NCBI GenBank assembly: GCA_035352355.1
Contig: DAOPXM010000009.1
Location: 39,957-103,956, forward strand
Source of the DNA: Deltaproteobacteria bacterium
GTDB lineage: Bacteria; Desulfobacterota; Desulfomonilia; UBA1062
Reading direction: 5' to 3'
Length of the DNA stretch: 64,000 nucleotides
The notes under the pieces are model-generated. The model was not told the origin of the DNA. It saw nothing but the letters and a program-made list of their open reading frames with translations, and did not search any database. Below are positions 1 to 64,000 of this stretch, piece after piece (positions within the stretch are counted from its first letter, which is position 1; each line of letters opens with the position of its first letter). The position numbers and the translations under genes were made by a program.

Positions 1-386
1 TTGTTCACGTTCCCATCATGATCTATGGACATGAGGAAGCGGGTCATGTTGACCGCCTCAGGGCTGAGCGAGCCGTCCGACTTGCGGGGCGCGAGATCGG
101 CCGGGGTGATGTTCGCCTTTCCCTGGGTTGAACCGAGGTCGATGTTCCCCACCGAGAACGAGATGCTTTCCCCCGGCGCATAGATGAATTCCCCCTTTTC
201 GTCGGTCACTCCGTCCCGCCAGGTATGGCTGTTGTACTCGAGTCCGGTCACCTTCCCATTGAGGAAGCTCCCGGTCGGATGATCCGGTGTTACGATGTCT
301 CCTTCACCCCCGCCGTCGCTGCAGCTCATGAGTGAAAGGATGAAAAAGACGCCAACTAGCTTTATGAACGATGTTTTGATGTGCAC
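1..386 (-). CDS. lipoprotein of unknown function (3' end runs off the window)
   Basis: Not in the ORF track. GTG start at 386..384 with AGGGGGG 5 nt upstream and an in-frame TGA just upstream. My translation is VHIKTSFIKLVGVFFILSLMSCSDGGGEGDIVTPDHPTGSFLNGKVTGLEYNSHTWRDG..., giving a signal peptide and lipobox LMSC. The frame stays open to position 1. Confidence 0.55.
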   Translation of the reverse strand, partial: MHIKTSFIKLVGVFFILSLMSCSDGGGEGDIVTPDHPTGSFLNGKVTGLEYNSHTWRDGVTDEKGEFIYAPGESISFSVGNIDLGSTQGKANITPADLAPRKSDGSLSPEAVNMTRFLMSIDHDGNVN

Positions 387-418
387 GACCACCCCCCTGA
401 TACCTTCTCAGTTACTGC

Positions 419-457
419 AAAAAAACATCCTTCTCCATATGCCCTGAATGGAGAAGG
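419..457 (-). terminator. candidate rho-independent terminator downstream of the MerR gene
   Basis: 10-bp perfect stem CCTTCTCCAT/ATGGAGAAGG (429-438 / 448-457) with a 9-nt loop. On the minus strand it is followed by a T7 run (plus-strand A-run 419-425). It lies only about 35 nt upstream of the lipoprotein start, so it could also be an attenuator. Confidence 0.45.
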
Positions 458-725
458 AAAAAGCATGTGATTCAAATATCTCGAATCCCCTGTATCGAAC
501 AGGACCGATCAATATCCGAAACCGGGGAGATTCGTCATCGAGCTGCGCTTGAATATCCTCTTTGAATCATGAAATACTTAGCAAAAACCATGCACTGCGG
601 TTGAGCTAAAGATATCAACCGATTAGCTTTTTGACCAGGGGCTACATCACGAAAGAAGGGTAAAATTTTTGCTCAAGGATGGAAGGGACTTGCACTCCGG
701 GCGGCGAGAGCGCACGCCCGGATCC

Positions 726-1418
726 CTACCTGCTCAGGCTCTTCTGGATGGTGTCCTGGATCCTCCTCTGGAATATCCTCCGGATGATGTAGGTTCTCAG
801 GAAGTCGGCCATCTTCGATATCTCGGTGGTTATCTTGATGTTCTCCTTGGTGGACTTTCCCTGGACCGCTTTTTTCCTGAGCGCCATCTCCCTGTCGACG
901 ATCGCCTCGCCGAGTTCCACATAGAAGCTCAGGCCCTTGATGTCCTGGCCGTAGTCGATGATCTTTTTCAGGACGTCACGGGCAAAGCGGACATCTTCCT
1001 GATTGTAGAGGGTCTCGTTCTTCTCGTGGATAAAGGGCATGATGAGGCTGCTCTTGAGCGCCTGGTTCAGATCGTCTTCCTTCAGACCGGTGAGCTTGAG
1101 GAATTCATGTTTGTCGATGAGGGTGGCGGGGATGTTTGCCTGGTCGCCGAAGACCGCGTCCTCGATGGCCTGCGCCTCCTCGAGGGTGAGGCCGTCGTCC
1201 ATCCTCCGCAGGATGTTCCTGATCACGGAAAGCGGGAAGTACCGCGTCTCCTGGAGGTGGCGGATTGCCTGGATCTTCTCGATGCATCCCTCGTCGTAGT
1301 AGGCCATGCTCTTGTTCACCTTCGTCGGTTCGGGGAGCAGGCCCTGCCTGACATAGTACCGGATGGTTGATGGCGGCACGCCGCTCTTGCGTGCGATCTC
1401 TCCGATCTTCAGTTCCAT
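726..1418 (-). CDS. MerR-family transcriptional regulator
   Basis: N-terminal MerR helix-turn-helix MELKIGEIARKSGVPPSTIRYYVRQGLLPEP; 230 aa. Confidence 0.9.
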   Translation of the reverse strand: MELKIGEIARKSGVPPSTIRYYVRQGLLPEPTKVNKSMAYYDEGCIEKIQAIRHLQETRYFPLSVIRNILRRMDDGLTLEEAQAIEDAVFGDQANIPATLIDKHEFLKLTGLKEDDLNQALKSSLIMPFIHEKNETLYNQEDVRFARDVLKKIIDYGQDIKGLSFYVELGEAIVDREMALRKKAVQGKSTKENIKITTEISKMADFLRTYIIRRIFQRRIQDTIQKSLSR

Positions 1419-1655
1419 CTGGCGCTCCTTTTAAGCATGAAGTAATACTATAAGGGCTCTCTATAAACCATCGCTATCCTTGTGTCAAACGCGCCAACGA
1501 TGGGATCCCTTCGCCAGGACGGGAAAAGATCGGCATGCAGGGCTGGACGTAAGGCATAGCCCCTGGTTCCTTCATCGCACCGGTACCAGGAAACCTGAAG
1601 CGCACGCTCCCCTGACGGGAGAACCGGAGGCCGCCGGGGCTCCTCCCTGGAAAAC

Positions 1656-2474
1656 CTACTTGCGGTAGTAGGACAGCGCCTCGGGCATGAGCTCCTTGAG
1701 ATTCTGGATGCGCGCCTGGTCAGCAGGGTGAGTGGAAAGGAACTCGGGCGGGGACTGCTTGTCCGCCTGGTTCATCATCCGCTCGAAGAAGGCCGGCGCC
1801 TGCCTCGGGTCGTACCCTGCCTTTGCCATGAGGATCAGGCCCAGACGGTCGGCCTCGTACTCCTGGGTCCTGCTGAAGGGGAGAACGACCCCCACCTGGC
1901 TTGCCAGCCCATAGCCTGTGTTGATGGCCTGGACAGCCGCCGGGCTCTTGTTCGCTATGGCGAGGTTCAGCCCCTGCTGGCCGAGCTGGACCAGGAGCTG
2001 CTGGCTCATCCGTTCGCCGCCGTGCCGTGCCAGGGCATGGGCTATCTCGTGGGCCATGACGAAGGCGAGGCCCGCTTCATCCTTGGTGTAAGGGAGGATC
2101 CCGGTATAGATGGCGACCTTTCCGCCCGGAAGGGCAAAGGCATTGACAGTCTTGTCGTCATCGATCACCGTGAACTGCCAGTTGTAGTCGGGCTTGTCGG
2201 CAACGGCCGCTATCCGCCTGCCGATGGTGTTCACCATGGTGTTCAGCTGCGGGTCTTTCGAAACCTTGGCCTGGTCCTTGGCGAGGACCTGCTGGTATGC
2301 CTGATTGCCCAGCTCGATCTCCTGATCCTCGGGCACGAGCAGAAGCTGTGACCTGCCGGTGATAGGCACGGTCGTGCAGCCTGAGAAGGCTGCCAGGAAA
2401 AGGAACAGTGAAAGCGCCCAGGCGGCCACCGGGTACGCACCCTTGCGAACGCTACTCTCAAACGTGAGATCCAT
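1656..2474 (-). CDS. M48-family Zn metallopeptidase, lipoprotein
   Basis: HExxH motif (MAHEIAHALARH) and signal/lipobox LAAFSGC. Start trimmed to the ATG at 2474, which has GGAGGG about 9 nt upstream; the ORF track extends to 2525. Confidence 0.85.
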   Translation of the reverse strand: MDLTFESSVRKGAYPVAAWALSLFLFLAAFSGCTTVPITGRSQLLLVPEDQEIELGNQAYQQVLAKDQAKVSKDPQLNTMVNTIGRRIAAVADKPDYNWQFTVIDDDKTVNAFALPGGKVAIYTGILPYTKDEAGLAFVMAHEIAHALARHGGERMSQQLLVQLGQQGLNLAIANKSPAAVQAINTGYGLASQVGVVLPFSRTQEYEADRLGLILMAKAGYDPRQAPAFFERMMNQADKQSPPEFLSTHPADQARIQNLKELMPEALSYYRK

Positions 2475-2626
2475 AGGTCCTATCCCTCCATGCATGTGCT
2501 TCTCTGCAGCGGCGAGCGTCCTCACCGTGCAGCCTTCTTATTCACCCTGCCGGTGATTTTGTAAAGAGGATATCGATACATCCCTATATATTAAAGATAC
2601 GAGTGAGATCCGGAAATGAGAATGCC

Positions 2627-3316
2627 CTAGGGCATGAAACGGTAACCCTTGCCCCGGATGCTGATGATGTGCTCCGGGCTCGAGGAGTCTTTCTCGATGT
2701 ATCGGCGTATGCGGGAGATGAAGGTGTCGACGGTGCGCGTCTCGATGTCCGGATCCAGGCCCCAGACGTTTTTCAGGAGCTCGGAGCGGGTCACGATGCG
2801 CCCCTGGTGGCTGGTGAGGTACTGGATGAGGTTCGCCTCGTGCGGGGTGATGCGGGACACGGTCCCGTCCCCCCGTGTGATCTCCAGGGTGCTGAAATCG
2901 AGCCTGGTATCGCCGATCCTGAGGATGTCTCCGGATCTGTACCACTCGTACCGGTCGAGCATCCGCTTGATGCGCAGCAGGAATTCCTCGAGATGGAAGG
3001 GTTTGGTGAGGTAGTCGTCCGCGCCCGCGCGGAAACCCTCGAGCTTGTCTTCTGTCTGGGATTTGGCCGTGAGGATGAGCACGGGAAGCTTCGGGTCATC
3101 CTTCCGGATGTTTCTCAGCGCCTCAATCCCGTCCATGCCCGGCAGCATGAGGTCGAGGATCACCAGGTCGATGCTGGAGTCGGCAAGCAGCGAGATCCCC
3201 CGTTCCGCGCTCGCAGCATGGAGGACCTCGTAGCCCTCGGCTTCGAGGTTGATGTGCAGGCCGAGCGCCAGCGGCTGGTCGTCCTCGATGATGAGCAGCC
3301 TCCACTTAATGCTCAT
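2627..3316 (-). CDS. OmpR-family response regulator
   Basis: Receiver domain (LLIIEDDQ...DLVILDLMLPGMDG...LTAK) plus winged-helix output (LTPHEANLIQYL...TVDTFISRIRRYIE). Start MSIKWR at 3316 forms an ATGA overlap with the kinase stop. Confidence 0.9.
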   Translation of the reverse strand: MSIKWRLLIIEDDQPLALGLHINLEAEGYEVLHAASAERGISLLADSSIDLVILDLMLPGMDGIEALRNIRKDDPKLPVLILTAKSQTEDKLEGFRAGADDYLTKPFHLEEFLLRIKRMLDRYEWYRSGDILRIGDTRLDFSTLEITRGDGTVSRITPHEANLIQYLTSHQGRIVTRSELLKNVWGLDPDIETRTVDTFISRIRRYIEKDSSSPEHIISIRGKGYRFMP

Positions 3317-4224
3317 TGCTTCAGCACCGGCAGGCGGATGAGAAAAGACGTGCCCGCAACATCCGATCCGGACGTCACCTTGATGTTCCCCCCGTGAGCC
3401 TTGATGATCATTTTCACCACATAGAGCCCTATGCCGGTCCCCGAGCCCCACATCACCCTGGCCTCGGGAAGCCTCTGAAACATCTTGAAGATGTCCCGGT
3501 ATTTTTCCCTGGGTATCCCGATGCCCGAATCCGAGAACTGAATGTATGCCCAGCCCCTTTCATGCCATGCCTCGATGGCCACTTTCGGGGCATCATTCGA
3601 ATAATGTATAGCATTTTCAGCAAGGTTGGAAAATACCAAATGCATGGCCTCGATATCGATGGAGATGGGGGCATCCCCGTGGATCTTCGTGGTGAGCGTG
3701 ACCTCCGTGAGGAGCGACTCGTGGCGCTTGAGGAAATCGCTCACGAACTGGGCAACGGTGGTCCTGGACTTCACATAGGGCTTGTGCGAGTAGCTCAGGC
3801 GCGCGCTGGCAAGGAAGTTGTCCACGAGGGACTTCAGGCGCTGGTTCTCCCCGATCATGCCGTTTAAGAGCTTGAGCTTGGTCTCTTCCGGCAGGTCCCT
3901 CTTCCTGATGGTCTCCAGGTAGAGCTGCATGGTGGCCAGCGGCGTCTTGAAGGCGTGGGTGATGGAGGAGACGAAGTGCATCTGCGTGCGCATGAGGGTG
4001 AGCTGCCGCTGGTAGAGTATAAAGAGGAAATAGATGCCGGCGAGGATGAGCAGGAGGAGCGTCGACGCCTCGATGATGACCACGATGTCCCAGGTCCCGA
4101 TGGGATTGATCCGGATGGCGTTGTACTTGATGTAGCCGATGACCCAGATGATGACGATGGAGATCCACGCGATCTGCAGTGAGATGAAGACAGTAAACGC
4201 GGGCCACCTTCTGGGATTTTTCAT
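3313..4224 (-). CDS. membrane sensor histidine kinase
   Basis: Two N-terminal hydrophobic segments, H-box FVSSITHAFKTPLATM, and N/G1/G2 boxes (NLAENAIHYS, DSGIGIP, GTGIGLYVV). Confidence 0.9.
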   Translation of the reverse strand: MKNPRRWPAFTVFISLQIAWISIVIIWVIGYIKYNAIRINPIGTWDIVVIIEASTLLLLILAGIYFLFILYQRQLTLMRTQMHFVSSITHAFKTPLATMQLYLETIRKRDLPEETKLKLLNGMIGENQRLKSLVDNFLASARLSYSHKPYVKSRTTVAQFVSDFLKRHESLLTEVTLTTKIHGDAPISIDIEAMHLVFSNLAENAIHYSNDAPKVAIEAWHERGWAYIQFSDSGIGIPREKYRDIFKMFQRLPEARVMWGSGTGIGLYVVKMIIKAHGGNIKVTSGSDVAGTSFLIRLPVLKQ

Positions 4225-4269
4225 GCATCCCGTAATAGCACCGGCTCGGGGCGAGCGCCAGCGGTTTTA

Positions 4270-4354
4270 TCGGGGTTTTGCTGATCAGGGAAACAAAGAA
4301 GCGGGATCCCGGCATGGTGTTGTGTGCCGTTCGGGGCGACAGGTGCCGGGTCAA
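4270..4354 (-). repeat. intergenic repeat family, copy A (about 30 nt downstream of the miaB stop)
   Basis: The reverse complement starts TTGACCCGGCACCTGTCGCCCCGAACGGCAC... It matches copy C at 31/36 of the first positions, and shares later blocks CATGCCGGGAxCCCGCTT and GATCAG. Confidence 0.6.
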
Positions 4355-4385
4355 TACGTGTTGTGGCCGCACCTTCCCGACCGGT

Positions 4386-5714
4386 TCAGGGTGTCGGCCC
4401 CTCGTCGACGAGCTCTCCGGTGAGGGAGTTTGGGTTCGCCTTTGTTACCCTGACCTGCCGGAAGGTGCCGATGAGGGCACGCGTGCCAGTGAAATTGACG
4501 ATGGTGTTCTGGGATGTCCTCCCGTGCACCTGGTCCGGGTTGCGCACGCTCTCGCCGTCCACGAGGACCTCGAAGGTCCCGCCCACCCGGGAGCGGTAGT
4601 TCTCGAGGGTGATCCGGCGCTGGAGCGCCTGGAGCTCCCTGAGCCTGCGGCTTTTCTCTTCGAGGGGGACGTCGTCGTCCAGGAGCGCGGCCCGGGTGCC
4701 GGGGCGCGGGGAATACTTGAAGGAGTACAGGAGGTCGAACCTCACCTCCTCGATGAGGTCCAGGGTGTCCTGGTATGCGGCTTGTGTTTCCCCGGGAAAG
4801 CCCACGATGACGTCGGCGCTGAACGCGATGTCGGGCCGGGCCGCACGGAGTCCGCGGATGAGGTTCAGGTATTCCCACCTGGTGTAGCTGCGGTTCATGA
4901 GCCTGAGCACCTCGTCGGAGCCCGACTGGAAGGGGAGGTGGATGTGGCTGCAGAGCTTCTCGAGGTGAGCGAAGCAGTCCATGAGGTCATGGCTCATGTC
5001 CTTGGGGTGGGAGGTGGTGAAGCGGATCCGCCTGATGCCATCCACCCCGCTGATCTCCCGCAGGAGGCCGGGGAAGCTCACCCCTCCCGCGTACGAATTC
5101 ACGTTCTGTCCCAGGAGGAAGACCTCGCTGACCCCCCTAAAGGCATGGACCCTCACCTCGTCGAGGATGCCCGCATGGTCCCTGCTCACCTCCCGTCCCC
5201 GTACGTAAGGCACGATGCAGTAGGAGCAGAAGTTGTCGCACCCCTGCATGATGTTGATGTAGGCCCGGTGGGGAGGGGAGACGCAGTCCTGATCGGGGAT
5301 AATGTCCATGGAAGGGATGCAGTCGCTCAGGCTGGTGTCGACCTGAGGGCCCTGGCCGGCACGCCGTTCGCCCACGATCTCCCTGATGCGGTGGAGCTGG
5401 TGGGTGCCCAGCACGACGTCCACGTGGGGCATGCGCTCGATGATGTCGGCCCCCTTCTGCTGAGCGATGCAGCCCGTGACCGCGATGATGAGCGACGGGT
5501 TCCTCCTCTTGTAGGCTTTCAGCCTCCCGATGTTGCTCAAGGCCTTCTCGTAGGCCTTCTGCCGGACCGAGCAGGTGTTGAGGATGATGAGCCCTGCCCG
5601 GCTCAGGGACTCGGTGCGTTCCCATCCGTCCCGGGCGAGGAGCGAGTACATCTTCTGCGTATCGAGGTCGTTCATCTGGCAGCCGTAGGTGAATATGTGC
5701 ACGTACCCGTTCAT
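4386..5714 (-). CDS. miaB: tRNA-i6A37 methylthiotransferase MiaB (radical SAM)
   Basis: MNGYVHIFTYGCQMNDLDTQKM (UPF0004 N-domain Cys), radical-SAM CDNFCSYCIVPYVRG, and a C-terminal TRAM-like region; 442 aa. Confidence 0.95.
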   Translation of the reverse strand: MNGYVHIFTYGCQMNDLDTQKMYSLLARDGWERTESLSRAGLIILNTCSVRQKAYEKALSNIGRLKAYKRRNPSLIIAVTGCIAQQKGADIIERMPHVDVVLGTHQLHRIREIVGERRAGQGPQVDTSLSDCIPSMDIIPDQDCVSPPHRAYINIMQGCDNFCSYCIVPYVRGREVSRDHAGILDEVRVHAFRGVSEVFLLGQNVNSYAGGVSFPGLLREISGVDGIRRIRFTTSHPKDMSHDLMDCFAHLEKLCSHIHLPFQSGSDEVLRLMNRSYTRWEYLNLIRGLRAARPDIAFSADVIVGFPGETQAAYQDTLDLIEEVRFDLLYSFKYSPRPGTRAALLDDDVPLEEKSRRLRELQALQRRITLENYRSRVGGTFEVLVDGESVRNPDQVHGRTSQNTIVNFTGTRALIGTFRQVRVTKANPNSLTGELVDEGPTP

Positions 5715-5846
5715 GGGTCATTCCCATATCCCTTCTTTCTCTCCGGAGTCAACTCCCTGTATGCAGACAGGAGAAAAAAATCTTTTTCTTAACAAGGTGA
5801 TTGCCGATAAGGTATGTAACCTCTATCGATATACGGGAGAAAAATT

Positions 5847-6299
5847 ATGGGTAAAAAAGGGTTCAGCCTTATCGAAGTCATGCTCGTCGTGGTCATCGTC
5901 GGGATCCTTGCCGCCGTCGCGATCCCATCCTACAACGGATATATCACCAGGACCAGGAGGGCCGATGCTGTAACCGCCCTCCAGACGATTGCCCTCTGCG
6001 AAGAAAAGGCCAGGGCCGAGAGCGGAGCATACAGGGATATAGCTACCCTGAGCGGGACGTACGGGCTGCGGCCGGTCCAGACCGTGGGAGGGGTCCTGTG
6101 CTTCACCCAGAGTGAATACTATCTCGTTACCGTGCCTGCTCCGACAGCCGACACCTTCGTCGCTTATGCACAGCCGAGAGGCGCACAGGCCGGGGACATC
6201 ATCCTCGCCATCAACCAGGACGGCGTGGGAGGCACCTCTGCCACAGTGGGGGGTACACTCATACCCAATCCCGAGCTGTGGAGCTCACTGAGGAAGTAG
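5847..6299 (+). CDS. type IV pilin (prepilin N-terminal cleavage/methylation domain)
   Basis: MGKKGFSLIEVMLVVVIVGILAAVAIPSY shows the G|FSLIE processing site with a hydrophobic alpha1 helix. GGGAGA RBS. Confidence 0.85.
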   Translation: MGKKGFSLIEVMLVVVIVGILAAVAIPSYNGYITRTRRADAVTALQTIALCEEKARAESGAYRDIATLSGTYGLRPVQTVGGVLCFTQSEYYLVTVPAPTADTFVAYAQPRGAQAGDIILAINQDGVGGTSATVGGTLIPNPELWSSLRK

Positions 6300-6323
6300 C
6301 ACCGGGAAGCACGACGCCTTACG

Positions 6324-6350
6324 AGCCGGAAACGTCATCCGTTTCCGGCT
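6324..6350 (+). terminator. hairpin downstream of the pilin gene (possible terminator, no U-tract)
   Basis: 11-bp perfect stem AGCCGGAAACG/CGTTTCCGGCT with a 5-nt loop, 25 nt after the stop. Confidence 0.4.
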
Positions 6351-6414
6351 TCACCGAAAAAACAAGTCCAAGAACCATTCAAGATTTCCTGAAGGATGCC
6401 CGATATCGGGGAAA

Positions 6415-6912
6415 GTGAAAACAAAAGGGCGGGTTGTATCCATATTTGCGTTCCTCCTCATGGCGGGTTGCACGACCCAGGCCACGGTCACGCCCGGAAG
6501 CCTCTGGTCCGACGACAGGCATATGACACGGCTGGAGCAGGATGTGCAGGAGTCATGTGACGCGCTGGTGAAGGGCATCGACCCGGGCAGCGTATTCATC
6601 TCCTGGGTGGACAACCTGCACCCCAACGCTCCGCTGCTTTCAGAGGCCTACATCGTGTCCATGTACGAGCGCAGCCTCATACGCCGGGGCTTTTCCATCA
6701 TCTCCGACGAGGATGGCGCCAGGTACCGGCTCATGCTCACCATGACCCCGTCCCGGAAAACCCTGCTCATCCTGGCTTCCATGAGGACCGGGGACACGGT
6801 GGTGGCCACCCGGGAGTCCCTCTTCACCCACGGCTCGGAGAACTGGAACAGGACCCTGGGCTCCTACCGGTACCGGACCAAGACCAGGATCACCCTGGGG
6901 AGCAGGCCATGA
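6415..6912 (+). CDS. lipoprotein, function unknown
   Basis: GTG start and lipobox LLMAGCTT. ATGA overlap with the next gene. Confidence 0.6.
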   Translation: MKTKGRVVSIFAFLLMAGCTTQATVTPGSLWSDDRHMTRLEQDVQESCDALVKGIDPGSVFISWVDNLHPNAPLLSEAYIVSMYERSLIRRGFSIISDEDGARYRLMLTMTPSRKTLLILASMRTGDTVVATRESLFTHGSENWNRTLGSYRYRTKTRITLGSRP

Positions 6913-7448
6913 GAGCGCTCGCTGCGATGATCCTCGCCCTTGTTCTTGCAGGCTGTACGAGCCTTGGTCTGCACCCGTACCGCACCGACGCCATCGACAC
7001 CTGCGCGGACCGGCTCGCCGAGGGCATCGCGAAGGGCCTCGAAGAGTCCCACATGGGCATGAACCTCCTCGTGAGCACACCGGTGGACGCGGTCACGTTC
7101 CATTCGAGCGATTTCGGGCTCGCCCTGCAGGAAATGATCATCAGCTCGCTGGCGCAGAGGAACGCCAACGTGGTGGATATTCAGCTCAGGAAGGAGCCGT
7201 ACGTGAACTGTGAGGACGGGCTGATCAGCCTGAGCAGGGATGCCAGCAGACTCCGCCCGGACTTCAAGGCCGACGTGATCGTGGTGAGCACGTATCTGGC
7301 CGTGCGCGACGACATCGTGGTCACGGCCCGCGCCATCGACTACACGACCAACGAGGTCATAACATCGGCAACAACGACGCTCACGAGGACCCCGAACATC
7401 GAGGGCCTTCTGAGAAACAGGGATCAGTTCAAGCTGTACGACAAATGA
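6909..7448 (+). CDS. lipoprotein, FlgO-like / TolB-N-like fold (tentative)
   Basis: Lipobox LVLAGCTS. The body (ADRLAEGIAKGL...LLVSTPVD...DFGLALQEMIISSLAQRNANVVD...LSRDASRL...VIVVSTYLAVRDDIVVTARAIDYTTNEVITSA) resembles FlgO-family lipoproteins from memory. Confidence 0.55.
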   Translation: MRALAAMILALVLAGCTSLGLHPYRTDAIDTCADRLAEGIAKGLEESHMGMNLLVSTPVDAVTFHSSDFGLALQEMIISSLAQRNANVVDIQLRKEPYVNCEDGLISLSRDASRLRPDFKADVIVVSTYLAVRDDIVVTARAIDYTTNEVITSATTTLTRTPNIEGLLRNRDQFKLYDK

Positions 7449-7480
7449 CACAGGGAGGTGGAGGTGTGGGATACCCGACA

Positions 7481-8023
7481 ATGAGGAAGAGCGCCTTCCT
7501 CGGCCTCTGTATTTTTCTGCTCGCAGGCTGCGCGCTGGTGAAGCCGGACCGCCGTTTCGACGAGGTGACCCCCATCGACTGGGGGCTCGAGAGCGCGTTC
7601 GAAAGCTCCATCGCGGTCCTGCCCTTCGAAGCACAGGATGAAAAGTGGGGCGTGTATGCCGCACGCCAGCTCCAGCAGCACCTCCTCGAGAGCAGTGCGT
7701 TCAGGCGGGTCGTCCTCTCCGATGGGGATAACGCCGATACGCAGTACGTGGTCACGGGCGACATCGAGTACATCTACTACGGCGGCACGCACTCGCCCTC
7801 GAAGGTGTGTGTGAGCGTGAAGATCACCGATACCCGTGACGGAAAGACGCGGTTCATGCGGGTCTCACGGATGTCTTCGGGCAAGGACGCGTTCCACGTG
7901 AACTGGCTGAGCAGGGTCTACGTTCCCTCGCCCTATCCCGAGGAGCTCCTGAACGCGATGCTCGCGCACATCGCCGAGGACATTTCCTTAAGGACCGTCT
8001 CAGTAGCGAAGAAGTGCCCCTGA
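7481..8023 (+). CDS. lipoprotein, function unknown
   Basis: MRKSAFLGLCIFLLAGC lipobox. Start trimmed from track position 7445 to the ATG at 7481. Its 3' end overlaps the convergent gene by 24 nt. Confidence 0.6.
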   Translation: MRKSAFLGLCIFLLAGCALVKPDRRFDEVTPIDWGLESAFESSIAVLPFEAQDEKWGVYAARQLQQHLLESSAFRRVVLSDGDNADTQYVVTGDIEYIYYGGTHSPSKVCVSVKITDTRDGKTRFMRVSRMSSGKDAFHVNWLSRVYVPSPYPEELLNAMLAHIAEDISLRTVSVAKKCP

Positions 8024-9151
8024 GTCGGTGATGAAGTACACGAGCCCCTCGGTGCTCGCCACCACCTTTTCCACCGTGTAGCCGGCGAGCGCGTCGGGGG
8101 TGCTCCAGGCTGTCCCGTTCCAGAAGTATTTCCCGCACCAGACGTTGCCCTTGGGGTCGATGTCCAGCGTACAGCTTGCCACAGCGGGCTGGGAACCCAG
8201 GGCGACGCCGTCCTTGCACACCTGGCCCCCGGTGACGTGCCAGACAGCATCCCCGGCATCGAGCGCCAGAGCGCACGAATCCCCATCGAGAATCTTGGTG
8301 GGGCTGTAATGCGGATAGGGAAGGGAGTAGATTCCCTGGTCGGTTGCCGCATGGATGGTTTGTCCGTCAGAGCTTTCAGCGAACGCGTATACTTTTTCGA
8401 AATCTTCGTCATCGTCGGTCCAGGTCCCTGTTTCACCCGTGGCATTGTAAAAGTGAAGGCCCGAATCAGAGCCCACCAGCAGGTAATAAACCTCAGACTC
8501 AGCGAGGCTCACGATCATGGCGTTGATCACGTCGTCCTCGGGTCCGGTCGTATAGGCAATGGAGGAGGTCCCGCTCCCGGACTGCTGGGAAATGGTCTTG
8601 CCCGTGGGAAGAGCTCCCCAGAGGGCATGAGCGAAGGCAAGAGGACTGTAGGCGACGTGAATGGTTCCGAAGGCCCCCACCCACCCCGTGTCCGCATCCG
8701 AGGTGGAGGTGATGTAGCGGATCTGCCCGTTCTGGAGCGATACCCAGATGCCGCCAATGATGGAGTCGTCCTGTTTCTCCATGGTGAGGGTCGACGAGGC
8801 GGGGTAGAGCACCTCCACGGTCCGGGCGCTCACCGGCAGGACAAAGGTATGGGTGTCGGTGTTGCCGTCGTCGTCGGTCACGGTGCACCTGACACGGTAG
8901 GTGCCCGGCTCGTCCGGGGCTGTCCAGTAGGCGAAGTTGTCGGTGGACGTTCCCGGGTCGAACGTTCCCCCGTCCGCGCTCCAGGAATAGGTCATGGGGA
9001 AGTGGTCGGCGACGCTGCGCACCTGGAACAGGATCTTCTGTCCCACCGTGGGGTTGTTGTCGGAGGCGGTGGCGTCCAGGATGGCCGGGTCGGATGAAGA
9101 GCAGGCGCATAAGAGCCAGAGTGCAAGACATGCGAGAATGATCTTTTTCAA
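8000..9151 (-). CDS. lipoprotein with an Ig/PKD-like N-domain and repeat-rich (propeller-like) body
   Basis: MKKIILACLALWLLCACSS lipobox. A PKD-like segment follows (YSWSADGGTFDP...GTYRVRCTVTDDDGNTDTHTF); 383 aa. Confidence 0.7.
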   Translation of the reverse strand: MKKIILACLALWLLCACSSSDPAILDATASDNNPTVGQKILFQVRSVADHFPMTYSWSADGGTFDPGTSTDNFAYWTAPDEPGTYRVRCTVTDDDGNTDTHTFVLPVSARTVEVLYPASSTLTMEKQDDSIIGGIWVSLQNGQIRYITSTSDADTGWVGAFGTIHVAYSPLAFAHALWGALPTGKTISQQSGSGTSSIAYTTGPEDDVINAMIVSLAESEVYYLLVGSDSGLHFYNATGETGTWTDDDEDFEKVYAFAESSDGQTIHAATDQGIYSLPYPHYSPTKILDGDSCALALDAGDAVWHVTGGQVCKDGVALGSQPAVASCTLDIDPKGNVWCGKYFWNGTAWSTPDALAGYTVEKVVASTEGLVYFITDSGALLRY

Positions 9152-9336
9152 ATGCCCCTCCGAACAGTTGTCAGCTTTTTCCTAGCAGATCACCGCAAAA
9201 CAGGCAAGCACGCTTTGCCGTGCCCCTGTGCTTAAAGCCTGACGGTCCCGATCCATACTCATTGCGATTTTTTTCCCATGCTGATATTAACTTACCGAAG
9301 GACCGTGGCACAACTCATCATGCAGAGGTGAAGCTG

Positions 9337-10995
9337 ATGATACTGGGAATTGATGTGGGTGGGACCCATACCGATGCGGTCTGCATCGATGGGGGTGCCG
9401 TCCGGGCAACAGCAAAGACCCTGACCGTGGGCGATCTCGTGCACTCCATCCGGGAGGTGATCCGTGCACTGGACATAGACTGCCGGAAGGTGGAGCGCAC
9501 CATCCTCTCAACCACCCTGTCCACCAACGCGATCATCGAGAAGACCTTTGCGCCTGCTGGCATGATCATATCCGCCGGCCCGGGCATCGACCCGAGGAAC
9601 TACTTCCTCACCGACGACTTCCACCTCGTGTCCGGGGCCATTGACCACCGGGGAAGGGAGTACATCCCCATCCGACCTGACGAGATCAGGGGCGTGTCCT
9701 CGAAGCTGAAGGCAAAGGGCGTGTCAGGCGTGGGCATCGTGTCGAAGTTTTCGGCCCGCAACCCCGCCCATGAGCAGGGCATCCATTCCCTCATCAAGGG
9801 TGACTTCGAGCACGTCTCAATGGGGCATACCTTGAGCGGCAGCCTGAACTTTCCCCGGAGGATCCACACCACCTTTTTCAACACCTCGGTCATGCCCGTC
9901 CAGAAGCGTTTCATGCTCTCGGTCCGGCAGGCGCTCGCCGAGCTGGGCATCGAGTCGCAGCTGCTCTTCCTCAAGGCGGACGGCGGCACCTATCCGGCCT
10001 CCGCCACCGAGCTCTACCCCGTCGAGACCATCCTATCCGGGCCGGCGGCGAGCATGATGGGCGGGCTTGCCCTGAGCACCGACCCGGGCATCACGACCCT
10101 GGTCATGGATATCGGGGGGACCACCACCGACATCGGGATCCTCATCCAGGGGGTGCCCATCCTGGAGCCCAAGGGGGTGAGCATCGACGGGCTGAAAACC
10201 CTCGTGAGGGGGCTCAAGGTTGTGTCCGTCGGTGCCGGAGGAGATTCCTGCGTTTCTCTCGTGGGAGGCGAGCTCCGGGTGGGGCCTCATCGTGAAGGCC
10301 CGCCCGTTTGCCTCGGGGGCCCGATGCCGACGCCCATGGATGCGCTGGCAGTCCTGGGGAGCTTCCCCTCGGGCAACATCGACAAGGCCAGAAGCGCCAT
10401 CGCGCCCATTGCCGGAGTACTGGGCGTCGGGATCGAGGACGTGTCCCGGCAGATCGTCTCGGCCCTGGTCAGGAATATGCGGGACAAGGCCCGGGAGTTC
10501 ATCGACGAGGTGAACAGGTACCCGGTCTATACCATCTACGAGATGCTCCACCCCGAACTCGTGGAGCCCAGACAGGTCCTGGCCATCGGCGGGCCCGCCG
10601 CACAGCTCAGGCCTTTCCTGGAGGACGCCTTCGGCATGAAGTGCGTGGTGCCCGGGCACGCCATGGTGGCCAATGCCCTGGGAGCCGCCCTGGCCAGGAC
10701 CACCACCCAGATCACCATGGTGGCGGACACCCAGCTGGGCCGCATGGTCTGCCCCGAGATGGGGATCGATGAGAAGGTGGGTTCCTCCCTGACCATGGAA
10801 GACCTCAAGAAGCAGGGGAAAGGCATCCTGACCGAGCATCTGGCGCTCCAGGGCATCACGGGCAACCTCGAGATCAGCATCCTCGAGGAGCAGACCTTCA
10901 ACATCGTGCGGGGGTTCAGCTCGGCTGGCAGGAACTTCAGGCTCAAGCTCCAGACCAAGCCCGGCATCCTCGACCAATGGAGTGTCACATGCTGA
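9337..10995 (+). CDS. hydantoinase/oxoprolinase-family (ASKHA ATPase) protein
   Basis: MILGIDVGGTHTDAV at the N-terminus and a second nucleotide motif LVMDIGGTTTDIG. Start trimmed to the ATG at 9337, which has GAGGTGA upstream. Confidence 0.85.
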   Translation: MILGIDVGGTHTDAVCIDGGAVRATAKTLTVGDLVHSIREVIRALDIDCRKVERTILSTTLSTNAIIEKTFAPAGMIISAGPGIDPRNYFLTDDFHLVSGAIDHRGREYIPIRPDEIRGVSSKLKAKGVSGVGIVSKFSARNPAHEQGIHSLIKGDFEHVSMGHTLSGSLNFPRRIHTTFFNTSVMPVQKRFMLSVRQALAELGIESQLLFLKADGGTYPASATELYPVETILSGPAASMMGGLALSTDPGITTLVMDIGGTTTDIGILIQGVPILEPKGVSIDGLKTLVRGLKVVSVGAGGDSCVSLVGGELRVGPHREGPPVCLGGPMPTPMDALAVLGSFPSGNIDKARSAIAPIAGVLGVGIEDVSRQIVSALVRNMRDKAREFIDEVNRYPVYTIYEMLHPELVEPRQVLAIGGPAAQLRPFLEDAFGMKCVVPGHAMVANALGAALARTTTQITMVADTQLGRMVCPEMGIDEKVGSSLTMEDLKKQGKGILTEHLALQGITGNLEISILEEQTFNIVRGFSSAGRNFRLKLQTKPGILDQWSVTC

Positions 10996-12299
10996 CTGCG
11001 AAGAGAAAGACCGGCCTGATCTTCTTCCCGGCCTATGACTGGGAGATCAGCCCCACCCATCCGGAACGCCAGGAGAGGCTCCTGTACACCCAGGACCAGG
11101 TGCTCGAGGAAGGCGTGCTCGACATCGAGGGCATCAAGGAGTTCAAGGCCGGCCTGGCCACGGACAAGGACATCTGCAGGCCGCACTTCTGCGTGCCGGA
11201 CGTGGACTCCCGCATCACGCCGTCGCACAACGTCTCGGCCGGAGGCTGCATCGAGGCGGCCCGTCTCGTGCTCGAGGGGACGGTGGAGCGGGCCTTCGCC
11301 CTGGTGCGTCCCCCGGGCCACCATGCCATGCGGGTCGTCCAGGGCGCCAGGGGCTTCTGCAACATCAACATCGAGGCCGTCATGATCGAGTGGGTGCGGA
11401 AGCACTACCCCCGCATCAAAAAGATCGCGGTGGTGGACACGGACTGCCACCACGGCGACGGGACCCAGGACATCTACTGGCACGACCCGAACGTGCTCTA
11501 CATCTCGCTCCACCAGGACGGCCGGACCCTGTATCCCGGCTCCGGCTTCCCCGAGGAGTTCGGCGGCCCCAACGCCCGGGGCATGACGCTCAACGTCCCG
11601 CTCCCCCCAAGGACGAGCGACGCAGGCATCCTGCACGTGATCGAGAACTTCGTCCTGCCGGTGATCGACGACTTCAAGCCCGACCTCATCATCAACTCCG
11701 CGGGCCAGGACAACCACTACTCGGACCCCATCACCAACATGTCCTTTACCGCGGGCGGGTACGCCAGGCTCAACGAGCTGCTTTCCCCCCACATAGCCGT
11801 CCTCGAAGGCGGCTACTCCATCGAGGCCGCGCTCCCGTACGTGAACACGGGCATCATCCTGGCCCTGGCAGGGGTCGACTACTCCTACATCCGGGAGCCC
11901 GACCTCAACCCCGACCGCATCAGGGAAGACCCGCGAATCATCGACTACATCAAGAACCTCTGCGACAAGCTCCTCGACATGTGGAACGCCCGCGGCACCA
12001 TCGACGTGCCCGAGCCGGGGCTCCAGCAGAGGCGCAGGAACATCTTCTACGACACGGACGGCATCACCGAGAACCAGAACGAGGTCATCAGGGTCTGCAC
12101 CCTGTGCCCCGGTGCGTTCAGGATCGACTCCAACGCGGACACCGGGTACCGCATCCTGGGCGTCCACATCCCCTGGGGCGCGTGTTCGAGGTGCAGGGAG
12201 CAGGGCCTCTCGTGGTTCGAGGATGCCGACGCCGACCGGTATTACGCCGTATATCTCCAGGACATGGACAATGACGAGTACTGCGTAAAGGTCACATGA
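10989..12299 (+). CDS. histone-deacetylase-family Zn amidohydrolase with a C-terminal 4-Cys tail
   Basis: RPPGHHA, DTDCHHGDGTQ and LEGGYS catalytic motifs. C-terminal CTLCPG...CSRCREQG. The ATG at 10989 (GGAG 6 nt upstream) overlaps the upstream stop by 7 nt; 10977 is an alternative start. Confidence 0.9.
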   Translation: MLTAKRKTGLIFFPAYDWEISPTHPERQERLLYTQDQVLEEGVLDIEGIKEFKAGLATDKDICRPHFCVPDVDSRITPSHNVSAGGCIEAARLVLEGTVERAFALVRPPGHHAMRVVQGARGFCNINIEAVMIEWVRKHYPRIKKIAVVDTDCHHGDGTQDIYWHDPNVLYISLHQDGRTLYPGSGFPEEFGGPNARGMTLNVPLPPRTSDAGILHVIENFVLPVIDDFKPDLIINSAGQDNHYSDPITNMSFTAGGYARLNELLSPHIAVLEGGYSIEAALPYVNTGIILALAGVDYSYIREPDLNPDRIREDPRIIDYIKNLCDKLLDMWNARGTIDVPEPGLQQRRRNIFYDTDGITENQNEVIRVCTLCPGAFRIDSNADTGYRILGVHIPWGACSRCREQGLSWFEDADADRYYAVYLQDMDNDEYCVKVT

Positions 12300-13192
12300 G
12301 GATCAGGAGAAAGGACAAGGTCGTACTTGCCCTGGGGGCGGGAGGCGCCCGGGGGCTCGCCCACATCGGGGTGATCCGTGCGCTGGCGGAGGAGGGCATC
12401 CCCATCGACGGCATCGCGGGCATCTCCTTCGGCGCCATCGTGGGCGCGCTCTACAGTCTGCACCTCGATATCGGCACGGTGCAGGAGAAGCTCCGGGAAT
12501 ACCTGAAATCGCCCCTGTTCCAGGAGACCGAGCGGGAGATGGAGGTGCCGGACCCGGATCGGGCGCTGGGCTTCCTCGAGCGGCTCCAGTCCACCATCAA
12601 GAAGGGCTACTTCTACACGAGGGCCTTAAGCCGCACCTCCGTGATAACCCCCGAGGCCTTCGTGCTCCACATGAGGGAGCTGGTGGGCGACCACGTCTTC
12701 ACAGACCTGAACATCCCCTTTCACTGCTCGTCCGTGGACCTCATCACCGGAGGCCCCATCATCTTCTCCGACGGACCCCTGGTGACCGCGCTCCAGGCGA
12801 GCTGCGCCACCCCCGGCTTCTTCCCCCCCGTGAGCCTCCACGGCATGCTCCTCGTGGACGGAGGCGTGGCGGAGATAGTGCCCGTGTTCCTGGCAAAGAC
12901 CTTCAGGCCGGATTTCATCATCGGCGTGGACGTGTCCCGGGAGATCGAGCCCATCAGCGAGCAGGGGCAGATCCACCACAGCCTCGATGTAGTCTTCCGG
13001 AGCTACGAGCTCACCCGCGACTTCATCAACGTCTACACGAGCAGGGAGCTCGACGTCGTGATCCGCCCCCAGATCGGCTCCAGCGACTGGTCGGACTTCA
13101 AGTTCTTCGACCACTACGTCGAGGAAGGCTACAAGGCGGCCAAGGCAAGGATGGCCGACATCAGGAAGAAGATTTTCTGGGTGGACTGGTAA
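12296..13192 (+). CDS. patatin-like phospholipase
   Basis: LALGAGGARGLAHIGV (oxyanion GGxRG), GISFGA (GxSxG) and a DGG catalytic Asp motif (LLVDGGVAE). ATGA overlap with the HDAC stop. Confidence 0.9.
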   Translation: MRIRRKDKVVLALGAGGARGLAHIGVIRALAEEGIPIDGIAGISFGAIVGALYSLHLDIGTVQEKLREYLKSPLFQETEREMEVPDPDRALGFLERLQSTIKKGYFYTRALSRTSVITPEAFVLHMRELVGDHVFTDLNIPFHCSSVDLITGGPIIFSDGPLVTALQASCATPGFFPPVSLHGMLLVDGGVAEIVPVFLAKTFRPDFIIGVDVSREIEPISEQGQIHHSLDVVFRSYELTRDFINVYTSRELDVVIRPQIGSSDWSDFKFFDHYVEEGYKAAKARMADIRKKIFWVDW

Positions 13193-13239
13193 TGTCCACT
13201 GATCCGGCGCCTGGTGCTGAATCAATGCTTGAATAAGTG

Positions 13240-13270
13240 AAAAGCCCCGGACGGGTGTTCCGTCCAGGGC
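13240..13270 (-). terminator. candidate terminator for the SDR gene in a convergent gap
   Basis: Hairpin CCCCGGACGG-gtgtt-CCGTCCaGGG. On the minus strand it is followed by TTTT (plus-strand A-run 13240-13243). Confidence 0.45.
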
Positions 13271-13335
13271 CTCCCTGTTCCGGCTTTTCTGCTTCCGGCT
13301 CTAACTTCTTCTTCCGTGCCGAGCCCCCTGAAGAA

Positions 13336-14121
13336 TCACATCGCCCCCTGGCCGCCGTCGAGGGGGATGATGGCTCCGGTCATGAAATCGGAGGCCTTGG
13401 AGGCGAGATACACGGCAAGGCCCTTGACGTGGTCGGCTTCGCCGAACATGTGCAGCGGAATCCCGCCCAGCATGATGTCGAGGATGGGCTTCATGTCGTC
13501 CTTGAAGACATACTCCATCATGTCCGTGCGGAAGAAGCCGGGTGCGATGCAGTTGACGTAGATCTTGTAGCGGGCGAGCTTCACGGCCAGGTTCTTGGTG
13601 AGGATCTCCACGGCCGCCTTGGAGGGGTTGTACGGCAGCGCCGGGTGGCCTTCCTCGATGGAGCCCCGGGAGGCCATGATGGACGAGATGTTGATGATCT
13701 TGCCGCCGCCCTGGTCCTTCATGATGTTCGCCGCCTTCTGGGAGAGGATCCACACCCCGCGGGTGTTCACGGCAAAGATCTTGTCCCACTTCTCCAGGGG
13801 GAACTGGAGGGTGGGCGCACCCCAGGTGATGCCCGCGTTGTTCACGAGGATATCGATCTTCCCGAACTCCTTCATGGTAGCGTCCACCAGGTTCTGGATG
13901 TCTTCTTCGGAAGAGGTGTCGCACTTGACCGCCAGGGTCTTCACGCCCAGCGCTTTCAGATCGTTGCACGCCTCCTCGCACTTCTGGATCTTCCGGGATG
14001 CGATCACTACGTCTGCGCCAGCCTCGGCCAGGCCCTCGGCGATGAACCTGCCGATGCCCCTGCCGCCTCCGGTCACGATAGCCGTTTTGCCCTTGAGATT
14101 CATCAACTCATTGACCTTCAT
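13336..14121 (-). CDS. short-chain dehydrogenase/reductase (SDR)
   Basis: TGGGRGIGRFIA cofactor motif, NNAG, and a YNPSKAA catalytic Tyr-x3-Lys; 261 aa. Confidence 0.9.
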   Translation of the reverse strand: MKVNELMNLKGKTAIVTGGGRGIGRFIAEGLAEAGADVVIASRKIQKCEEACNDLKALGVKTLAVKCDTSSEEDIQNLVDATMKEFGKIDILVNNAGITWGAPTLQFPLEKWDKIFAVNTRGVWILSQKAANIMKDQGGGKIINISSIMASRGSIEEGHPALPYNPSKAAVEILTKNLAVKLARYKIYVNCIAPGFFRTDMMEYVFKDDMKPILDIMLGGIPLHMFGEADHVKGLAVYLASKASDFMTGAIIPLDGGQGAM

Positions 14122-14164
14122 GGAACCTTCCTCCTTGTGCGTTTTGTCCCTTCCCGAACGATCC

Positions 14165-14749
14165 TCATGAAAAGGGGGTTTTCAATATCTGCTGCAGGAT
14201 CTTCAGCGAATTGCTTTCGATCTTCCTGTGGAGCGAGTCGCCCCGGGAGTCCATGGTGACGAGCGCGGGCAGGTCCTCCACCCGGAGCACCCACATGGCC
14301 TCGGGCTGGCCGAACTGCGTCAGGTGGACCTCCTCCACGCCCACGATGGTCCGTGCGATTGCCGAGGCTGCGCCTCCGGTGAGGTGCAGATACACGCACC
14401 CGTCGGTCCTCAAGGCCTCCCTCGTGGTCTCTCCCATGCCCCCCTTGCCCATGATGGCCCCGGGGTGGTGGGTCCTGATGACCTTCGCCTCGTAAGGCTC
14501 CTCGCGCATGGAGGTGGTGGGGCCCGCGGCCCTGATAACCCACGAGCCGTTCTCCTGGACCGCCACCGGCCCGCAGTGGTAGATCACGAGGCCCCTGAGC
14601 TCCACCGGGGATGCCCCGCCCGAGGCGAGGTACTTGTGGACCTGGTCCCTGGCCGTGACGATCCGCCCGGACAGGAGCACGGAATCACCGGTCCTCAAGG
14701 ACCGGGAGACATCGGGCGGCAGGGGGGAGGTGATCCTCGTCACAGCCAC
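14165..14749 (-). CDS. Fe-S hydro-lyase beta subunit (class I fumarate hydratase / tartrate dehydratase C-terminal type)
   Basis: The 194-aa product has the typical GRIVTARDQVHK...IYHCGP...GKGGMG pattern. It overlaps the alpha subunit gene by 10 nt. Confidence 0.85.
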   Translation of the reverse strand: MAVTRITSPLPPDVSRSLRTGDSVLLSGRIVTARDQVHKYLASGGASPVELRGLVIYHCGPVAVQENGSWVIRAAGPTTSMREEPYEAKVIRTHHPGAIMGKGGMGETTREALRTDGCVYLHLTGGAASAIARTIVGVEEVHLTQFGQPEAMWVLRVEDLPALVTMDSRGDSLHRKIESNSLKILQQILKTPFS

Positions 14750-15618
14750 CGGGCGATCCTCCCTTCAGGGTCGAGCTCTATGGACATGCGCCTCGTTGCC
14801 CAGCACGAGTAGCTCACCGAGACGAAGAAGCATGCCGGATGCCTGCCCGCCAGGCCGATCCTCGCGCCCAGGAGGGTGGTCTCCCCACCGAGCCCCATGG
14901 GGCCGATGCCCAGGCGGTTTGCCTCCTCCACGACCCTGCTTTCGAGCCTCCTAAGCTCAGGCACCGGGTTCGGCTCGTCGAGCCTGCGGAAGAGCATCTC
15001 CTTTGCGAGGAGAAGGCCTGAAGCCCGGTCGCCGCCGATGCACACCCCGATGATCCCCGGGGCGCACCCTTTGCCCTGTGCCTTGAACAGGGCGTCGAGC
15101 ATGCACTTCCTCACCCCGTCGAGATCCCTGCCCGCGTCGAGTTCGGCAAAGGGCAGGGAGTACTGGGTGCTCACGTTCTCGGAGCCCCCGCCCTTGAGCA
15201 TGAGCGAGACCGTGACCGGACCGTTCGACGGGATGAAGTGGACCTGCGGGACGTGCTCGCCGATGTTGGTGCCCGTGTTTTCCCCCGTGACCGGATCGAC
15301 GCAGTTCTGCCTGAGCATGCCTTTTTCGGTGAGAAGCGCCACCGCCTGCCTCAGAGCGTCGTCGATATCCTGGTATGTCTTCGAGGGCTCTCCCCTCACG
15401 ATGGCCAGGATCGTGCCCGTGTCCTGGCAGATGGGCAAAACACTGTCCCGCGACAGGTCAGCGCTCTCGAGGATGATGCGCAGGGTATCGCGGGCGATGG
15501 AGCCTTCCCGCTCCCTGTCGTATGCGGACGAGAGGGCGGCGCGGACGTCATCGGGCAGGACCGAGCTGGTCCTCTCGACGAGGGAGATCATGCTGGCAAG
15601 GAGGGCGGACTTCTCCAT
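14740..15618 (-). CDS. Fe-S hydro-lyase alpha subunit (class I fumarate hydratase N-terminal type)
   Basis: ICQDTGT, LMLKGGGSENVS and CPPGIIGVCIGG-like motifs. Start set at the ATG at 15618 (MEKSALL); the track's TTG at 15654 is also possible. Confidence 0.85.
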   Translation of the reverse strand: MEKSALLASMISLVERTSSVLPDDVRAALSSAYDREREGSIARDTLRIILESADLSRDSVLPICQDTGTILAIVRGEPSKTYQDIDDALRQAVALLTEKGMLRQNCVDPVTGENTGTNIGEHVPQVHFIPSNGPVTVSLMLKGGGSENVSTQYSLPFAELDAGRDLDGVRKCMLDALFKAQGKGCAPGIIGVCIGGDRASGLLLAKEMLFRRLDEPNPVPELRRLESRVVEEANRLGIGPMGLGGETTLLGARIGLAGRHPACFFVSVSYSCWATRRMSIELDPEGRIARWL

Positions 15619-15779
15619 CGGGATGACTATATCACAGCGCCTGATATTTTCCAAGGTAACCGCATGTGAGGCTTTGAAGTTTCATCCACGCCGGCGTGTG
15701 CGGGGCGTCAACATTTTTGCAGAAATGTCCCGGAGAAATGTGATAATGATTTTCTCAGCACACATATCCGGGTGGTCCC

Positions 15780-16340
15780 ATGGACAAGAAATCAGAACAT
15801 CCCGACGAGAGCATCCTTTCCGCGCTCCAGGGGGTGAAGAAGCGCGCGGCCAACATCCTCGACCTGGTGGAAGAAACCATCAGGGGCGTGCCGATACCCG
15901 AGACCGTCACCGTCTCGATGACGAAGAGCATCGCGGATCCGATCATGTGGATCGATGCCGAACGGGTCCGGAAGGCACTGGCAGACCTCATGATCAACGC
16001 CGTCGAGGCCATGCCCGAAGGCGGCGAGCTGGCCATCGGCATCGAGGGCGACCGCATCCAGGTGATCATCACCGTAAGCGACACGGGAAGGGGCATCTCG
16101 AAGGAAAACATGGACAACATCCTCATCCCGTTCTTCACCACCAAGCCCCCGGGCGAAGGGACGGGCCTGGGTCTGGCCACGGCCTATGCCACGGTGAAGA
16201 TGCATTCCGGGAAACTCGAGATCGAGTCGAATGCGGACCCCGACGCAGGCCCCACCGGGACGAGCGTCAAGATCGCCCTGCCCAGGGGCAGACAGATCTA
16301 CCTCGACTCCGCGAGGCTCATCATCCACGACGACGAGTGA
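15780..16340 (+). CDS. stand-alone HATPase_c (histidine-kinase-like ATPase) lacking a recognisable H-box
   Basis: N-box [10 protein letters not shown]1 DTGRGIS, F-box PFFTTK and G2 GTGLGLA. Only about 55 aa precede the catalytic domain, with no HExxxP-type phosphoacceptor motif, TM or sensor domain. Confidence 0.75.
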
Positions 16341-16471
16341 GTTCCGCATTGTCCTTGTAAGAACAATAGTATATATAGCCCGGCAGCACTATCCCGCAGA
16401 GATGTGTACGTGACCGTGCCAGAGCACCTGCGCAACCATTCATGTCACGAAACTGAGGACAGAGGAGAAGC

Positions 16472-17992
16472 ATGAGAGGGAAGATCGGGTTCGACAACGA
16501 GAAATACCTCAGGGAACAGACGCATGAGATCCTCGAGCGGGTGGAGCGGTTCAACAACAAGCTCTATCTCGAGTTCGGGGGAAAGCTCCTGTACGACTAC
16601 CACGCGGCACGGGTCCTGCCGGGGTACGACCCCAACGTCAAGATGAGGCTCCTGCACGAGCTCAGGGACAAGGCGGACATCATCCTGTGCATCTATGCCG
16701 GCGACATCGAGCGCAAGAAGATCAGGGCGGACTTCGGCATCACCTACGACTCGGACGCCATGAAGCTCATCGACGACCTCAAGACCTGGGGCATCGACGT
16801 CCTGGGCGTCGTGATCACGCGCTTCGAAGGCCAGCCCGCCGCCATCCTGTTCAAGAACAAGCTCGAGCGGCGGGGCGTCAAGGTCTATACCCATCGCTTC
16901 ACGAAGGGCTATCCCACGGACATCGACCTCATCGTTTCCGACGAGGGGTACGGCGCCAACGCCTACATCGAGTCGGACAAGCCGCTGGTGATCGTGACGG
17001 GCCCCGGGCCCGGCAGCGGCAAGCTCGCCACGAGCCTCTCGCAGCTCTACCACGACTACCGGAGGGGGAAGAAGGCCGGGTATGCCAAGTTCGAAACCTT
17101 CCCCATCTGGAACCTGCCCGTGATGCACCCGGTGAACATCGCCTACGAGGCGGCCACCGCGGATATCCGGGACTTCAACCTCATCGACCCGTTCCACCTC
17201 GAGGCCTACGGAAAGACCGTGGTGAACTACAACCGCGACGTGGACGCCTTCCCCGTGCTCAGGCGCATCCTCGAGACGATCACCGGCGGGGAGTCGTTCT
17301 ACAAGTCGCCCACGGACATGGGCGTGAACCGAGCCGGTTTTGCCATCGTGGACGACGAGGTGGTCCGGGAGGCCTCGCGCCAGGAGGTGATCCGCCGCTA
17401 CTTCCGCTACCAGTGCGAATACGCCATGGGCTTTGCGGACAAGGAGACCGTGCAGCGCGTGGAGCTGCTCATCAAGGATTTCGGCATCTCGCCCGAGTAC
17501 CGCTCTGTCGTGACGCCGTCCAGGGATGCGGCCAGGGAGGCCCAGATGGACGAGACAAAGGGCAACGAGGGGATCTACTGCGGGGCGGCCATCGAGCTGA
17601 AGGACGGGTCCATCGTCATGGGCAGCAACTCCCCCATGATGCATGCCGCCTCGAGCCTCATCCTCAAGGCCATCAAGCACCTGGCTGAGATCCCGGGAAA
17701 GATCGAGCTGCTACCCGACAACATCATCGAGTCCATCAGAAACTTCAAGACCGAGATCCTGGGGGAGAAGTCCGTGAGCCTCGACCTCGAGGAGACGCTC
17801 GTGTCCCTGAGCATCAGCGCCATATCGAACCCGGCGGCAAGGCTCGCCCTGGAGAAGATAAAGGAGCTCAAGGGGTGCGAGGTGCACATGACCCACATCC
17901 CGACGCCGGGCGACGATGCGGGCCTCAGGAGGCTCGGGGTCAACGTGACGAGCGATCCGAACTTCGCCACGAACAACCTTTTCATCTCCTGA
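16472..17992 (+). CDS. DUF1846/UPF0371-family protein
   Basis: The N-terminus GFDNEKYLREQTHEILERVERFNNKLYLEFGGKLLYDYHAARVLPGYDPN is characteristic of this family from memory; 506 aa. Confidence 0.8.
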   Translation: MRGKIGFDNEKYLREQTHEILERVERFNNKLYLEFGGKLLYDYHAARVLPGYDPNVKMRLLHELRDKADIILCIYAGDIERKKIRADFGITYDSDAMKLIDDLKTWGIDVLGVVITRFEGQPAAILFKNKLERRGVKVYTHRFTKGYPTDIDLIVSDEGYGANAYIESDKPLVIVTGPGPGSGKLATSLSQLYHDYRRGKKAGYAKFETFPIWNLPVMHPVNIAYEAATADIRDFNLIDPFHLEAYGKTVVNYNRDVDAFPVLRRILETITGGESFYKSPTDMGVNRAGFAIVDDEVVREASRQEVIRRYFRYQCEYAMGFADKETVQRVELLIKDFGISPEYRSVVTPSRDAAREAQMDETKGNEGIYCGAAIELKDGSIVMGSNSPMMHAASSLILKAIKHLAEIPGKIELLPDNIIESIRNFKTEILGEKSVSLDLEETLVSLSISAISNPAARLALEKIKELKGCEVHMTHIPTPGDDAGLRRLGVNVTSDPNFATNNLFIS

Positions 17993-17995
17993 GGG

Positions 17996-19177
17996 TCAGA
18001 TCTTTTCCACCTCGACGTATTTCCCTCGCTCGGTGAGGACCTGCACGAGCTCCCTGACGTACACCATGCGCATGGGCTCCCCCCGGATGATGTCCGCCAC
18101 CTGGTTCGGGTTGATGGCGGAGCCCACGATGAGGCGGATCTCGTCGGCCAGGAGCAGGGAGCGGGCGAGCTGGGTCGAGGCGTCGTTGTCATGGGGGAGG
18201 TCGTAGATGGTCTTCGACGTCCTCAGGATCTCCGCGGCCAGGCCCAGGGTGAGGATGCCCTCGGTGACGAGGTCGACCCCCTTCAGGCGCGCCGTGGGAG
18301 GCGATCCCTTCTTAGGTGCCGGCTCGTTCTGGCCCCGCTTCGAGGGGGGGACCCAGTTCACCACGAGCTCTTCCTTGAGCACCCGGGCCGCCAGCTGCGC
18401 CGTGGATCCGCCGCAGATGATCTTCTCGCCCTCGGAGGCCATGAGCCTCGAGACCGCGAACTCGTCGAGCTCCTTGTTGGCAGGCGGCCCCGTGAGCACG
18501 GTGGCGGTGATGGCGGGCCTGACCTTCATGCCCACCACGGTGGCGTCGTCCCCGGGCTTGTCGTCGTAGAGCTTTCTGCAGGTGTTCGTCAGGGCCTGGG
18601 TGAGCTTGTAGGTGTCGATGATGCCGGCCTTCAGGAAGCGCTGCACGGCGAGCGCGATGTTGTCCCACCCCCAGCCCAGCCGGTAGATGCCTCCCAGGCC
18701 GGCGTGGACGTACCCGTCGCTGATCATGATCATGAAGTCGTTTTCCTGAAGCGTAAAACGGGCCTCCCGGATCTTCCGGTCCTTCACCATGCGCTCTTCC
18801 ATGGGCAGCTTCACGATGGCGTGGTCCCTCACGAAGATCAGGGGGGGGCAGTCGAACTCCACGAGGTGGGCTTCCTGGCCGTTCTTCACGGTGAGCACCG
18901 CGAACGTGGCATAGGCGAGCTTGCGGACGCTGCACTCGGGCAGGGTCTCCACCAGGGTCTGGAGCACGTCTTCGAGGGGCGCCCCGGATTCGAACATTCG
19001 GGCGGCGATCTCGGACGTGAGCGTGGAGAGGATGCTCGCCTTGACGCCCGACCCCAGGCCGTCCGAGAGCACGGCCACGAAGGTGTCCGCCGTCTTGCGC
19101 ACCATGACCGAATCCCCGCACAGCTCCTCGTTGGCCTTGTTCAGGTACGACCAGGAGTATTCGACGATCTGCCTCAC
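17996..19177 (-). CDS. SpoIIE/PP2C-family Ser/Thr phosphatase with an unassigned C-terminal domain of about 150 aa
   Basis: CGDSVMV...FVAVLSDGLGSGVKASI...ATFAVLTV...MISDGYVHAG. The GTG start at 19177 overlaps the upstream stop (GTGA). The track ORF extends to 19759, which lies inside the upstream gene. Confidence 0.85.
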   Translation of the reverse strand: MRQIVEYSWSYLNKANEELCGDSVMVRKTADTFVAVLSDGLGSGVKASILSTLTSEIAARMFESGAPLEDVLQTLVETLPECSVRKLAYATFAVLTVKNGQEAHLVEFDCPPLIFVRDHAIVKLPMEERMVKDRKIREARFTLQENDFMIMISDGYVHAGLGGIYRLGWGWDNIALAVQRFLKAGIIDTYKLTQALTNTCRKLYDDKPGDDATVVGMKVRPAITATVLTGPPANKELDEFAVSRLMASEGEKIICGGSTAQLAARVLKEELVVNWVPPSKRGQNEPAPKKGSPPTARLKGVDLVTEGILTLGLAAEILRTSKTIYDLPHDNDASTQLARSLLLADEIRLIVGSAINPNQVADIIRGEPMRMVYVRELVQVLTERGKYVEVEKI

Positions 19178-20892
19178 TTGCCGCCTTCCTCCCCGAGGAG
19201 CTTCGCCAGGTGGGAAAAGATGGTCTTGCTCTCGGCCGTGGTCTCGCCCAAGAGGTGGGCGATCTCGTGGGCCACGCGCATCTGCTTGCTCACCACCTCG
19301 CGAGTCCTCTGGAGCGTCTCTTCGCGGATGGCGTTGAACTTCTCCTTCTCCCTCTCCCGCTCGGTGACGTCGCGGATGACGGCCACCAAGAGTCCCTGGC
19401 CCTCCACAGGAACCACGGTCTGCTTCGTGACGATGTCTTCCCTGATGCGGCAGGCCTTGGCGTACACCGGCTGCTTCGTGTCCCTCACCGAGATGTAGTC
19501 GTCGAGCACGGACACGAGGGTCGACAGGTGCTTGCCCTCGACGTCGGCGAGCTTGCACTGGAAGAGGGCCTCGGCGGAGGGCGACATGTCGTTGATGATG
19601 AGGTTGTTGTCGAAGATGATGATGGCGTTGGGGATGAGGTCCATCACGACCTGGCGCAGGGATTCGGAGCGGCTGCGCATGTTGGGTATGCACATGGTGG
19701 CCTCGGCCATGCCCCTCAATGTCGCCACCGCCTTTTCCCGGCAGCTCGAGTAGCCGCACGCCCCGCAGTTGAGCTCGTCCTCCCTGGTGTACTTGTTGAC
19801 CCTGTGGAGCACCTCCTGGATCTGCTCTTCGGAAAACTCCGGGACGTAGACCTTGCGGTCCCGGTATGTCCGGGTCAGGTCAGGCCATTCCTCACGGGGG
19901 ATGTGAAGGTCGTTCTGCCGCCTGGCGTTGAACTCGATGATCTTCTGCCGCGCCAGGTAGAGGCTTCCGGAGAGGCCGGCCATGGCAGGCCCGTTGACGC
20001 ACCCGCCCTTGCAGGCCAGGAGCTCCACGATGCCCGCTTTGAGCGTGCCGGCCCGGATGTCCGAGAGGATGTCACCAATGGAATCGAGCCCGGAGGCCAC
20101 GATCATGGAGCCCTCGAGGATGTCCGTGTTCATCCTGGCGGTGCCGACGAGCCCGCCTTCGATGGGGAAGAGGCGCGCCATCTCCGGGGTCGCCTCACTG
20201 GAGGGCTCTTCTCCCGGCTGCAGGGTCACGCCGTTCTCGATGAAGAGCTCGAGCAGCCCCCGGAAGGTGATGACCGCGTCGATCACCCCCGATACCGACT
20301 CGGCGTGCATCTCCGCCTTCTTCGCTATGCAGGGCCCCACGAACACGACGTATGCGTCTTCTCCGTACTTCTTCTTGAGCAGGCGGCCGTGGGCGATCAT
20401 GGGGGACACGATGGGCGCCAGGTGGCCGATGAGGTCGGGGTGATACTGCTCGATGAGGTTCACCACCACCGGGCACGACGAGGTGATGATGGGCCAGCGG
20501 TCCCGGTTAGCCTCCATGTATTCGCGATGGGCGAGACCCACGATCTCGGCGCCGATGGCCGTCTCTTCGGCCGCATGGCAGCCCAGATCGAGGAGGGCCT
20601 TTTCCATCTCGGCAAAGCTGCCCATGTTGAAGAAGGCCGGCGCCGACGGCGCCACCGAGGCCACGATCTTGAGACCCCTGTCCCTGGCCCCCTCGATCTC
20701 CTGGCGGGCGCTCTGGATGCTCTTGGCCTCCTGGGGACAGACGCGCACGCAGGTGCCGCAGATGATGCAGAGCTCTGGCACCACGTTGGCCTGGTGCTCC
20801 TTGACCCGGATGGCCTTGACGCCGCAGTTGCGCACGCACAGGTAGCAGTCGCGGCAGCGGGCGGGGTTGGTCATGATGACCGGTTCGTTCAT
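19174..20892 (-). CDS. sensory-type [FeFe]-hydrogenase-like protein with a C-terminal PAS domain (HydS/HfsB-like)
   Basis: N-terminal 2x CxxCxxCxxxC. H-domain motifs are TSSCP, GPCIAKKAE and ELLACKGGCVNGP. A PAS-like segment follows (LIPNAIIIFDNNLIINDMSPSAEALFQCKLADVEGKHL). Start is the ATG at 20892 with AAGGAGGGA upstream. Confidence 0.85.
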   Translation of the reverse strand: MNEPVIMTNPARCRDCYLCVRNCGVKAIRVKEHQANVVPELCIICGTCVRVCPQEAKSIQSARQEIEGARDRGLKIVASVAPSAPAFFNMGSFAEMEKALLDLGCHAAEETAIGAEIVGLAHREYMEANRDRWPIITSSCPVVVNLIEQYHPDLIGHLAPIVSPMIAHGRLLKKKYGEDAYVVFVGPCIAKKAEMHAESVSGVIDAVITFRGLLELFIENGVTLQPGEEPSSEATPEMARLFPIEGGLVGTARMNTDILEGSMIVASGLDSIGDILSDIRAGTLKAGIVELLACKGGCVNGPAMAGLSGSLYLARQKIIEFNARRQNDLHIPREEWPDLTRTYRDRKVYVPEFSEEQIQEVLHRVNKYTREDELNCGACGYSSCREKAVATLRGMAEATMCIPNMRSRSESLRQVVMDLIPNAIIIFDNNLIINDMSPSAEALFQCKLADVEGKHLSTLVSVLDDYISVRDTKQPVYAKACRIREDIVTKQTVVPVEGQGLLVAVIRDVTEREREKEKFNAIREETLQRTREVVSKQMRVAHEIAHLLGETTAESKTIFSHLAKLLGEEGGK

Positions 20893-20935
20893 GCGGTCCC
20901 TCCTTCGGTGCTGCTGGCCGTGGCCATATGGCGCC

Positions 20936-21202
20936 CTACTTCTTGAGCAGGGCGCTGTTTGCCCTGGGCAGGATCTCCCGGTGGAAGAACCCCTCCGCAT
21001 CCTCGGGTCGGATGCCGCTGAACGCGACATCGCCCACGCGGACGGAGACCCCCTTCGAGCAGGTGTCCATGCAGAAGGCTCCGACGATGTCCACCAGTCC
21101 GGTCAGGCTCTCCTTCTCGATGAGGCGCTGGAACTCGGCTGCAAGCTCGTCAGAGCCGCGGATGCTGCATGAGCTGCCGACGCATATGGTCACGATGAGC
21201 AT
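20936..21202 (-). CDS. thioredoxin-like [2Fe-2S] ferredoxin
   Basis: MLIVTICVGSSCSIRG (Cx4C) and FCMDTC (Cx3C); 88 aa. Lies 13 nt downstream of the fusion hydrogenase stop. Confidence 0.75.
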   Translation of the reverse strand: MLIVTICVGSSCSIRGSDELAAEFQRLIEKESLTGLVDIVGAFCMDTCSKGVSVRVGDVAFSGIRPEDAEGFFHREILPRANSALLKK

Positions 21203-21215
21203 GTCTTCCGTCCTC

Positions 21216-24200
21216 TCACCCGTCGAGCAGCGACGCGAGATGGGTGTCAATGAACCCGGCGGCGTCGGCCGTGTCGATGCCGGAGATGATCTTCTGGCCC
21301 ACCACGACGTTTGGCCCGCCTTCGCACTGGCCGGTGCAGAACCGCGCCTTGATCCGGAAGCGCTCCGAGAGCCCCCTGCGCCTCAGCTCGGCCGCGAGGC
21401 CCTCGAGGAGCTTCCAGGACCCCTTGACATAGCAGTTCGTGCCGATGCAGACCCCCACGTCGATGACGGGCAGCTCCTTCAGGATCACCTCGGCCTGCTT
21501 TTCCTCGAACCGCATGGAGCGGCGGCGGTAGGTGGTGTGGAGCGCGTGGTGCGACGTCTCGCTCACGGGCTGACCCAGCCAGTTTTCGTATATGGCCTGG
21601 ATGGCGGGGTTGTCCTGGCTCTTCCTCACGGGCGCCTCCTGGTCGAGCCGGTAGAGGACCTCGAGACGCGCCGCCGTGTCGCTGGCAATCTCGGGCGCAG
21701 GGTTGCCTGAGCCGTTGATGCAGCCGCCGGGGCAGGCCATGACCTCGATGAGGTCGTAGGGGGCGTCGCCGGAGCGGATGCGGTCGATGAGGTTCTGGGC
21801 GTTCTGCAGTCCGCTCACCACGGCAAGCCTCACCGTGACGTCACCTAAGGTCACGTTGGTCTCCTTCACCCCCTGCAGGCCGCGCACGCCTTCGTAGGTG
21901 AAGCTGTCGAGGCGCTTGCCCGTGACCCGCTCTGCAGCCAGGCGGAGCGCCGCTTCAGCCACGCCGCCGCTGGCCCCGAAGATGACGCCCGAGCCGCTCG
22001 CCTTGCCGAAGAAGGTGTCCACCGGGATGGGTTCGATGGCCTTCGGGTCGATACGGCGTTCGGAGAACATCCCGATGACGTCGTTCGTGGTGAGGACCAC
22101 GTCCACGTCCGCTATGCCGTCGTGGCTGAACTCCGGCCTCGCGGCCTCGTACTTCTTGGCGTTGCAGGGCATGATGGACACGAAGTAGAGGAGCGCCGGG
22201 TCCACCTTGAGCTGTCTGGCGAAGTACTGCTTCATGACCGCGCCGAACATCTGCTGGGGCGACTTGCAGGAAGACAGGTGTGGCAGGATGTCCGGTGCCA
22301 TCTTCTCGCAGTAGTTGATCCAGGCCGGGCAGCAGGAGGTGATCTGCGGCAGCACCCCGCCCTCGGCGAGGCGGCTCAGGAACTCGGTGCCCTCCTCCAT
22401 GATGGTGAGGTCCGCCGCCCAGCAGGTGTCGAAGACGAAGTTGAAGCCGAGCCGCTTGAGACCGGCGCTCAGGACGGCCATGGCATCCTCGGGGGAGATG
22501 CCGTAGTGCTGGGCGAACGCTGCCCGCACGGCCGGTGCGATCTGGGCCACCACCGTGAGCTCCGGGTTCTGGAGCGCCCTGTACACCTTGGGGAGCACCG
22601 GCTTCATGACCAGGGCGCCGGTGGGGCAGATGGAGGCGCAGTGGCCGCAGGCCACGCAGGTGGTCAGATCGAGGGGCCGGTGGTCGTTGGGTCCGATGGT
22701 GAGGACGCCCTTGGTCTCGTGGAAGCTCAGGGCGGACACGCCCTCCATCTCGCGGCACACCTTGAGGCACAGGCCGCACAGGATGCACTTGCCGGGGTCC
22801 CGGGTGATGATGGGGTGATTGTCGTCGACCGGCAGGGGCGTCGCCGGAAGCGTGTGGTCGATCGTGACGTCGTAGAGAGTCGCGCAGTCCCGCAGGTCGC
22901 ACCCGTAGCGCTCGGTGCAGCCGCACGCCAGGCACCGGGCCGCCTCGTCCATGGTGGTGTCCATGTCCCAGGTCTTCGACGACTCGTCGAAGGTCCCCTT
23001 CCTCGATTCAGGGGAGAGGACCGCGATCTCCCGGCGCTCGGCAGGCCTCACGCCCTTGAATTCCTCCGCCGGGATATCCTTCCAGCTCCCCTTCGAGCAG
23101 GTGTAGGGCTCGGGGGGAAGTTCGACCGTACCGGTCCGGATGAGGGAGTCGATGGCCTCGGCAGCCCTCCTGCCCGCGCCGATGGCGGCGATGGCGATGT
23201 CCGGCCCAGTGACGCAGTCCCCGCCCGAGAACACCCAGGGGTCAGCGGTCTGCATGGTCACCGGGTCTGCCTTGATGTTGCCCCATTTGTCCAGCAGGTT
23301 CGCGTTGCCCACGCTGGCAGCGTCCACTGCCTGGCCGATGGCCGAGATGATCGTGTTGGCGGTGATGGTGAAGTCCGAGCCCGCCACCGGGACCGGCCTC
23401 CTCCTGCCGCTCTTGTCCGGCTCGCCCAGCTCCATGCGGGTACAGGTCATCTGGAGCATGGAGCCGGCCTGCCTGATGGAGACGGGCGCCGTGAGGTACT
23501 GGATGTTCACCCCCTCCTCGATGGCCTCCTCGATCTCGATCTCCTGGGCGGGCATCTCGTGGCGGGTGCGGCGGTAGGCGATGGTCACGTCCCTGGCACC
23601 CAGCCTGAGCGCGCTGCGGGCAGCGTCCATGGCGGTGTTGCCGCCGCCGATGACGAGGACCCTCTCCCCGATGTCGGGCTTTTCGCCCCTGGCCAGCCTG
23701 GCCAGGAAGTCGAGGCCGGACATGACGCCGGGCAGGTCTTCGCCGTCGACGCCGATGGCGGTGGCCTTCTGGGCCCCCAGGCCTATGAACACGGCCGTGA
23801 ATCCGTCGCGCTTCAGGGACTCGATGGTGAAATCACGGCCGAGCTTCTTGTTGTACCGTATCTCGACACCCAGGTCGAGGATGGACCTGATCTCCTCGTC
23901 GAGCTGCCTTTCCGGCAGGCGGTAGTAGGGGATGCCCCAGCGGAGCATGCCGCCTGCTGCCTCCTGCATCTCGAAGATGGTCACGCTGTGGCCTTTCCTC
24001 CGGAGGAAGTACGCGGCGGTGAGGCCTGCCGGGCCGGCGCCCACCACGGCAACCTTCACGCCGGTGTCCGGTGCGCACTCGGGCGAGTAGGGGGACAGCT
24101 GGTACCGGTCCCAGTCCGCCACGAAGCGCTTGATCGCGTTGATGTTCACCGCGCCGTCCACCGCGTTGCGGCGGCACTCGGACTCGCAGGGATGGGGGCA

Positions 24201-24638
24201 GACGCGGCCGCAGACCCCGGGCAGGGGATTGCTCTCCTTGATGACCTCGAGGGCCTCGGCGAAGTTGCCCGAGGATACGTGATAGATGTATTTCTGGATG
24301 TCGATGTTGGCCGGGCACCTCTGCACGCAGGGGGCCACGCAGTCGCCGTAGTGGTTCTTGAGCAGGCCCTGGAGGTAGATCCGGCGGTAGCTCGTCAGCG
24401 CGTCCGATTGGGTCCTAACGATCATGCCCTCGGAGACACGGGTCGAAGTGGCGGAGACGAACCTGGTCTTTCCCCCTTCGATGACCTCAACGAACGCGAC
24501 TTCCACCGTGCTCGGGGCGCTGACCCTCGGGTCGTAGCCCAGTGCCGGGATGGAGATGCCGTGTGCCCGTGCTGCGTCGATGATGGTCGTGGTGCTGTCC
24601 GCTGTACACATTTTGTCGTCGATGGTTAAGGTGAGCAT
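21216..24638 (-). CDS. [FeFe]-hydrogenase fused to a GltD-like NAD(P)H:FAD module (glutamate-synthase-linked, group A2-like), with a C-terminal Trx-like [2Fe-2S] domain
   Basis: Domain order: Cys-less ferredoxin-like N-domain; GltD Fe-S (CVAPCVQRCP, GVCGRVCPHPCESECRRN); two Rossmann motifs (VVGAGPAGLTAA, VIGGGNTAMDAA); 2x[4Fe-4S] (CILCGLCLKVC, CVACGHCASICP); H-cluster motifs TSCCPAW, MPCNAKKYE and EVMACPGGCINGSG; SSU-like tail; then CIGTNC...CTGQC. Start set at the second ATG (24638), 5 nt after GGAGG; the track ORF runs to 24725. Confidence 0.9.
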   Translation of the reverse strand: MLTLTIDDKMCTADSTTTIIDAARAHGISIPALGYDPRVSAPSTVEVAFVEVIEGGKTRFVSATSTRVSEGMIVRTQSDALTSYRRIYLQGLLKNHYGDCVAPCVQRCPANIDIQKYIYHVSSGNFAEALEVIKESNPLPGVCGRVCPHPCESECRRNAVDGAVNINAIKRFVADWDRYQLSPYSPECAPDTGVKVAVVGAGPAGLTAAYFLRRKGHSVTIFEMQEAAGGMLRWGIPYYRLPERQLDEEIRSILDLGVEIRYNKKLGRDFTIESLKRDGFTAVFIGLGAQKATAIGVDGEDLPGVMSGLDFLARLARGEKPDIGERVLVIGGGNTAMDAARSALRLGARDVTIAYRRTRHEMPAQEIEIEEAIEEGVNIQYLTAPVSIRQAGSMLQMTCTRMELGEPDKSGRRRPVPVAGSDFTITANTIISAIGQAVDAASVGNANLLDKWGNIKADPVTMQTADPWVFSGGDCVTGPDIAIAAIGAGRRAAEAIDSLIRTGTVELPPEPYTCSKGSWKDIPAEEFKGVRPAERREIAVLSPESRKGTFDESSKTWDMDTTMDEAARCLACGCTERYGCDLRDCATLYDVTIDHTLPATPLPVDDNHPIITRDPGKCILCGLCLKVCREMEGVSALSFHETKGVLTIGPNDHRPLDLTTCVACGHCASICPTGALVMKPVLPKVYRALQNPELTVVAQIAPAVRAAFAQHYGISPEDAMAVLSAGLKRLGFNFVFDTCWAADLTIMEEGTEFLSRLAEGGVLPQITSCCPAWINYCEKMAPDILPHLSSCKSPQQMFGAVMKQYFARQLKVDPALLYFVSIMPCNAKKYEAARPEFSHDGIADVDVVLTTNDVIGMFSERRIDPKAIEPIPVDTFFGKASGSGVIFGASGGVAEAALRLAAERVTGKRLDSFTYEGVRGLQGVKETNVTLGDVTVRLAVVSGLQNAQNLIDRIRSGDAPYDLIEVMACPGGCINGSGNPAPEIASDTAARLEVLYRLDQEAPVRKSQDNPAIQAIYENWLGQPVSETSHHALHTTYRRRSMRFEEKQAEVILKELPVIDVGVCIGTNCYVKGSWKLLEGLAAELRRRGLSERFRIKARFCTGQCEGGPNVVVGQKIISGIDTADAAGFIDTHLASLLDG

Positions 24639-24839
24639 CATATCCTCCTCGGTCTGGGGTGCGCTGAGAGCTGGTTTTCCTGAAATGCCTTCAGGATATT
24701 GATCGGGGTATGGTGTATCATCCACGCTACCTCAAGATCATTCATGGCTGCTGTGTGGGCTATTTTATATCTTCTCAGTATCATTTATGAATATACAGCA
24801 AGTAACATAGGGAAGGCAATTTAAAAAAGTGTGAAAGGT

Positions 24840-25400
24840 TCAAGATAAGCGGTCTCTGTCCAGGATGGTGTTAATATTGGCGAATGTGATTTCGGGGTCT
24901 GTGTAGGCGCGGATGGTTTCATCGGGAATTCTCAGTGTGTTCACGCGGTCGAGCAGGGTGAATATCTTCCGCTCCCCCCTGTCCAGGAGGTCTTTCACCA
25001 CCGGGAGGACCCGCCGGTGATAGATGGCGTGGAGCGGTTCCCTGCCTTTCGACCAGACAGGTATGACCACGTCGTGCTCCCCGGACCGGGAGATCATGTA
25101 CGAGATGAATTCGCGGCTCAGTCTCGGCATGTCTGCGGCGAACACGAAGCACTGCGGTGTCCCGGCCACGGTGAGCGCGGTGTAGATCCCGCCCAAGGGA
25201 CCGTAACCGGGGAAGATGTCCTCGGCCACCCGGTGAGCCTCGAGCCCGGGGCGCCTGTTCCCGATGAGGATGACCTCGTCGAACAGGGGGGTGATCACAT
25301 CCACGACGTGGTCCACGAGGCTCTTTCCCTGGAAGGATGAGATGACCTTGTCGGAGCCGAACCTGCTCGACCTGCCGCCTATGAGTACGATGCCTGTCAT
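24840..25400 (-). CDS. mobA: molybdenum cofactor guanylyltransferase MobA
   Basis: MTGIVLIGGRSSRFGSDK (LxGGxSxRxG motif), about 186 aa. Start trimmed to 25400. Confidence 0.85.
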   Translation of the reverse strand: MTGIVLIGGRSSRFGSDKVISSFQGKSLVDHVVDVITPLFDEVILIGNRRPGLEAHRVAEDIFPGYGPLGGIYTALTVAGTPQCFVFAADMPRLSREFISYMISRSGEHDVVIPVWSKGREPLHAIYHRRVLPVVKDLLDRGERKIFTLLDRVNTLRIPDETIRAYTDPEITFANINTILDRDRLS

Positions 25401-25476
25401 GTGGGCTTTCACATAAAAATACCCGGGAGGGCGTGTCAAGGGCAATTATGTAGGCACGGCAAAACATAAATAGAGC

Positions 25477-25505
25477 TTGACGATACAGAACGCTTCTTCT
25501 ATACC
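25477..25505 (+). promoter_or_regulatory. candidate sigma70-type promoter for the hnd operon
   Basis: TTGACG (25477-82), a 17-nt spacer, then TATACC (25500-05). This would give a leader of roughly 280 nt before the GTG at 25793. Confidence 0.3.
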
Positions 25506-25792
25506 GGGTGCAGACAGGGGCGGCCTTTGGAGAAAACCCCGGATTACCATGAGTTACCAAGGAAAGGTTTCGAACAATTCCGGCCTGGGGGAAGGGTCCG
25601 TGGAATTCCTCCCTACTACCACACAGGGTGAAGGCGTACCTTCTAAGGTACCGGAAAAAAAGTTTAATCATCGGTGACTGAATAGTGAACCACCGTTCAG
25701 TTTCCACTTGATACGAACCCTTACTCGTGGTATGTCAGTTTCGACATGGGTGTCATGTATCAGAGGTCCGCAGAAATAATAAGGAGGGACAA

Positions 25793-26299
25793 GTGGCAGG
25801 TATTGATACGACTCAAATGGGCGCGGGGTTGGAGGAATTTTCCTCGGAACAACTCGCAAAAGTCGATGAGATCATTCTCAAGTTCAAGTCAAAGCCGGGC
25901 GCACTGATCCCGGTGCTGGAAGAGGTCCAGGATGTGTGCGGATATCTTCCCATGAGTCTTCAGCTTCGCGTGGCCAAGGGACTGGGCATCCCGGTGGCCA
26001 ACGTGTACGGCGTGGTGACTTTCTACTCATTCTTCACAATGGTCCCCAGAGGAAAGCACGTCATCAGGGTGTGCCTCGGCACGGCCTGCTACGTGAGGGG
26101 CGGCCAGAAGATCCTCGAATCTCTGGTCGGCACGCTGGGCATCGCACCTGGTGAGTGTACGGCGGACAGGAACTTCTCCCTCGAAACCGTGCGCTGTCTC
26201 GGCGCCTGCGGTCTGGCTCCGGTTGTTGTGATCGATGAAGATACTCATGGCCAGGTGAAGCCGGCAAAGCTCGATAGAATCCTGGCCGAGTACCGATAG
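25793..26299 (+). CDS. hndA: NuoE-like [2Fe-2S] subunit of NAD(P)-linked [FeFe]-hydrogenase (HndA/HydC)
   Basis: VCLGTACYVRGG (Cx4C) and RCLGACGLAP (Cx3C). GTG start at 25793, 4 nt after AAGGAGGG. Confidence 0.9.
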   Translation: MAGIDTTQMGAGLEEFSSEQLAKVDEIILKFKSKPGALIPVLEEVQDVCGYLPMSLQLRVAKGLGIPVANVYGVVTFYSFFTMVPRGKHVIRVCLGTACYVRGGQKILESLVGTLGIAPGECTADRNFSLETVRCLGACGLAPVVVIDEDTHGQVKPAKLDRILAEYR

Positions 26300-26308
26300 G
26301 AGGGTGAC

Positions 26309-26698
26309 ATGGCGAAGCTGACTATTAACGATCTCAAGAAGATCAAGGAAAAGGTTGAAAAAGAGGATCAGTTCCGGGCAGGCACCAAGCGCGTGAAGCT
26401 GACGGTTCACATGGGCACCTGCGGAATCGCGTCCGGCGCCAAGGGCATCCTCGATACGTTCATGAATGAAATCAGCGAAGCCAATGTGGAGGACGTGCTC
26501 ATCACCACGTCCGGCTGCATCGGCATCTGCTCCCGCGAACCCCTTGCGACGGTTGAAGAGCAGGGTAAGGAAGCCATCGTCTACGAGTACCTCACCGAGA
26601 ACAAGGCACGCCAGATCTTCAAGCGGCACGTCCTGGCCGGCGAGATCCAGACGGAGTTCGTCCTGGCACGGGGCAAAGAGCAGGAAGGGGGGAAGTAA
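26309..26698 (+). CDS. hndB: small thioredoxin-like [2Fe-2S] ferredoxin subunit (HndB-like)
   Basis: VHMGTCGIASGA and SGCIGICSREP; 129 aa. Lies between the NuoE-like and NuoF-like genes, as in Hnd operons. Confidence 0.8.
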   Translation: MAKLTINDLKKIKEKVEKEDQFRAGTKRVKLTVHMGTCGIASGAKGILDTFMNEISEANVEDVLITTSGCIGICSREPLATVEEQGKEAIVYEYLTENKARQIFKRHVLAGEIQTEFVLARGKEQEGGK

Positions 26699-29600
26699 AT
26701 GAAGGTCTTTCGAGCTCATATACTGGTATGCGGCGGTACCGGCTGCAGGGCGTCCGGAAGCGAGGACGTCCATGGGGCAGTCGTCAGGGAAATAGCGGCA
26801 AAAGGGCTCTCAGATGAGGTCGCCATCGTCGAAACCGGCTGCAACGGTTTCTGCGCAGCAGGCCCCATCATGGTCATCTACCCCGAGGGCACCTTCTATC
26901 AGTACGTCAAGAGTGACGACGTAAAAGAGATCATCGAAGAGCACATCATCAAGGGCCGCCCGGTCCAGAGGCTCATGTACAGGGAGCCCGTCACCGAGAA
27001 GGCCATCCCCCACATGCTCGACATCCCCTTCTTCGGCAAGCAGCAGCTCATCGCTCTGAAGAACAGGGGCCTCATCGACGCCGAGAAGATCGACGAGTAC
27101 ATCGCCCGCGACGGCTACCTGGGCGCTGCCAAGGCGCTCACCGAGATGACCCAGGACGAGGTCATCGAGGAGGTGAAGAAGTCCGGTCTCCGCGGCAGAG
27201 GCGGCGGCGGTTTCCCCACCGGCATGAAGTGGCAGTTCGCCAAGAAGTCCCAGAGCGACATCAAGTTCATCCTCTGCAACGCCGACGAGGGCGACCCGGG
27301 CGCGTTCATGGACCGCTCGGTCCTCGAAGCCGACCCCCATGCAGTGCTCGAGGGCATGATCATCGGCGGCTATGCCATCGGCGCCAACAAGGGCTACATC
27401 TACTGCCGGGCCGAGTATCCGCTGGCCATCAAGCGCCTCGACATCGCCATCCGGCAGGCCAAGGAGTACGGCCTCCTGGGAGAGAACATCCTGGGCTCCA
27501 ACTACTCCCTGGACATCGAGGTCTACCAGGGCGCAGGCGCGTTCGTCTGCGGCGAAGAGACCGCGCTCATGGCATCCATCGAAGGCAAGCGCGGCATGCC
27601 CAGGCCCAGGCCCCCATTCCCTGCATCCCAGGGCCTGTGGAAGAAACCCTCGGTTCTAAACAACGTCGAAACCTTTGCCAACATCCCGCAGATCGTCCTG
27701 AAGGGTGGGGCATGGTACTCCTCCATCGGCACCGAGCGCTCCAAGGGCACCAAGGTGTTCGCGCTCACCGGTGCGGTGAACAACGTGGGTCTGGTGGAAG
27801 TCCCCATGGGCACCCCCATCGGCGACATCATCTTCGACATCGGCGGCGGCATCCCGGGCGGCAAGCAGTACAAGGCGGCCCAGCTGGGCGGCCCCTCCGG
27901 CGGCTGCATCCCGGCCTCGGCGCTGAACACACTCACCGACTATGAAGAAATCATCAAGCTCGGCGCCATCATGGGCTCCGGCGGCCTCATCGTCATGGAC
28001 GAGGACACCTGTATGGTGGACACGGCCCGGTTCTTCATGGAGTTCTGCCAGGAAGAGTCCTGCGGCAAGTGCACCCCGTGCCGTGAAGGCACCAAGCGCA
28101 TGCTTGAGGTCCTCCACCGGATCTGCCACGGCGAAGGCAAGGATGGGGACATCGAGCTCCTCGAAGAGCTCGCGGCCACCATCAAGGACTCCGCGCTCTG
28201 CGGCCTCGGCCAGACGGCCCCCAACCCCGTGCTCTCCACCATCCGCTACTTCAGGGACGAGTACGAGGCCCACATCTACGACAAGAAGTGCCCGGCAGCG
28301 GTGTGCTCCTCGCTGTTCAAATCCCCATGCCAGTCCGCATGCCCCATCGAGATGGACGTCCCGGCCTACATCGCGCTGATCAGGGCGGGCAGGCTGGAAG
28401 ACGCCTACAGGGTCATGCTCAGGACCAACCCGTTCCCCGGCGTCTGCGGCCGCGTGTGCCCGCAGTTCTGCGCCTCGAAGTGCCGCAGGCAGCAGCTCGA
28501 CGAGCCCATGGCCATCGCGTGGCTCAAGCGCTACATCGCAGACAACGGACGCAAGCCCGTCATCGAAGCCGTACCGGTCACCCGCAAGGAAAAGATCGCG
28601 GTCATCGGCGCAGGCCCGGCCGGTCTCACCGCTGCACAGGACCTGGCGAAGCGCGGCTACAAGGTAACGGTGTTCGAAGAGCTTCCCCATGCGGGCGGCA
28701 TGATGCGCTACGCCATCCCCGAGTACCGGCTCCCGAGAAACATCATCGAGGAAGAGGTGAAGGACATCGAAGCCCTGGGTGTCGAGATCAGGACCAACAC
28801 CAGGGTAGGCAAGGACATCACCTTTGACAAGCTCCGCAAGGACTATGACGTGGTGATTCTCGCAGTGGGCGCGCACAAGAGCTGGACGCTGGACATCGAG
28901 GGCGAAGACCTCCAGGGCGTCTGGGGCGCAACCGAGTTCCTCAGGGAAGTCAACCTGGGCAAGGACGTGAAGATCGGCTCCAAGGTCGCCATCGTGGGCG
29001 GCGGCAACTCCGCCATCGACGCGGCGAGGACCGCCGTGCGTCTCGGCGCCGGCGACGTCACCATTCTCTATCGCAGGGAGCGCAAGGACATGCCTGCCTG
29101 GGAGCATGAGATCGTGGCAGCCGAGCACGAAGGCGTGAAGATCGAATACCTCGTGGCCCCCGTGAAGCTCGTGGGCGAGAAAGGCAAGCTCACCGGCGTG
29201 GTCTGCCAGAAGATGAAGCTGGGCGAGTTCGACCGCTCCGGCAGGCGTAAGCCGGTCCCCATCCCCGGCAGCGAGTACACCATCTCCATCGACACCATCA
29301 TCCCGGCCATCTCCCAGTCGTCCGACACCACCTTCATCCCCGACGGGTCCGACGTGAAGAAGGACAAGTGGGGCGGCATCGAGAAGGTGGCCAAGAGCAA
29401 AAACAGGACGCTCGCCAAGGGCGTGTACATCATCGGCGACGCGGCCACCGGGCCGGCCACGGTGGTGGAAGCCATCGCCATGGGCCACGACGTGGCCAAG
29501 GACGTGGACGCCTCCATCAGGGCCTGGAACAACGAGCCCGCCTACAGGGAGCCCGAGGCCGATAAGATCGACATCCCGTTCGAGGTGAACGAGGAGCTTG

Positions 29601-29740
29601 TCGTCACGCCCAAGGAGTTCATGCCCGAGAAGGAGATCGCGGCGAGGGTGGCCAATTTCGCAGAGGTCGAGTTGGGCTACACGAAAGAAAAGGCCTACAA
29701 AGAGGCGTGCAGATGCCTCAGGTGCGATGCGGAGCTGTAA
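26699..29740 (+). CDS. hndC: NuoF-like flavoprotein subunit (HndC/HydB) fused to a C-terminal GltD/NfnB-like NAD(P)H oxidoreductase
   Basis: Trx-like N-domain (LVCGGTGC...CNGFC). NuoF core (GGGGFPTGMKWQF, ESCGKCTPCREG). Then KKCPAAVCSSLFKSPCQSACP, GVCGRVCPQFCASKCRR, VIGAGPAGLTAA and IVGGGNSAIDAA; 1013 aa. Confidence 0.9.
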   Translation: MKVFRAHILVCGGTGCRASGSEDVHGAVVREIAAKGLSDEVAIVETGCNGFCAAGPIMVIYPEGTFYQYVKSDDVKEIIEEHIIKGRPVQRLMYREPVTEKAIPHMLDIPFFGKQQLIALKNRGLIDAEKIDEYIARDGYLGAAKALTEMTQDEVIEEVKKSGLRGRGGGGFPTGMKWQFAKKSQSDIKFILCNADEGDPGAFMDRSVLEADPHAVLEGMIIGGYAIGANKGYIYCRAEYPLAIKRLDIAIRQAKEYGLLGENILGSNYSLDIEVYQGAGAFVCGEETALMASIEGKRGMPRPRPPFPASQGLWKKPSVLNNVETFANIPQIVLKGGAWYSSIGTERSKGTKVFALTGAVNNVGLVEVPMGTPIGDIIFDIGGGIPGGKQYKAAQLGGPSGGCIPASALNTLTDYEEIIKLGAIMGSGGLIVMDEDTCMVDTARFFMEFCQEESCGKCTPCREGTKRMLEVLHRICHGEGKDGDIELLEELAATIKDSALCGLGQTAPNPVLSTIRYFRDEYEAHIYDKKCPAAVCSSLFKSPCQSACPIEMDVPAYIALIRAGRLEDAYRVMLRTNPFPGVCGRVCPQFCASKCRRQQLDEPMAIAWLKRYIADNGRKPVIEAVPVTRKEKIAVIGAGPAGLTAAQDLAKRGYKVTVFEELPHAGGMMRYAIPEYRLPRNIIEEEVKDIEALGVEIRTNTRVGKDITFDKLRKDYDVVILAVGAHKSWTLDIEGEDLQGVWGATEFLREVNLGKDVKIGSKVAIVGGGNSAIDAARTAVRLGAGDVTILYRRERKDMPAWEHEIVAAEHEGVKIEYLVAPVKLVGEKGKLTGVVCQKMKLGEFDRSGRRKPVPIPGSEYTISIDTIIPAISQSSDTTFIPDGSDVKKDKWGGIEKVAKSKNRTLAKGVYIIGDAATGPATVVEAIAMGHDVAKDVDASIRAWNNEPAYREPEADKIDIPFEVNEELVVTPKEFMPEKEIAARVANFAEVELGYTKEKAYKEACRCLRCDAEL

Positions 29741-29779
29741 GGGCCCCGCAGGTCGTTTTCTTGAAAATGGGGTAAAACT

Positions 29780-31582
29780 ATGGCGAATGTCAATGTAACT
29801 ATTGATAATATAAAAGTCAGTGTCGAAGAGGGATCCACCATCCTCGATGCGGCCAAGGCCGCCGGCATCAAGATACCCACCCTGTGCGCATGGCCTGAGA
29901 TCGATCACAGACCCGGCGCATGCAGGGTGTGCGTAGTCGAGGTTGACGGTCAGAGGAACCTCGTCGCCTCCTGCGTGTTCCCGGTGAACGAGGGCATGGT
30001 GGTCAAGACCACCACGGAGCGGGTGCGCAAGGCAAGGAAGCTCAACGTCGAGCTCCTGCTTTCGAACCACCCCACCGAGTGCAACGTCTGCGTGCGCAAC
30101 GGCAACTGCGACCTCCAGGTCGTGGCCGAGGCCGTGGGCCTGCGCGAGGTGCGCTTCACGTATCCCCAGTACGTTGCAACAGACTATATCGACGACTCGA
30201 GCCCGTCCGTGGTGCGCGACGCCCGGAAGTGCATCAAGTGTTACCGCTGCGTGACCGTGTGCGACCAGGTACAGACCGCCTCGGTCCTGTCCCCCACCTT
30301 CAGGGGCGACGACGTGCGCATCGGCCCGGCGTTCAACCTGCCGCTGCTCGAAACCAACTGCACCAACTGCGGACAGTGCATCCTGGCCTGCCCGGTGGGC
30401 GCCCTGTACGAGAAGGACGACACCGAACACGTCTGGGCTGCGCTCAACGACCCCACGAAGCACGTGGTCGTCCAGGAGGCCCCGGCCATCCGCGCGGCCC
30501 TGGGCGAGGACCTCGGCATGCCGATAGGCTCCCTGGTCACGGGCAAGATGCTCACGGCCTTGAGGAGGCTCGGCTTCGACAAGGTGTTCGACACCAACTT
30601 CACGGCGGACCTCACCATCATCGAGGAAGGCAACGAGCTGCTCCAGCGGGTGAAAACCGGCGGGAAGCTCCCCATGATCACTTCGTGCTCGCCCGGTTGG
30701 ATCAAGTTCTGCGAGCACTTCTATCCCGACCTCCTCGACCACCTCTCCACCTGCAAGTCGCCCCAGCAGATGATGGGCGCCCTCATCAAGACGTACTACG
30801 CCCAGCAGGCGGGCATCGACCCCAAGGACATCGTGTCGGTCTCCATCATGCCCTGCACGGCCAAGAAGTTCGAATGTCAGCGTGATGAGATGCGGGACAG
30901 CGGGTATCAGGACGTGGATTACGTGCTCACCACCCGTGAGCTCAGCCGCATGATCAGGCAGGCGGGCATCGACTTCGCGAGCCTGCCCGATGGCGACTAC
31001 GACAACCCCCTCGGCGAGTACACCGGCGCCGGCACCATCTTCGGCGCAACCGGAGGCGTCATGGAAGCGGCCCTTCGCACGGTGTACGCCGTGGTCACCG
31101 GAACCAATCTCGAAAGCCTCGACATCACCCCGGTCCGCGGACTCGAGGGCGTGAAGGAGGCGGCGGTCGAGGTCGGCCCCCTGGGCAAGGTCAAGGTTGC
31201 CGTCGCCCATGGGCTCAGCAATGCACGTAAGCTCATGGACAGGATCCGTGAAGGCACGGCCGACTATGCCTTCATCGAGGTCATGTGCTGCCCCGGCGGC
31301 TGCATCAGCGGCGGCGGACAGCCCATCGCGCCCAGCAACGAAAAGAGGATCCAGCGCTCCGCAGCCCTCTACAAGGATGACAATGCGGTGCAGAAGTTCC
31401 GCCAGTCTCACGAGAACCCGTCCGTGAAGAGGATCTACGAGGTCTTCCTCAAGGAGCCCCTCGGACACAAGTCCCACGAGCTGCTCCACACGCACTACTG
31501 CAAGCGCGGCACCGATCTGCCCCATGTGAAGGGTGCGGAGCTCGAGGTGAATGAGGAACACGCGACGAAAGCAGCACACTAG
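29780..31582 (+). CDS. hndD: [FeFe]-hydrogenase catalytic subunit (HndD/HydA, M3-type with SSU-like tail)
   Basis: 2Fe-2S (CAWPEIDHRPGACRVC), His-ligated cluster (HPTECNVCVRNGNC), 2x[4Fe-4S], and H-cluster motifs TSCSPGW, MPCTAKKFE and EVMCCPGGCISGGGQP; 600 aa. Confidence 0.95.
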   Translation: MANVNVTIDNIKVSVEEGSTILDAAKAAGIKIPTLCAWPEIDHRPGACRVCVVEVDGQRNLVASCVFPVNEGMVVKTTTERVRKARKLNVELLLSNHPTECNVCVRNGNCDLQVVAEAVGLREVRFTYPQYVATDYIDDSSPSVVRDARKCIKCYRCVTVCDQVQTASVLSPTFRGDDVRIGPAFNLPLLETNCTNCGQCILACPVGALYEKDDTEHVWAALNDPTKHVVVQEAPAIRAALGEDLGMPIGSLVTGKMLTALRRLGFDKVFDTNFTADLTIIEEGNELLQRVKTGGKLPMITSCSPGWIKFCEHFYPDLLDHLSTCKSPQQMMGALIKTYYAQQAGIDPKDIVSVSIMPCTAKKFECQRDEMRDSGYQDVDYVLTTRELSRMIRQAGIDFASLPDGDYDNPLGEYTGAGTIFGATGGVMEAALRTVYAVVTGTNLESLDITPVRGLEGVKEAAVEVGPLGKVKVAVAHGLSNARKLMDRIREGTADYAFIEVMCCPGGCISGGGQPIAPSNEKRIQRSAALYKDDNAVQKFRQSHENPSVKRIYEVFLKEPLGHKSHELLHTHYCKRGTDLPHVKGAELEVNEEHATKAAH

Positions 31583-31687
31583 AGAACATCCCTTGAAACA
31601 GGGGGGCAACCCCCTATAAGAAAAGGGAAACCTGCCTGCGGGGGAGGCCAGAGGCTGACCTTTAGGGAAGGATGAGGGAAAGAACAG

Positions 31688-31726
31688 AGGCCCTTGCCGT
31701 CCTCGCATGGCAAGGGCCTTTTTTTG
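31688..31726 (+). terminator. rho-independent terminator between hndD and the maturase genes
   Basis: 11-bp perfect stem AGGCCCTTGCC/GGCAAGGGCCT with a 10-nt loop, followed by T7. Confidence 0.7.
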
Positions 31727-31748
31727 TGCCCGCTTCCCGGAGGAGAAC

Positions 31749-32006
31749 ATGGAAGAAAAGACACGGAGGATCGGGGTCGTGAGCATCATCATCACGGACC
31801 GGAAGGAATCGGCCCGGGAGGTGAACGACATCCTCAGCAGGCACGGAGAGATCATCATCGGCAGGATGGGCCTGCCCTACGAGCCCCGCCACATCCACAT
31901 CATCGCGCTCATCATCAACGGGACCACCGACGAGGTGGGCGCACTCACCGGCAAGCTCGGCTCCCTGCGAGGGGTGGAGGTCAAGTCGGCCCTGACCAGG
32001 ATATGA
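31749..32006 (+). CDS. TM1266-like ACT-fold protein (putative iron-only hydrogenase system regulator)
   Basis: The 85-aa product RRIGVVSIIITDRKESAREVNDILSRHGEIIIGRMGLPY...IALIINGTTDEVGALTGKLGSLRGVEVKS matches the family pattern from memory. GGAGGAG RBS. Its stop overlaps the hydG ATG. Confidence 0.7.
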   Translation: MEEKTRRIGVVSIIITDRKESAREVNDILSRHGEIIIGRMGLPYEPRHIHIIALIINGTTDEVGALTGKLGSLRGVEVKSALTRI

Positions 32007-33415
32007 AAACCGAGGTGCTCATGAAGGACTTTATCAACGATCAAGCGATCATCGACCTGCTCGACAGATCCCTCAATCCCCATGACGCCCGGGTCAGGGA
32101 GATCATAGCGAAATCCAGGGAGCTCAAGGGCCTGGACCCCGAAGAGGCGGCTGTGCTCCTCCAGGTCCGGGATCCGGAGCTCAACGGCCTCATCTTCGAG
32201 GCCGCCCACGACATCAAGAACGCCATCTACGGCAACCGGCTCGTGATGTTCGCGCCCCTGTACACCTCGAACCGCTGCTCCAACAACTGCCTCTACTGCG
32301 GGTTCAGGAGGGACAACCGGGAGCTCAAGAGGGTTTCGCTCACCTTGGACGAGATCGCCGAAGAGGTGAGGATCCTCGAGCGCCAGGGCCACAAGCGCCT
32401 CCTCATGCTCTGCGGGGAGCAGAAGGGCGGGAGAACGCTCGACCGCTTCATCGAGGCCATCGAAACGGCGTACGCCACCACAACGGAAGGTGGGGGCGAG
32501 ATCCGGCGGATCAACGTGGAGGTGGCGCCCCAGGACGTGGAGGGGTTCAGGCGACTCAAGGCCGCGAACATCGGCACCTACGTCCTGTTCCAGGAGACCT
32601 ACCACCACGCCACCTACAAGGCCATGCACCCGAGCGGGCCCAAGGCCGACTACCTCTGGCGCCTGTCCGCCATGGACCGGGCCATGGAGGCCGGCATCGA
32701 CGATGTGGGCATCGGCGCCCTGTTCGGGCTCTGCGACTACAGGTTCGACGTCCTGGGCCTGCTCCACCACGCCCGGTACCTCGACGAAAAGTTCGGGGTG
32801 GGTCCGCACACCATGTCCGTGCCGAGGCTCGAGCCGGCCCTGAACGCACCTGCGGCCATCAGGCCGCCGAACCCGGTGAGCGATTACGACTTCAAGCGCA
32901 TCGTGGCCATCATCCGGATGTCCGTGCCCTACACCGGGATCATCCTCTCCACCAGGGAACGGCCGGAGGTCAGGCGCGAAATCTTCAAGGTGGGCATATC
33001 CCAGATCAGCGCAGGGTCCCGCACCAACCCCGGCGGCTACCACAACGGCGTGGAGGGCATGGACGATGCCGCCCAGTTCAACCTGGGCGACACACGCTCT
33101 CTCGACGAGGTCATCCTCGACATCTCGAAGGAAGGCCACATACCGAGCTTCTGCACCGCCTGCTACCGGCTGGGCCGCACAGGCAGCGACTTCATGGACC
33201 TGGCGAAGCCCGGGCTCATCCAGAAGTTCTGCCGCACCAACGCCATCATGACCTATCTCGAATACCTCGTGGACTACGCATCCCCCGAGACCAGGAGGGT
33301 GGGTGAGGAGCTCATCGGGCGCCTCGTGTCCGAGACGGGCGACAACGGCACCCGGCGTCTCCTCGAGGAGAGGCTCGAAAAGATCAGGAAGGGTGAGCGT
33401 GACCTGTACATCTGA
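32003..33415 (+). CDS. hydG: [FeFe]-hydrogenase maturase HydG (radical SAM tyrosine lyase)
   Basis: CSNNCLYCGFRRDN radical-SAM motif and the C-terminal CTACYRLGRTG...FC (CX2CX22C) auxiliary cluster motif. Confidence 0.95.
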   Translation: MKTEVLMKDFINDQAIIDLLDRSLNPHDARVREIIAKSRELKGLDPEEAAVLLQVRDPELNGLIFEAAHDIKNAIYGNRLVMFAPLYTSNRCSNNCLYCGFRRDNRELKRVSLTLDEIAEEVRILERQGHKRLLMLCGEQKGGRTLDRFIEAIETAYATTTEGGGEIRRINVEVAPQDVEGFRRLKAANIGTYVLFQETYHHATYKAMHPSGPKADYLWRLSAMDRAMEAGIDDVGIGALFGLCDYRFDVLGLLHHARYLDEKFGVGPHTMSVPRLEPALNAPAAIRPPNPVSDYDFKRIVAIIRMSVPYTGIILSTRERPEVRREIFKVGISQISAGSRTNPGGYHNGVEGMDDAAQFNLGDTRSLDEVILDISKEGHIPSFCTACYRLGRTGSDFMDLAKPGLIQKFCRTNAIMTYLEYLVDYASPETRRVGEELIGRLVSETGDNGTRRLLEERLEKIRKGERDLYI

Positions 33416-34496
33416 GACTCTCCGCATCATAGAGAAGGCCGCGCAGGGGGACGTGACGGGCAGGGAGGAGATCGTCCGCCTCCTTGAGCTCGATGCACCC
33501 GAAGAGCTAGACGCCCTGTTCAGGGCCGCCGACCGCATGAGAAAGGCCTGCGTGGGGGACGAGATCTTCCTCAGGGGGATCATCGAGTTCTCCGGCTACT
33601 GCAGCAGGAACTGCCACTACTGCGGGCTCAGGGCCCAGAACCGGGAGGTCGTCCGCTACCGGATCCCGGAAGACGAGATCGTGGCCAGGGCTCACGGCCT
33701 CTGGGAAAGGCAGTGCACCACTGTGGTCCTCCAGTCAGGGGAGGACCGCTTCTACGACAGGGAGCGGATGTGCTCGCTGATCCGCAGGATCAAGGCCGAG
33801 ACCGACCTCGCCATCACCCTGTCCATCGGCGAGCGCAGCCTTGAAGACTACCGGGCCTTCAAGGAGGCCGGCGCCGACCGCTACCTGCTTAGGCACGAGA
33901 CGGCAAATGCAGGGCTCTACCGGAAGCTCCATCCCGGCTACGAGCTCGAAGACCGGATTCAGTGCCTGAGATGGCTGAAAGGGCTCGGGTACGAAGTGGG
34001 GTCGGGGTGCATCGTCGGCCTGCCAGGCCAGACCGTGCACGACCTGGCGGACGACGTGCTCCTCATCAGGGCCCTCGACATCGACATGATCGGGGTGGGG
34101 CCGTTCATCCCGCATCCCGGGACGCCGCTCAGGGATGCTCCCGCCGGAAGCACGGACCTGGTCCTGAAGATGCTCGCGGTGCTCAGGCTCCTGACCAGGG
34201 ACACGAACATACCCGCCACCACGGCCCTGGGCGTCCTCGACCCGGGTGCCAGGAGAAATGCGTTCCTCGCCGGGGCGAACGTGTTCATGCCCAACTTCAC
34301 CCCGGTCCGGTACATGGAGCTCTACGAGATCTACCCGGGCAAGGGCCCGGAGGCCGGAACCATCGCAAAGGCATCGGAGGGCGGCTATGTCGCCCTGTTC
34401 GAGGGCATGGGCAGGACCATAGGCAGGGGCTGCGGGTACCGGGAAAAGAAGGCCTGCCCGCGGGAGCCCGGAAGCTGTGCGGGAGGCGCTGCATGA
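33399..34496 (+). CDS. hydE: [FeFe]-hydrogenase maturase HydE (radical SAM)
   Basis: IIEFSGYCSRNCHYCGLRAQN with biotin-synthase-like architecture. GTG start at 33399 (33393 is an alternative) overlaps the 3' end of hydG. Confidence 0.9.
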   Translation: MTCTSETLRIIEKAAQGDVTGREEIVRLLELDAPEELDALFRAADRMRKACVGDEIFLRGIIEFSGYCSRNCHYCGLRAQNREVVRYRIPEDEIVARAHGLWERQCTTVVLQSGEDRFYDRERMCSLIRRIKAETDLAITLSIGERSLEDYRAFKEAGADRYLLRHETANAGLYRKLHPGYELEDRIQCLRWLKGLGYEVGSGCIVGLPGQTVHDLADDVLLIRALDIDMIGVGPFIPHPGTPLRDAPAGSTDLVLKMLAVLRLLTRDTNIPATTALGVLDPGARRNAFLAGANVFMPNFTPVRYMELYEIYPGKGPEAGTIAKASEGGYVALFEGMGRTIGRGCGYREKKACPREPGSCAGGAA

Positions 34497-35875
34497 GGAA
34501 GGAGAAGGACTCCATCGGATATTTCGACATCCCGGATGACGCCTTTTACGGGATCCACACGGCCCGCGCCGTCGACAACTTCGGGGAGGGCAGGCACGAC
34601 GGGCTCTTCGTCACCGCGTACCTGCAGGTGAAGAAGGCCGCGGCCCTGGCCAACGGGGAGCTGGGCTTTCTCGACCCCGAGAGGGCGGGGGCCATCGTCT
34701 CCGCCATCGACGCCCTCATCGCCGACGGTTCGTACGGGGACATCGTGGTGAACCCCCTGAGCGGGGGCGCAGGCACCTCCCTCAACATGAACATAAACGA
34801 GGTGGTGGCAAACCACGCTTTGGCCCTCTCCGGAAGAGGGAAGGGGGACTACGGCCATATCCACCCCCTGGACCACGTGAACCTGCACCAGTCCACCAAC
34901 GACACCTACCCGAGCGCCCTGCGCATCGCCATGCTCGTACACCTGAACCGGCTCGAAGGGGAGCTCGCCTCGCTGCAGGAGGCCCTCCAGGCAAAGGAAA
35001 AGGAGTTCGCGGGCATCGTCAGGCTCGGCCGCACCGAGCTCCAGGACGCCCTGCCCATGACCGTGGGCATGCAGTTCTCGGCGTGGGCCGAGGCCATCGC
35101 CCGGGATCGGTGGCGCATCTTCAAGGCCCGGGAGCGGATCAAGGCGCTCAATCTCGGCGGCACGGCCATCGGAACCGGGTTCAATGCGCCCCGGAGGTAC
35201 ATCTTCCTGGTGCTCGAGAAGCTCAAGGAGATCACCCGGCTGGGTGTGACCCGGGCGGAGAACATGCTCGAGGCCACCCAGAACCTCGACGCGGTGGTTG
35301 AAGTATCCGGGCTCATGAAGACCCTGGCCGTGAACCTCCTGAAGATCGCCGAGGACATCCGGCTCCTGTCCTCCGGCCCTGCGGGCGGGATCGGCGAGCT
35401 CAAGCTCGAGCCCCTCCAGGAGGGATCGTCCATCATGCCCGGCAAGGTCAACCCGGTGATGCCCGAGTTCGTGAGCCAGGCCGCCCTCCTGGTCATGGCC
35501 AACGATCAGGCCATCACCCACGCGGCAGGACTCGGCAACCTCGAGCTCAACCAGTTCTCCCCCCTGGTGGCCACCCTTATGCTCCGGAACTTCACCCTGC
35601 TGTCCAGGGCAGTGACCGGTCTCGACCGAAAGGTGATCAGGACGATCGGGGTGAACGAGGATAGGATGAAGGCGCACCTCACGAACTCGGTGGCCCTGCT
35701 CACCTACCTCACGGCCCACATCGGGCACGACCTTGCCGCCGATGTGTACATGAAGATGAAAGCGAGCGGGAAGAGCGCCCGGGAGATCATCGTTGGAGAA
35801 GGGATCATGACACCTGAGAAATTCGACGAGCTGACCGCGCCGGAGCGGATCAGCATGGCGGGGTACAGGCCATGA
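34493..35875 (+). CDS. aspA: aspartate ammonia-lyase / class II fumarase-family lyase embedded in the hyd maturase cluster
   Basis: Fumarate-lyase signature GSSIMPGKVNPV, and TNDTYPSA. ATGA overlaps at both ends (34493-96 and 35872-75). Confidence 0.85.
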   Translation: MRKEKDSIGYFDIPDDAFYGIHTARAVDNFGEGRHDGLFVTAYLQVKKAAALANGELGFLDPERAGAIVSAIDALIADGSYGDIVVNPLSGGAGTSLNMNINEVVANHALALSGRGKGDYGHIHPLDHVNLHQSTNDTYPSALRIAMLVHLNRLEGELASLQEALQAKEKEFAGIVRLGRTELQDALPMTVGMQFSAWAEAIARDRWRIFKARERIKALNLGGTAIGTGFNAPRRYIFLVLEKLKEITRLGVTRAENMLEATQNLDAVVEVSGLMKTLAVNLLKIAEDIRLLSSGPAGGIGELKLEPLQEGSSIMPGKVNPVMPEFVSQAALLVMANDQAITHAAGLGNLELNQFSPLVATLMLRNFTLLSRAVTGLDRKVIRTIGVNEDRMKAHLTNSVALLTYLTAHIGHDLAADVYMKMKASGKSAREIIVGEGIMTPEKFDELTAPERISMAGYRP

Positions 35876-37101
35876 ACACGACGCCGGTGGCAAACAGGCT
35901 GCACATAGGGATTTTCGGGAAACGCAACGTGGGCAAGTCCTCGTTCATCAATGCCATCACGGGCCAGAGGCTCTCCATCGTGTCCGACGTGCCCGGCACC
36001 ACCACGGACCCGGTGGGCAAGGCCATGGAGATCGCAGGCATCGGACCCGTGTACCTCTACGACACGGCCGGCCTCGACGACACCGGCGACCTGGGCAGGA
36101 TGAGGACCGAGAGGACCAGGGACATCATCGAGAAGATCAACCTCGGCGTCCTCGTGACCACCCAGCCGGAGTTCGACGACTTCGACGAGGGGCTCCTCAG
36201 GGAGCTTGCCGACAGGAAGGTGCCCGTCATCCTGGTGTTCAACAAGGCAGACCTCTACCCCCTCGCCGGGGAGGCGGTGAAAAAGGCCGGTGAGCTGGGG
36301 GTGACGCACCTTCACGTGAGCAGCACCACGGGCGAGAACATCGAGGATGCCCGCAAGGCGATCGCCCGCATCGGGAGCGGCATCACGGTGGAGAGGGATA
36401 CCATCCTGGGCGACATCATAAACCACGGGGACATCGTCTGCCTTGTGGTGCCCATCGACCTGGGTGCTCCCAGGGGCAGGCTCATCCTGCCGCAGGTTCA
36501 GGTCATTCGGGACATCCTCGACAACGACGCCATCGCGATCACCGTCAAGGAGCGGGAGATCGAGTACGTGCTGAAGCGCATGAGCGAAAAGCCGGCCCTC
36601 GTCATCTGCGATTCCCAGGTGGTGCTCAAGGTCTCGGGCGACATCCCGCCCGATGTGAAGTTCACCACCTTTTCGATCCTGTTCTCCCGCCAGAAGGGAG
36701 AGCTTGCCACCTTCGTGAAGGGCGTGCGGGCCATCGACACCCTCGAGGACGGCGACCGGGTGCTCGTCATGGAGGCCTGCACCCACCACCCGCTGCCCGA
36801 CGACATCGGCAGGGTCAAGATCCCGCGCTGGATCAGGAACTACACGGGCAGGGACATCGCCTTCGACACCAACGCGGGGCCGTTTCGGGACAAGGACATG
36901 TCGAAGTACAAGCTCATCGTGCACTGCGGTGCCTGCATGATCAACCGCGCCGAGATGATGAGCAGGCTCGCCGAGGCCGAAAGAAGGGGCGTGCCCGTCA
37001 CCAACTACGGGATCGCCATCTCGTATGTGCACGGTGTGCTGAAAAGGGCCTTGTCTCCGTTTCCCTACGAAAAAAGCCTCCTGGAAGACCCCCTCAGTTG
37101 A
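35872..37101 (+). CDS. hydF: [FeFe]-hydrogenase maturation GTPase HydF
   Basis: P-loop GKRNVGKSSFIN, DTAG and NKAD. C-terminal cluster motif EACTHHP...HCGACM. Confidence 0.95.
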   Translation: MNTTPVANRLHIGIFGKRNVGKSSFINAITGQRLSIVSDVPGTTTDPVGKAMEIAGIGPVYLYDTAGLDDTGDLGRMRTERTRDIIEKINLGVLVTTQPEFDDFDEGLLRELADRKVPVILVFNKADLYPLAGEAVKKAGELGVTHLHVSSTTGENIEDARKAIARIGSGITVERDTILGDIINHGDIVCLVVPIDLGAPRGRLILPQVQVIRDILDNDAIAITVKEREIEYVLKRMSEKPALVICDSQVVLKVSGDIPPDVKFTTFSILFSRQKGELATFVKGVRAIDTLEDGDRVLVMEACTHHPLPDDIGRVKIPRWIRNYTGRDIAFDTNAGPFRDKDMSKYKLIVHCGACMINRAEMMSRLAEAERRGVPVTNYGIAISYVHGVLKRALSPFPYEKSLLEDPLS

Positions 37102-37193
37102 CCCTGCACCTGCTGCCGCAAACGGCATGCAGCTCAAAGCCGCCGGGATCCCTCTTTTAAGTGATCTGTCTGCCGGATAAGCAAAGTGCTGCC
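37098..37193 (+). repeat. intergenic repeat family, copy B (starts on the hydF stop codon)
   Basis: TTGACCCTGCACCTGCTGCCGCAAACGGCATGCAGC... matches copy C at 32/36 of the first positions. Later shared blocks are CCGGGAxCCC, TTT..GTGA and TGCCGGAT. Confidence 0.6.
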
Positions 37194-37458
37194 TGCAGGC
37201 TCTCAGCAGCGCAGAGCCCTTCCTACAGGGCTTTGCGGCATATGAGAAATGTTTATTAAGAATTACAAAGCATATTTTAATGTGCTTGTGATTTGAATTC
37301 AGACGCGATATGGTCTGAATATCGATTATACTGATCATACTGAACAGAGGCAGCCGGGGAGAGCGGGCACTCAGTCAAACGCGTTGAGACTCTCCCACAA
37401 TGCCCGGAAGAGAAAACCAAAACGTAGCTAACGTACACAAAATAAAACGGGGGAATCC

Positions 37459-40146
37459 ATGGCGATCACGATTGACGGCAAGGTGTGTGAATTCAGGCCC
37501 GGGCAGACGGTCTACGAGGTGGCGAAGGAGAACGGGATCCACATCCCCGTGCTCTGCCACCACGAGCAGATCCAGCCCGTTGGTGCGTGCAGGGTATGTC
37601 TCGTCGAGGTGGAGGGGGCACGGTCGCTCGTAGCGTCCTGTGCCATGCCCGCTGAGAACAATATGGTGGTCCACACCGGCACGGACCGGGTCATGGCCGC
37701 CCGCAAGCTCTCGGTGGAGCTGCTCCTGACCCAGGGACACCACAACTGCATCACCTGCGAGAGCAGCGGGGACTGCGTCCTGCAGGACCTGGTCTACTCG
37801 CTGGGCATCGAGGAGCCGCGCTTCAGCGCACCCGACAAGTACCTGGAGCTCGAGCAGGGCAACGAAATGATCATCCGCGACATGAACAAGTGCGTGCTGT
37901 GCGGGCTGTGCGTGAGGGCGTGCAACGAGGTGCAGGTCAACCAGGTCCTCGACTACGGCGGAAGAGGCCCCACGGCCACCGTGGGTCCGGCCTTCGGCAA
38001 CACCTATGAGAACTCCGAGTGCGTGTTCTGCGGCGAATGCGTCCGGGTCTGCCCTGTGGGCGCCCTGATCGAGAAGCAGGGCCGGTTCAAGGGCAGGACG
38101 GGCGACCTCCAGAAGGTCAGAACCACCTGCGGCTACTGCGGCGTGGGCTGCCAGATGGACATCAACGTGCGCGACGGCAAGATCGTGAAGGTGACCACGC
38201 CCCGGGAAGGCGCCCCTGCGCCGAACCATGGCAGCCTCTGCATCAAGGGCCGGTTCGGGTACGACTTCATCGGGCATCCTGAGAGGCTGAAGAGCCCCAT
38301 GATCAGGAAAGACGGCGAGCTGAAAGAGGCGAGCTGGGAAGAGGCCATCACGTACGTGGCTGACAGGCTTGCCGCCATCAGGAAGAAACACGGGCCCGAC
38401 GCCATCGCCGGCCTCGCATCGGCCCGGTGCACGAACGAAGAAAACTACCTGTTCCAGAAGTTCCTGCGTGCGGTGATCGGGACCAACAACGTCGATCACT
38501 GCGCCCGACTCTGACACTCCTCCACCGTGGCCGGTCTGGCCACAGCATTCGGTTCCGGCGCCATGACGAACTCCATCGCAGACCTCGAAGAGGCCGACTG
38601 CTTCCTCATCACCGGCACCAACACCACGGAGAACCACCCGGTGATCGCCACCTTCATCAAGCGCGCCGTGACCCAGCGGGGCGCCAAGCTCATCCTGGCG
38701 GATCCCCGGAACATCGACCTGGCGCGGTTCGCGACCGTCTGGCTCCGCCAGAAGCCGGGCACGGACATCGCCTGGATCAACGGCCTCATGAACGTGATCA
38801 TCTCCGAGGGGCTCCTGAACGAGACCTTCATCGCTGAGCGCACCGAGAACTTCGAGGCGGTCAAAGAGGCGGTGAAGAAGTACACTCCCGAGTACGTGGA
38901 GGGGATCGCCGGCATCCCGGCCGAGGACCTCAGGAAGGCGGCACGGCTCTACGCCACGTCGCAGGCCAGCGCCATCGTGTACGCCATGGGCATCACCCAG
39001 CACGTCACGGGTACGGACAACGTGAAGTCCCTGGCCAACCTGGCCATGCTCACGGGCCAGATCGGCAGGCCCGGCACGGGCGTCAACCCCTTGAGAGGGC
39101 AGAACAACGTGCAGGGTGCCTGCGACATGGGCTGCCTGCCCGGGACCCTGCCCGCCTACAAGAAGGTGGTTGAGGCGGCCGAGCGCGGCCCCTTCGAACA
39201 GGCCTGGGGTACCGCTCTACCCGACAAGGTGGGGCTCACCATCCCGAAGATCCTGGATGGTGCCGGCAAAGGCACCGTGAAGGCCCTCCTGGTCATGGGC
39301 GAGAACCCCATGATGTCGGACCCTGATCTCGATCACGTCAAGCACAACCTAGGCAAGCTCGACCTCCTCGTGGTGCAGGACATCTTCCCCACCGAGACGA
39401 GCGAGCTCGCCCACGTGGTTCTTCCGAGCGCCGCCTGGGCGGAGAAGGACGGCACCTTCTCAAACACCGAGCGCCGCGTCCAGAGGGTGCGCAAGGCAGT
39501 GGAAGCCCCCGGCGAGGCGCTCGAGGACTGGCGGATTCTCACCATGCTGGCGAACAGGCTCGGGTCTGGCTGGAGCTACGGGTCGGCCCGTGAGATCGCG
39601 GACGAAATCAGCAGGGTGACGCCGTCGTATGCCGGCATCACCTACGACCGCATCGAGCACGTGGGCCTGCAGTGGCCCTGCCTCAACAAGGACCATCCGG
39701 GCACGCCCATCCTCCACGGCGCGGCGTTTACCCGAGGCAAGGGCCTGTTCTCGGTGTGCGAGCACATCCCGCCCGCCGAGGAGCCGGATGCGGACTACCC
39801 GTACGTGCTCACTACGGGCAGGATCCTCTACCAGTACCACACCGCCACCATGAGCAGGCGCTCCAAAGGCCTGGTGTCCCGGACCCCGGAGGCGTTCATC
39901 GAGCTCAACCCTGATGACGCGCAGTCCCTGGGAATCGGCCATGGCGATTCCGTGGAGGTCTCTTCCAGGAGGGGCTCCATCACGGTCGCTGCCGAAGTAT
40001 CGAACCGGTGCGACAAAGGGGTGGTGTTCATACCCTTCCACTACAGCGAGGCAGCGGTGAACAGGCTCACCATCACTGCCATCGACCCGGTGGCGAACAT
40101 ACCCGAGTACAAGGTGTGCGCCGTCAGCTTGAAGAAAGCCTCATAA
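37459..40146 (+). CDS. fdhA: selenocysteine-containing formate dehydrogenase alpha subunit (NuoG-like N-terminus plus Mo/W-bisPGD domain)
   Basis: Two track ORFs (37459-38514 and 38527-40146) are in the same frame, separated only by the TGA at 38512-14 in the conserved context NVDHCARL-U-HSSTVAGL. N-terminal 2Fe-2S, His-cluster and 2x[4Fe-4S]. CGYCGVGCQM MopB cluster; 895 codons. Confidence 0.9.
38527..38543 (+). promoter_or_regulatory. SECIS-like hairpin 12 nt downstream of the UGA
   Basis: GTGGCC-GGTCT-GGCCAC forms a 6-bp perfect stem. The GGUCU apical loop resembles the GGUC loop of the E. coli fdhF SECIS. Confidence 0.6.
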
Positions 40147-40164
40147 GGACGAACGTGCGGGGGG

Positions 40165-40228
40165 TCCGTCAATCGGGCTCCCCGCCCCGTTTGCATGGAG
40201 CTCCATGCCCGGGCGGCCTGGAGATCAG
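40165..40228 (+). repeat. intergenic repeat family, degenerate copy D (just downstream of fdhA)
   Basis: GCCCCGTTTGCATGGAGCTCCATGCCCGGGCGG...GATCAG parallels GCCGCGAACGGCATGCAGCCCCATGCCGGGGA...GATCAG of copy C. It contains a perfect 16-nt palindrome GCATGGAGCTCCATGC (40193-40208). Confidence 0.35.
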
Positions 40229-40543
40229 TACCTCAGAGCCCTGCACCCCTGATGACGCCCCTCCAGCCTGTCGAATATCGGTGCAGGCGAATATGTTTCC
40301 AGCAGTGTGAAGGCTTCAGCCCACGGGAAGAGATAAATGTTCGAGTCTGTTCATCTAATTGACATTCATGCTGCCCTTGTGGTACGCCTACTACTGGTAA
40401 ACATTGAAAAGTTCATCGTCATCGCCGGGGAGCAGGAGGGGGCTTCTCCAGGGCTTACGGCGGGCATTGTGGAGATGCAAAAGGCTTCATAACCTTTTGA
40501 TCAATACTTACGAAAAAGAAATCATCGAGGAGGGAGTTTTTTT

Positions 40544-41821
40544 ATGAGCAATGAAAACCTGGAAAGCAAACGCTGGGGCATAGCCATGGCAGCTGTCGTC
40601 ATGCAGCTGTGCCTTGGCACGGTGTACGCATGGTCGGTCTTCAAGAAGCCACTCATGGCGAACCATCCATGGGGCGAGACGCAGATACAGATCACCTTCA
40701 TGATCTTCATGTTCTGCATCGGCACCGCCGCTGCGTTCGGCGGGACCCTCGTGGACAAGAAGGGCCCGAAGTTCGTGGCCACGATCGGAGGCGTCCTCTT
40801 CGGCCTGAGCACCCTGCTTGCCGGGTATGCAGACCAGATCGGCAGCCTGACGCTCCTGTACCTGTCCTGGGGCCTCATCGGCGGCATCGGCAACGGCTTC
40901 TGCTACGTGACCCCCATCGCGACCCTGATCCGCTGGTTCCCTGACAAGAGGGGCCTGGTGACGGGTCTGGCGGTCATGGGCTTCGGCCTCGGCGCGTTCT
41001 TCATGGGCAAGATCGCTCCTGCCATGATCACGTCCTTCGCAGGCGGCTTGACCGCCTCGGGTGTGGCCCAGACCTGGTACATCTGGGGAGTCATCTTCCT
41101 GGTCCTGGTGGTCGGCTCTGCGCTTCTCTTCAAGAATCCCCCCGCCGGCTGGCTGCCTGCCGGGTTCAACCCCGCCGCCGGCGGCGGGGTGTCCGCAGCC
41201 AATTCGCTCACCTTCGGCGAGGCGGTGAAGACGCCCCAGTGGTGGATGCTCTGGGCCATGCTCTTCCTGAACGTGTCCGCGGGCCTCGGCCTCATCTCCC
41301 AGCTCTCTCCCCTGGCGCAGGAGTTCTACAAGTCTCTGGTCACCGATGCTGCAGTGCTCAATGACCCGGACACCCTGACCAAGGTCCTCGCTGCCGCTGG
41401 CGGCACCGTGGTCTCGATCTCGGCCATCTTCAACGGCCTCGGTCGTCTCTTCTGGGCACGAGTGTCAGACACCATCGGCCGGAAGGCTGTGTTCGTCACC
41501 ATGTTCGCCTCCCAGGCGGTCATCTACATCCTCGTGGCCATGGGCATCATCTCCGGCTACTGGCTCTTCCTCGTGGCGTCCTGCTACCTGCTCGCATGCT
41601 ACGGCGGCGGCTTCGCCACCATGCCCGCCTTCGCGGCAGACAGCTTCGGGCCCGGCTACATCGGCAAGGTGTACGGCTTCATGCTGACCGCATGGTCGGC
41701 TGCAGGCCTACTGGGCCCCTACGTCTTCGCGACGTTCAAGGACCAGGCCCTCATGATCGCAGCGGCTCTGCTCATCGCGGGTCTTATCATCACCCTGGCA
41801 TTCAAGAAACGCGAGGCTTAA
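40544..41821 (+). CDS. MFS transporter, oxalate/formate antiporter (OFA) family
   Basis: About 12 hydrophobic segments. N-terminal MQLCLGTVYAWSVF is typical of OFA-family members from memory. GGAGGGAG RBS. Confidence 0.8.
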   Translation: MSNENLESKRWGIAMAAVVMQLCLGTVYAWSVFKKPLMANHPWGETQIQITFMIFMFCIGTAAAFGGTLVDKKGPKFVATIGGVLFGLSTLLAGYADQIGSLTLLYLSWGLIGGIGNGFCYVTPIATLIRWFPDKRGLVTGLAVMGFGLGAFFMGKIAPAMITSFAGGLTASGVAQTWYIWGVIFLVLVVGSALLFKNPPAGWLPAGFNPAAGGGVSAANSLTFGEAVKTPQWWMLWAMLFLNVSAGLGLISQLSPLAQEFYKSLVTDAAVLNDPDTLTKVLAAAGGTVVSISAIFNGLGRLFWARVSDTIGRKAVFVTMFASQAVIYILVAMGIISGYWLFLVASCYLLACYGGGFATMPAFAADSFGPGYIGKVYGFMLTAWSAAGLLGPYVFATFKDQALMIAAALLIAGLIITLAFKKREA

Positions 41822-41874
41822 GCATCGCGGGGCTCAAAGCCCCTGTGTCGATGCGAGCCTTTTTCAGAATCACC

Positions 41875-41904
41875 GGGAGGCAGGAGGGATCCTGCCTCCC
41901 TTTT
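41875..41904 (+). terminator. rho-independent terminator after the MFS transporter gene
   Basis: 11-bp stem GGGAGGCAGGA/TCCTGCCTCCC with a 4-nt loop, followed by TTTT. Confidence 0.65.
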
Positions 41905-41968
41905 CATGTGCCGTCAGGCGCGGCCGCAGGGTCTTTTCGTTGACACGTCCGGGCCCTTGTGTTAACCC

Positions 41969-42370
41969 TTGAAAAGTGAGGTGAGATTGAGGCTTTCAGA
42001 GATCAGGGACCTATTGGACGCCAAGGTGATCACGGGTGAGGACAAGCTCGACCTGGACATCACCACGGCGTTCGGCGCTGACCTGATGAGCGACGTGCTG
42101 GCATTTGCCAGGTCCGGATGCCTGCTCATCACCGGCCTCTCGAACCCGCAGTCGGTGCGGACCGCCTATGCGCTGGACATCGCGGCCATCCTGGTGTGCA
42201 GGGGCAAACCGCTCGCCGACAAGTTCATCGAGATCGCCCGTGAGCTCAGCATCCCCATCCTGTGGACCAGACTGATCATGTTCGAGGTATGCGGCAGGCT
42301 CTACCAGGAAGGACTGACCGGCTGCATCTGCCAGGCGAGCGGGACAGAGGAAAAGCACCTTGCCAAGTGA
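41969..42370 (+). CDS. DRTGG-domain protein
   Basis: LSEIRDLLDAKVITGE...FGADLMSDVLAF...LLITGLSNPQSVRTA...ILVCRGK. Non-ATG start (TTG at 41969; GTG/TTG alternatives lie within 20 nt). Confidence 0.75.
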   Translation: MKSEVRLRLSEIRDLLDAKVITGEDKLDLDITTAFGADLMSDVLAFARSGCLLITGLSNPQSVRTAYALDIAAILVCRGKPLADKFIEIARELSIPILWTRLIMFEVCGRLYQEGLTGCICQASGTEEKHLAK

Positions 42371-42797
42371 CGAATACCTCGAAGGGATCTACTACATCCA
42401 GGGCAGGGACTTCGTCGATGCCGGGGTGGTTTCCAGCGAGATCAAACGCACGCTGAAAGACAAGGGCATACCCGAGAACATCATCCGCAGGGTTGCCATC
42501 ATCGCCTTTGAAGCCGAGGTCAACATCATCTCCTATGCCGACCAGGGAACCATCCAGCTGTTCATCGAGCCGGAAGCCATCACCATCGAGGCCGTGGACA
42601 TCGGGCAGGGGATCCCGGACATTGAGCAGGCCCTGGTGGAGGGGTTCTCCACAGCGGACGACGCCATCCGGGAGATGGGCTTTGGCGCCGGTATGGGCCT
42701 GGCCAACATCAAGAAGTCCTCGGACATTTTCAAGCTCGCCTCGGAGCCGGGCAGTGGGACTCATCTGACGAGCATCATCAAGCTCAATGGACAATAA
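42360..42797 (+). CDS. GHKL-type ATPase, anti-sigma-factor/Ser-Thr-kinase-like (RsbW-like), no H-box
   Basis: FEAEVNII (N-box-like), DIGQGIPD (G1) and GFGAGMGLANI (G2); 145 aa. TTG start with AGAGGA 8 nt upstream; 11-nt overlap with the previous gene. Confidence 0.7.
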   Translation: MPSDEYLEGIYYIQGRDFVDAGVVSSEIKRTLKDKGIPENIIRRVAIIAFEAEVNIISYADQGTIQLFIEPEAITIEAVDIGQGIPDIEQALVEGFSTADDAIREMGFGAGMGLANIKKSSDIFKLASEPGSGTHLTSIIKLNGQ

Positions 42798-42815
42798 AAC
42801 CAAGGAGTAGGGGAA

Positions 42816-43157
42816 ATGACCCTTGAAACCCTTGTGGAACAGCTCAACCTGAAATGCAAATGCTGCTGGGAGAAGCTGAAAACCACCGAGATCAAAGGCG
42901 GCTATGCCGGCGATCTCCTCAGCGACGTCATGGCAAACAGCCAGGAGGGGAACGTCTGGGTGACCAGACAGGTCCATGTGAACATCGTGGCTGTGGCTTC
43001 CCTGAAGGAGCACGCCGGCATCGTCATCGTCCAGGGCGCCAACCCTGAGAAGGACACCATCGACCGGGCCACCCGGGAAGGCATTCCCATCATGGTGAGC
43101 GACCTGCCCGAGTTCGAGCTGGTGGGAAGGATCTACCAGCTCATCCAGAACGGGTGA
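42816..43157 (+). CDS. DRTGG-domain protein (second copy, N-terminal CKCC)
   Basis: YAGDLLSDVMAN...VWVTRQVHVNIVAVASL...IVIVQGANPEKDTIDRATREGIPIM. AAGGAG RBS. Confidence 0.75.
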   Translation: MTLETLVEQLNLKCKCCWEKLKTTEIKGGYAGDLLSDVMANSQEGNVWVTRQVHVNIVAVASLKEHAGIVIVQGANPEKDTIDRATREGIPIMVSDLPEFELVGRIYQLIQNG

Positions 43158-43193
43158 GCGCACTTCCTGATCCTTCAGGACAGAGGTGAGAAG

Positions 43194-43940
43194 GTGCCGA
43201 GAGTCTTCCGCTGCAATCTCCACGTGCATACCTGTCTTTCCCCCTGCGGAGATCTGGACATGCACCCGAGCGCCATCGTGGAGCAGGCACTGCGTACGGG
43301 ACTGGACATCATCGCCATCAGCGACCACAACTCCTCGGAAAACGTGGGTTACGTCATCAAGGCCGCGAGCGGCAAGCCGCTCACCGTCATCCCGGGCATG
43401 GAGGTGACCACACGGGAGGAGGTCCACGTCCTTGCCCTCTTCGACGACCTGTCGCGCCTCTACGAGCTCCAGGAAACGGTCTATGCCCAGCTCGAAGGCC
43501 TGAACAACGAGGAGGTCTTCGGGCTGCAGCCCATCGTCACCGAGGAGGGCGACGTGGAGGGCTTCAACGAGCGGCTCCTCATCGGCGCCACGAAGGTATC
43601 CCTGGAGGACCTCGTCGCCCGCATCCACGGGCTGGGCGGGATTGCCATCTCCGCCCACATCGACCGCCCGGCGTTCGGCATCATCGGCCAGCTTGGTTTC
43701 GTGCCCCCCAACGTGCCCTTCGATGCCCTGGAGATCTCCTGGAGGATGGGCATCAAAGGCGGCAGGGAGAGGTTTCCCGAGCTCGCCGGCTATCCCTTCC
43801 TCACCTCGTCGGACGCCCACTTCATCGACGACATGGGCAAGGCGTGCACGGCCATGATGCTTGAAGGGCCGAGCCTTTCGGAGATCCGTATGGCCCTGAG
43901 GCGAGAAGGGGGCAGGCACGTCCTGGAGGACGCATGCTAG
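43194..43940 (+). CDS. PHP-domain phosphoesterase
   Basis: NLHVHTCLSPCGD, AISDHNS, EVHVL, ISAHIDR and SSDAHF give the complete set of PHP metal-ligand motifs. GTG start after AGAGGTGAG. Confidence 0.85.
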   Translation: MPRVFRCNLHVHTCLSPCGDLDMHPSAIVEQALRTGLDIIAISDHNSSENVGYVIKAASGKPLTVIPGMEVTTREEVHVLALFDDLSRLYELQETVYAQLEGLNNEEVFGLQPIVTEEGDVEGFNERLLIGATKVSLEDLVARIHGLGGIAISAHIDRPAFGIIGQLGFVPPNVPFDALEISWRMGIKGGRERFPELAGYPFLTSSDAHFIDDMGKACTAMMLEGPSLSEIRMALRREGGRHVLEDAC

Positions 43941-44488
43941 AGCTTTCCCTGCACATCCTCGACATTGCCGAAAACTCCACCAGGGCGAACGCCTCCCTCG
44001 TCGAGATCACCGTGACGGAGGATCTTGTCAACGACGTCTTCTCCTTCGAGATCAGGGACAACGGCGACGGCATGGACAGTCAGACCATCGAGAGGGCCAT
44101 GGACCCCTTCTACACCACGAAGAAGGTCCGCAGGGTGGGCCTCGGGCTCCCCATGCTGGCCCAGGCGTGCGAGCGGGCAGGCGGGCGCTTCGAGATCGAG
44201 TCGGTCGTGGGCGCTGGCACCCGGGTGTACGCGGGCTTCAGGCACTCCCACATCGACCGGCAGCCCCTGGGCGACATCGCAGGGGTGGTGAGCATGCTCA
44301 TCCTCGGCAACCCGGAAAAAGACTTCCTTTACACTCACGTCATCAACGGGAGCGTCTACTCCCTCGACACCCGGGAGATCCGCCGGGAGCTGGGCGACAT
44401 CCCGCTCAACCACATGGAGGTGATCAACATGATCAGGGACAACATCCAGGAAGGCATCCTCGAGCTCAGGGAGATGCATGCGGCCTAG
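43934..44488 (+). CDS. GHKL-type ATPase (HATPase_c-like), no H-box or receiver
   Basis: LHILDIAENSTRANA (N-box), IRDNGDGMD (G1) and VGLGLPMLAQ (G2); 184 aa. 7-nt overlap with the PHP gene. Confidence 0.7.
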   Translation: MLELSLHILDIAENSTRANASLVEITVTEDLVNDVFSFEIRDNGDGMDSQTIERAMDPFYTTKKVRRVGLGLPMLAQACERAGGRFEIESVVGAGTRVYAGFRHSHIDRQPLGDIAGVVSMLILGNPEKDFLYTHVINGSVYSLDTREIRRELGDIPLNHMEVINMIRDNIQEGILELREMHAA

Positions 44489-44605
44489 CCGGCAGGCTCC
44501 AACGCGTTCACTCATTGATTTTTCTCGCGTATTACTGTATGCCTAGTAATACATTATTATTTCATAATCATAGTTTTTGACAAAGTATCTGGAGGTTTTG
44601 AATAC

Positions 44606-47600
44606 ATGGCTAGGAAGCTGAAATCGCACGAACCCCTGAGATTCGTCACCGCCACTTCCCTGTTCGACGGTCACGACGCATCCATCAACATCATGCGGAG
44701 GATACTCCAGGACTCCGGCGCAGAGGTGATCCACCTGGGCCACAACAGGAGCGTTTCGGAGATCGTCAAGGCGGCCGTGGAAGAGGGCGCCCACGGGATC
44801 GCCGTGAGCTCCTACCAGGGCGGCCACATGGAGTTCTTCCGATACCTCGTCGACCTCCTGAAGGAGCGCGGATGCCCTTACGCGAAGGTCTTCGGGGGCG
44901 GGGGAGGCGTCATCGTGCCGGACGAGATCGCCGAACTCGAAGCCTACGGCGTGGCGAAGATCTACTCCCCCGAGGACGGCAAGGCCATGGGCCTGAAGGG
45001 CATGATCTCCCACATGATGGGCATTGCCGCGTCGGTGAGGATCCCCGGCGTGGAGATGTCCCGGTCCGCCATCACCAGGGACCCGGTGACGGTGGGCAGG
45101 CTCATCAGCCAGGCAGAGGGGGCGCGGTTTTCTGGCGACCGGTCCTTCGATCCCATGCGGGCCTTCCTGAAGGGCTTCGACAGCAAAACGCCCGTGGTGG
45201 GCATCACCGGCACGGGCGGCTCGGGCAAGAGCTCCATCATAGACGAGCTCCTGCGCAGGATCCTGCACCACTACCCGGACAGGCACGTGGCCGTGGTCTG
45301 CGTGGACCCCACCAGGTCCCGGAGCGGAGGCGCGCTCCTGGGAGACCGCATCAGGATGAACCAGATCGACGACGGGCGGGTGTTCATGCGCTCCATGGCG
45401 ACACGGGCCTCGAGCCACGAGCTGTCCGAGGCGGTGGAGGACGCGCTGGTCGTCCTCAAGGCCGCGGGGTACGACCTCGTCATAGTGGAGACGAGCGGCA
45501 TCGGCCAGGCGGACACCGCGATCACCGGCGTGAGCGACTTCTCCATCTACGTCATGACCTCGGAGTTCGGCGCGCCGACCCAGCTCGAAAAGATCGACAT
45601 GCTCGACTTCGCCCACATGGTGATCATCAACAAGTTCGAGCAGGAAAAGTCCCTCGACGCGCTCAAGCACGTCAGGAAGCAGTACATGCGCAACCACGAG
45701 CTCTTCGACAGCGCCCCCGAGGACCTGCCCGTCTTTGGCACCGTCGCCAGCAGGTACAACGATGCGGGCATGGACAGGGCGTTCGCCCACCTGGTGAAGG
45801 GTCTCCGGGAAAAGGGCGCCCTGGCCTGGAAGGTGCCCCCGGTCCGGGAGGCTGATGAGGAAAAGGTGCACGAGGGCATCGTGCCCACCGCCAGGCAGCA
45901 GTACCTGAGCAGGATCGCGTCCGCGGTCAGGGGCTACCACGCCCGCACGGCCGAGGTGAGCGCGCGGATCCGGAAGATCACCGCCATCGAGGAGCTCCTC
46001 AAGGACGAGCTTGACGAAGGGACGTCGGCAGGGCTCAGCAGGAGGCTCTCCACGCTGAAGAAGGGCGTGGCGAAGAAAGACCAGGAGCTCGTGTCCTCCT
46101 GGGACAAGGTCAGCGAGCGCTACCGCTCGAAATCGTACTCGTACTCGGTCCGGGACAAGAAGATCCAGGTGTCGCTGACCCGGGAATCCTTGTCCGGCCT
46201 GGACATCCCCAAGATCGCCCTGCCTAGGTTCACGGACCGGGGCGACCTCTACACCTGGCTCAGGAAGGAGAACCTGCCGGGCTCGTTCCCGTACACCGCG
46301 GGCGTGTTCCCCTTCAAGCGCGACTGGGAGGATCCCAAGCGCCAGTTCGCGGGCGAGGGCGGGCCAGAGAGGACCAACAGGCGGTTCCACTACCTGTGCC
46401 GCCACGACGACGCCAAGCGCCTGAGCACCGCCTTCGACTCGGTGACGCTCTACGGCGAGGACCCCCACGAGATGCCGGACATCTTCGGCAAGATCGGCGA
46501 GAGCGGGGTGAGCATCTGCACGCTCGATGACATGAAGAAGCTGTATACGGGCTTCGACCTCTGCTCCCCCACAACGAGCGTCTCCATGACCATCAACGGC
46601 CCTGCGCCCATCATGACCGCCATGTTCTTCAACACCGCCATCGACCAGCAGGTCGAGGCCTTCACGAAGGACACGGGCAGGAAGCCGAACACCGGCGAGC
46701 TCGCGGCCATCAGGGACAGGGTCCTCAGGACCGTGCGGGGCACGGTGCAGGCCGACATCCTCAAGGAGGACCAGGGCCAGAACACCTGCATCTTCTCCAC
46801 AGAGTTCGCTCTCAAGATGATGGGCGACATTCAGGAGTACTTCATCGAGCACGGGGTCGATAACTTCTATTCGGTGAGCATCAGCGGGTACCACATCGCC
46901 GAGGCGGGCGCCAACCCCATCTCCCAGCTCGCCTTCACCCTGGCGAACGGATTCACCTACGTGGAGTACTACCTGTCCCGGGGCATGAAGATCGACGACT
47001 TCGCCAAAAACTTCTCGTTCTTCTTCAGCAGCGGCATGGACCCCGAGTACAGCGTGCTGGGCAGGGTCGCCCGGAGGATCTGGGCCATCGCCATGCGAGA
47101 CCTCTACGGCGCGGACGAGTCGTCCCAGCGCCTGAAATACCACATCCAGACCTCGGGCAGGTCGCTCCATTCCATGGAGATCCAGTTCAACGACATCAGG
47201 ACCACGCTCCAGGCGCTTATCGCTCTGAACGACAACTGCAACTCGCTGCACACCAACGCCTACGACGAGGCCATCACCACGCCCACCGAGGAGTCGGTGC
47301 GCAGGGCCATGGCCATCCAGATGATCATCAACCGGGAGTTCGGGCTCTCCATGAACGAGAACCTGTCCCAGGGGTCGTTCTTCATGGAATGGCTCACGGA
47401 CGCGGTGGAGGAGGCGGTGCTCAAGGAGTTCGAGCGCATCAGCGACCGCAAGGGCGTGCTGGGCGCCATGGAGACCCAGTACCAGCGCTCCAGGATCCAG
47501 GACGAGTCCCTGCACTACGAGCACCTCAAGCACTCGGGCAAGCTCCCCATCATCGGCGTGAACACCTTCGAGAACCCGGAGGCCTCCGGCGAGGGGTACA

Positions 47601-47851
47601 CCCCTGCCGGGAGCTGCATCGCGCTCACCCGCTCGACCTATGAGGAAAAGCAGGCACAATTGGACAACTGCCTGAAGTTCCAGAAGAAGAACGAAAAGAA
47701 GGCGGAAGCCGCCCTGGCGAGGCTCAAGGAGACAGCCCTTGCCGGCGGGAACATCTTTGCCGAGCTCATGGAGACCGTGCGCGTGGCCAGCCTTGGCCAG
47801 ATCACCAAAGCCCTCTACGAGGTGGGGGGCAAGTACCGGAGGAACATGTAG
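44606..47851 (+). CDS. icmF: fused isobutyryl-CoA mutase-like protein (IcmF type: B12-binding domain, MeaB-like G-protein and acyl-CoA mutase catalytic domain)
   Basis: SLFDGHDASINIMRRIL (DxHxxG B12 motif), P-loop GITGTGGSGKSS and NKFE, then a mutase TIM-barrel region (FPYTAGVFPFKR, SISGYHIAEAGA); 1081 aa. Confidence 0.9.
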   Translation: MARKLKSHEPLRFVTATSLFDGHDASINIMRRILQDSGAEVIHLGHNRSVSEIVKAAVEEGAHGIAVSSYQGGHMEFFRYLVDLLKERGCPYAKVFGGGGGVIVPDEIAELEAYGVAKIYSPEDGKAMGLKGMISHMMGIAASVRIPGVEMSRSAITRDPVTVGRLISQAEGARFSGDRSFDPMRAFLKGFDSKTPVVGITGTGGSGKSSIIDELLRRILHHYPDRHVAVVCVDPTRSRSGGALLGDRIRMNQIDDGRVFMRSMATRASSHELSEAVEDALVVLKAAGYDLVIVETSGIGQADTAITGVSDFSIYVMTSEFGAPTQLEKIDMLDFAHMVIINKFEQEKSLDALKHVRKQYMRNHELFDSAPEDLPVFGTVASRYNDAGMDRAFAHLVKGLREKGALAWKVPPVREADEEKVHEGIVPTARQQYLSRIASAVRGYHARTAEVSARIRKITAIEELLKDELDEGTSAGLSRRLSTLKKGVAKKDQELVSSWDKVSERYRSKSYSYSVRDKKIQVSLTRESLSGLDIPKIALPRFTDRGDLYTWLRKENLPGSFPYTAGVFPFKRDWEDPKRQFAGEGGPERTNRRFHYLCRHDDAKRLSTAFDSVTLYGEDPHEMPDIFGKIGESGVSICTLDDMKKLYTGFDLCSPTTSVSMTINGPAPIMTAMFFNTAIDQQVEAFTKDTGRKPNTGELAAIRDRVLRTVRGTVQADILKEDQGQNTCIFSTEFALKMMGDIQEYFIEHGVDNFYSVSISGYHIAEAGANPISQLAFTLANGFTYVEYYLSRGMKIDDFAKNFSFFFSSGMDPEYSVLGRVARRIWAIAMRDLYGADESSQRLKYHIQTSGRSLHSMEIQFNDIRTTLQALIALNDNCNSLHTNAYDEAITTPTEESVRRAMAIQMIINREFGLSMNENLSQGSFFMEWLTDAVEEAVLKEFERISDRKGVLGAMETQYQRSRIQDESLHYEHLKHSGKLPIIGVNTFENPEASGEGYTPAGSCIALTRSTYEEKQAQLDNCLKFQKKNEKKAEAALARLKETALAGGNIFAELMETVRVASLGQITKALYEVGGKYRRNM

Positions 47852-48397
47852 GTGTCAAGCCGCACGGACAAGCTCGGCCCTGGCTACATCCACATCTATA
47901 CCGGCAACGGCAAGGGCAAGACCACCGCTGCCATGGGCCTCGCCCTCAGGGCTGCCGGGTGCGGCCTGAAGACCTGCATCGTCCAGTTCATGAAGGGCCA
48001 GCACTACTCGGAGCTCGAGAGCGTGAAGATGCTCCAGGGCCTCGTTCGCATCGAGCAGTACGGGCACCCCGCCTTCTGCCGCATCACCGACTCCCCGGAC
48101 CCAGAAGACGTGGCAAGGGCCCGCGCCGCGCTCGAACGCCTGCGCGCCCTTATGGGCACCCGCGAGTACGACATCGTCGTCGCGGACGAGGCGGTCACGG
48201 CCATGAAGTTCGGCTTCATCAGCGAAGAGGACCTGCTGGGCCTCATGGAGAAGAAGCCTGAAGCCATGGAGCTCGTCCTTACCGGACGGGGCGCAACGCC
48301 CCGCCTGATCGAGGCGGCTGACCTGGTCACCGAGATGGTGGAGGTCAGGCACTACTACCAGAAGGGGGTCGCCGCCCGCTGCGGGATCGAAAGCTGA
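47852..48397 (+). CDS. cobO: cob(I)yrinic acid a,c-diamide / cobalamin adenosyltransferase (CobO/BtuR type)
   Basis: YTGNGKGKTTAAMGLALRAAG P-loop; VQFMKG; LDE-like DEAVTAM. GTG start immediately after the icmF stop. Confidence 0.9.
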   Translation: MSSRTDKLGPGYIHIYTGNGKGKTTAAMGLALRAAGCGLKTCIVQFMKGQHYSELESVKMLQGLVRIEQYGHPAFCRITDSPDPEDVARARAALERLRALMGTREYDIVVADEAVTAMKFGFISEEDLLGLMEKKPEAMELVLTGRGATPRLIEAADLVTEMVEVRHYYQKGVAARCGIES

Positions 48398-48415
48398 CGG
48401 GTGTCGGTCTCTCCA

Positions 48416-48665
48416 TACACCTGACTGTCTTAAGGTACCCCCGCCTCCTCTTCATCGGCGTCGGGGTCGGTATCGGTATCGGGGTCGAACAGTCAAATCG
48501 TGGTCGACCCTGACTCCGAACGCACCAGGGCAGGGCTGCTTACATTCTCCCATACGCATGGTGATCATCGCCTTACACCTGGCTGGCTTAAGGCCCCCCT
48601 CTTCATCGGTATCGGAGTCGATCCCGATATGTTCCTTTCGACCCCGATACCGATACCGACCCCGA
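48416..48665. repeat. composite repeat: a direct repeat of about 60-75 nt plus a 29-bp perfect inverted repeat
   Basis: IR-L 48461-48489 TCGGGGTCGGTATCGGTATCGGGGTCGAA is the exact reverse complement of IR-R 48637-48665. The direct repeat TACACCTG.CTG.CTTAAGG..CCCC..CCTCTTCATCGG.. occurs at 48416 and 48574. Confidence 0.8.
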
Positions 48666-48780
48666 AAACATCAGGGTGCACAGAGCGATCCCCTGTCTCC
48701 CGGGCAGAGGGAGAACGCACGCGGCTCTGTCCTCTTCGGGATGGATGCCCGGTCCGGATGCCGGCGTACGGCCGGGGGCC

Positions 48781-49533
48781 TCAGAACCACACGTACACGA
48801 AGGCACCCACCGCCCAGTCAGGACTGTCATCATAGATGCCGAAGGAGACGTAGGGCGCCATGCGCGCGTTTTCCCCGAGCATCAGGTTCCCCCCCAGCAC
48901 GAGGTCGAGGGTGTTCGCCGTCCCTTTCTGGGCCTCTTCCCCCACGAGCTCAACGTTGAGCGACAGGGTGTCGTCTATTGGCAAGCCGTAGCCGACCCCG
49001 TAGTTGAAGTAGGTCGTATTGTCGAAATCCCCTCCCTGCACACGGTACCCGAACTGGCCGTAGAGCAGGCCGGGGGCGATCTTGCGCTGCATGGGGATGT
49101 TGATGAACAGGTCCAGGCCGTCGTTGGCATAGGGGGCGATGTCGTCATCTCCCAGGATGGTGATGCCGGCCTGGACCGCGAAGTTTTCGTTCACGGCCAG
49201 CTTGCCGAAGAGCGTCAGGCCTTCGAGCCCTGAATCGTCGGGCGCGCCGTTGTCATCGTCGGAATTGTCGCTGTAGGCGATGAACCCGCCCAGCTCCACC
49301 GAATCGTCGAGCCCGTAGCGCACCCCCAGGGGGGCAAGCCGGAGATTGTTGTACTCGAGCCCCAGGTATTCCCGGTCCTGCTCGAGGGCCAGCCCCGCGT
49401 TCAGCTCTGCCTGCCCGCGGGGCAGCACGCCGGCGCGCTCGATCTTTATCGGCCAGGGCTCTGCCCAAAGCGTGGACAGTCCAAGGAAGGCGAGCAGTGC
49501 TCCCACTGCTGCGCCGAAAAGCGGATGTCTCAT
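48781..49533 (-). CDS. outer-membrane beta-barrel protein (possibly MetA-pathway/transporter-like family)
   Basis: Signal peptide MRHPLFGAAVGALLAFLGLSTLWA, alternating beta-strand pattern, and a C-terminal ...AFVYVWF aromatic terminus. GGGGAGG RBS. Start trimmed to 49533. Confidence 0.65.
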   Translation of the reverse strand: MRHPLFGAAVGALLAFLGLSTLWAEPWPIKIERAGVLPRGQAELNAGLALEQDREYLGLEYNNLRLAPLGVRYGLDDSVELGGFIAYSDNSDDDNGAPDDSGLEGLTLFGKLAVNENFAVQAGITILGDDDIAPYANDGLDLFINIPMQRKIAPGLLYGQFGYRVQGGDFDNTTYFNYGVGYGLPIDDTLSLNVELVGEEAQKGTANTLDLVLGGNLMLGENARMAPYVSFGIYDDSPDWAVGAFVYVWF

Positions 49534-49965
49534 ATCAACCTCCCCAGTGTAAAAGAAATAATATATGAACAGGCTCATGAACCGGATAAACGCGAGTCAC
49601 GACCGCCTGCACACATCCTCACCGGCATAAGCATACAGTAGCAATTCAGGATAAAATCTCAAGGGATCGGACCCCATTTCACGTGAGCGCTTCCCCCGGC
49701 CCAGGCGTGCAAAGAGGGGCGCAGACACCGCCCGGAAGCGAGGCCCCTGTCCCCTTTACTTTCAGGCAGCCCGGCGTTATTTTTCGACACAGGCTGAATG
49801 ATCGTCATTCCGAGCGAGGGTGCCGCCGCACGATTTTTTCCGTCCCGTACCCGTCATCCTGAGCGTCATCCGATGTCATGACCGCTTCCCTGACGCAGCC
49901 ATGCCGCGGGAAGGCCCTGCTCGGAAGCGCATCTGTGCACATGAATCTGTTCGAAGGAGGATCGC

Positions 49966-51372
49966 ATGTCCGGAAACACTGAATGGAGACACGGTGCAGC
50001 CACGATCGGCTTGAGGGAAGAGGGGCGGAAGCCATCGCAGGAGGGGAGTCGGGCGGCATGGCCGAAGGCCGGAAGATGCCTCGCGGTGCTCGCGGCAGTT
50101 CTCGTTCTGTCGCCCCTGACCTTGTCTGCGCACGTGGCGACGTACAAAAAGTCTTTCATCGACGAGGCCGGCACCCCGGGGAAATACCTCATGCACCTCG
50201 AGGGCTCACCTTACGAGATCGGCTACGCCATGGGTTATTTACGGCCGAAAGAGGTGGTCGACTACGTGCACGGCGAATACATCATGAGCATGTTCAGCTT
50301 CATCCGGGGGGACGGCTACAGCGACGAGAGCGACCCGGCACAGGGGGAGCTGGTGGATGCGCTCCTGCGCATACCCGCGGTCAAGCTCCTGCTCGAGACC
50401 GTGGCAAGGGGCGTGCCCTACGAATACCGCCTCGAGATGAAGGGCATCATGGACGGGACGAACGATGCCCTGGGCTACAAGGCGGTCACCTACCACCAGG
50501 TGATGCTGGTGAACGTGTTCCCGGTCCTGCAGTCGCTCACGACCTCGAAACAGGTCATGGGTCTTCTCGAGCTCATGTTCTCGGACTGCAACGGCTATGT
50601 CGCGTTCGGGAAGGCCACCTGCGACGGGAGGGCGCTCATGGGCCGCCACCTGATGTGGGTGGGGGACCCCAGATACATCCACAACTATGTCATCGAGTAT
50701 GTACCGCTCCTCGGGAAGAGGTTCGTGTCCGTGGCTAGCCCGGGCATGGTGGGGATCAACACAGGCATGAACACCGCAGGCATCGGCTTCGGGTGCGACT
50801 ACCTGAACGTCGTGAACGCACCGAAATACCCGGGCGGCATGGGCATGTGGCTCCTGGGGAGGAAGATCGTGCAGTACGCGTCGAGCGTCTCGGAGGCCGA
50901 ATCCATCATCCGCAGGGCGAAGGAGATCGCCCCCAGCCTGCTCATCGTGGGCGACGCAGCCGGCGACGGCGCCGTGTTCGAGGTCTACAACCGCATCGTG
51001 GCGCCGAGGTACGCGGACTGGGTGTCGCGCGACAGGAACGCCCCGGACCCGATCGAGCGGGAGGACGACCTCGTGGTGGTGTCGAACCACGCGTTCACCC
51101 GGGAGCTCTACCCCCTTGACCCGGAGCGCTCGGAGAGCTCCCTGAGGCGCTACCAGGTGCTCACGAACCTTCTCCTGGAGAGCTACGGAAAGCTCGACCA
51201 GACCTCGGGCCGGGCCATCATCGATTTCATGCACCCGCCGAGCGAGTTCTACGGGGACGACCCCGGCCAGCCCGTGCGTCAGTGCGTGGCCTTCATGGAC
51301 CTGGACGCCCGGACCATCTGGGCGCTGTACGGCAACTATGACGACCCCTGGGTGGAGTTCACGCTGCGCTGA
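49966..51372 (+). CDS. secreted C45-family (acyl-CoA:6-APA acyltransferase-like, Ntn-hydrolase) protein, paralogue 1
   Basis: GAAGGAGGA RBS. N-terminal hydrophobic segment CLAVLAAVLVLSPLTLSA. Candidate nucleophile context SDCNGYVAFG; 468 aa. Confidence 0.7.
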   Translation: MSGNTEWRHGAATIGLREEGRKPSQEGSRAAWPKAGRCLAVLAAVLVLSPLTLSAHVATYKKSFIDEAGTPGKYLMHLEGSPYEIGYAMGYLRPKEVVDYVHGEYIMSMFSFIRGDGYSDESDPAQGELVDALLRIPAVKLLLETVARGVPYEYRLEMKGIMDGTNDALGYKAVTYHQVMLVNVFPVLQSLTTSKQVMGLLELMFSDCNGYVAFGKATCDGRALMGRHLMWVGDPRYIHNYVIEYVPLLGKRFVSVASPGMVGINTGMNTAGIGFGCDYLNVVNAPKYPGGMGMWLLGRKIVQYASSVSEAESIIRRAKEIAPSLLIVGDAAGDGAVFEVYNRIVAPRYADWVSRDRNAPDPIEREDDLVVVSNHAFTRELYPLDPERSESSLRRYQVLTNLLLESYGKLDQTSGRAIIDFMHPPSEFYGDDPGQPVRQCVAFMDLDARTIWALYGNYDDPWVEFTLR

Positions 51373-51694
51373 ACCGGACCAGCCGCGCCAGGCGCCTCTA
51401 CGGGGGCCCCGGGTCCTGCCCCGGGACCCCCTCCCTGTCTCCATGCCTCATCACTCCTTTTCCTCTTGGCCTTGCAGGGCGATTTCTGTATAACGAGCAC
51501 AAACGCATACAGCCGGCGGTTATGGGCCATCACCACGGACCGTGGGGCCGTATCATGGTAATTCCCGGGTAAACACAGAAAATCAAAAGAATACCAGAGA
51601 TTCATGTTCTTCGAAGATCAGGCGGCCTGCCGCATGGGGAGAAAGGGCTTCATGCAGGCGGCCAGGGAACGAGAGATAAGAAAGGGTTTGAGAG

Positions 51695-53110
51695 GTGAAG
51701 ATGTCTATGCAGCAGGAAAAGGCAACTGGAGATCGGTTCGGGACGGAGGTCAGGGATTGGGCTTACGGCAGGATGCCGGTACACAGGCCTTCGGGAGCGG
51801 GGGCGTTCGCCGCGGCTGCCCTGCTTCTGGCGATGATGTTCATGGCGGCCCCGCCCGCTTTTGCAGACACATCGTCGTTCGGCAAGTCATACGTCAAACC
51901 GCTGGACGCCCCGGGGAAGTATCTCATGCACCTCGAGGGGACGCCTTACCAGATCGGCTATGCCATGGGGCGCATGAGGCCCCGGGACGTGGTCAGGCTC
52001 GTCCGCGGCGAGTACCTGGCGGGCATGCTCAGCCTCGCCCTGCCGGTGCTCGACAAGGGCCTGCGGCCTGTCCAGGGAGCGGCCATCGACGCGCTCCTGA
52101 GGATGCCCGGGGTGCAGCGTGTCCTCGACACCATGGCCAGGGACGTGCCGTACGAATACCGGCTCGAGATGAAGGGGATCGTGGACGGGACCAATGCGGC
52201 CCTCAGGTACAGGGCCGTAACCTACTACCACGTGCTCGTGGTGAACCTGTTCCCGGCCCTGCAGGCCGTTGTGACCTCGAGCCCGCTCACGGACACCCTG
52301 AGCGCGTGCCACGGGTTCGTGGCCTTCGGCGACGCCACCCGCGACGGGAGGACCCTCATGGGCCGCCACTTCATGTGGGTGGCTGAGCCGCTGCACGAGA
52401 TCACCTGTGTGGCCGAGTACGTCCCCGCGCGCGGCAGGAGGTTCGTGTCCGTCACCTTCCCGGGCATGGTGGGTCTGATCACGGGGGTGAACAGCGCGGG
52501 CATCGGCTGCGGGACGGACTTCTTCAACGCGACCGGCAGCCCCAGCTACCCGAGCGGGCTGGGCATGTGGTTCCTGGGCAGGAAGGTCGTGCAGTACGCA
52601 TCCACCATCTCCGAGGCGGAGCGGATCATCCGCCAGGCGGACGAGGTCGCCCCCTGCTTCGTGCTGGTGGGCGATGCCGCCGGCGCAGGCGCGGTGTTCG
52701 AGGTCTACGACCACAAGGTGTCGAAGCGGTCCGCTGCCTGGGTGCCCACCCATCCGGACACCCCTGACCCCATCGAGATGGAGGACGACCTCGTGGTGGT
52801 CTCGAACCATGCCTTCATGCCCGAGATGTTCCCCATAGACCAGTTCCCCGCGAACTCGCTGACCCGCTACGAGATCCTCACGAGCCTGGTCCTGGGGAGC
52901 TACGGGAGCCTCGACGAGGAGACCGGCCGTGCGGCCATCGACTTCATGCACCCGCCGAGCCCGTACCTGACGGGCGCGTACCAGGGGTACGGCGCCGATC
53001 CCGCACAACCGGTCAAGCAGCACGTGGCCCTGCTGGACCTGTCCACCAGGACTCTCTGGGCGCTCTACGGCCACTACAGCGACCCGTGGGTGAGGTATAC
53101 CCTGCAGTAG
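51695..53110 (+). CDS. secreted C45-family protein, paralogue 2
   Basis: Collinear with paralogue 1, sharing blocks PGKYLMHLEG, VPYEYRLEMKGI.DGTN, DDLVVVSNHAF and IDFMHPPS. Signal-like AAAALLLAMMFMAAPPAFA. Nucleophile context SACHGFVAFG. Start could be the ATG at 51701 or 51707. Confidence 0.7.
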   Translation: MKMSMQQEKATGDRFGTEVRDWAYGRMPVHRPSGAGAFAAAALLLAMMFMAAPPAFADTSSFGKSYVKPLDAPGKYLMHLEGTPYQIGYAMGRMRPRDVVRLVRGEYLAGMLSLALPVLDKGLRPVQGAAIDALLRMPGVQRVLDTMARDVPYEYRLEMKGIVDGTNAALRYRAVTYYHVLVVNLFPALQAVVTSSPLTDTLSACHGFVAFGDATRDGRTLMGRHFMWVAEPLHEITCVAEYVPARGRRFVSVTFPGMVGLITGVNSAGIGCGTDFFNATGSPSYPSGLGMWFLGRKVVQYASTISEAERIIRQADEVAPCFVLVGDAAGAGAVFEVYDHKVSKRSAAWVPTHPDTPDPIEMEDDLVVVSNHAFMPEMFPIDQFPANSLTRYEILTSLVLGSYGSLDEETGRAAIDFMHPPSPYLTGAYQGYGADPAQPVKQHVALLDLSTRTLWALYGHYSDPWVRYTLQ

Positions 53111-53136
53111 GCCCATCGAGCCGCCAGGGGACAAGG

Positions 53137-53181
53137 ATCGGGACGGGGGGTCTGCACCCGGTGCAATCCCTCCGTCCCGAT
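53137..53181 (+). terminator. long hairpin after the second C45 gene (terminator candidate, weak U-tract)
   Basis: 14-bp stem ATCGGGACGGGGGG / TCCCTCCGTCCCGAT-type with one G.T pair and a 17-nt loop, followed by TCGTATCC. Confidence 0.45.
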
Positions 53182-53487
53182 TCGTATCCAGAATAAGATT
53201 TCAGAACGGAACTATCGCATATTCGTCAATCATCGCAGGGAATAAGCAGATCCGGGCCAAGCCTGCAGAAGCGCTTCCGGTGCCATTCTACGAGATTTCC
53301 GGTTGCACTGTGCGGGTTCGGATGGTACTGGTGGCCGTAACGCGCCGGAAGGGCCGTCAGCCATCCCCGAGGGCTCAGGGGCCGCGTCGGGGCCGGTATG
53401 ACCAGGGCCCGTGCGCGGTGGGGAAGGGCCGACGTCCCCTCGTCCCCCTTCATCACATTCAGCATGAGACCATCCGAGGAGCAAGCA

Positions 53488-54231
53488 ATGTCAAAAGCAC
53501 TGAGATTCGTGATCATGGGTGCCCTGCTGCTGGCGTTAGCACCGGTACCCGGCCATACAGAACCATCGGCGACACGGTTGATCCTGGAGGATTTCGACAG
53601 CGGCGCCGTCAACAGGGAGCTCACGGTGTACGGCAACAGCTGGAACGAGCTGAGCCCGCCTGCATACAACCTCAACGCGCCGGGAAGGAAAGGTGGCGGC
53701 CGCTCCTTCACGTCGGGTACCGAACGGGCTGCGTACCTGTGCTGGAAAGAGGGCGTGCCGAACCCCTGGCCCACGGACGAGATGTACGTGTCGTTCTGGA
53801 TGCGCTACCCGACCTTCACGCCAACCGACCCCAACGAGAACATCAAGCTCTTCTATCCCCACTGGGGCAAGGCGAGGAGCTACGTGCACTTCGCCATGAC
53901 CGGCGCCGACACGGTCTACTATTCCGCAAGCGCTGCCGGCAGGATGCTCACGATGGGCAACTGGATCGCCTGCCCCGGCCAGACGGACGGCAAGTGGCAC
54001 CACTACGAGTTCTACGTGAACTTCGCCACGGGCACGGCCAGGTTCTGGTACGACGGCGTGCTCAAGGTCGACGACACCTTCGGCACGGGCGTCTGGACAA
54101 AGGACATCGACTACATCTCCGCCCCGTGCTTCGAGGGCGAGGAGCGGCGGATCTTCTCCCGCCAGATCGATGACTGGGAGATCTGGGACGGCATGCCCGA
54201 CCCGGCGTGGCTGAGCGGGGCAAAAGGCTGA
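53488..54231 (+). CDS. secreted protein, LamG/concanavalin-like jelly-roll (tentative)
   Basis: GAGGAG RBS. Signal peptide MSKALRFVIMGALLLALAPVPGHT. The pattern ...MYVSFWMRY...GKWHHYEFYVNFATGTARFWYDGVLK... is typical of LamG-like lectin folds. Start trimmed to 53488. Confidence 0.55.
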   Translation: MSKALRFVIMGALLLALAPVPGHTEPSATRLILEDFDSGAVNRELTVYGNSWNELSPPAYNLNAPGRKGGGRSFTSGTERAAYLCWKEGVPNPWPTDEMYVSFWMRYPTFTPTDPNENIKLFYPHWGKARSYVHFAMTGADTVYYSASAAGRMLTMGNWIACPGQTDGKWHHYEFYVNFATGTARFWYDGVLKVDDTFGTGVWTKDIDYISAPCFEGEERRIFSRQIDDWEIWDGMPDPAWLSGAKG

Positions 54232-54408
54232 CAGCCGCTTGAGCGGGCCGCGGGGCTGAACGCTGCGCCGTCCGCTCAAGGCCTGCGTGCGCCCCGCCCA
54301 GGGTCTGCCCCTCTGCCCGGCCGCGTGCGGCATGAGGCCCTGGCGTCACGTCTTCCCCACCGCCACGTCCGCTTGTGTTCAAGGGCGCGCGGCTTATCCT
54401 CATTCTTA

Positions 54409-54500
54409 TTGACCCGGCACCTGTGGCCGCGAACGGCATGCAGCCCCATGCCGGGGACCCGCTTTACGTGACGTGTTTGCCGGATCAGTCAAGCATCCGC
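54409..54500 (+). repeat. intergenic repeat family, copy C
   Basis: TTGACCCGGCACCTGTGGCCGCGAACGGCATGCAGCCCCATGCCGGGGACCCGCTTTACGTGACGTGTTTGCCGGATCAGTCAAGC. It contains the hairpin CGGCATG-cagccc-CATGCCG. Confidence 0.6.
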
Positions 54501-54501
54501 C

Positions 54502-55242
54502 GTGAGCAGTGGGGAGAAGCGCATGGATGACGAAGGATATACCACTACCCTCGAAGGCAGGCGGGCACGGTTTTCCAGCGAGACCGAGCAGTTCCTGGAG
54601 GTCGTGGTCTTTCTCTTTCTCATCGTGCCCTCCATGATCCTGTCGTACTTTGCCCCGGAAGAGGGGGAGACGGGCTTCCTCATCACGGCCTCGGCCATCA
54701 TCGCCCGCGACCTGGCGCTCATGTGCCTCGTCCTGTTCTTTCTGTGGCGCAACGCCGAGCCTTTGTCCTTTATCGGCTGGAAGAGGGAGCACTGGGTCAG
54801 GGAGGCGCTCATCGGCATCGCGCTCTTCCCGCTGTTCTTCATCACGCTGGGGCTGGTGGCCTACCTCCTCCAGGGCATCGGGTTCAGCATCCCCACCGCA
54901 GGAGACGGAAAGTTCGTCGCAGATGCGAGCCTCACCCACATGGCGACGGCCCTCCTGCTCGTGGTGGTGGTGGCCGTGGTGGAGGAGACCATCTTCCGCG
55001 GCTACCTCATCCTGCGCTTCCTGCACATCACGAAGAGCAGCACCTGGGCGGTCCTCGTCTCGGCGGTCATCTTCGCCCTGGGACACGGGTACGAGGGCTC
55101 GGCCGGGGTGGGGACGGTGGGGATCATGGGGGTGGTGTTCGGCGTGGTGTACCTGTGGCGCAGGAACATCATCGCGCCGGTGGTCATTCACTTTCTCCAG
55201 GACGTCCTGGGGATCATTGTGGCCCCGATGCTGTCGGGGTGA
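54502..55242 (+). CDS. CPBP-family intramembrane glutamic endopeptidase (CAAX protease/Abi-like)
   Basis: Multiple TM segments with VVEETIFRGYL, FALGHGY and HFLQDV motifs. GTG start; the ATG at 54523 is an alternative. Confidence 0.85.
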   Translation: MSSGEKRMDDEGYTTTLEGRRARFSSETEQFLEVVVFLFLIVPSMILSYFAPEEGETGFLITASAIIARDLALMCLVLFFLWRNAEPLSFIGWKREHWVREALIGIALFPLFFITLGLVAYLLQGIGFSIPTAGDGKFVADASLTHMATALLLVVVVAVVEETIFRGYLILRFLHITKSSTWAVLVSAVIFALGHGYEGSAGVGTVGIMGVVFGVVYLWRRNIIAPVVIHFLQDVLGIIVAPMLSG

Positions 55243-55246
55243 AGGG

Positions 55247-55285
55247 AAAAGGCCCGCAGCCCGTTCTCGATGCAGGGTGCGGGCC
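55247..55285 (-). terminator. hairpin terminator in the convergent gap (thiolase side)
   Basis: Stem GGCCCGCA/TGCGGGCC plus extra pairs. On the minus strand it is followed by TTTTCCCT. Confidence 0.5.
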
Positions 55286-55303
55286 TGGTGTGTACGGTTC
55301 TTC

Positions 55304-56557
55304 CTAAAGCATCTCGACGACCGTGGTCATGGACACGCCGCCGCCGCCGCAGAGCGTTGCCATGCCCAGGGTCTTGCCGCGCTTCTTGAGGGCATGGAGC
55401 AGGGTGACGATGACGCGGCAGCCCGTGCTGCCCACGGGATGCCCCAGGCCGATGCCCGAGCCGTTCACGTTCACCTTGTCCCGGTTGAGCTTGAGGTCGC
55501 GCTCGCAGGCGATGTACTGGGACGCGAAGGCCTCGTTGACCTCGATGAGGTCGAAGCTGTCCACCGTGAACTGAGGGTTGGCCTTGAGGAGGTTCCGCAC
55601 CGCAGGCACCGGCGAGTAGCCCATGATGGAGGGGTGGCACCCGCCGCGGGAAGACGCCACGATCCTGGCAATGGGCTTCAGCCCGAGCTCTTTGGCCTTC
55701 TCGGCGGACATGATGATCACTGCGGACGCACCGTCGTTGAGGCCCGAGGCGTTTCCGGCGGTCACCCTGCCGCCCTTGGGCAGGAAGGCCGCGGGCAGCT
55801 TCGCCAGGTCGTCCATGGTGAGGCCCGGCCTGAAGTGCTCGTCCTTGTCGAAGATCTTCGGGGGCTTGCCCTTCTTCTGGGGGATCTCAACGGGCACGAT
55901 CTCCTCTTTGAAGTCGCCCTCGATCGTTGCGCGCTCCGCGCTGTTGTGGCTCTTGAGCGCCACCTCGTCCATCTCTTCCCTGGTGATGCCGTGGAGGTCG
56001 GCCAGGAACTCGGCGGTCTGGCCCATGATGTAGGGCTTGCCCTTGAACATCTCGTAGATGGGAAGCCCCTTCACCGGGCTGTCCTCTCCGAGGGGCTGAA
56101 CGTGCGAGCCGCAGTGGAGGCCCCTGGTCATGCCGTCCACGAAGACCTTGTCGTTGAGCCTGCAGCCCCACCTGGCGTCGAGCGAGACAAAGGGCGTGCC
56201 GGACATGTGCTCCACGCCGCCCGCCAGGATGATGTCGGCCATCCCGGCCTTTATCATGGCGGTGCCGCTCAGGACCGCTTCCATGCCCGAGATGCAGACC
56301 CTGTTGATGGTGACCGCGGTGACCGTCTCGGGAATGCCGGCCAGCAGGGCGGCGACGCGGGTGACGTTCAGGGTGTCCACGGGCTCCATGCAGCATCCGA
56401 AACGTACGTCGTCGATCATGGCAGGGTCGATGCCGGCCCGGTCGACGGCGCCCTTCATGGCTGCCTTCCCGATGTTCCAACCGCCGACGTCCTTCAGGCT
56501 GCCCCCGAAAGAGCCGATGGCGGTTCTGCAAGCAGAAACGATGACCACATCCTTCAT
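55304..56557 (-). CDS. thiolase (acetyl-CoA C-acetyl/acyltransferase)
   Basis: MKDVVIVSACRTAIGSFGG, active-site NRVCISGMEA, NVNGSGIGLGHPVGSTG and LCGGGGVS. Start trimmed to 56557 (AAGGGGGA RBS). Confidence 0.9.
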   Translation of the reverse strand: MKDVVIVSACRTAIGSFGGSLKDVGGWNIGKAAMKGAVDRAGIDPAMIDDVRFGCCMEPVDTLNVTRVAALLAGIPETVTAVTINRVCISGMEAVLSGTAMIKAGMADIILAGGVEHMSGTPFVSLDARWGCRLNDKVFVDGMTRGLHCGSHVQPLGEDSPVKGLPIYEMFKGKPYIMGQTAEFLADLHGITREEMDEVALKSHNSAERATIEGDFKEEIVPVEIPQKKGKPPKIFDKDEHFRPGLTMDDLAKLPAAFLPKGGRVTAGNASGLNDGASAVIIMSAEKAKELGLKPIARIVASSRGGCHPSIMGYSPVPAVRNLLKANPQFTVDSFDLIEVNEAFASQYIACERDLKLNRDKVNVNGSGIGLGHPVGSTGCRVIVTLLHALKKRGKTLGMATLCGGGGVSMTTVVEML

Positions 56558-56710
56558 GAGATCCCCCTTTTCTGGTTCGTAATCTTGTCGATGGCAGAAC
56601 GTTTCATCCCGCATCAGCAAAAATGAATACTGATTCATGTATCCGAAAAGCGGGTACAAGTAAAGGAAAAAGCTCTTGAAGATTCATTGAAAAACACGCC
56701 GGAAGGGTGT

Positions 56711-57049
56711 ATGGTGCTGGTGATGAACCCGCAAGAGCATCAGGAATGCGCCCGGTGCGGGAAGTGCTGTCTCGCCGACATGATCGCCTACGTCACGCCC
56801 GACGACATGGAACGCTGGGTCCGCGAAGACCGGAAGGACATCCTGCACATCATCGAGAACGAACAGGCGGTCTGGCTGGGCGACCACTTCATCTCCTGCA
56901 GGACCGGCAGGCCCATCCACGGCTGTCCCTTCCTGGAGATGGAGGGGAGGGTGACCTCCTGCAGCATCCACTCCACCAGGCCGGGCGTGTGCAGGAACTA
57001 CCAGCCGGGAGCCTCCGAGATCTGCCCCCTGTGGTACAGGAAGAAATAA
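56711..57049 (+). CDS. YkgJ-family (CxxCxxCC) Zn/Fe-binding cysteine-cluster protein
   Basis: ECARCGKCCLADM..., with later CPFL and CSIHSTRPGVCRNY. The ATG at 56711 follows GGAAGGG. Confidence 0.7.
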   Translation: MVLVMNPQEHQECARCGKCCLADMIAYVTPDDMERWVREDRKDILHIIENEQAVWLGDHFISCRTGRPIHGCPFLEMEGRVTSCSIHSTRPGVCRNYQPGASEICPLWYRKK

Positions 57050-57118
57050 CCTGGTCAATACACGGGTCTTTTTATCGACCTTGACAAGTAAGTAAGTGCT
57101 TGCTAAAGAACTGCGCAC

Positions 57119-57799
57119 ATGGAGACCAGGAAGAGGCTGTCATTCGACCAGAGGCAGAGGCTCATCGTCGAGCGGGTCCGCGAGGTGTTCGCGCACAAGG
57201 GGCTCGAGGGGGTCACCACGAAGGAGCTCGCCCGGGTCGCAGGGGTTTCCGAGGGGCTGCTGTACAAGCACTTCCCCACCAAGCAGGCACTCTTTCAGGC
57301 CATGCTGGACTCCATCGAGAAAGACCTGCCCGACGAGATCCACGAGATCATGAAGCTCGAGCCCTCCACCGAGACCCTGGTAGCCATCGTCCACGCGCTG
57401 GCCACCATGTTCCTGTTCGAGCATTCGGACGGTATGGACGACGTGACGCGCATGTACCTCAGGAGCCTGGCCGGCGACGGCGAGTTTGCCCGGGTCCTGC
57501 TCAAGAGGCCCTACGAGGTGCTCATCCCGAAGCTCGAGGAATGCATCAGGGCGGCGATCGCATCGGGCGACGTCGTCGACAGCCCTGTGGCGCACAGCCT
57601 CAGGGCATGGTTCACGGAGCGCCTGGCCTTCATGCTCATGGCCGAGCACCTGCCCGCTGCGCCGATCATGGAGTACAGCGTATCCAGGGACAGGCTGGCC
57701 TGCAGCGCGGTCTGGTTCCTGCTGCGCGGCATGGGGCTCAAAGAAGAGGCCATACGCCGCTGCTACCCGGCAGGCGCCCGGTCGTTACACGAGGAATGA
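57119..57799 (+). CDS. TetR/AcrR-family transcriptional regulator
   Basis: N-terminal HTH FAHKGLEGVTTKELARVAGVSEGLLYKHFPTKQALF; 226 aa. Directly upstream of the efflux genes. Confidence 0.9.
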   Translation: METRKRLSFDQRQRLIVERVREVFAHKGLEGVTTKELARVAGVSEGLLYKHFPTKQALFQAMLDSIEKDLPDEIHEIMKLEPSTETLVAIVHALATMFLFEHSDGMDDVTRMYLRSLAGDGEFARVLLKRPYEVLIPKLEECIRAAIASGDVVDSPVAHSLRAWFTERLAFMLMAEHLPAAPIMEYSVSRDRLACSAVWFLLRGMGLKEEAIRRCYPAGARSLHEE

Positions 57800-57805
57800 T
57801 CGTTC

Positions 57806-59326
57806 ATGCACAGTGACACACCACATCGGCCATACCCGGGCACCCCCCCCCGCAGGCTGCCCGCCCTCGTCGCCGCAGCGGCGATCGCGGCGCTGCTGCT
57901 CGCCGGGTGCGCCGTGGGTCCGGACTTTACGCCGCCGGCCGCACCTGAGGCCCAAGGCTATACCGCCGAGCCCCTGCCACAAAGGACCGTCAGCACGCCC
58001 ACACCGGGGGGCGAGGAGCAGAAGATCGGCTTCACCAGGGACATCCCAGGTGAGTGGTGGGAGCTCTACCGCTCGCGCCCCCTGGACGAGCTCATCCGCC
58101 GGGCCCTGCAGAACAGCCCGACCCTTGCCGCAGCCCAGGCTGCCCTGAGGGAGTCCCGGGAGTACTACGCCGCCGGGCGGGGGGCGTACTTCCCCTGGGT
58201 GGACGCAGGCGCGTCGGTCCTGCGGCAGAAGGCCTCCGGGGCGGCGTCGCTGCAGCCCGGGGCGAGCACGAGCCCCTTCACCCTGTACAGCGCTTCGGTG
58301 AACGTGACGTACTCCCTCGACCTCTTCGGAGGCATGAGGCGGGAGCTGGAGTCGCTGCAGGCGCTGGTCGACTACCAGGCCTTCCAGCTCGAGGGCGCCC
58401 GCCTGTCGCTTGCCTCGAACATCGTCACCACCGCCGTGTCGGAGGCGTCGATCCGCGGGCAGATCGCTGCCATCCGGGAGATCGTGCGCATCCAGGAGGA
58501 GGGCCTCGCCGTGGTGGAGCGCCAGTTCGGGCTCGGGGCCGTGTCGCGTGCCGACGTGCTCGCCCAGAGGGCCCAGCTCGCCCAGACAAAGGCCATGCTC
58601 CCGGACCTCGAAAAGGCCCTCGACCTGACCCGGAACCGGCTCGCCGTGCTCACCGGTCAGCTTCCCGGGCAGGCGGACCTGCCCGAGTTCACCCTCGATG
58701 CGCTCGCGCTGCCGGACGAACTGCCGGTGACCCTCCCTTCGGAGCTCGTGCGCCAGCGCCCGGACATCCGCGCCTCCGAGGCGCTCCTGCACAGCGCCAG
58801 CGCCCAGGTGGGGGTGGCCACGGCAAACCTGTACCCGGACATCACCATAAGCGGCTCCATCGGGTCCCAGGCCATCCGGTCCGGGGACCTGTTCGGGGCG
58901 GGCTCCGCCTTCTGGAGCCTCGGGGCGGGCCTGCTGCAGCCCGTGTTCCGGGGAGGGCAGCTCACCGCATTGAGGCGCGCAGCCGTTGCCGCCTACGACC
59001 AGTCCGCCTCCCTGTACCGGGAGACCGTGCTCAGGGCGTTCGAGGACGTCTCGAACGTGCTCAGGGCGCTCGACGCGGACGCCCGGACCCTGAAGGCCCA
59101 GGCCGAGGCCCAGGCGGCCGCTGCGGAATCCCTCGAGCTCGCCCGGAAGCAGTTCGCCCTCGGGTCGGCGAGCTACCTGACCCTGCTCAATGCCCAGCGC
59201 CAGGAGCAGCAGGCCAGGATCGCCCTGGTCGAAGCGCGGGCCGTCCGCTACGCCGACACCGCAGCCCTGTTCCAGGCACTCGGCGGCGGCTGGTGGAACC
59301 GGGCCGAGGGGAGGCCCGGTGAATGA
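57806..59326 (+). CDS. RND efflux outer-membrane factor lipoprotein (NodT/OprM family)
   Basis: Lipobox LLLAGCAVGPDF, with a duplicated OEP repeat architecture; 506 aa. Confidence 0.9.
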   Translation: MHSDTPHRPYPGTPPRRLPALVAAAAIAALLLAGCAVGPDFTPPAAPEAQGYTAEPLPQRTVSTPTPGGEEQKIGFTRDIPGEWWELYRSRPLDELIRRALQNSPTLAAAQAALRESREYYAAGRGAYFPWVDAGASVLRQKASGAASLQPGASTSPFTLYSASVNVTYSLDLFGGMRRELESLQALVDYQAFQLEGARLSLASNIVTTAVSEASIRGQIAAIREIVRIQEEGLAVVERQFGLGAVSRADVLAQRAQLAQTKAMLPDLEKALDLTRNRLAVLTGQLPGQADLPEFTLDALALPDELPVTLPSELVRQRPDIRASEALLHSASAQVGVATANLYPDITISGSIGSQAIRSGDLFGAGSAFWSLGAGLLQPVFRGGQLTALRRAAVAAYDQSASLYRETVLRAFEDVSNVLRALDADARTLKAQAEAQAAAAESLELARKQFALGSASYLTLLNAQRQEQQARIALVEARAVRYADTAALFQALGGGWWNRAEGRPGE

Positions 59327-59380
59327 CCGTACGACCCCGGAGAGCCCGGGGCTATCTTTCGTGACATGGAGAGAGCTTTC

Positions 59381-60505
59381 ATGACCAAACGCATGGTGAT
59401 TATGCTGGCAGCCGTCCTCGTCGTGTTCGGCGGCATATTCGGCTACAAGGCCTTCATGGACCACATGATGAAGAAGTACATGGCTGCGGCCGGCATGCCC
59501 CCGGTGACGGTGTCCGCCGTGAAGGCGGCCTTCGATTCCTGGCAGCCGCAGATCAAGGCGGTGGGAAGCCTGAGGGCGGTACGCGGGGTCGACGTGGCGA
59601 GCGAGATCGCGGGCCTCGTGGAGAGCGTGCATTTCACCTCCGGCGACGAGGCAAAGGCGGGCCAGGTCCTCCTCCAGCTCAACGCGGACACCGACACAGC
59701 CCAGCTCCAGGCCATGCAGGCCGCCGCCGACCTTGCGAAGAGCACCTACGAGCGCGACAAGAAGCAGCTCGAGGCGCAGGCCATCAGCCTCTCGACCCTC
59801 GAGGCCGACGAGGCGGACCTCAGGGCCAAGCAGGCCCAAGTGTCCCAGCAGGCTGCCCTCGTGGCGAAAAAGACCATCAGGGCGCCCTTCGCCGGCAGGC
59901 TGGGCATCGCCTCGGTCAACCCGGGCCAGTACGTGAACCCGGGCGACAGGATCGTCACGCTCCAGTCCCTGGACTCCCTGCTCGTGGACTTCCTGCTGCC
60001 CCAGCAGGAGCTCTCCCGGATCTCGAAAGGGCTCAGGGTGATGGCCACGGCCGACGCCTACCCGGAGAAATCCTTCACGGGCGTCATAACCGCCATCAAC
60101 CCCCGGGTGGAGGACAAGACGCGCAACGTCAGGGTGGAGGCGAGGATAGACAACCCGGGCCGCGTGCTCCTGCCGGGCATGTTCGTGACCGTGGAGGTGG
60201 AGGCGGGCGAGCCCCGGCGCTACCTCACGCTGCCCAGGACCGCCGTGGTCTTCAACCCCTACGGCGAGACCGTGTATATCGTGGAAAACAAGGGAACCGA
60301 AGAAAAGCCCGCCCTCACGGCCAGGCAGACCTTCGTCACCGTAGGGCCTTCCCGGGGCGACCAGGTGGCTGTCCTCAAGGGTGTCAGGGAAGGGGACCTG
60401 GTGGTCACGAGCGGGCAGCTCAAGCTCAGGAGCGGCAGCCCGGTGGTGGTCGACAACCGGGTGCAGCCCTTAAGCGACCCCGACCCCAGGCCCGCAGACG
60501 GGTGA
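59381..60505 (+). CDS. RND efflux periplasmic adaptor (MFP/HlyD family)
   Basis: N-terminal TM anchor, coiled-coil hairpin (LQLNADTDTAQLQAMQAAADLAKSTYERDKKQ) and beta-barrel domains. Start could be 59366. Confidence 0.9.
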   Translation: MTKRMVIMLAAVLVVFGGIFGYKAFMDHMMKKYMAAAGMPPVTVSAVKAAFDSWQPQIKAVGSLRAVRGVDVASEIAGLVESVHFTSGDEAKAGQVLLQLNADTDTAQLQAMQAAADLAKSTYERDKKQLEAQAISLSTLEADEADLRAKQAQVSQQAALVAKKTIRAPFAGRLGIASVNPGQYVNPGDRIVTLQSLDSLLVDFLLPQQELSRISKGLRVMATADAYPEKSFTGVITAINPRVEDKTRNVRVEARIDNPGRVLLPGMFVTVEVEAGEPRRYLTLPRTAVVFNPYGETVYIVENKGTEEKPALTARQTFVTVGPSRGDQVAVLKGVREGDLVVTSGQLKLRSGSPVVVDNRVQPLSDPDPRPADG

Positions 60506-60515
60506 GGAGGGCCGC

Positions 60516-63500
60516 ATGAAGTTCACCGACCTCTTCATACGCCGGCCCGTGCTCTCCACGGTGCTGAGCCTGCTCATCCTGGTGCTGGGCCTGCGCTCCA
60601 TCAACCTCCTGCCCGTGCGGGAATATCCGGAAACCCAGAACGCGGTGGTCACGGTCACCACCGTGTACACCGGTGCCGACGCCGAGCTGGTGTCCGGCTT
60701 CATCACCACCCCGCTGGAGAACTCCATCGCCCAGGCGAACGGCATCGACTACCTCACCTCGTCGAGCACCCAGGGCGTGAGCACCATCACGGCGAACCTG
60801 AGGCTGAACTACGACGCCAACAAGGCGCTCACCGAGATCAACACCAAGGTGAACGCGGTCCTCAACCAGCTCCCCAGGGAGGCCCAGCAGCCCGTGCTCA
60901 GCCTTTCCACCGGCGAGGACATCGGCTCCATGATCATAGGGTTCTACAGCGAGGACCTGCCCACGAACAAGATCACAGACTACCTCATCAGGGTCGTGCA
61001 GCCCAAGCTCCAGGCGGTGGAGGGCGTGCAGACTGCGGAGATCTTCGGCAGGCAGGAGTTCGCGCTCAGGGCCTGGCTCGACCCGGACAGGATGGCCGCC
61101 TACGGCCTGACCGCCAGCCAGGTGAGCGAGGCGCTGGCGGCCAACGACTTTATCTCCGCCCTGGGCCGGACCCAGGGGCAGATGGTGACCGTGAACCTCA
61201 CCGCAGCCACCGGGCTGCACACGGTGGAGGAGTTCCGCAACCTGGTCATCTCATCGGCCGACGGCGCCATCGTGCGCCTGGGGGACGTGGCCAACGTGAC
61301 CCTGGGTGCGGACAGCTACGACACGGCCGTGCACTTCGACGGCAAGAGCGCCGTGTTCATGGGCATCAAGGTGGCGCCCAACGCGAACCTCCTCGAGGTG
61401 GCCGAGCGGGTGAAGAAGGCCTTCCCGGCCGTGCAGGAGGGGCTGCCCCAGGGCCTTACGGGGCGCATTGTCTACGACGCCACGGACTACGTGAACTCGT
61501 CCATCAACGAGGTGGTCACCACCCTCATCGAGGCCCTGCTCATCGTGACCCTCGTGATCTTCTTCTCCCTGGGCTCGGTGCGGTCCGTCGTCATCCCCAC
61601 GGTGGCCATCCCGCTGTCCCTCGTGGGTGCCTTCTTCATCATGCTCGTCCTGGGCTACACCATCAACCTCATGACCCTGCTGGCTCTCGTGCTGGCCATC
61701 GGCCTCGTGGTGGACGACGCCATCATCGTGGTGGAGAACGTGCACCGTCACATGGAGGAGGGGGTGCCCGTCCTGGAGGCTTCCCTGAGGGGCGCCCGGG
61801 AGCTGGGCGGGCCCATCGTGGCCATGACCGTGGTGCTCATCGCGGTGTACGTGCCCATCGGCTTCATGGGAGGCCTCACCGGCACCCTGTTCACCGAGTT
61901 CGCCTACACCCTGGCGGGCGCGGTGCTCGTGTCCGCCATCATCGCGCTGACGCTCTCGCCCATGATGTGCTCGAAGTTCTTCAAGCCTTCAGTACCGGGC
62001 GAGAGGCACCGCCTGGCCGAGTTCATCGACCGCGTGTTCAACCGCATCAGGACGGGCTATGCCGGCCTGCTGAAGGGCTCGCTGGATTCGCTCCCGGTGG
62101 TTGGGGTATTCGCGGTCCTCGTCCTCGCGAGCAACTACTTCCTGTTCACGAGCTCCCGGAGCGAGCTCGCACCCCAGGAGGACCAGGGGTTCTTCATAGT
62201 CATGCTCTCCGCCGCGCCCGACGCGAGCCTGCAGCAGACCCAGCTCTACTCGAACCAGCTCCACGAAATCCTGGCGCCCACCCCCGAGATCGACCACCTG
62301 TTCCAGGTGGAAGGCTTCGGCGGGCTGAACTCGGCCTTTGCCGGCCTGGTGCTCAAACCCTGGGAAGAGCGGGAGCGCTCCGCCAACGACATCCAGCCCG
62401 AGATCCAGGCCAAGATCAGCGGCGTCGCCGGGGCCCAGGGCGTGGTGTTCCCGCCGCCGTCCCTGCCCGGGTCCGGCCATGGCCTGCCGGTGCAGTTCGT
62501 CATCGGCACCACGGACTCGTTCGAGCGCCTCGACCAGGTGTCCCAGGCCGTGAAGGACAAGGCGAACGCAAGCGGCATATTCATGTTCGTGGACACGGAC
62601 CTCAAGATCGACAAGCCCCAGGTGGAAGTCAGGTTCGACCGGGACAAGGCGGCCCAGCTCGGCCTCACCATGGCGCAGGTGGGCAACGCGCTCTCCTCCA
62701 TGCTCGGGGGCGGGTACGTGAACTACTTCAGCCTGTCCGGGCGCTCCTACAAGGTGATCCCCCAGGTGAAGCAGAGCGATCGGCTCACCCCGGAACAGCT
62801 CAAGAATTACTACATCACCACGGGGAGCGGGGAGTCCGTGCCCCTGTCCACCATCGCGCACCTGAAGACCACGGTGGCGCCCGGCTCGCTCAACCACTTC
62901 CAGCAGCTCAACTCTGCCACCGTCTCGGGCGTGCCGGCGGCGGGTGTCACCCAGGGCCAGGCCCTCGATACGCTCGAGAAGATCGCCAGGGAGGTGCTGC
63001 CCCAGGGCTACAGCATCGACTACGGGGGAGAGTCCAGGCAGTACGTCCAGGAGTCGAGCGCGCTCCTGGTCACCTTCGCCTTTGCCCTCGTCATCATCTT
63101 CCTGGCCCTGGCAGCCCTCTTCGAGAGCTTCCGCGACCCGGTCATCGTGCTCGTGTCCGTGCCCATGTCCATCTGCGGGGCGCTCATCTTCATCAGCCTC
63201 GGCGTCGGAGGGGCCAGCCTGAACATCTACACCCAGGTGGGCCTGGTGACCCTCATAGGGCTCATCTCCAAGCACGGCATCCTCATCGTGCAGTTCGCCA
63301 ACGACCTGCAGCGGGAGGGGAGGTCGAAGCGCGAGGCCATCGAGGAGGCCGCCACCATTCGGCTGAGGCCCATCCTCATGACCACCGCGGCCATGGTCCT
63401 GGGCGTGATGCCCCTGGTTTTCGCCTCTGGCGCAGGCGCGGCGGGCCGCTACAACATGGGCCTCGTGATCACCACGGGCATCGCCATCGGCACCCTCTTC

Positions 63501-63593
63501 ACCCTCTTCGTGGTCCCTGCCATGTATCTCTTTTTAGCAGCGGAGCATCGTGCGGAAGGGGTGGCGGGGCATAGTGCGGAAGAGGCGGCATAG
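60516..63593 (+). CDS. RND multidrug efflux permease (AcrB/MexB family)
   Basis: MKFTDLFIRRPVLSTVLSLLILVLG; 12-TM architecture with two large periplasmic loops; conserved VVDDAIIVVENV; 1025 aa. Confidence 0.95.
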   Translation: MKFTDLFIRRPVLSTVLSLLILVLGLRSINLLPVREYPETQNAVVTVTTVYTGADAELVSGFITTPLENSIAQANGIDYLTSSSTQGVSTITANLRLNYDANKALTEINTKVNAVLNQLPREAQQPVLSLSTGEDIGSMIIGFYSEDLPTNKITDYLIRVVQPKLQAVEGVQTAEIFGRQEFALRAWLDPDRMAAYGLTASQVSEALAANDFISALGRTQGQMVTVNLTAATGLHTVEEFRNLVISSADGAIVRLGDVANVTLGADSYDTAVHFDGKSAVFMGIKVAPNANLLEVAERVKKAFPAVQEGLPQGLTGRIVYDATDYVNSSINEVVTTLIEALLIVTLVIFFSLGSVRSVVIPTVAIPLSLVGAFFIMLVLGYTINLMTLLALVLAIGLVVDDAIIVVENVHRHMEEGVPVLEASLRGARELGGPIVAMTVVLIAVYVPIGFMGGLTGTLFTEFAYTLAGAVLVSAIIALTLSPMMCSKFFKPSVPGERHRLAEFIDRVFNRIRTGYAGLLKGSLDSLPVVGVFAVLVLASNYFLFTSSRSELAPQEDQGFFIVMLSAAPDASLQQTQLYSNQLHEILAPTPEIDHLFQVEGFGGLNSAFAGLVLKPWEERERSANDIQPEIQAKISGVAGAQGVVFPPPSLPGSGHGLPVQFVIGTTDSFERLDQVSQAVKDKANASGIFMFVDTDLKIDKPQVEVRFDRDKAAQLGLTMAQVGNALSSMLGGGYVNYFSLSGRSYKVIPQVKQSDRLTPEQLKNYYITTGSGESVPLSTIAHLKTTVAPGSLNHFQQLNSATVSGVPAAGVTQGQALDTLEKIAREVLPQGYSIDYGGESRQYVQESSALLVTFAFALVIIFLALAALFESFRDPVIVLVSVPMSICGALIFISLGVGGASLNIYTQVGLVTLIGLISKHGILIVQFANDLQREGRSKREAIEEAATIRLRPILMTTAAMVLGVMPLVFASGAGAAGRYNMGLVITTGIAIGTLFTLFVVPAMYLFLAAEHRAEGVAGHSAEEAA

Positions 63594-63641
63594 CACGCCA
63601 GGGGAGCGGGGAAAGGAAAACGCGGCCGGATTCGAGGGCCT

Positions 63642-64000
63642 CTACCCCAGGTCCAGCCCCTTCTGGAAGTACTCCGAGGGCTGGATTCCCAGCTCTGAGA
63701 AGTGGAGGGTCCTCTTCACGACCCTCGCCCTCCCGTCGACGAACGCGTCCGGGGAAGCGAGGTCGATCTTTTTGCCCGGCGCGAGGCCGCCGCGGCCGTC
63801 GTCCTCCAGGAGCAGCACGTACGGCTGCGTCAGGTCGGATTCGCTCAGGTAGTCCATGACGATGCCCCTCTCTCCGGTGCTCAGCTCCACGATGGAGCCG
63901 ATGGGGTAGATCCCCATCATGGCGACGAAGAGCTTCATGAGCAGGGGATCGAAACGCTTTCCCCGATCGCTCCACATGTGCCTGAGCGCCTCGTCCGGGG
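63642..64000 (-). CDS. HD-GYP-type phosphohydrolase, C-terminal part (5' end beyond the window)
   Basis: The frame stays open to the window edge. PDEALRHMWSDRGKRFDPLLMKLFVAMMGIYPIGSIVELSTGERGIV is the typical C-terminal region of HD-GYP proteins. Confidence 0.6.
   Translation of the reverse strand, partial: PDEALRHMWSDRGKRFDPLLMKLFVAMMGIYPIGSIVELSTGERGIVMDYLSESDLTQPYVLLLEDDGRGGLAPGKKIDLASPDAFVDGRARVVKRTLHFSELGIQPSEYFQKGLDLG

Follow-up and report, generated by a model that had tools for sequence, protein, structure and literature searches.

A ferredoxin, HydS and PP2C gene trio as a probable signalling core of NAD(P)-linked hydrogenases

The minus-strand genes at 21202-17996 of the window (the whole 64,000-nucleotide stretch of DNA analysed here) probably constitute a three-protein signalling core of NAD(P)-linked hydrogenases in the HfsA/B/C arrangement, for which we propose signalling from H2 to a phosphatase. 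Many anaerobes have such a core next to NAD(P)-linked hydrogenases, and judged by its sequences the trio is an ordinary copy of a widespread gene set, matching both HfsABC and the HydDB class "C3, phosphatase-linked". The features are collected in Table 1.

Table 1. Features of the signalling module and of possibly connected genes, in window coordinates
Feature	Position	Strand	Basis
Catalytic fusion [FeFe]-hydrogenase, first gene of the unit	21216..24638	-	Pfam, NCBIfam, gene call, alignment
Thioredoxin-like [2Fe-2S] ferredoxin, 88 aa, HfsA position	20936..21202	-	weak PF01257 match
HydS, group C (M2f) putative sensory [FeFe]-hydrogenase, 572 aa	19174..20892	-	Pfam, NCBIfam
HydS H-domain, aa 75-304	19981..20670	-	Pfam, alignment
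HydS L1, TSSCP	20484-20470	-	direct read
HydS L2, GPCIAKKAE	20337-20311	-	sequence check
HydS L3, ELLACKGGC	20025-19999	-	sequence check
HydS C-terminal [4Fe-4S] motif Cx2Cx4Cx16C, C376/C379/C384/C401	19690..19767	-	exact motif; PF04060
HydS PAS domain, aa 408-518	19339..19671	-	PF00989, TIGR00229
HydS conserved output helix KQMRVAHEIAHLLGETTAESK, aa 536-556	19225..19287	-	direct read, orthologue alignment
SpoIIE-type PP2C domain, aa 1-221	18515..19177	-	PF07228, E=1.9e-15
Orphan phosphatase C-terminal domain, aa 222-393 and stop codon	17996..18514	-	AF2, alignments
GHKL1, stand-alone histidine-kinase catalytic domain, 186 aa	15780..16340	+	Pfam; PDB KinB CA domain, E=1e-17
Accessory cluster, possibly connected	41969..44488	+	Pfam, NCBIfam, ORFs
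DRTGG	41969-42370	+	Pfam/NCBIfam
SpoIIAB-like GHKL	42360-42797	+	HATPase_c_2 and anti-sigma F factor model
Second DRTGG-like gene	42816-43157	+	Pfam/NCBIfam, ORFs
PHP	43194-43940	+	Pfam/NCBIfam, ORFs
GHKL	43934-44488	+	Pfam/NCBIfam, ORFs

Results

Gene layout and conservation of the trio

Read directly on the minus strand, the order is GltD-fused [FeFe]-hydrogenase, 13 nt, ferredoxin, 43 nt, HydS, a GTGA overlap and PP2C, which matches base for base the order and spacing given by an earlier, sequence-only reading of this DNA. The stop codon of the fusion hydrogenase (TGA 21218-21216) lies 13 nt before the next gene; the ferredoxin gene runs from ATG 21202 to TAG 20936 and is followed by the 43-nt gap with its GGAGG-like site; HydS extends from ATG 20892 to TGA 19174, and PP2C from GTG 19177, in overlap with the HydS stop, to 17996 (393 aa). 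JGI's independent gene calling on this contig gave the lengths of 88, 572 and 393 aa as well. The longest ORF of the fusion hydrogenase starts at 24725 and the JGI call at 24638; the protein carries a 2Fe-2S domain, a GltD-like NAD(P)H/FAD module, two [4Fe-4S] domains, an H-domain with canonical motifs (TSCCP/MPC/EVMAC), a small-subunit domain and a C-terminal Trx-like domain, and its gene also lies upstream of the module in L001, L084, L086, L089-L091 and L093. The minus strand has predicted promoter-like sites at 24819-24762 alone and is free of terminator-like sites from there down to 17996, which weakly suggests a single transcription unit.

The comparison drew 80 loci from at least 594 species, with gene spacing counted in 74, namely those in which a sensor ORF ends at most 260 nt upstream of PP2C. 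The ferredoxin-sensor-PP2C trio recurs in essentially all 80, and the distance from sensor stop to PP2C start is -7 to +3 nt in 55 of the 74, the pattern expected for translational coupling. In 51 of the 74, a ferredoxin homologue precedes the sensor by no more than 400 nt. The cysteines of the ferredoxin are spaced C7-x4-C12 and C44-x3-C48, all four being kept in 62-63 of 63 homologues, and the fusion hydrogenase's own C-terminal Trx-like domain shows 31% identity to the protein (E=5e-12). Across the 80 loci no kinase recurs as a conserved neighbour, and none is found among the four genes of hfsABCD, whose products are in turn a small protein (HfsA), a hydrogenase with a PAS domain (HfsB), a serine phosphatase (HfsC) and a catalytic hydrogenase (HfsD) (PMC11837493); a kinase-less operon is therefore the family norm. 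The earlier remark that the operon holds no kinase or regulator is thus true, but it describes the rule for this family and nothing special.

A putative sensory hydrogenase with a conserved terminal helix

Pfam finds two Fer4 domains, Fe_hyd_lg_C, PF04060 and PAS in HydS, and the L1, L2 and L3 motifs previously read from the H-domain were all verified. The proton path of group A enzymes is broken, with Ser at C299, His at the E279 position, Ala at the S319 position and a gap at R286; M353 is replaced by Gly and M497 by Leu, and the H-cluster ligands and accessory clusters are all intact. With the group C/M2f layout, the disrupted path and the two Met replacements, the earlier sensory call holds, HydS being a group C (M2f) putative sensory hydrogenase. 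Among 57 full-length orthologues whose genes immediately precede a PP2C of this family, 54 have Gly at the M353 position, the M497 position varies (N 29, S 11, L 8, M 5), and at the C299 position 33 have Cys, 13 Ala and 8 Ser. The L1 Ser singled out by the sequence-only reading is therefore present, but as one variant, and since the proton-relay Cys is kept in 33 of 57, low turnover is no rule of the family.

Behind the H-domain, HydS carries the Cx2Cx4Cx16C motif described for M2e/M2f enzymes (PMC8163306). H2 does not reduce the C-terminal cluster of TamHydS, a related group D enzyme (PMC13104023), which counts against a simple redox relay via that cluster. The segment formerly called PAS-like exceeds two curated cut-offs (PF00989, 23.9 bits against 22.6; TIGR00229, 26.1 bits against 22.9), and a stand-alone protein in L044 that is homologous to this region matches PAS_9 (4e-10).

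The helix after the PAS domain, with the consensus KQMRVA[Q/H]EIAxLLGETTAExK, is the best-conserved 20-aa stretch of HydS (0.89 against 0.23-0.73 elsewhere). It lies upstream of PP2C in 78 of 80 loci (Q-type 74, H-type 4) spanning Syntrophales, Anaerolineae, Bacillota, Planctomycetota, Cyanobacteria, Spirochaetales and Atribacteria, and is H-type in all 11 Syntrophales-type contigs read (L001, L002, L081-L091). The helix also occurs on sensors that have no H-domain, for instance inside cyanobacterial hox operons, and is retained where the H-domain is swapped for PAS alone or for sCache-HAMP-REC; PP2C with its C-terminal domain follows in every such case, and a gene for the Trx-like ferredoxin lies upstream in most.

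The phosphatase and its orphan domain

The Pfam SpoIIE match covers phosphatase residues 31-219, and a profile comparison with SpoIIE (5mqh, E=1.7e-15) shows GD, SDGxGxG, SDG and DDxT kept, so that all four metal-binding motifs with the catalytic Asp residues expected of a PP2C are intact. SpoIIE and RsbU are the best Foldseek matches of this domain, and PPM1K is also among its matches. The C-terminal extension measures about 172 aa instead of the roughly 150 first estimated. Its description as unassignable to a family was borne out by HMM and structure searches: residues 222-393 had no match in Pfam or NCBIfam and no convincing match in the PDB (best Foldseek E=1.2e-3, TM at most 0.4).

The extension is predicted to form a Rossmann-like alpha/beta fold (AF2 pLDDT 88.5), in whose model the invariant residues directly follow the beta-strands; the invariant motifs are TGPP, CGG(S/T)TA, PP, G(I/V)DLVTEG..T, G.A.NP and GK. 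The domain was found in 647 clusters, nearly all at residues 225-385 of proteins of about 385 aa, and is almost confined to this PP2C family. Some family members (P0132, P0153) have degenerate phosphatase motifs and an intact C-terminal domain, which suggests that dephosphorylation may not be the sole or primary output.

Candidate kinases

GHKL1 consists of a DHp helix-2-like segment and a CA domain with intact N, G1, F and G2 boxes and no H-box. It is convergent with the operon, with a DUF1846 gene (16472-17992) in between. The sequence-only reading had proposed three H-box-less GHKL ATPases as candidate kinases, and Pfam indeed gives HATPase_c in each and HisKA in none of the three; GHKL1 travels with the module, but the genes at 42360-42797 and 43934-44488 do not. 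GHKL1 adjoins the module in all further Syntrophales-type contigs examined, in three arrangements with otherwise unrelated flanks (adjacent in L001, L002, L084/85, L086, L088-L091, L093 and L115); its ATP-binding boxes are invariant among homologues at 43-59% identity. A candidate kinase that co-varies with the operon is thus found in Syntrophales, but none is conserved over the 80 loci; no GHKL1-type gene was seen near the module outside Syntrophales in the sampled loci, so the kinase assignment cannot be general. For this lineage, GHKL1 is most likely the module's kinase partner, and the earlier statement that the module has no kinase partner is misleading for Syntrophales.

The nearest outside relatives of GHKL1 occur in single ORFs of 658-674 aa, as histidine-kinase domains fused to HydS. 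These ORFs comprise HydS, a coiled coil, a DHp domain with its H-box LSAGIAHELNNPLG and a CA domain, and match GHKL1 at 41-47% identity from its residue 19-25 onward. A split histidine kinase could be read from this, in which the Syntrophales HydS helix (VAHEIAHLLGE) would be the H-box helix, DHp helix 1, and GHKL1 would provide, in trans, DHp helix 2 and the catalytic domain. His autophosphorylation would then be under the control of H2, as in the fusions, and the part of PP2C and its orphan domain would be to modulate or read it. GHKL1 does start in DHp helix 2, without helix 1, HydS ends where the loop of the DHp hairpin would start, and His replaces an otherwise universal Gln in all 11 Syntrophales-type contigs. 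Every His-helix contig that reaches past PP2C has GHKL1 (L082, L083 and L087 are too short), and when the helix is aligned profile to profile with the fusion DHp domains, the top alignment lands exactly on the H-box. On the other hand, that alignment falls short of significance (E=0.25 over 18 columns), Pfam does not recognise HisKA in the HydS tail, and 74 of the 78 helices carry Gln, which cannot be phosphorylated as His can, yet these helices are equally conserved. The His form also occurs without adjacent GHKL1 in the Anaerolineae locus L004, and its co-occurrence with GHKL1 is essentially confined to one clade, so that it counts as one evolutionary event. Given further that no response regulator lies nearby and that PP2C substrates are P-Ser/Thr and not P-His, we consider a split kinase unlikely.

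The accessory cluster could instead point, along the lines suggested by the sequence-only reading, to a circuit resembling partner switching, in which the GHKL at 42360-42797 would phosphorylate one of the flanking DRTGG proteins, the HydS-controlled PP2C would reverse this, and the output would be the activity or expression of HydABC. Such a circuit would suit a PP2C whose nearest solved relatives are SpoIIE and RsbU and a GHKL matching the anti-sigma F factor model; moreover, the DRTGG-GHKL-DRTGG-PHP-GHKL cluster directly follows HydS-PP2C-GHKL1 and precedes HydABC in L084/85, and adjoins HydABC-HydS-PP2C in the Firmicutes loci L028, L042, L056 and L065. We nevertheless find it improbable: the cluster is 21 kb away in this window, it occurs in only about 5 of 80 sampled loci (10-kb flank), and it tracks HydABC and, in Firmicutes, also the group D sensor, but not PP2C itself. 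DRTGG proteins lack a STAS fold and are not known to serve as phospho-acceptors, and a crude test detected no STAS-type substrate within the window.

It is very unlikely that HydS is no sensor at all but a slow catalytic or electron-transfer subunit working with the fusion hydrogenase and ferredoxin, next to an unrelated co-transcribed housekeeping phosphatase: while its intact clusters, the proton-relay Cys retained in many relatives, the slow, reversible H2 turnover of the HydS enzymes characterised so far (PMC8163306) and the still "putative" sensory role of such hydrogenases in reviews (PMC8924675) would fit, the PAS-helix, PP2C and ferredoxin persist where the H-domain is lost or replaced, the sensor/PP2C overlap is tight, Gly at M353 is nearly constant, most of the group A proton path is missing from this copy, and in Thermoanaerobacterium deletion of hfsA or hfsB, but not of hfsC or hfsD, raises adhE expression and ethanol yield (PMC5707799, PMC11837493).

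Discussion

The sequences establish the domain composition of the three proteins, the integrity of their catalytic motifs and the linkage of their genes. For H2-to-phosphatase signalling, our preferred reading, we infer the following route. H2 would react slowly at the HydS H-cluster, whose group A proton path is disabled, with the small ferredoxin as the probable redox partner. The signal would pass via the region of the C-terminal cluster and the PAS domain to the terminal helix, which would touch the phosphatase encoded by the overlapping gene, probably at its orphan domain, and set its activity. The phosphatase would then strip phosphate from a Ser/Thr protein target, with GHKL1 as the most likely opposing kinase in this lineage.

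The resemblance to Hfs/HydS clusters noted earlier is real. Like the window, hfsABCD of T. saccharolyticum/thermosaccharolyticum combines a small protein, a PAS [FeFe]-hydrogenase and a SpoIIE/PP2C phosphatase with a co-transcribed catalytic hydrogenase and no operon kinase, a likeness seen at the level of gene descriptions; a Thermoanaerobacterales MAG in our sample (L038) has the same trio. In the window, by contrast, the catalytic hydrogenase comes first, its type is that of a group A enzyme using NAD(P)H and fused to GltD instead of the ferredoxin-linked HfsD, and the module is joined by a stand-alone kinase catalytic domain. TmHydS of Thermotoga maritima (group C, M2f) and RaHydS of Ruminococcus albus share with HydS the two N-terminal [4Fe-4S] clusters, H-domain, Cx2Cx4Cx16C motif and PAS, as well as Gly at M353 and a proton-relay Cys that is not conserved (PMC8163306). 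HydS differs from both in having Ser at the C299 position, and has Leu at the M497 position like TamHydS, where TmHydS has Ser. In R. albus an adjacent Ser/Thr kinase has been proposed as the output (PMC5707799), whereas none is adjacent in the window. The HoxBC/HoxJ/HoxA system of Cupriavidus necator follows the same logic, from a slow sensor hydrogenase through a PAS element to phosphorylation control of catalytic hydrogenases (PMC5707799, PMC8163306), but its hydrogenase class is unrelated, and its output is a two-component His-Asp route with a DNA-binding regulator, of which none is linked in the window.

The histidine kinase-linked [FeFe] group C1 of HydDB, to which fusions such as L092 and L095-L106 belong, shares two [4Fe-4S] clusters, a GPC H-domain and Cx2Cx4Cx16C with HydS, and its fused CA domain is the relative of GHKL1 described above. 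These fusions have neither PAS nor PP2C and hold a complete DHp with H-box in one polypeptide, whereas in the window DHp helix 2 and CA form a separate gene and HydS has PAS and a single terminal helix. The SpoIIE/SpoIIAA/SpoIIAB and RsbU/RsbV/RsbW modules likewise pair a PP2C of this type, metal motifs intact, with GHKL-type ATPases encoded nearby, but the window shows no STAS substrate and no linked sigma factor, and its regulatory domain is C-terminal with an unrelated Rossmann-like fold. Mitochondrial PDK/PDP and BCKDK/PPM1K are pairs of a GHKL-fold protein kinase and a PP2C phosphatase. As in these pairs, GHKL and PP2C in the window could act directly on a metabolic enzyme, and by analogy only, a hydrogenase subunit might be the phospho-target.

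The gene set itself is already known. What goes beyond the sequence-only reading is a likely kinase partner in this lineage, together with conserved candidate contact elements that carry no family assignment.

Candidate signalling partners of a putative sensory hydrogenase

Which proteins interact with sensory [FeFe]-hydrogenases was regarded, as of April 2026, as still to be established, and finding these partners as critical (PMC13104023). Our comparison with 170 related loci narrows the question of how these enzymes signal to three elements that can be tested. The first is a helix of 21 residues, the most conserved part of the sensor; the second is an orphan domain of 172 residues that is almost exclusive to the partner phosphatase; and the third, in Syntrophales, is a detached kinase catalytic domain that in its nearest relatives is fused to the sensor.

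Read at the level of single bases, the minus-strand gene order from 24725 to 17996 agrees with that of the sequence-only reading (see table), and the JGI annotation of the source contig (metagenomic, 127.7 kb) has the ferredoxin, HydS and PP2C genes at the same lengths. Over the region down to 17996, promoter-like hexamers occur on the minus strand only upstream of the fusion hydrogenase, and no terminator-like site was found on that strand between them and 17996; the lone promoter-like region and the lack of an internal terminator-like site weakly suggest that the fusion hydrogenase, ferredoxin, HydS (the putative [FeFe]-hydrogenase sensor) and PP2C genes may form one transcription unit. According to Pfam and NCBIfam, the first gene encodes a group A-type enzyme with canonical TSCCP, MPC and EVMAC motifs, in which the H-domain is joined to a 2Fe-2S domain, a GltD-like NAD(P)H/FAD module and a C-terminal Trx-like domain. 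The last of these shares 31% identity (E=5e-12) with the separate 88-aa Trx-like ferredoxin, whose four Cys are kept in 62-63 of 63 homologues.

Coordinates of the features discussed, in nucleotides of the window
Feature	Position	Strand	Remarks	Basis
GHKL1, kinase catalytic domain gene	15780-16340	+		
Semi-conserved tail of GHKL1	16320-16340	+		
DUF1846 gene	16472-17992	+	convergent with PP2C gene, the two stops 3 nt apart	
PP2C gene, 393 aa	GTG 19177 to 17996	-	start codon in GTGA overlap with HydS stop	direct reading
Output helix of HydS	19287-19225	-		
HydS gene, 572 aa	ATG 20892 to TGA 19174	-		direct reading
88-aa ferredoxin gene	ATG 21202 to 20936	-	then 43-nt gap with GGAGG-like site	
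Stop of fusion hydrogenase gene	TGA 21218-21216	-	then 13-nt gap	
Fusion hydrogenase gene	21216-24638	-		
Promoter-like hexamers	24819-24762	-		
GltD-like/NuoF-like fusion gene, 1013 aa	26699-29740	+		
HydA gene of second, HydABC-type operon	29780-31582	+		
Formate dehydrogenase gene	37459-40146	+	in-frame TGA 38512-38514	
DRTGG, SpoIIAB-like GHKL, second DRTGG-like gene, PHP, GHKL	41969-44488	+		Pfam, NCBIfam, ORFs
Second DRTGG-like gene	42816-43157	+	no Pfam match	

Several features of the other hydrogenase and formate genes of the window deserve mention. In the second operon, which is of the HydABC type, the H-cluster motifs of HydA depart from the canonical ones: L1 reads ITSCSPGW, with Ser at the place expected for the second Cys, which in CpI numbering is a ligand of the cluster, and L3, EVMCCPGGC, holds one extra Cys. 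Among the group A-type HydA of the sampled loci, TSCSP occurs in 9/28, always with MCC (6) or MGC (3) in L3, and TSCCP pairs with MAC; a literature search for the TSCSP motif returned nothing relevant. A GltD-like NAD(P)H/FAD module is fused to a NuoF-like subunit next to this HydA and directly to the H-domain protein in the fusion hydrogenase, and its presence in both hydrogenase systems suggests that the organism may have an NADPH-linked H2 metabolism. The two ORFs of the formate dehydrogenase are one gene, in which the in-frame TGA followed by HSSTV is a selenocysteine-codon pattern.

A putative sensor of the phosphatase-linked type

The N-terminal residues 8-58 of HydS match Fer4, Fer4_7 and Fer4_10 and hold eight Cys in two [4Fe-4S] motifs. 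The H-domain matches Fe_hyd_lg_C (E=1.7e-50), and its H-cluster ligands C140, C188, C294 and C298 are invariant in 57/57 orthologues, a set of full-length proteins paired with the same PP2C family. An exact Cx2Cx4Cx16C motif (C376, C379, C384, C401) comes next, followed by a PAS domain that scores above the curated cut-offs of PF00989 (Pfam) and TIGR00229 (NCBIfam). When aligned against the two group A enzymes of the window, with reference residues from PMC8163306, HydS has Ser at C299, His at E279, Ala at S319 and a gap at R286 along the group A proton path, together with Gly at M353 and Leu at M497, the active-site Met positions. Divergence at these positions was described by Land et al. (PMC8163306) for M2e and M2f enzymes, as was Cx2Cx4Cx16C, with a PAS behind the motif in M2f only. 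At M353 and M497, respectively, TmHydS carries Gly and Ser, and TamHydS Ser and Leu (PMC8163306); in TamHydS, H2 does not reduce the C-terminal cluster (PMC13104023).

Taken together, the diverged group A positions, the Cys motif and the PAS domain point to a group C (M2f) layout and to HydS as a putative sensory [FeFe]-hydrogenase. The sequence-only reading, which had called HydS sensory and co-transcribed with the PP2C gene, was thus right at its core: the group A positions are diverged, the PAS exceeds its cut-offs and the two genes overlap by GTGA. As a proxy for HydDB or tree placement, the best NCBIfam model for HydS stays under the cut-off for every catalytic group. HydDB defines its subgroup C3 as "phosphatase-linked (putative)" (PMC5037454), and the linkage of HydS to a probable Ser/Thr phosphatase matches this definition, the assignment being drawn from gene linkage. 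Gly at M353, present in 54/57 orthologues, is the real hallmark of PP2C-paired HydS. At C299, on the other hand, Cys is kept in 33 of the 57 (Ala in 13, Ser in 8), so that a HydS without the first Cys represents a variant and not a family rule.

A phosphatase with an orphan domain

Residues 1-221 of the partner protein form a SpoIIE-type PP2C domain (PF07228). Both Foldseek (E=6e-11) and profile alignment (E=1.7e-15) match it to SpoIIE 5mqh, and all four metal-binding Asp motifs (GD, SDGxGxG, SDG and DDxT) are kept, so that the catalytic Asp residues, whose loss would have counted against the earlier reading, are in place. The protein is a PPM/PP2C enzyme of the SpoIIE/RsbU branch, with putative phosphatase activity on P-Ser/Thr.

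The remaining C-terminal part, which we call the orphan domain, had been described as not assignable to a family, and it withstood both HMM and structure searches without a significant match. An exhaustive search with residues 221-393 gave 647 clusters, in which the matches are nearly all to residues 225-385 of proteins of ~385 aa; no informative alternative fusion was found among them, the matches being SpoIIE proteins or fragments. The orphan domain is thus family-defining and not an add-on. Neither Pfam nor NCBIfam has a model for it, and no Pfam match was found among 25 members. Because all Foldseek matches of the full-length model were to PP2C, the orphan domain was modelled separately, with an AlphaFold pLDDT of 88.5 (about 90 within the full-length model). 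The predicted fold is a beta-alpha-beta sandwich, for which Foldseek against the PDB returned only generic Rossmann folds (best E=1.2e-3, TM <=0.4). The invariant motifs TGPP, CGG(S/T)TA, PP, G(I/V)DLVTEG..T and G.A.NP each follow a predicted strand, and we infer from the model that they would occupy the usual position of the ligand or active-site crevice in Rossmann-like folds. Two more specific assignments were rejected: an SIS- or MGS-like domain had as its sole support a PDB sequence-profile match to GmhA at E=0.029, with Pfam and Foldseek negative, and a DRTGG-like domain reached an hhalign probability of 2%.

Two homologues from the representative search, P0132 and P0153, have degenerate PP2C metal motifs (no DGxGxG, EG for DG, no DD) and intact orphan-domain motifs (TGPP, ICGDTTA, DLVTEG, NP). 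They are possible pseudo-phosphatases, and their loss of the metal motifs while the C-terminal motifs are kept hints that the orphan domain may have a role of its own.

A widespread unit with interchangeable inputs

PP2C homologues are abundant: 7,940 were found among 8,000 candidates scored, and the best 120 of these are full-length, with 68-100% identity, those with names being Syntrophales, Smithella or Syntrophus MAGs. A locus scan using one genome per GTDB species, with a query alignment of 20 closer sequences, found relatives in at least 594 species, from which 80 loci were kept. A sensor ORF ends <=260 nt upstream of PP2C in 74/80 loci (the pairing is found in 74-78/80), the gap being -7 to +3 nt in 55 of the 74; immediately ahead of the sensor, at least 51 of the 74 have a gene for a Trx-like ferredoxin. 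The lineages carrying this trio include Syntrophales, Anaerolineae, many Bacillota, Planctomycetota, Cyanobacteria, Spirochaetales and Atribacteria, and its neighbours in the sampled loci are HydABC-type or monomeric hydrogenase genes. The same arrangement of trio plus catalytic hydrogenase is seen in hfsABCD of Thermoanaerobacterium, an operon that encodes a small protein (HfsA), a PAS-hydrogenase (HfsB), a Ser phosphatase (HfsC) and the catalytic hydrogenase (HfsD); deletion of hfsA or hfsB, but not of hfsC or hfsD, raises adhE expression and ethanol yield (PMC11837493, PMC5707799). The window locus belongs to a known, very widespread C3/Hfs-like kind.

The most conserved 20-residue stretch of HydS lies outside the H-domain, in the helix after the PAS, KQMRVAHEIAHLLGETTAESK, with a mean column conservation of 0.89 as against 0.23-0.73 in the rest of the protein. 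This output helix (HydS residues 536-556) recurs as QM.VA[Q/H]EIA.LLGETTAExK upstream of PP2C in 78/80 loci. The sensors of cyanobacteria and Planctomycetota are PAS-plus-helix proteins of 166-188 aa. As the motif persists across changed input domains, the constant unit comprises the ferredoxin, a PAS-helix and the PP2C with its orphan domain, and the H-domain is one among several inputs; we infer that the helix is a putative contact element for PP2C.

Two kinds of locus illustrate the range of settings. A Planktothrix MAG (L044, 6224-12801) carries the ferredoxin, a 166-aa PAS-helix protein and PP2C with the orphan domain between hoxH and hypA of its bidirectional [NiFe] hydrogenase operon, in the order hoxU, hoxY, hoxH, trio, a 149-aa ORF with no Pfam match, hypA and hypB. 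The trio is also found within such operons in the cyanobacterial loci L061, L062, L067 and L075, and no H-cluster sensor was found in these hox loci. In Desulfomonile-type MAGs (L012, 7698-9992; L015, L018, L019, L021) the sensor is an sCache_3-HAMP-receiver-PAS protein of 762-768 aa that ends in an LLGETTAETK helix; upstream of it, these MAGs too have a gene for a Trx-like ferredoxin.

The kinase question

The lack of a kinase or regulator in the operon had been read as a peculiarity of this locus. Clustering of the 954 ORFs neighbouring the trio in the 80 loci gave no kinase common to all lineages, and a kinase-less operon is therefore the normal state of the family; the recurrent non-hydrogenase neighbours are Rex (8 loci) and AdhE (9 loci). 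Among the three GHKL ATPases proposed as candidate kinases, GHKL1 tracks the module and the other two do not. A stand-alone HATPase_c gene of 170-186 aa adjoins the module in every further Syntrophales-type contig examined, either convergent right after PP2C (L002, L084/85, L086, L089, L090, L091, L093, L115) or upstream on the same strand (L001, L088), with otherwise unrelated flanks. The PP2C and GHKL1 genes of the window are separated by a DUF1846 gene, an arrangement seen only in this lineage; the GHKL1 of relatives directly abuts PP2C. Outside Syntrophales, no GHKL1-type gene was found near the module in the sampled loci.

In alignments with histidine-kinase cores, GHKL1 covers DHp helix 2 and the CA domain (KinB is the best PDB match, and HK853 aligns from its helix 2), and its N, G1, F and G2 boxes are invariant across the family at 43-59% pairwise identity. 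It consists of HATPase_c only, without DHp helix 1 and its H-box. At the C-terminus of GHKL1 proteins is a semi-conserved tail, (I/V)I(I/L)H(D/E)(D/E)E, which is similar to strand 1 of receiver domains and is followed by the stop codon. A reverse search of metagenomes with the GHKL1 family found its best outside relatives, at 41-47% identity from residue 19-25 on, in single HydS-kinase fusion proteins of 658-674 aa. Their HydS part has 2x[4Fe-4S], an H-domain with GPC and Cx2Cx4Cx16C but no PAS; the kinase part has a coiled coil, a DHp with the H-box LSAGIAHELNNPLG and a CA domain; and their genes follow HydABC, with no PP2C. Such fusions are of the HydDB type C1, "histidine kinase-linked", whereas the window has a separate GHKL1 and a PP2C. 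GHKL1 is, on the gene-fusion argument, most likely a physical partner of HydS.

The wider set of these fusions (L092, 5480-7498; L095-L106, L110, L144) spans 658-793 aa, downstream of HydABC. Most have SSDCP at L1, with Asp at the proton-relay position, GPC at L2 and LLCCEGC at L3; L110 and L144 have SSPCP and LLFCEGC at L1 and L3. A further GHKL-like gene, more distant, follows ~1.2-1.6 kb beyond the fusion genes.

Two other ways of completing the circuit can be weighed against a direct GHKL1-HydS partnership. One possible but improbable route is a partner-switching-like circuit through the DRTGG/GHKL/PHP cluster, which directly abuts the module and HydABC in L084/85 and stands beside HydABC-HydS-PP2C in some Firmicutes. 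Partner-switching modules combine a PP2C, a STAS protein and a GHKL Ser kinase, whereas no STAS gene is present among the operon genes, and tblastn of the window with SpoIIAA and RsbV (a search of low sensitivity) gave nothing below E ~1. Between GHKL and PHP, the cluster of the Firmicute loci holds a group D-like HydS gene, a place taken in the window and L084 by the small DRTGG-like gene.

The other route, which we regard as quite improbable, is a split kinase, in which the Syntrophales HydS tail would supply DHp helix 1 with its His, and GHKL1 helix 2 and the catalytic domain. HydS indeed ends where the DHp hairpin would begin, and GHKL1 opens with helix 2; all 11 Syntrophales-type contigs with the helix read have VAHEIAH, as against VAQEIA in 74 other loci, and every one of the 11 that reaches beyond PP2C has GHKL1. 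Profile-profile alignment places the helix exactly on the H-box of the fusion DHp, but over 18 columns and at E=0.25; the HydS tail has no HisKA match in Pfam, and the His form also occurs in an Anaerolineae locus (L004) that has no GHKL1 next to it. Neither GHKL1 nor the HydS tail combines a DHp carrying a phospho-accepting His with a CA domain in one protein, as a classical histidine kinase does. The output helix as a universal H-box can be dismissed, given Gln in 74/78 loci, the missing HisKA match and the hhalign E=0.25.

Implications

A broader proposal, which we consider doubtful, is that NAD(P)-linked hydrogenases, of the [FeFe] as well as the cyanobacterial [NiFe] Hox type, would have in the trio a general device for signalling, in which the helix docks on the orphan domain, with the addition in Syntrophales of a histidine kinase split at the DHp hairpin. 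No description of the trio as such a device was found in the literature searched. If the proposal is true, a single H2 sensor would drive both kinase and phosphatase in Syntrophales.

The Syntrophales version is a variant marked by the detached kinase domain, the orphan domain and the invariant output helix, and with these three elements the signalling question turns into specific experiments. The presence of the trio core inside cyanobacterial hox operons would extend its relevance to photobiological H2 production. For syntrophic degraders of propionate and fatty acids, the H2 partial pressure decides whether their metabolism is thermodynamically feasible. A dedicated circuit for H2 feedback to an NAD(P)H-linked hydrogenase would for that reason be central to their physiology.

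Follow-up and report, generated by a model that had tools for sequence, protein, structure and literature searches.

Does a polypeptide that carries a GltD-type flavin module and an [FeFe]-hydrogenase domain in one chain suffice to exchange electrons between NADP(H) and H2, or would it depend on partner subunits? This question is raised by a gene in the stretch of DNA analysed here (64,000 nucleotides, referred to as the window), whose features are listed in Table 1. The original prediction had described a real, intact gene encoding a single chain of about 1140 amino acids, which was borne out except that the strand has to be corrected to minus. The open frame spans positions 21216-24725, opening with GTG, and the stop is a TGA at 21216-21218 (minus strand). 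A ribosome-binding site, GAGGAGG (24650-24644), lies 2 nt ahead of the ATG at 24641 and 5 nt ahead of that at 24638. Given the position of this site, and since the homologues of the fusion start at the second Met, the product is taken to be about 1140 residues long, with the ATG at 24641 as the alternative start; residue numbers are counted from the Met at 24641. No internal stops were found in the 1140-codon frame, its GC3 (0.91) is in the range of real genes in the window, and a database protein (P0002) is 100% identical to the product. The promoter matches sit in an AT-rich gap of 200 nt upstream of the gene.

Table 1. Features of the fusion hydrogenase gene and its cassette (positions in the window).
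Feature	Position	Strand	Basis or remark
Two overlapping sigma-70-like promoter matches	24762..24819	-	9/12 each; consensus matches only
Fusion hydrogenase CDS	21216..24638	-	ORF list and translation; ~1140 aa
N-terminal Fer2_4 (beta-grasp) domain	24366..24638	-	Residues 2-92
GltD/NfnL-type Fe-S subdomain	24102..24356	-	Residues 96-180; Pfam Fer4_20 match 101-179
FAD and NADPH Rossmann domains	23127..24074	-	Residues 190-505; Pfam Pyr_redox_2 match 196-490
All-Cys [4Fe-4S] motif C570-x2-C573-x-C575-x5-C581	22872..22946	-	Between flavin module and dicluster
2x[4Fe-4S] ferredoxin-like domain	22602..22808	-	Residues 612-680; Pfam Fer4_7 and related families
H-cluster domain	21702..22559	-	Residues 695-980; Pfam Fe_hyd_lg_C match 696-977, E = 1.5e-90
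Small-subunit-like tail	21516..21674	-	Residues 990-1042; Pfam Fe_hyd_SSU 72.8 bits, match 990-1041
C-terminal thioredoxin-like [2Fe-2S] domain	21237..21467	-	Residues 1059-1135
88-aa thioredoxin-like ferredoxin (C-x4-C...C-x3-C)	20936..21202	-	Begins 13 nt past fusion stop
Sensory-type [FeFe] hydrogenase (HydS-like), C-terminal FeS motif and PAS	19174..20892	-	Pfam; position conserved
SpoIIE/PP2C-type protein phosphatase	17996..19177	-	Pfam SpoIIE; last gene of four-gene cassette; position conserved

According to Pfam and NCBIfam, the modules follow one another along the single chain in the order predicted, and the GltD-type module, the H-cluster motifs, the small-subunit tail and the thioredoxin-like C-terminal domain are all complete, as had been claimed. 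In the Fe-S subdomain of the GltD/NfnL type, seven Cys (101, 105, 109, 144, 148, 152 and 156) and K171 are invariant (95+17 sequences), a set of predicted ligands that is enough for two [4Fe-4S] clusters; K171 aligns with Lys-170, a cluster ligand in NfnA and StnC (PMC11829005, PMC10482914). The Rossmann domains hold GAGPAG, GGGNTAMD and an invariant Y356-R357-R358, and the alignment of this region with the NADPH-binding NfnA (9bov_A) and StnC (8oh5_C) is uninterrupted. In the dicluster (Pfam match, residues 618-676), all eight ligand Cys are conserved. The CxxCxCx5C motif at C570-C581 had been overlooked in the original prediction. Its position matches that of cluster A3 of NfnA and of FS4C of CpI; the motif recurs at the aligned positions of 9bov_A and 8oh5_C, and its four Cys are invariant in the relatives.

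The H-domain is predicted to be a canonical, catalytic group-A [FeFe] hydrogenase. It carries the motifs T768-S-C770-C771-P, M-P-C826-N-A-K-K-Y-E and E966-V-M-A-C970-P-G-G-C974, and the L1, L2 and L3 motifs and the four Cys ligands of the H-cluster are invariant in 112 sequences. The model TIGR02512 (FeFe_hydrog_A) was matched with 452.8 bits (cut-off, 405.95), and the subgroup models stayed below theirs (A6, 610 versus 765; Clostridial, 463 versus 900). The proton-path residues C770, E749/E750, E753, R757 and S790/S794, which we take to be the equivalents of C299, E279, E282, R286 and S319 of CpI, are present and invariant. Frames for the maturases hydG, hydE and hydF are found at 31.7-37.1 kb of the same window.

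The N-terminal domain had been predicted to lack cluster ligands. Fer2_4 (PF13510) matches residues 2-79 with 39.3 bits (cut-off, 22.8) over 79 of the 82 profile positions, and in the AF2 model of the fusion protein, which is of moderate quality (pLDDT 79, pTM 0.53), the domain shows the beta-beta-alpha-beta-beta-beta secondary structure of a beta-grasp. Its alignment to HndD, the Cys-bearing sister clade and NfnA/StnC confirmed the loss of all four Cys, although the ligand columns hold G35, V46, A49 and T65 instead of the L/S/V that had been quoted. The only Cys of the domain, C12, falls in a non-ligand column and was found in just 59 of 95 relatives. The ligand Cys are missing in all 95 full-length clade members; CCCC is carried by 142 of 149 representatives of the wider family. 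The former cluster loop bears a motif, L-G-Y-D-P-R-V-S-P-P-S..E, that is invariant in the 95 relatives, and conservation of the domain is not relaxed, being as strong as in the homologous, cluster-bearing domain of the sister clade. The Cys loss has a single origin and is not peculiar to this gene, being fixed throughout the clade under purifying selection, so that the domain is not simply decaying. It is probably a cluster-less structural relic, kept by purifying selection, with a new invariant loop.

All 95 full-length relatives come from metagenome-assembled genomes, mostly of Smithella, Syntrophaceae, Desulfomonilia and Syntrophorhabdus, and full-length orthologues with 63-86% identity are present in 53 species-level genomes (>100 protein clusters). 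This fusion type is common in uncultured syntrophic bacteria and is already in databases; literature searches returned no biochemical data on any member of the clade. The fusion gene occurs in only 2-3 of 12 genomes of the genus, in which the HndC-GltD gene is widespread; in one relative of the same genus (L056/G001), the entire cassette is broken by frameshifts and stops. The sister clade (support 0.997 in the tree; P0105-P0121) consists of Cys-bearing fusions from Cellulomonas spp. and Clostridium (Pseudoclostridium) thermosuccinogenes, with the same architecture and 45-50% identity to the target clade. In contrast to the latter, the sister fusions come from cultured isolates and keep all four N-terminal Cys, and in their C-terminal domain, if it is present at all, the second Cys pair is missing (17/17).

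At the C-terminus of the fusion protein, PF01257 (2Fe-2S_thioredx) matches residues 1061-1131 with 25.6 bits (cut-off, 24.8). The ligands C1065, C1070, C1102 and C1106 (C-x4-C...C-x3-C) are present in 95/95 clade members, and the domain aligns with the C-terminal domain of Thermotoga maritima HydA (7p5h_A). Five thioredoxin-like modules had been counted in this region; the full ligand pattern was found in four of them (the C-terminus of the fusion, the small ferredoxin, HndA and the N-terminus of HndC), but HndB has three Cys only. The small ferredoxin gene lies directly downstream of the fusion gene in about 44 of the 53 species-level genomes, and the whole cassette, including the HydS-like and PP2C genes, is likewise kept in about 44 of 53. 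No terminator-like site was found on the minus strand from the promoter matches to the end of the PP2C gene; most likely, the fusion gene is co-transcribed with the small ferredoxin, the sensory hydrogenase and the phosphatase. The Hnd operon is divergent and 1 kb away, and its HndC is a 1013-aa NuoF-GltD fusion, which confirms the claim of a second, adjacent GltD-linked hydrogenase; the suggested link to glutamate synthase failed, as nothing ties the fusion gene to it. Orthologues often have an Hnd/HydABC operon within a few kb, so an interaction with these bifurcating enzymes is possible. Lone genes without NuoE/F neighbours were observed for Syntrophorhabdus-type orthologues and the sister clade (C. 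thermosuccinogenes, Cellulomonas), and such neighbours are absent at the orthologues in L033, L057 and L058.

Residues 3-684 can be aligned over their whole length with NfnA of Caldicellulosiruptor saccharolyticus (9bov_A, E = 8e-182) and also with StnC of Sporomusa ovata (8oh5_C, E = 2e-161). HydA of HydABC (8a6t_A, E = 4e-131) matches residues 605-1043, and T. maritima HydA, its C-terminal domain included, matches residues 606-1122. Foldseek with the AF2 model gave the same ranking of relatives, with NfnA/StnC as the top fold matches. Over the N-terminal 680 residues, NfnA (9bov; Thermococcus sibiricus, 9n5u), StnC (8oh5) and the fusion protein have the same domain order, that is, Fer2_4, a GltD/NfnL-like FAD/NADPH insert, CxxCxCx5C and 2x[4Fe-4S], and the same Lys ligand at the flavin-proximal cluster. 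NfnA and StnC are the NADPH-input subunits of the bifurcating transhydrogenases NfnABC and StnABC; the published path in NfnA is FAD-A7-A6-A3-A2-A1-B1, with A4/A5 as a dead-end branch, the ligands of A7 are C108, C147, C151 and K170, and StnC is no longer able to bifurcate (PMC11829005, PMC10482914). The counterparts of the A7 ligands in the fusion protein are C109, C148, C152 and K171. However, NfnA and StnC keep an N-terminal [2Fe-2S] that feeds a NuoF-like partner, end in a catalytically dead formate-dehydrogenase-like domain and have adjoining BfuB/BfuC genes, whereas the fusion protein has lost that cluster, ends in the H-domain, small-subunit tail and thioredoxin-like [2Fe-2S] domain, and belongs to an operon without a BC-type partner. 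Of the features that define BfuA, the Lys-ligated GltD/NfnL insert and CxxCxCx5C are thus present, at the sequence level only; the [2Fe-2S] leading to BfuB (A1 in NfnA, C4 in StnC), the Fdh/NuoG-like C-terminus and the adjacent BfuB/BfuC are absent.

We consider it likely that the fusion protein, a single polypeptide, acts by itself as a reversible NADP(H):H2 oxidoreductase, with a cofactor content and an electron path predicted by homology. It would derive from the 'A' subunit of a bifurcating complex of the Bfu type, with the A1 cluster deleted through the loss of all four Cys and with the roles reversed with respect to NfnA/StnC, so that the side branch leads into an H-cluster domain that is fully equipped. 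Electrons would pass from NADPH to FAD, the Lys-ligated [4Fe-4S], the second [4Fe-4S], the CxxCxCx5C cluster, the two ferredoxin-type [4Fe-4S] and finally the H-cluster, and a NuoE/NuoF-type partner would not be required. The NADP(H) link proposed originally is plausible; NADPH is probably used over NADH, the two grounds for this being the homology to NfnA/StnC and the conserved YRR. The enzyme is probably not bifurcating, since the Lys ligand is as in the non-bifurcating flavin site of StnC/NfnA, not the Glu of bifurcating NfnB, and no NuoE/NuoF-type partner would be needed. Nevertheless, R241, an Arg near the flavin N5, is conserved in bifurcating and non-bifurcating relatives, so that sequence alone does not settle bifurcation.

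A simple linear path leaves the conserved C-terminal [2Fe-2S] and the small ferredoxin without a role, which speaks against such a path; they could form a second electron port. Accordingly, the protein might be a single-polypeptide confurcating or bifurcating hydrogenase, in which H2 formation is driven jointly by NADPH, acting at the FAD, and by a second carrier, either ferredoxin or the small thioredoxin-like ferredoxin docking at the C-terminal [2Fe-2S]. We regard this as unlikely, even though the C-terminal ligands are kept throughout the clade while the N-terminal cluster is lost, and the sister clade shows the opposite, a pattern suggesting that one peripheral [2Fe-2S] is retained per lineage. 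The frequent presence of the small ferredoxin gene next to the fusion gene and the ability of the GltD fold to bifurcate in NfnB (PMC10482914) point in the same direction. Opposed to this are the Lys at the proximal cluster, the lack of a second flavin site of the NfnS-like or NuoF-like kind, the location of the C-terminal cluster of HydA in T. maritima HydABC at >30 Å from all others in the resolved states (PMC9499530), and the Syntrophorhabdus-type orthologues, which are without the small ferredoxin gene.

It is also improbable that the protein serves as an alternative catalytic subunit docking on the neighbouring HndABC (NuoE/NuoF-GltD) through its cluster-less N-domain, as NfnA docks NfnB. 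The proximity of the Hnd operon here, the recurrence of Hnd/HydABC near orthologues and the unrelaxed conservation of the N-domain, which touches subunit B in Bfu enzymes (PMC11829005), would fit such a role; however, no electron route to B1 is known without the A1 cluster, the Hnd operon itself already supplies HndD, such neighbours are absent for many orthologues and for the whole sister clade, and the distributions of HndC-GltD and the fusion gene within the genus differ. That the gene is a chimera of the assembly or a pseudogene, or encodes a non-catalytic paralogue of the sensor type, is highly improbable. The broken cassette of L056/G001 is the observation in its favour, but the conservation data already contradict it: the frame is intact with coding-type GC3, full-length orthologues are numerous, all catalytic and cluster ligands outside the N-domain are invariant, and the group-A model is matched above its cut-off.

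Among solved structures, the closest H-domains to that of the putative NADP(H):H2 oxidoreductase are those of HydA of HydABC (T. kivui 8a6t, A. woodii 7q4v, T. maritima 7p5h; HydDB A3), with E values from 4e-131 to 4e-106; HndD of the window is 44% identical to the fusion protein over residues 575-1045. The C-terminal thioredoxin-like [2Fe-2S] domain is shared with T. maritima HydA, but HydABC needs the flavoprotein subunits HydB/HydC and an N-terminal [2Fe-2S], whereas the fusion protein is without the latter and has its own flavin module in the chain, of the GltD type and not of the NuoF type. HydDB group A2 and the dimeric CD(M2f) type (Cthe_0425-0426), which we take to be one grouping, resemble the fusion protein in coupling a group-A H-domain to a GltD-type NAD(P)H flavoprotein. 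In A2, however, a separate GltD gene lies downstream of a short HydA, and here GltD is fused upstream of the H-domain, in the topology of NfnA/StnC. HydDB assigns A2 where the gene that directly follows the catalytic subunit codes for a GltD/GltA-type protein, and not for NuoF (PMC5037454), and the function of the A2 and CD(M2f) types is given as putative or undetermined (PMC5037454; table in PMC3561251). The gene downstream of the fusion encodes the 88-aa thioredoxin-like ferredoxin, and GltD is in cis, N-terminal to the H-domain and inserted as in NfnA/StnC; the assignment to A2 in the original prediction is therefore a loose fit that holds as a functional analogy.

Hyd1ABC of Syntrophomonas wolfei (PMC5626996) and, as proposed, the fusion protein have in common a direct flow from pyridine nucleotide to H2 that is feasible at low syntrophic H2; Hyd1ABC, in contrast, is multimeric, of the NuoE/NuoF type and uses NADH, whereas the fusion protein is a single chain of the GltD type and probably NADPH-specific. 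At the very low H2 of syntrophic Desulfobacterota, NADPH-driven H2 formation would be thermodynamically feasible without ferredoxin, and at higher H2 the enzyme could reverse and form NADPH. The expression or activity of the enzyme is probably coupled to H2 through the HydS-like sensor and the PP2C phosphatase that are co-transcribed with it.

The fusion gene was identified as a single open frame on the minus strand of the window, from both the ORF list and the translation. The coordinates and the length of 1140 aa in the original prediction were borne out; the plus-strand translation of this interval is stop-ridden, and a plus-strand reading was rejected. A GAGGAGG site precedes two ATG codons, and the homologues start at the second of these. 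The GC content at the third codon position is 0.91, as in other real genes (window GC, 63%). Two promoter-like matches lie within the AT-rich gap upstream of the fusion gene, and a search of the gene's strand revealed no terminator-like site between it and the three genes behind it.

Coordinates of the features discussed, in the window unless a related locus is named
Feature	Position	Strand	Detail
Open frame containing the fusion gene	21216-24725	-	
Fusion gene	21216-24638	-	1140 aa
GAGGAGG site	24650-24644		
First ATG	24641		
Second ATG	24638		start in homologues
C740	22422-24		FDTC740WAA
C778	22308-22310		INYC778EKM
C-terminal [2Fe-2S] ligands	21324-21449		residues 1065-1106
MobA-like NTP-transferase gene	24840-25400	-	
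HndB	26309-26698	+	
HndC	26699-29740	+	1013 aa
Region of the HATPase/DRTGG/PHP gene set and NuoE-like gene, Smithellaceae locus	L003:15614-19365		
Broken cassette, same-genus relative	L056:6001-12664; G001:C15, ~201.4-204.9 kb		

The Pfam domains of the product follow the order Fer2_4, Fer4_20, Pyr_redox_2, 4Fe-4S dicluster, Fe_hyd_lg_C (E = 1.5e-90), Fe_hyd_SSU and thioredoxin-like 2Fe-2S. This agrees with the module order proposed originally, which had nevertheless overlooked an additional all-Cys motif, C570-x2-C573-x-C575-x5-C581, placed with the flavin module on one side and the dicluster on the other. The H-domain belongs to group A (NCBIfam TIGR02512, 452.8 bits against a cut-off of 405.95). 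In the 95 full-length relatives that form a clade with the target, the seven Cys and K171 of the GltD Fe-S subdomain, the four Cys of the additional motif, and the four Cys each of the H-cluster and the C-terminal domain are present in every sequence, as are the eight Cys of the dicluster with the single exception of C662 (94/95); the proton-path residues are likewise conserved. Because all the catalytic ligands are conserved and 53 full-length orthologous loci exist, we rejected an assembly chimera, a pseudogene or a sensory paralogue as the source of this gene. The same clade carries two extra Cys in the H-domain, C740 and C778 (94-95/95), at positions occupied by A/S/T and V in its sister clade, where the L2 motif reads VPC and not MPC.

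Residues 3-684 aligned without interruption with NfnA of the C. saccharolyticus NfnABC complex (9bov_A, E = 8e-182) and with StnC of S. ovata (8oh5_C, E = 2e-161), while residues 605-1043 matched HydA of bifurcating HydABC and residues 606-1122 matched T. maritima HydA, its C-terminal domain included. Fold matches of the AF2 model (Foldseek; pLDDT 79, pTM 0.53) occurred in the same order as those obtained by sequence. In NfnA/StnC, electrons pass from NADPH through FAD, A7, A6, A3, A2 and the [2Fe-2S] cluster A1 to B1 of the partner flavoprotein, and A4 and A5 are a dead end leading into an inactive formate-dehydrogenase-like domain; A7 is held by three Cys and Lys-170, and the flavin of StnC is non-bifurcating, the equivalent position in bifurcating NfnB being a Glu (PMC11829005, PMC10482914). 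The target retains C109, C148, C152, K171 and the CxxCxCx5C site in common with these proteins. Unlike them, it has lost A1 and carries a complete H-cluster domain in place of the dead domain; it is therefore their mirror image, with a live catalytic branch and no remaining route into the bifurcating core. Electron-transfer distances in the target would be those drawn from homologous structures only. NfnA and StnC are its true closest relatives. A link to glutamate synthase was rejected, given that there is no GltB-type gene nearby and that the best GltD-family match, PRK12814, reached 714 bits, below its cut-off of 916. The gene had also been placed in group A2 of HydDB, which HydDB describes as putative with no settled role and assigns from a GltD-type gene downstream of hydA (PMC5037454); by that rule it would not be called A2. 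The literature searched contained no description of a fused NfnA-like topology or of a metal-free N-domain of this kind.

The proposal that the N-domain lacks its cluster ligands held up on alignment. The four ligand columns are occupied by G35, V46, A49 and T65, whether the reference is the HndD of the window, a Cys-bearing relative or one of the solved proteins NfnA and StnC. All four Cys are absent in 95/95 full-length relatives (63-86% identity); they are present in 142 of 149 representatives of the wider family, sampled at one per 50%-identity cluster, and the exceptions mostly have truncated or unaligned N-termini. In a tree of residues 2-680, the Cys-less clade was monophyletic (support 1.0), and its sister (support 0.997) comprised fusions of this type from Cellulomonas and Clostridia that carry the Cys, indicating that the N-terminal cluster was lost once. 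The mean pairwise identity of the N-domain is 0.63 within the Cys-less clade versus 0.62 for the cluster-bearing domain of the sister clade, and the loop that once bound the cluster shows almost no variation (G35, Y36, D37, P38, R39, E47 and A64, each 95/95). Judging from the sequences, the N-domain is probably metal-free yet conserved, with no decay.

In ~44 of 53 species-level genomes, the fusion gene is followed by the small Trx-like ferredoxin, the HydS-like sensor and the PP2C phosphatase, in this order. In the Syntrophorhabdus-type subclade the fusion gene stands alone, its neighbours in one locus (L033) being a UvrD helicase and a hybrid histidine kinase. We looked for NuoE/F-type genes beside the Cys-bearing sister genes of C. 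thermosuccinogenes and Cellulomonas biazotea and found none; these are lone genes as well. This led us to reject the idea that the N-terminal cluster tracks a NuoE/F partner, and it implies that partner loss preceded cluster loss. The N-terminal cluster would already have been a side branch before it disappeared in the Desulfobacterota lineage. Since both the orthologues and the sister genes can be lone, the whole fusion clade is genetically stand-alone, which supports a self-contained enzyme. The same observation weakens the possibility that the target docks onto the neighbouring HndABC module, which moreover already has its own HndD.

A different alternative is that the single polypeptide is a complete flavin-based electron-confurcating hydrogenase that dispenses with a NuoF-type subunit. 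The GltD-type FAD would be the entry point for NADPH, and a second carrier of lower potential would come in at the C-terminal [2Fe-2S] domain, possibly via the co-transcribed small Trx-like ferredoxin; the second port would be marked by whichever [2Fe-2S] site is retained, C-terminal in the Cys-less clade and N-terminal in the sister clade. In its favour, the C-terminal domain is strictly conserved, and the peripheral sites are reciprocally retained: the Cys-less clade keeps the C-terminal ligands in 95/95 sequences and lacks the N-terminal ones, and the sister clade keeps the N-terminal ligands and lacks the second C-terminal Cys pair in 17/17 sequences, in 11 of them by deletion. Both sites are present in P0123 and P0124, two fusions that are more distantly related. 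That each sister lineage retains exactly one peripheral cluster may be coincidence, or it may point to a second port for electrons. The resolved states of T. maritima HydABC place the homologous C-terminal cluster at a distance of >30 Å from any other (PMC9499530). We consider confurcation improbable, and the reciprocal retention is the main reason for granting it the small likelihood that we do. Still more speculative is the notion that the invariant G-Y-D-P-R-V-S-P-P-S loop in place of the cluster serves as a regulatory surface, possibly a phospho-acceptor, for the HydS-PP2C system.

The standard potentials (E0') are -320 mV for NADP+/NADPH and -414 mV for H+/H2, the latter shifting by ~+30 mV for each tenfold decrease in H2. 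The formation of H2 from NADPH therefore becomes favourable below roughly 10^2 to 10^3 Pa H2, which is the range inhabited by syntrophs. The co-transcribed sensory hydrogenase and phosphatase fit an H2-dependent control of the target. Syntrophs are already known to have NADH-dependent hydrogenases that do not bifurcate (PMC5626996). The predicted enzyme design of the target is unsurprising in principle but potentially useful. If the self-contained reading is correct, this would be the simplest known direct coupling of NADPH and H2, achieved in one polypeptide without ferredoxin or NuoE/F subunits, and an attractive option for engineering H2 production driven by NADPH, or the regeneration of NADPH driven by H2. 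It would also represent an unrecognised H2 route in syntrophic Smithella, Syntrophus, Syntrophorhabdus and Desulfomonilia populations of methanogenic systems, for which current hydrogenase inventory schemes would mislabel the enzyme. In evolutionary terms, an NfnA/StnC scaffold would have retained its catalytic branch and shed the one leading to the bifurcating core.

Every orthologue derives from a metagenome-assembled genome, labelled in most cases Smithella/Smithellaceae, Syntrophaceae/Syntrophales, Desulfomonilia or Syntrophorhabdus, and no cultured isolate was found among the orthologue matches. The family is abundant in databases under generic names. The fusion gene is accessory: within the genus of the window, an intact copy was present only in the window genome and one other of 12, and one further member of the family has the gene. 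In a same-genus relative (L056/G001), all four cassette genes are split across frames and contain stops, and intact mobA-like and hndA/C/D genes (65-89% identity) flank the cassette; barring a local assembly error, the four genes seem to be decaying together. One database protein, P0122 (4122 aa), matches the target in seven separate stretches at 38% identity and may represent a giant fusion of several hydrogenases or an error in gene calling.

In the adjacent hnd operon, HndC joins a NuoF-type flavoprotein (Trx-like 2Fe-2S, Complex1_51K and NADH_4Fe-4S) to a GltD-type Fer4_20/Pyr_redox_2 module, and matching open frames of the same length occur in many genomes of the genus. In HndB the thioredoxin-like [2Fe-2S] pattern is one Cys short (three of four), its first motif being M-G-T-C and not C-x4-C. 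Of the five Trx-like [2Fe-2S] modules initially counted in the island, four are therefore complete and the fifth, HndB, is incomplete. In Desulfomonilia-type loci (L001, L002, L004, L006, L007 and L056; 58-65% identity), the MobA-like gene repeatedly adjoins the cassette on its upstream side, co-directional with it in the window and L056 and divergent in the others. In many Smithellaceae loci, including equivalents in Smithella, a HATPase/DRTGG/PHP gene set lies ~2-7 kb downstream of the cassette and is followed by a NuoE-like gene, the first of a HydABC-type operon. The fusion cassette thus repeatedly has an operon for a bifurcating hydrogenase as its neighbour.

Follow-up and report, generated by a model that had tools for sequence, protein, structure and literature searches.

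A genuine BfuB (HydB/HndC) variant with a predicted Stn/Nfn-type GltD module in place of its ferredoxin-like domain, encoded in an HndABCD-type [FeFe] hydrogenase operon

The 64-kb stretch of DNA analysed here (the window) carries a gene, designated hndC*, that is predicted to encode a genuine variant of BfuB (HydB/HndC), a subunit of multimeric Bfu-type [FeFe] hydrogenase. Alignments showed that the whole bifurcating core of BfuB is retained and that the terminal ferredoxin-like domain (B3/B4) is swapped for a Stn/Nfn-type GltD module, to which two [4Fe-4S] clusters, FAD, and an NADP(H) site were assigned from conserved ligands. The reading favoured here, with slightly less than even confidence, is a Bfu-type hydrogenase whose low-potential branch would use NADP(H) where other members use ferredoxin.

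The hndC* gene forms a single frame with no internal stops. The Pfam annotation of its product revealed 2Fe-2S_thioredx (residues 5-81), Complex1_51K (159-330, 1e-47), SLBB (353-402), NADH_4Fe-4S (441-525, 6e-38), Fer4_20 (533-618, 5e-24), and Pyr_redox_2 (632-929, 3e-32), among them all four families named in an earlier note on this DNA (Complex1_51K, NADH_4Fe-4S, Fer4_20, and Pyr_redox_2). Direct reading located the FMN/NADH site motif GGGGFPTGMKWQF (residues 168-180), the N3 cluster motif ESCGKCTPCREG (453-464), two motifs of the GltD-type Fe-S region, KKCPAAVCSSLFKSPCQSACP (529-549) and GVCGRVCPQFCASKCRR (582-597), and the two Rossmann motifs given in Table 1. The architecture proposed in that note (a Trx-like domain, a NuoF core with the N3 cluster, a GltD-type Fe-S region, and two Rossmann motifs) was borne out by these matches and positions. 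No Fer4 dicluster family was matched in the Pfam scan of the whole protein, and thus hndC* is without the CxxCxxCxxxCP pair found in ordinary HydB/HndC; the HydB homology in the PDB sequence matches stops at residue 542-543, in agreement with the proposed replacement of the C-terminal ferredoxin-like domain. In the fold search, each half of the protein was matched and no solved chain spanned both. The AlphaFold model had a pTM of 0.54, with pLDDT below 50 in the hinge (535-543) and at the C-terminus, and placed the two halves relative to each other without confidence.

The first 542 residues match the bifurcating HydB from Acetomicrobium mobile in a gap-free alignment, at about 70% identity. 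The best PDB match of this half was 7t2r_B (840 bits, 1-543 on 1-543), followed by the B subunits of other bifurcating complexes (7q4v_B, 8a6t_B, 8oh5_B, 9bov_B, and 7p5h_B), while Complex I NuoF and the beta subunits of non-bifurcating formate dehydrogenases (FDH) reached at most 415 bits. The definition of BfuB followed Schut et al. 2022 (PMC9304861), and the marks of bifurcating enzymes were taken from PMC7311640 and PMC9304861. Among the defining features, the FMN/NAD(H) domain, the B1 and B2 ligands, the B5 site, and the bifurcation marks A202, M204, and GGPSG (397-401) are present, all five hinge ligands of B2 included, and the C-terminal 2x[4Fe-4S] ferredoxin-like domain (B3/B4, two CX2CX2CX3CP) is absent. 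The ligands of the B2 site include a His that non-bifurcating homologues lack, and either Cys or Thr is allowed at position 476; in the A. mobile enzyme, with Cys at this position, B2 is a redox-active [2Fe-2S] cluster (PMC9304861). The known non-bifurcating HydB homologues are without His525, the hinge Cys, A202/M204, and GGPSG (PMC7311640, PMC9304861).

The GltD module begins eight residues past the hinge residue Cys536, at the position of the B3/B4 domain in ordinary HydB. Its highest scores were obtained with the GltD inserts of BfuA in Stn/NfnABC (Nfn-Bfu) complexes (400, 379, and 354 bits), against 340 bits for NfnB and 242 bits for the GltD of glutamate synthase, and the NCBIfam glutamate-synthase models scored under their cut-offs on hndC*. 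Lys610 aligns with K170 of StnC (PMC10482914), where NfnB has Glu, and the CxxC of hndC* follows the Rossmann folds, as in StnC and Csac NfnA, while it is N-terminal in NfnB and GltD. The fold match to NfnB/NfnL gave a TM score of 0.77-0.80 (target-normalised) at an rmsd of about 3.3-3.6 A. On these alignments, the nearest counterpart of the module is the GltD insert in BfuA of Stn/NfnABC, which feeds electrons without bifurcating. The GltD/NfnB-like label of the earlier note is narrowed by this, the module being no generic GltD or NfnB. The Stn module only feeds electrons and neither bifurcates nor binds ferredoxin, whereas the two [4Fe-4S] clusters of NfnB are a ferredoxin route (PMC10482914).

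The surrounding genes hndA, hndB, and hndD, with the NuoF-like hndC* between them, give the set and order of an HndABCD-type operon (Table 1), the setting that had been proposed from the sequence. The genes are tightly packed, with gaps of 9, 0, and 39 nt. The mechanical ORF of hndA begins with GTG at 25727; the 160-aa version is the gene call on an identical JGI contig, and its match to the full 2Fe-2S_thioredx profile is that of a BfuC partner bearing cluster C1. The hndD product scored 905 bits with NCBIfam NF040763 (cut-off 765), and its H-cluster domain is intact, with the motifs TSCSPGW, MPCTAKKFE, and EVMCCPGGCISGGGQP on direct reading. The terminator-like hairpin behind hndD, which overlaps the called start of the following gene, is the probable end of a four-gene transcript. 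The product of fdhA (selenocysteine context DHCARL-TGA-HSSTVAGL) is a possible second catalytic partner for the HndA/B/C* core, because an orthologous fdhA replaces hydA after the fusion in 15 other genomes, directly adjacent in all but two. Neither gltB nor an nfnA-like (PyrK-like FAD/[2Fe-2S]) partner was found in the operon or in the scanned ORFs of the window. A neighbouring gene on the opposite strand (21216-24641) encodes a BfuA-type GltD insert together with an H-cluster.

Table 1. Coordinates of the hndABC*D operon, the regions of hndC*, and the nearby fdhA in the window
Feature	Position	Strand	Basis
hndA, NuoE/HoxE/BfuC-like [2Fe-2S] subunit (cluster C1), 160 aa	25817..26299	+	Pfam 2Fe-2S_thioredx 2.7e-50, full profile; NCBIfam HoxE/NuoE
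hndB, small thioredoxin-like [2Fe-2S] ferredoxin subunit, 129 aa	26309..26698	+	NCBIfam 2Fe-2S ferredoxin 6e-10; weak Pfam 2Fe-2S_thioredx
hndC*, fused BfuB(NuoF)-GltD flavoprotein, 1013 aa	26699..29740	+	single ORF; Pfam, NCBIfam, and PDB matches to both halves
hndC*, N-terminal Trx-like [2Fe-2S] domain, B5 site C11, C16, C48, C52	26711..26941	+	Pfam 2Fe-2S_thioredx; 4/4 Cys present
hndC*, NuoF Rossmann-like FMN/NAD(H) domain and SLBB/ubiquitin-like domain (159-402)	27173..27904	+	Complex1_51K, SLBB; ~70% identity to A. mobile and A. woodii HydB
hndC*, four-helix bundle: B1/N3 [4Fe-4S] C455, C458, C461, C501; hinge B2 C438, C476, H525, C531, C536	28019..28327	+	NADH_4Fe-4S; A. mobile HydB numbering
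hndC*, GltD-type Fe-S domain: C544, C548; C583, C587, C591, C595; K610	28328..28552	+	Fer4_20; alignments to Csac NfnA, Tsib NfnA, StnC, NfnB
hndC*, FAD Rossmann fold (GAGPAG 637-642) and NADP(H) Rossmann fold (GGGNSA 767-772, YRR 791-793)	28592..29485	+	Pyr_redox_2; fold match to NfnB/NfnL
hndC*, C-terminal CxCxxC: C1004, C1006, C1009	29708..29725	+	alignments to Nfn/Stn chains
hndD/hydA, [FeFe] hydrogenase catalytic subunit, BfuA type	29780..31582	+	Fe_hyd_lg_C 9e-104, Fe_hyd_SSU, Fer2_4, NADH-G_4Fe-4S_3
Terminator-like hairpin, 15-bp stem and T-run, ~100 nt past hndD	31686..31731	+	consensus scan, pattern match alone
fdhA, NuoG-type formate dehydrogenase alpha subunit, in-frame TGA (selenocysteine) 38512-38514	37459..40146	+	Pfam on both halves

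In total, more than 120 full-length fusion clusters (67-100% identity) were found, with junction-spanning matches in at least 48 species genomes (loci L001-L048) of roughly seven phylum-level lineages; an identical protein with the same neighbours lies on an independent JGI contig. Wherever the gene 3' of the fusion could be read, it is hydA or a selenocysteine fdhA, and hndA lies 5' of the fusion in every locus extending far enough upstream. Most Desulfobacterota-type loci have hndB directly upstream, with L028 and L030 lacking it, and Hyd maturases are also conserved neighbours. Residue conservation was scored over 46 fused homologues of 34-100% identity. The hinge ligands C438, H525, C531, and C536 are invariant (46/46), and 30 sequences have Cys at position 476, against 12 with Thr. 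The four B1 Cys are kept in at least 44, C458 and C501 without exception; A202, M204, and GGPSG are conserved as well. C11/C16 of the B5 site are missing in about 12 family members. In the GltD part, the loss of cofactor residues that the earlier note had allowed for was not seen: no fewer than 44 of the 46 sequences retain the Fe-S, FAD, and NADP(H) motif positions, the majority of which never vary, and C1006 and C1009 are kept in 45. The two flavin/pyridine-nucleotide sites it had proposed thus have intact, conserved ligands and are predicted on that basis. The coupling of H2 to both NAD and NADP and the Nfn-like chemistry that it also raised are predictions from these sites. The junction is fixed across the homologues at the same distance from the invariant Cys536.

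Among the characterised systems, hndC* has in common with the BfuB/HydB/HndC subunits of A. mobile NiFe-HydABCSL (7t2r), A. woodii and T. kivui HydABC (7q4v/8a6t), T. maritima HydABC (7p5h), and D. fructosovorans HndABCD the B5 site, the FMN/NAD(H) domain, B1, B2, and the bifurcation marks; the closest of them are the A. mobile and A. woodii subunits, and the rest are more distant. These complexes have the partner genes hndA, hndB, and hndD of the present operon. Where their HydB/HndC carries the B3/B4 tail as the ferredoxin route, hndC* has a GltD module of 470 residues for FAD and NADP(H). The Stn/NfnABC complexes (S. ovata StnABC, 8oh5; C. saccharolyticus, 9bov; T. sibiricus, 9n5u) likewise have a GltD-like FAD/NADPH module attached to a BfuBC core and resemble hndC* in the C-terminal CxxC and the Lys at the K170 position. 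In these, however, the GltD part is inserted in a NuoG-like BfuA without an H-cluster and supplies the mid-potential branch, while B3/B4 and ferredoxin stay with BfuB, whereas in hndC* it occupies the low-potential exit of BfuB and the BfuA partner is an [FeFe] hydrogenase with an intact H-cluster domain (or an FDH). The fold, two [4Fe-4S] clusters, FAD, and the GxGxxA and YRR NADPH motif are common with NfnAB/NfnSL (4ylf_B, 5jca_L), from which hndC* differs in having no NfnA/PyrK-like partner, a C-terminal CxxC, and Lys610 for Glu. It cannot be taken for granted that the FAD of hndC* bifurcates as that of NfnB does, the Stn module being non-bifurcating with the same fold.

In ordinary Bfu enzymes, low-potential electrons travel from B1-FMN-C1 to B3/B4 on the mobile [2Fe-2S] domain of BfuC, the counterpart of HndA, and then reach ferredoxin. 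A swing of the BfuC C-terminal domain brings C1 within about 10 A of these two clusters. Under the favoured reading, the [4Fe-4S] pair of the GltD module, on the same hinge, would take up such electrons and send them via FAD to NADP+, with NADP(H) standing in for ferredoxin as the low-potential partner and the net reaction 2 H2 + NAD+ + NADP+ <-> NADH + NADPH + 2 H+. In reverse, NADPH would pull the reoxidation of NADH to H2 up to roughly 100 Pa H2, compared with a few Pa for NADH alone; these limits are our own arithmetic on in vivo potentials of about -380 mV for NADPH and -280 mV for NADH (Table 1 of PMC9304861). The same HndA/B/C* core probably also serves a formate dehydrogenase. Several points weigh against this reading, among them the unconfident placement of the two halves in the AlphaFold model. 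Ferredoxin could dock near the GltD clusters, as on NfnB. The NAD(H) and NADP(H) assignments of the two sites are both predictions, and HytB-type NuoF homologues use NADP. The source of enough NADPH for H2 formation in a syntroph is not evident.

A somewhat unlikely alternative, the second suggestion of the earlier note, is that ferredoxin is still a substrate, with a docking place flanked by the C-terminal domain of HndA and the Fe-S domain of the GltD module, and that the GltD module would be an extra NADP(H) port on the low-potential branch, which would make the enzyme a bifurcating hydrogenase with Stn/Nfn-like transhydrogenase activity. Every bifurcation mark is kept, and the replacement Fe-S domain might retain a ferredoxin site, and the [4Fe-4S] pair of NfnB is such a route; yet hndC* lacks B3/B4, the domain that contributes one half of the ferredoxin site as mapped, the module is of the Stn type (Lys610, C-terminal CxxC) with the properties described above, and no conserved ferredoxin gene adjoins the operon in the surveyed loci.

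The relatives of about 650 aa annotated as "FAD-dependent oxidoreductase" (among them P0210, P0211, P0220, and P0226; NCBIfam NF009410/PRK12771-like) bear on both the favoured reading and a further alternative. They comprise the four-helix bundle with the B1 Cys and the same GltD module, and are without the Trx-like, FMN/NAD(H), and SLBB domains; most hinge ligands are gone, with C536 changed to Tyr and C531 and H525 variable. At least one adjoins a NuoG-type fdhA (L049), and a possible equivalent, on a lead taken from wording in PMC5736913, is the beta subunit of the Moorella thermoacetica NADP-dependent FDH. Because these relatives lose the hinge ligands, a GltD module is wireable to B1 without the Bfu gating apparatus, which counts against the favoured reading, and, as they also lack the FMN domain, the module can be a plain NADPH input. 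The alternative is a non-bifurcating diaphorase of dual specificity, for hydrogenase or FDH, with FMN-NAD(H) and FAD-NADP(H) joined uncoupled by a static Fe-S wire to the H-cluster, whose benefit would be the equilibration of H2 with both nucleotide pools. Cys at position 476, as in A. mobile, would suit it, since a redox-active [2Fe-2S] B2 could be a fixed stepping stone. We regard it as unlikely: an ungated wire from NADPH to NAD+ would be a futile transhydrogenase, and His525, the hinge Cys, A202/M204, and GGPSG are strongly conserved over about seven phylum-level lineages.

A tie between the hydrogenase and glutamate synthase or nitrogen/glutamate metabolism, suggested by the domain name and homology, by speculation in PMC6163223, and by the HydDB class A2 "glutamate synthase-linked" (PMC5037454), is very improbable, as no gltB was found in the window or beside the fusion in the surveyed loci, the module scores highest with Nfn-Bfu/Stn and lowest with GltD, and the conserved neighbours are hydA/fdhA and Hyd maturases. 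A merger of adjacent hndC and gltD/nfnB-like genes by frameshift or mis-assembly has a practically negligible probability, with nothing found in its favour, being refuted by the continuous frame, the identical protein on an independent contig, and one junction common to all the clusters and genomes counted above.

The earlier note had considered that the architecture might be common and already characterised. The fusion is common in environmental genomes and among anaerobes, being neither rare nor wholly unnoticed; characterisation amounts to a passing mention in 2018 of a HydB with a GltD domain in Vallitalea guaymasensis L81 (peg.3894-3896), given as annotation only with speculation on a link to glutamate synthase/nitrogen (PMC6163223). 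The L81 system is trimeric, as are the clostridial loci L032-L034, while the hndC* operon, in a Desulfomonilia-like host, is tetrameric through hndB. The literature search found no assay or structure of a GltD-fused enzyme. HydDB assigns hydrogenases with a NuoF domain in the neighbouring gene to the "bifurcating" group A3 (NAD + Fd) (PMC5037454); this rule implicitly takes in the GltD-fused variant and hides it in that group. It is possible, though on the doubtful side, that a wide Bfu class of hydrogenases and formate dehydrogenases performs bifurcation/confurcation between two pyridine nucleotides without ferredoxin, with NADH at high, NADPH at low, and H2/formate at mid potential. If true, this would be a new bifurcation reaction and a so far unrecognised route by which syntrophs and other anaerobes may rid themselves of NADH, releasing H2 or formate, or obtain NADPH from trace H2.

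The product of hndC*, the BfuB(NuoF)-GltD fusion flavoprotein, is encoded in a single uninterrupted reading frame of 1013 codons. All motifs quoted in the earlier note were found in the order and spacing stated there, and the domain scan it called for placed Complex1_51K, NADH_4Fe-4S, Fer4_20 and Pyr_redox_2 along one chain. No ferredoxin-type dicluster family of Pfam matched anywhere on the chain. The NCBIfam annotation agreed with Pfam, with NuoF models covering residues 129-530 and GltD/PRK12771/PRK12814 models covering residues 494-1011. In a compact run of four genes (hndA, hndB, hndC*, and hndD, separated by 9, 0, and 39 nt), hndC* comes third; about 100 nt past hndD, a terminator-like hairpin follows. 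The Rfam scan of the window returned no match. The coordinates of all features are listed in the table.

Features of the hndC* product, its operon and the neighbouring genes
Feature	Location	Strand	Remark
Thioredoxin-like [2Fe-2S] domain	hndC* residues 5-81		Pfam
NuoF FMN domain (Complex1_51K)	hndC* residues 159-330		Pfam
SLBB	hndC* residues 353-402		Pfam
NuoF [4Fe-4S] region (NADH_4Fe-4S)	hndC* residues 441-525		Pfam
GltD/DPD-type Fe-S domain (Fer4_20)	hndC* residues 533-618		Pfam
Two-Rossmann flavoprotein (Pyr_redox_2)	hndC* residues 632-929		Pfam
HydS-like sensory [FeFe] hydrogenase	19174-21030	-	H-cluster domain, FeS, PAS
GltD-HydA gene	21216-24641	-	ORF to 24725, ~1141 aa
MobA-like NTP transferase	24840-25445	-	molybdenum cofactor guanylyltransferase type
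hndA	25817-26299	+	NuoE-like
hndB	26309-26698	+	small [2Fe-2S] protein
hndC*	26699-29740	+	BfuB-GltD fusion
hndD	29780-31582	+	[FeFe] hydrogenase, H-cluster motifs intact
Terminator-like hairpin	31686-31731	+	15-bp stem and T-run; pattern match only
[FeFe]-hydrogenase maturation cluster	31707-37101	+	downstream of the operon
TM1266-like small regulator	31707-32006	+	
hydG, hydE	within 31707-37101	+	
Aspartate ammonia-lyase/fumarase-type gene	33962-35875	+	
hydF	35872-37101	+	
fdhA, NuoG-type formate dehydrogenase alpha subunit	37459-40146	+	in-frame TGA 38512-38514, DHCARL-U-HSSTVAGL
IcmF-type fused acyl-CoA mutase	44606-48397	+	1081 aa; B12-binding domain, MeaB GTPase, mutase domain
Thiolase	55304-56659	-	

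An assembly or frameshift artefact was ruled out by the continuous frame, by an identical protein with the same neighbours on an independent JGI metagenome contig, and by the many clusters and genomes that carry the fusion. The architecture is not rare. A search among 5.8 billion proteins revealed more than 120 full-length clusters (1011-1018 aa, 67-100% identity), most of which stem from MAGs of Desulfomonilia, Syntrophales or 'Deltaproteobacteria' and bear no more specific annotation than 'NuoF' or 'NADP-reducing hydrogenase'; the cluster look-up gave only the generic names 'NuoF' and 'FAD-dependent oxidoreductase'. Further full-length fused proteins, down to 35-36% identity, were found among 50%-identity cluster representatives. 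When each species was represented by a single genome and searched with a query spanning the junction of both halves, at least 48 species gave matches. According to the record labels, these belong to Desulfomonilia/Thermodesulfobacteriota/Syntrophales, a Desulfosarcina, Clostridia (including the isolate 'Clostridiales bacterium VE202-15'), Anaerolineales, Planctomycetaceae, Phycisphaerae, Holophagaceae/Mesoterricola, Myxococcales, and Ca. Eisenbacteria. In a crude neighbour-joining tree of the NuoF core, built with fragments and midpoint-rooted, the fused proteins were scattered among ferredoxin-type BfuB.

The best PDB matches of residues 1-542 were the B subunits of bifurcating complexes with known structures: NiFe-HydB of A. 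mobile (7t2r_B, 840 bits, gap-free from 1-543 to 1-543), HydB of A. woodii (7q4v_B, 809 bits) and T. kivui (8a6t_B, 706 bits), StnB (8oh5_B, 702 bits), NfnB of C. saccharolyticus (9bov_B, 687 bits), and HydB of T. maritima (7p5h_B, 645 bits), as against at most 415 bits for complex I NuoF and the beta subunits of non-bifurcating formate dehydrogenases. The unusual B2 site of BfuB consists of C438, C476, H525, C531, and C536, of which the histidine is missing in non-bifurcating homologues (Schut et al., PMC9304861); all five ligands occur in the fusion with identical numbering, and Cys at position 476 predicts a [2Fe-2S] cluster rather than Zn at B2. A202, M204 and the GGPSG motif, which separate bifurcating from non-bifurcating beta subunits (PMC7311640, PMC9304861), were also found. 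The homology to HydB ends at residue 542-543; the remaining 54 residues of A. mobile HydB form the ferredoxin-like domain with clusters B3/B4, whereas the fusion is devoid of it.

Residues 541-1010 matched the GltD inserts of C. saccharolyticus NfnA (9bov_A, residues 101-567, 400 bits), T. sibiricus NfnA (9n5u_A, 379 bits), and S. ovata StnC (8oh5_C, residues 101-566, 354 bits), followed by NfnB (4ylf_B, 340 bits), NfnL (5jca_L, 336 bits), and the glutamate synthase GltD (6s6s_G, 242 bits). The CxxC motif, N-terminal in NfnB and GltD, is located at the extreme C-terminus of the fusion (C1006, C1009), comparable to StnC and C. saccharolyticus NfnA, where it follows the Rossmann folds. Position 610 is occupied by Lys, as at K170 of StnC, in contrast to Glu in NfnB; K170 was found to be essential by mutagenesis and proposed as a cluster ligand (PMC10482914). 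The C-terminal CxxC and Lys610 thus tie the module to those of the Stn/NfnABC transhydrogenases. Both NADP(H) signatures, GxGxxA and YRR, occur in the module. The Arg contacting FAD N5 was considered as a discriminator between a bifurcating and a non-bifurcating FAD and rejected, since both NfnB and StnC have it; it is partly conserved (31/46 fused proteins). The predicted fold of the C-terminal half superimposed on NfnB/NfnL with target-normalised TM scores of 0.77-0.80 (rmsd ~3.3-3.6 Å). A fold search of solved structures confirmed the two known folds and found no chain covering both halves. In the AlphaFold2 model, the domains are individually confident; with a pTM of 0.54 and a disordered hinge, it fixes neither the arrangement of the domains nor the cluster-to-cluster geometry.

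Conservation was evaluated in an alignment of 46 fused proteins with 34-100% identity. The Cys residues of the [4Fe-4S] cluster B1 are kept in at least 44 of them (C458 and C501 in all), and C438, H525, C531, and C536 of the hinge are invariant; position 476 is Cys in 30 and Thr in 12 proteins. In the GltD half, whose cofactor residues the earlier note had proposed to check by alignment, the ligands are present and conserved: Cys 544, 548, 587, 591, and 595, the FAD and NADP glycines, A772, and R793 are invariant, and C583 (44/46), C1006 and C1009 (45/46), and K610 (42/46) are nearly so. The N-terminal [2Fe-2S] site B5 (C11/C16) is lost in about a quarter of the proteins. The pattern is one of strong purifying selection on the hinge and every predicted cofactor site of both halves. 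A short family of about 650 aa combines the NuoF four-helix bundle with the GltD module and is devoid of the FMN domain; it retains the B1 Cys residues and has lost the hinge ligands. Its members (P0210, P0211, P0220, P0223, P0226, P0234, P0248, P0268, and a gene at 3990-5861 of locus L049) are annotated only as 'FAD-dependent oxidoreductase', and the one in L049 adjoins fdhA. This family may represent the beta-subunit type of the Moorella NADP-dependent formate dehydrogenase.

In the surveyed loci, hndA precedes the fusion wherever the locus extends far enough upstream, and in most Desulfobacterota-type loci hndB does too. The next gene, wherever readable, is either hydA or a selenocysteine-containing NuoG-type fdhA. 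In Desulfobacterota, hydA is accompanied by the maturase genes hydG and hydE, an aspartase-like gene and hydF, while a sensory hydS follows hydA in Acidobacteriota, Myxococcota, Phycisphaerae, and the unclassified MAG L040. The fdhA-type context was recorded in 15 loci of other genomes, with the fdhA orthologue directly after the fusion in all but two. The window has both partners, hydA directly after the fusion and fdhA past the maturase genes; this fdhA shows a classic selenocysteine context and is not accompanied by dedicated diaphorase genes, and no SECIS-type Rfam match was reported for it. With either hydA or fdhA next to the fusion, and both in the window, the fused subunit appears to be a general diaphorase core serving H2 and formate enzymes. 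The 64-kb window contains neither gltB nor an nfnA-like gene, and a glutamate synthase link was rejected, gltB being absent from the window and from related loci. The ORFs of the maturation cluster are mechanical and heavily overlapping, and their true starts lie further downstream than the coordinates given. The strong hairpin covers the ATG (31707) called for the TM1266-like gene, which means that this gene starts further downstream or that the hairpin acts as an attenuator between the structural and maturation genes.

In some genomes, a GltD-fused BfuB occurs beside an ordinary ferredoxin-type or short BfuB: in L037 (Anaerolineales, 3257-8132) both lie in one gene string followed by an FdhA-like gene, and in L034 (Clostridiales VE202-15, 5999-16824) and L032 a complete second hydrogenase operon adjoins the fusion operon. 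In the window, a second, different GltD fusion adjoins the operon divergently. Its product comprises a NuoG-type [2Fe-2S] domain, a GltD insert with Fe-S, FAD, and NADPH sites, ferredoxin-like clusters, a complete [FeFe] H-cluster domain (TSCCPAW, MPCNAKKYE, EVMACPGGC), a small-subunit domain, and a C-terminal Trx-like [2Fe-2S] domain. C. saccharolyticus NfnA is matched by residues 31-712 (610 bits) and T. kivui HydA1 by residues 633-1071; the protein therefore looks like a BfuA of the Stn/NfnABC type with a retained hydrogenase site. Its GltD portion and that of hndC* share only 42% identity, and the two genes are paired likewise in L001 and L010. The HydS-like gene lies downstream of it, and the MobA-like gene, located in the ~1-kb gap between the divergent hydrogenase genes, fits the nearby Mo/W formate dehydrogenase. 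Further along, a corrinoid adenosyltransferase gene follows the IcmF-type gene; this mutase and the thiolase hint that branched or short-chain fatty acids are metabolised, as is typical of syntrophs.

Bfu enzymes are described as possessing an 'absolutely conserved' BfuBC core with ferredoxin as the low-potential exit. Bifurcation takes place at the B1-FMN-C1 'flavobicluster', where C1 is the cluster on BfuC, and B2 is the hinge carrying the ferredoxin-like domain (PMC12018979, PMC11829005). The fusion unites two flavin/nucleotide sites in a single chain, and its GltD Fe-S domain begins eight residues past the hinge. The GltD module would thus hang on the B2 hinge, its two [4Fe-4S] clusters taking the place of B3/B4 and FAD/NADP+ that of ferredoxin. 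The predicted reaction would be 2 H2 + NAD+ + NADP+ <-> NADH + NADPH + 2 H+, with an analogous one for formate. We tentatively prefer this replacement of ferredoxin by NADP(H) on the low-potential branch; the functional assignments throughout derive from the sequence, its conservation and the structures published for related enzymes, and nucleotide specificity is not provable from sequence. That the complex still uses ferredoxin, with NADPH as an extra port, seems unlikely because the mapped ferredoxin-binding domain is lost and the GltD module is of the Stn, i.e., feeding and non-bifurcating, type. An uncoupled enzyme with no energetic coupling whatever seems slightly less likely still, as the fusion retains all bifurcation marks. 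At physiological potentials of -280 mV for NADH and -380 mV for NADPH (Table 1 of PMC9304861), the mean donor potential of -330 mV would, by our own arithmetic, be in equilibrium with ~1.4e-3 bar H2, compared with ~3e-5 bar for NADH alone. Coupling to NADH and NADPH, if real, would be of benefit at the H2 concentrations that prevail in methanogenic habitats.

Under the 2022 Bfu definition of six conserved BfuBC clusters (PMC9304861), the fusion is excluded by its lack of B3/B4, while the minimal flavobicluster criterion of 2025 includes it; it is thus a BfuB variant, not a standard member. In Stn/Nfn-Bfu, BfuA bears the GltD module and there is no H-cluster; the fusion differs in having the module on BfuB, and it differs from NfnAB, which needs an NfnA partner, in having none. 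A HydB with a GltD domain was noted in one sentence for Vallitalea guaymasensis (PMC6163223), and the HydDB rule 'GltD but not NuoF gives A2; NuoF gives A3' (PMC5037454) shows that such GltD/NuoF neighbours had been met and filed under A3. To collect BfuB, the Bfu survey relied on four InterPro domains, one of them the 4Fe-4S ferredoxin-type domain (PMC9304861); given that no Fer4 family matched the fusion, it probably missed this variant. In open-access papers and bioRxiv, no characterised enzyme, survey, mechanism, assay or structure with this architecture was found. The architecture has been seen before and is not unprecedented, and it is of solid interest for the fields of electron bifurcation and H2/formate metabolism.

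Many uncultured anaerobes, among them Desulfomonilia, Syntrophales, Clostridia, Acidobacteriota, Myxococcota, and Planctomycetota, carry this variant, which keeps the BfuBC core and swaps its exit for an NADPH/FAD module. The variant offers a natural experiment on the Bfu mechanism, namely on the role of the B3/B4 branch and the importance of the hinge site. An H2-driven, ferredoxin-free enzyme regenerating NADPH, if confirmed as such, would have biocatalytic uses. Current models file these enzymes as group A3 NAD/Fd-bifurcating; if NADP(H) replaces ferredoxin, the H2 and formate models of their hosts would be wrong in both the electron carriers and the H2 thresholds.
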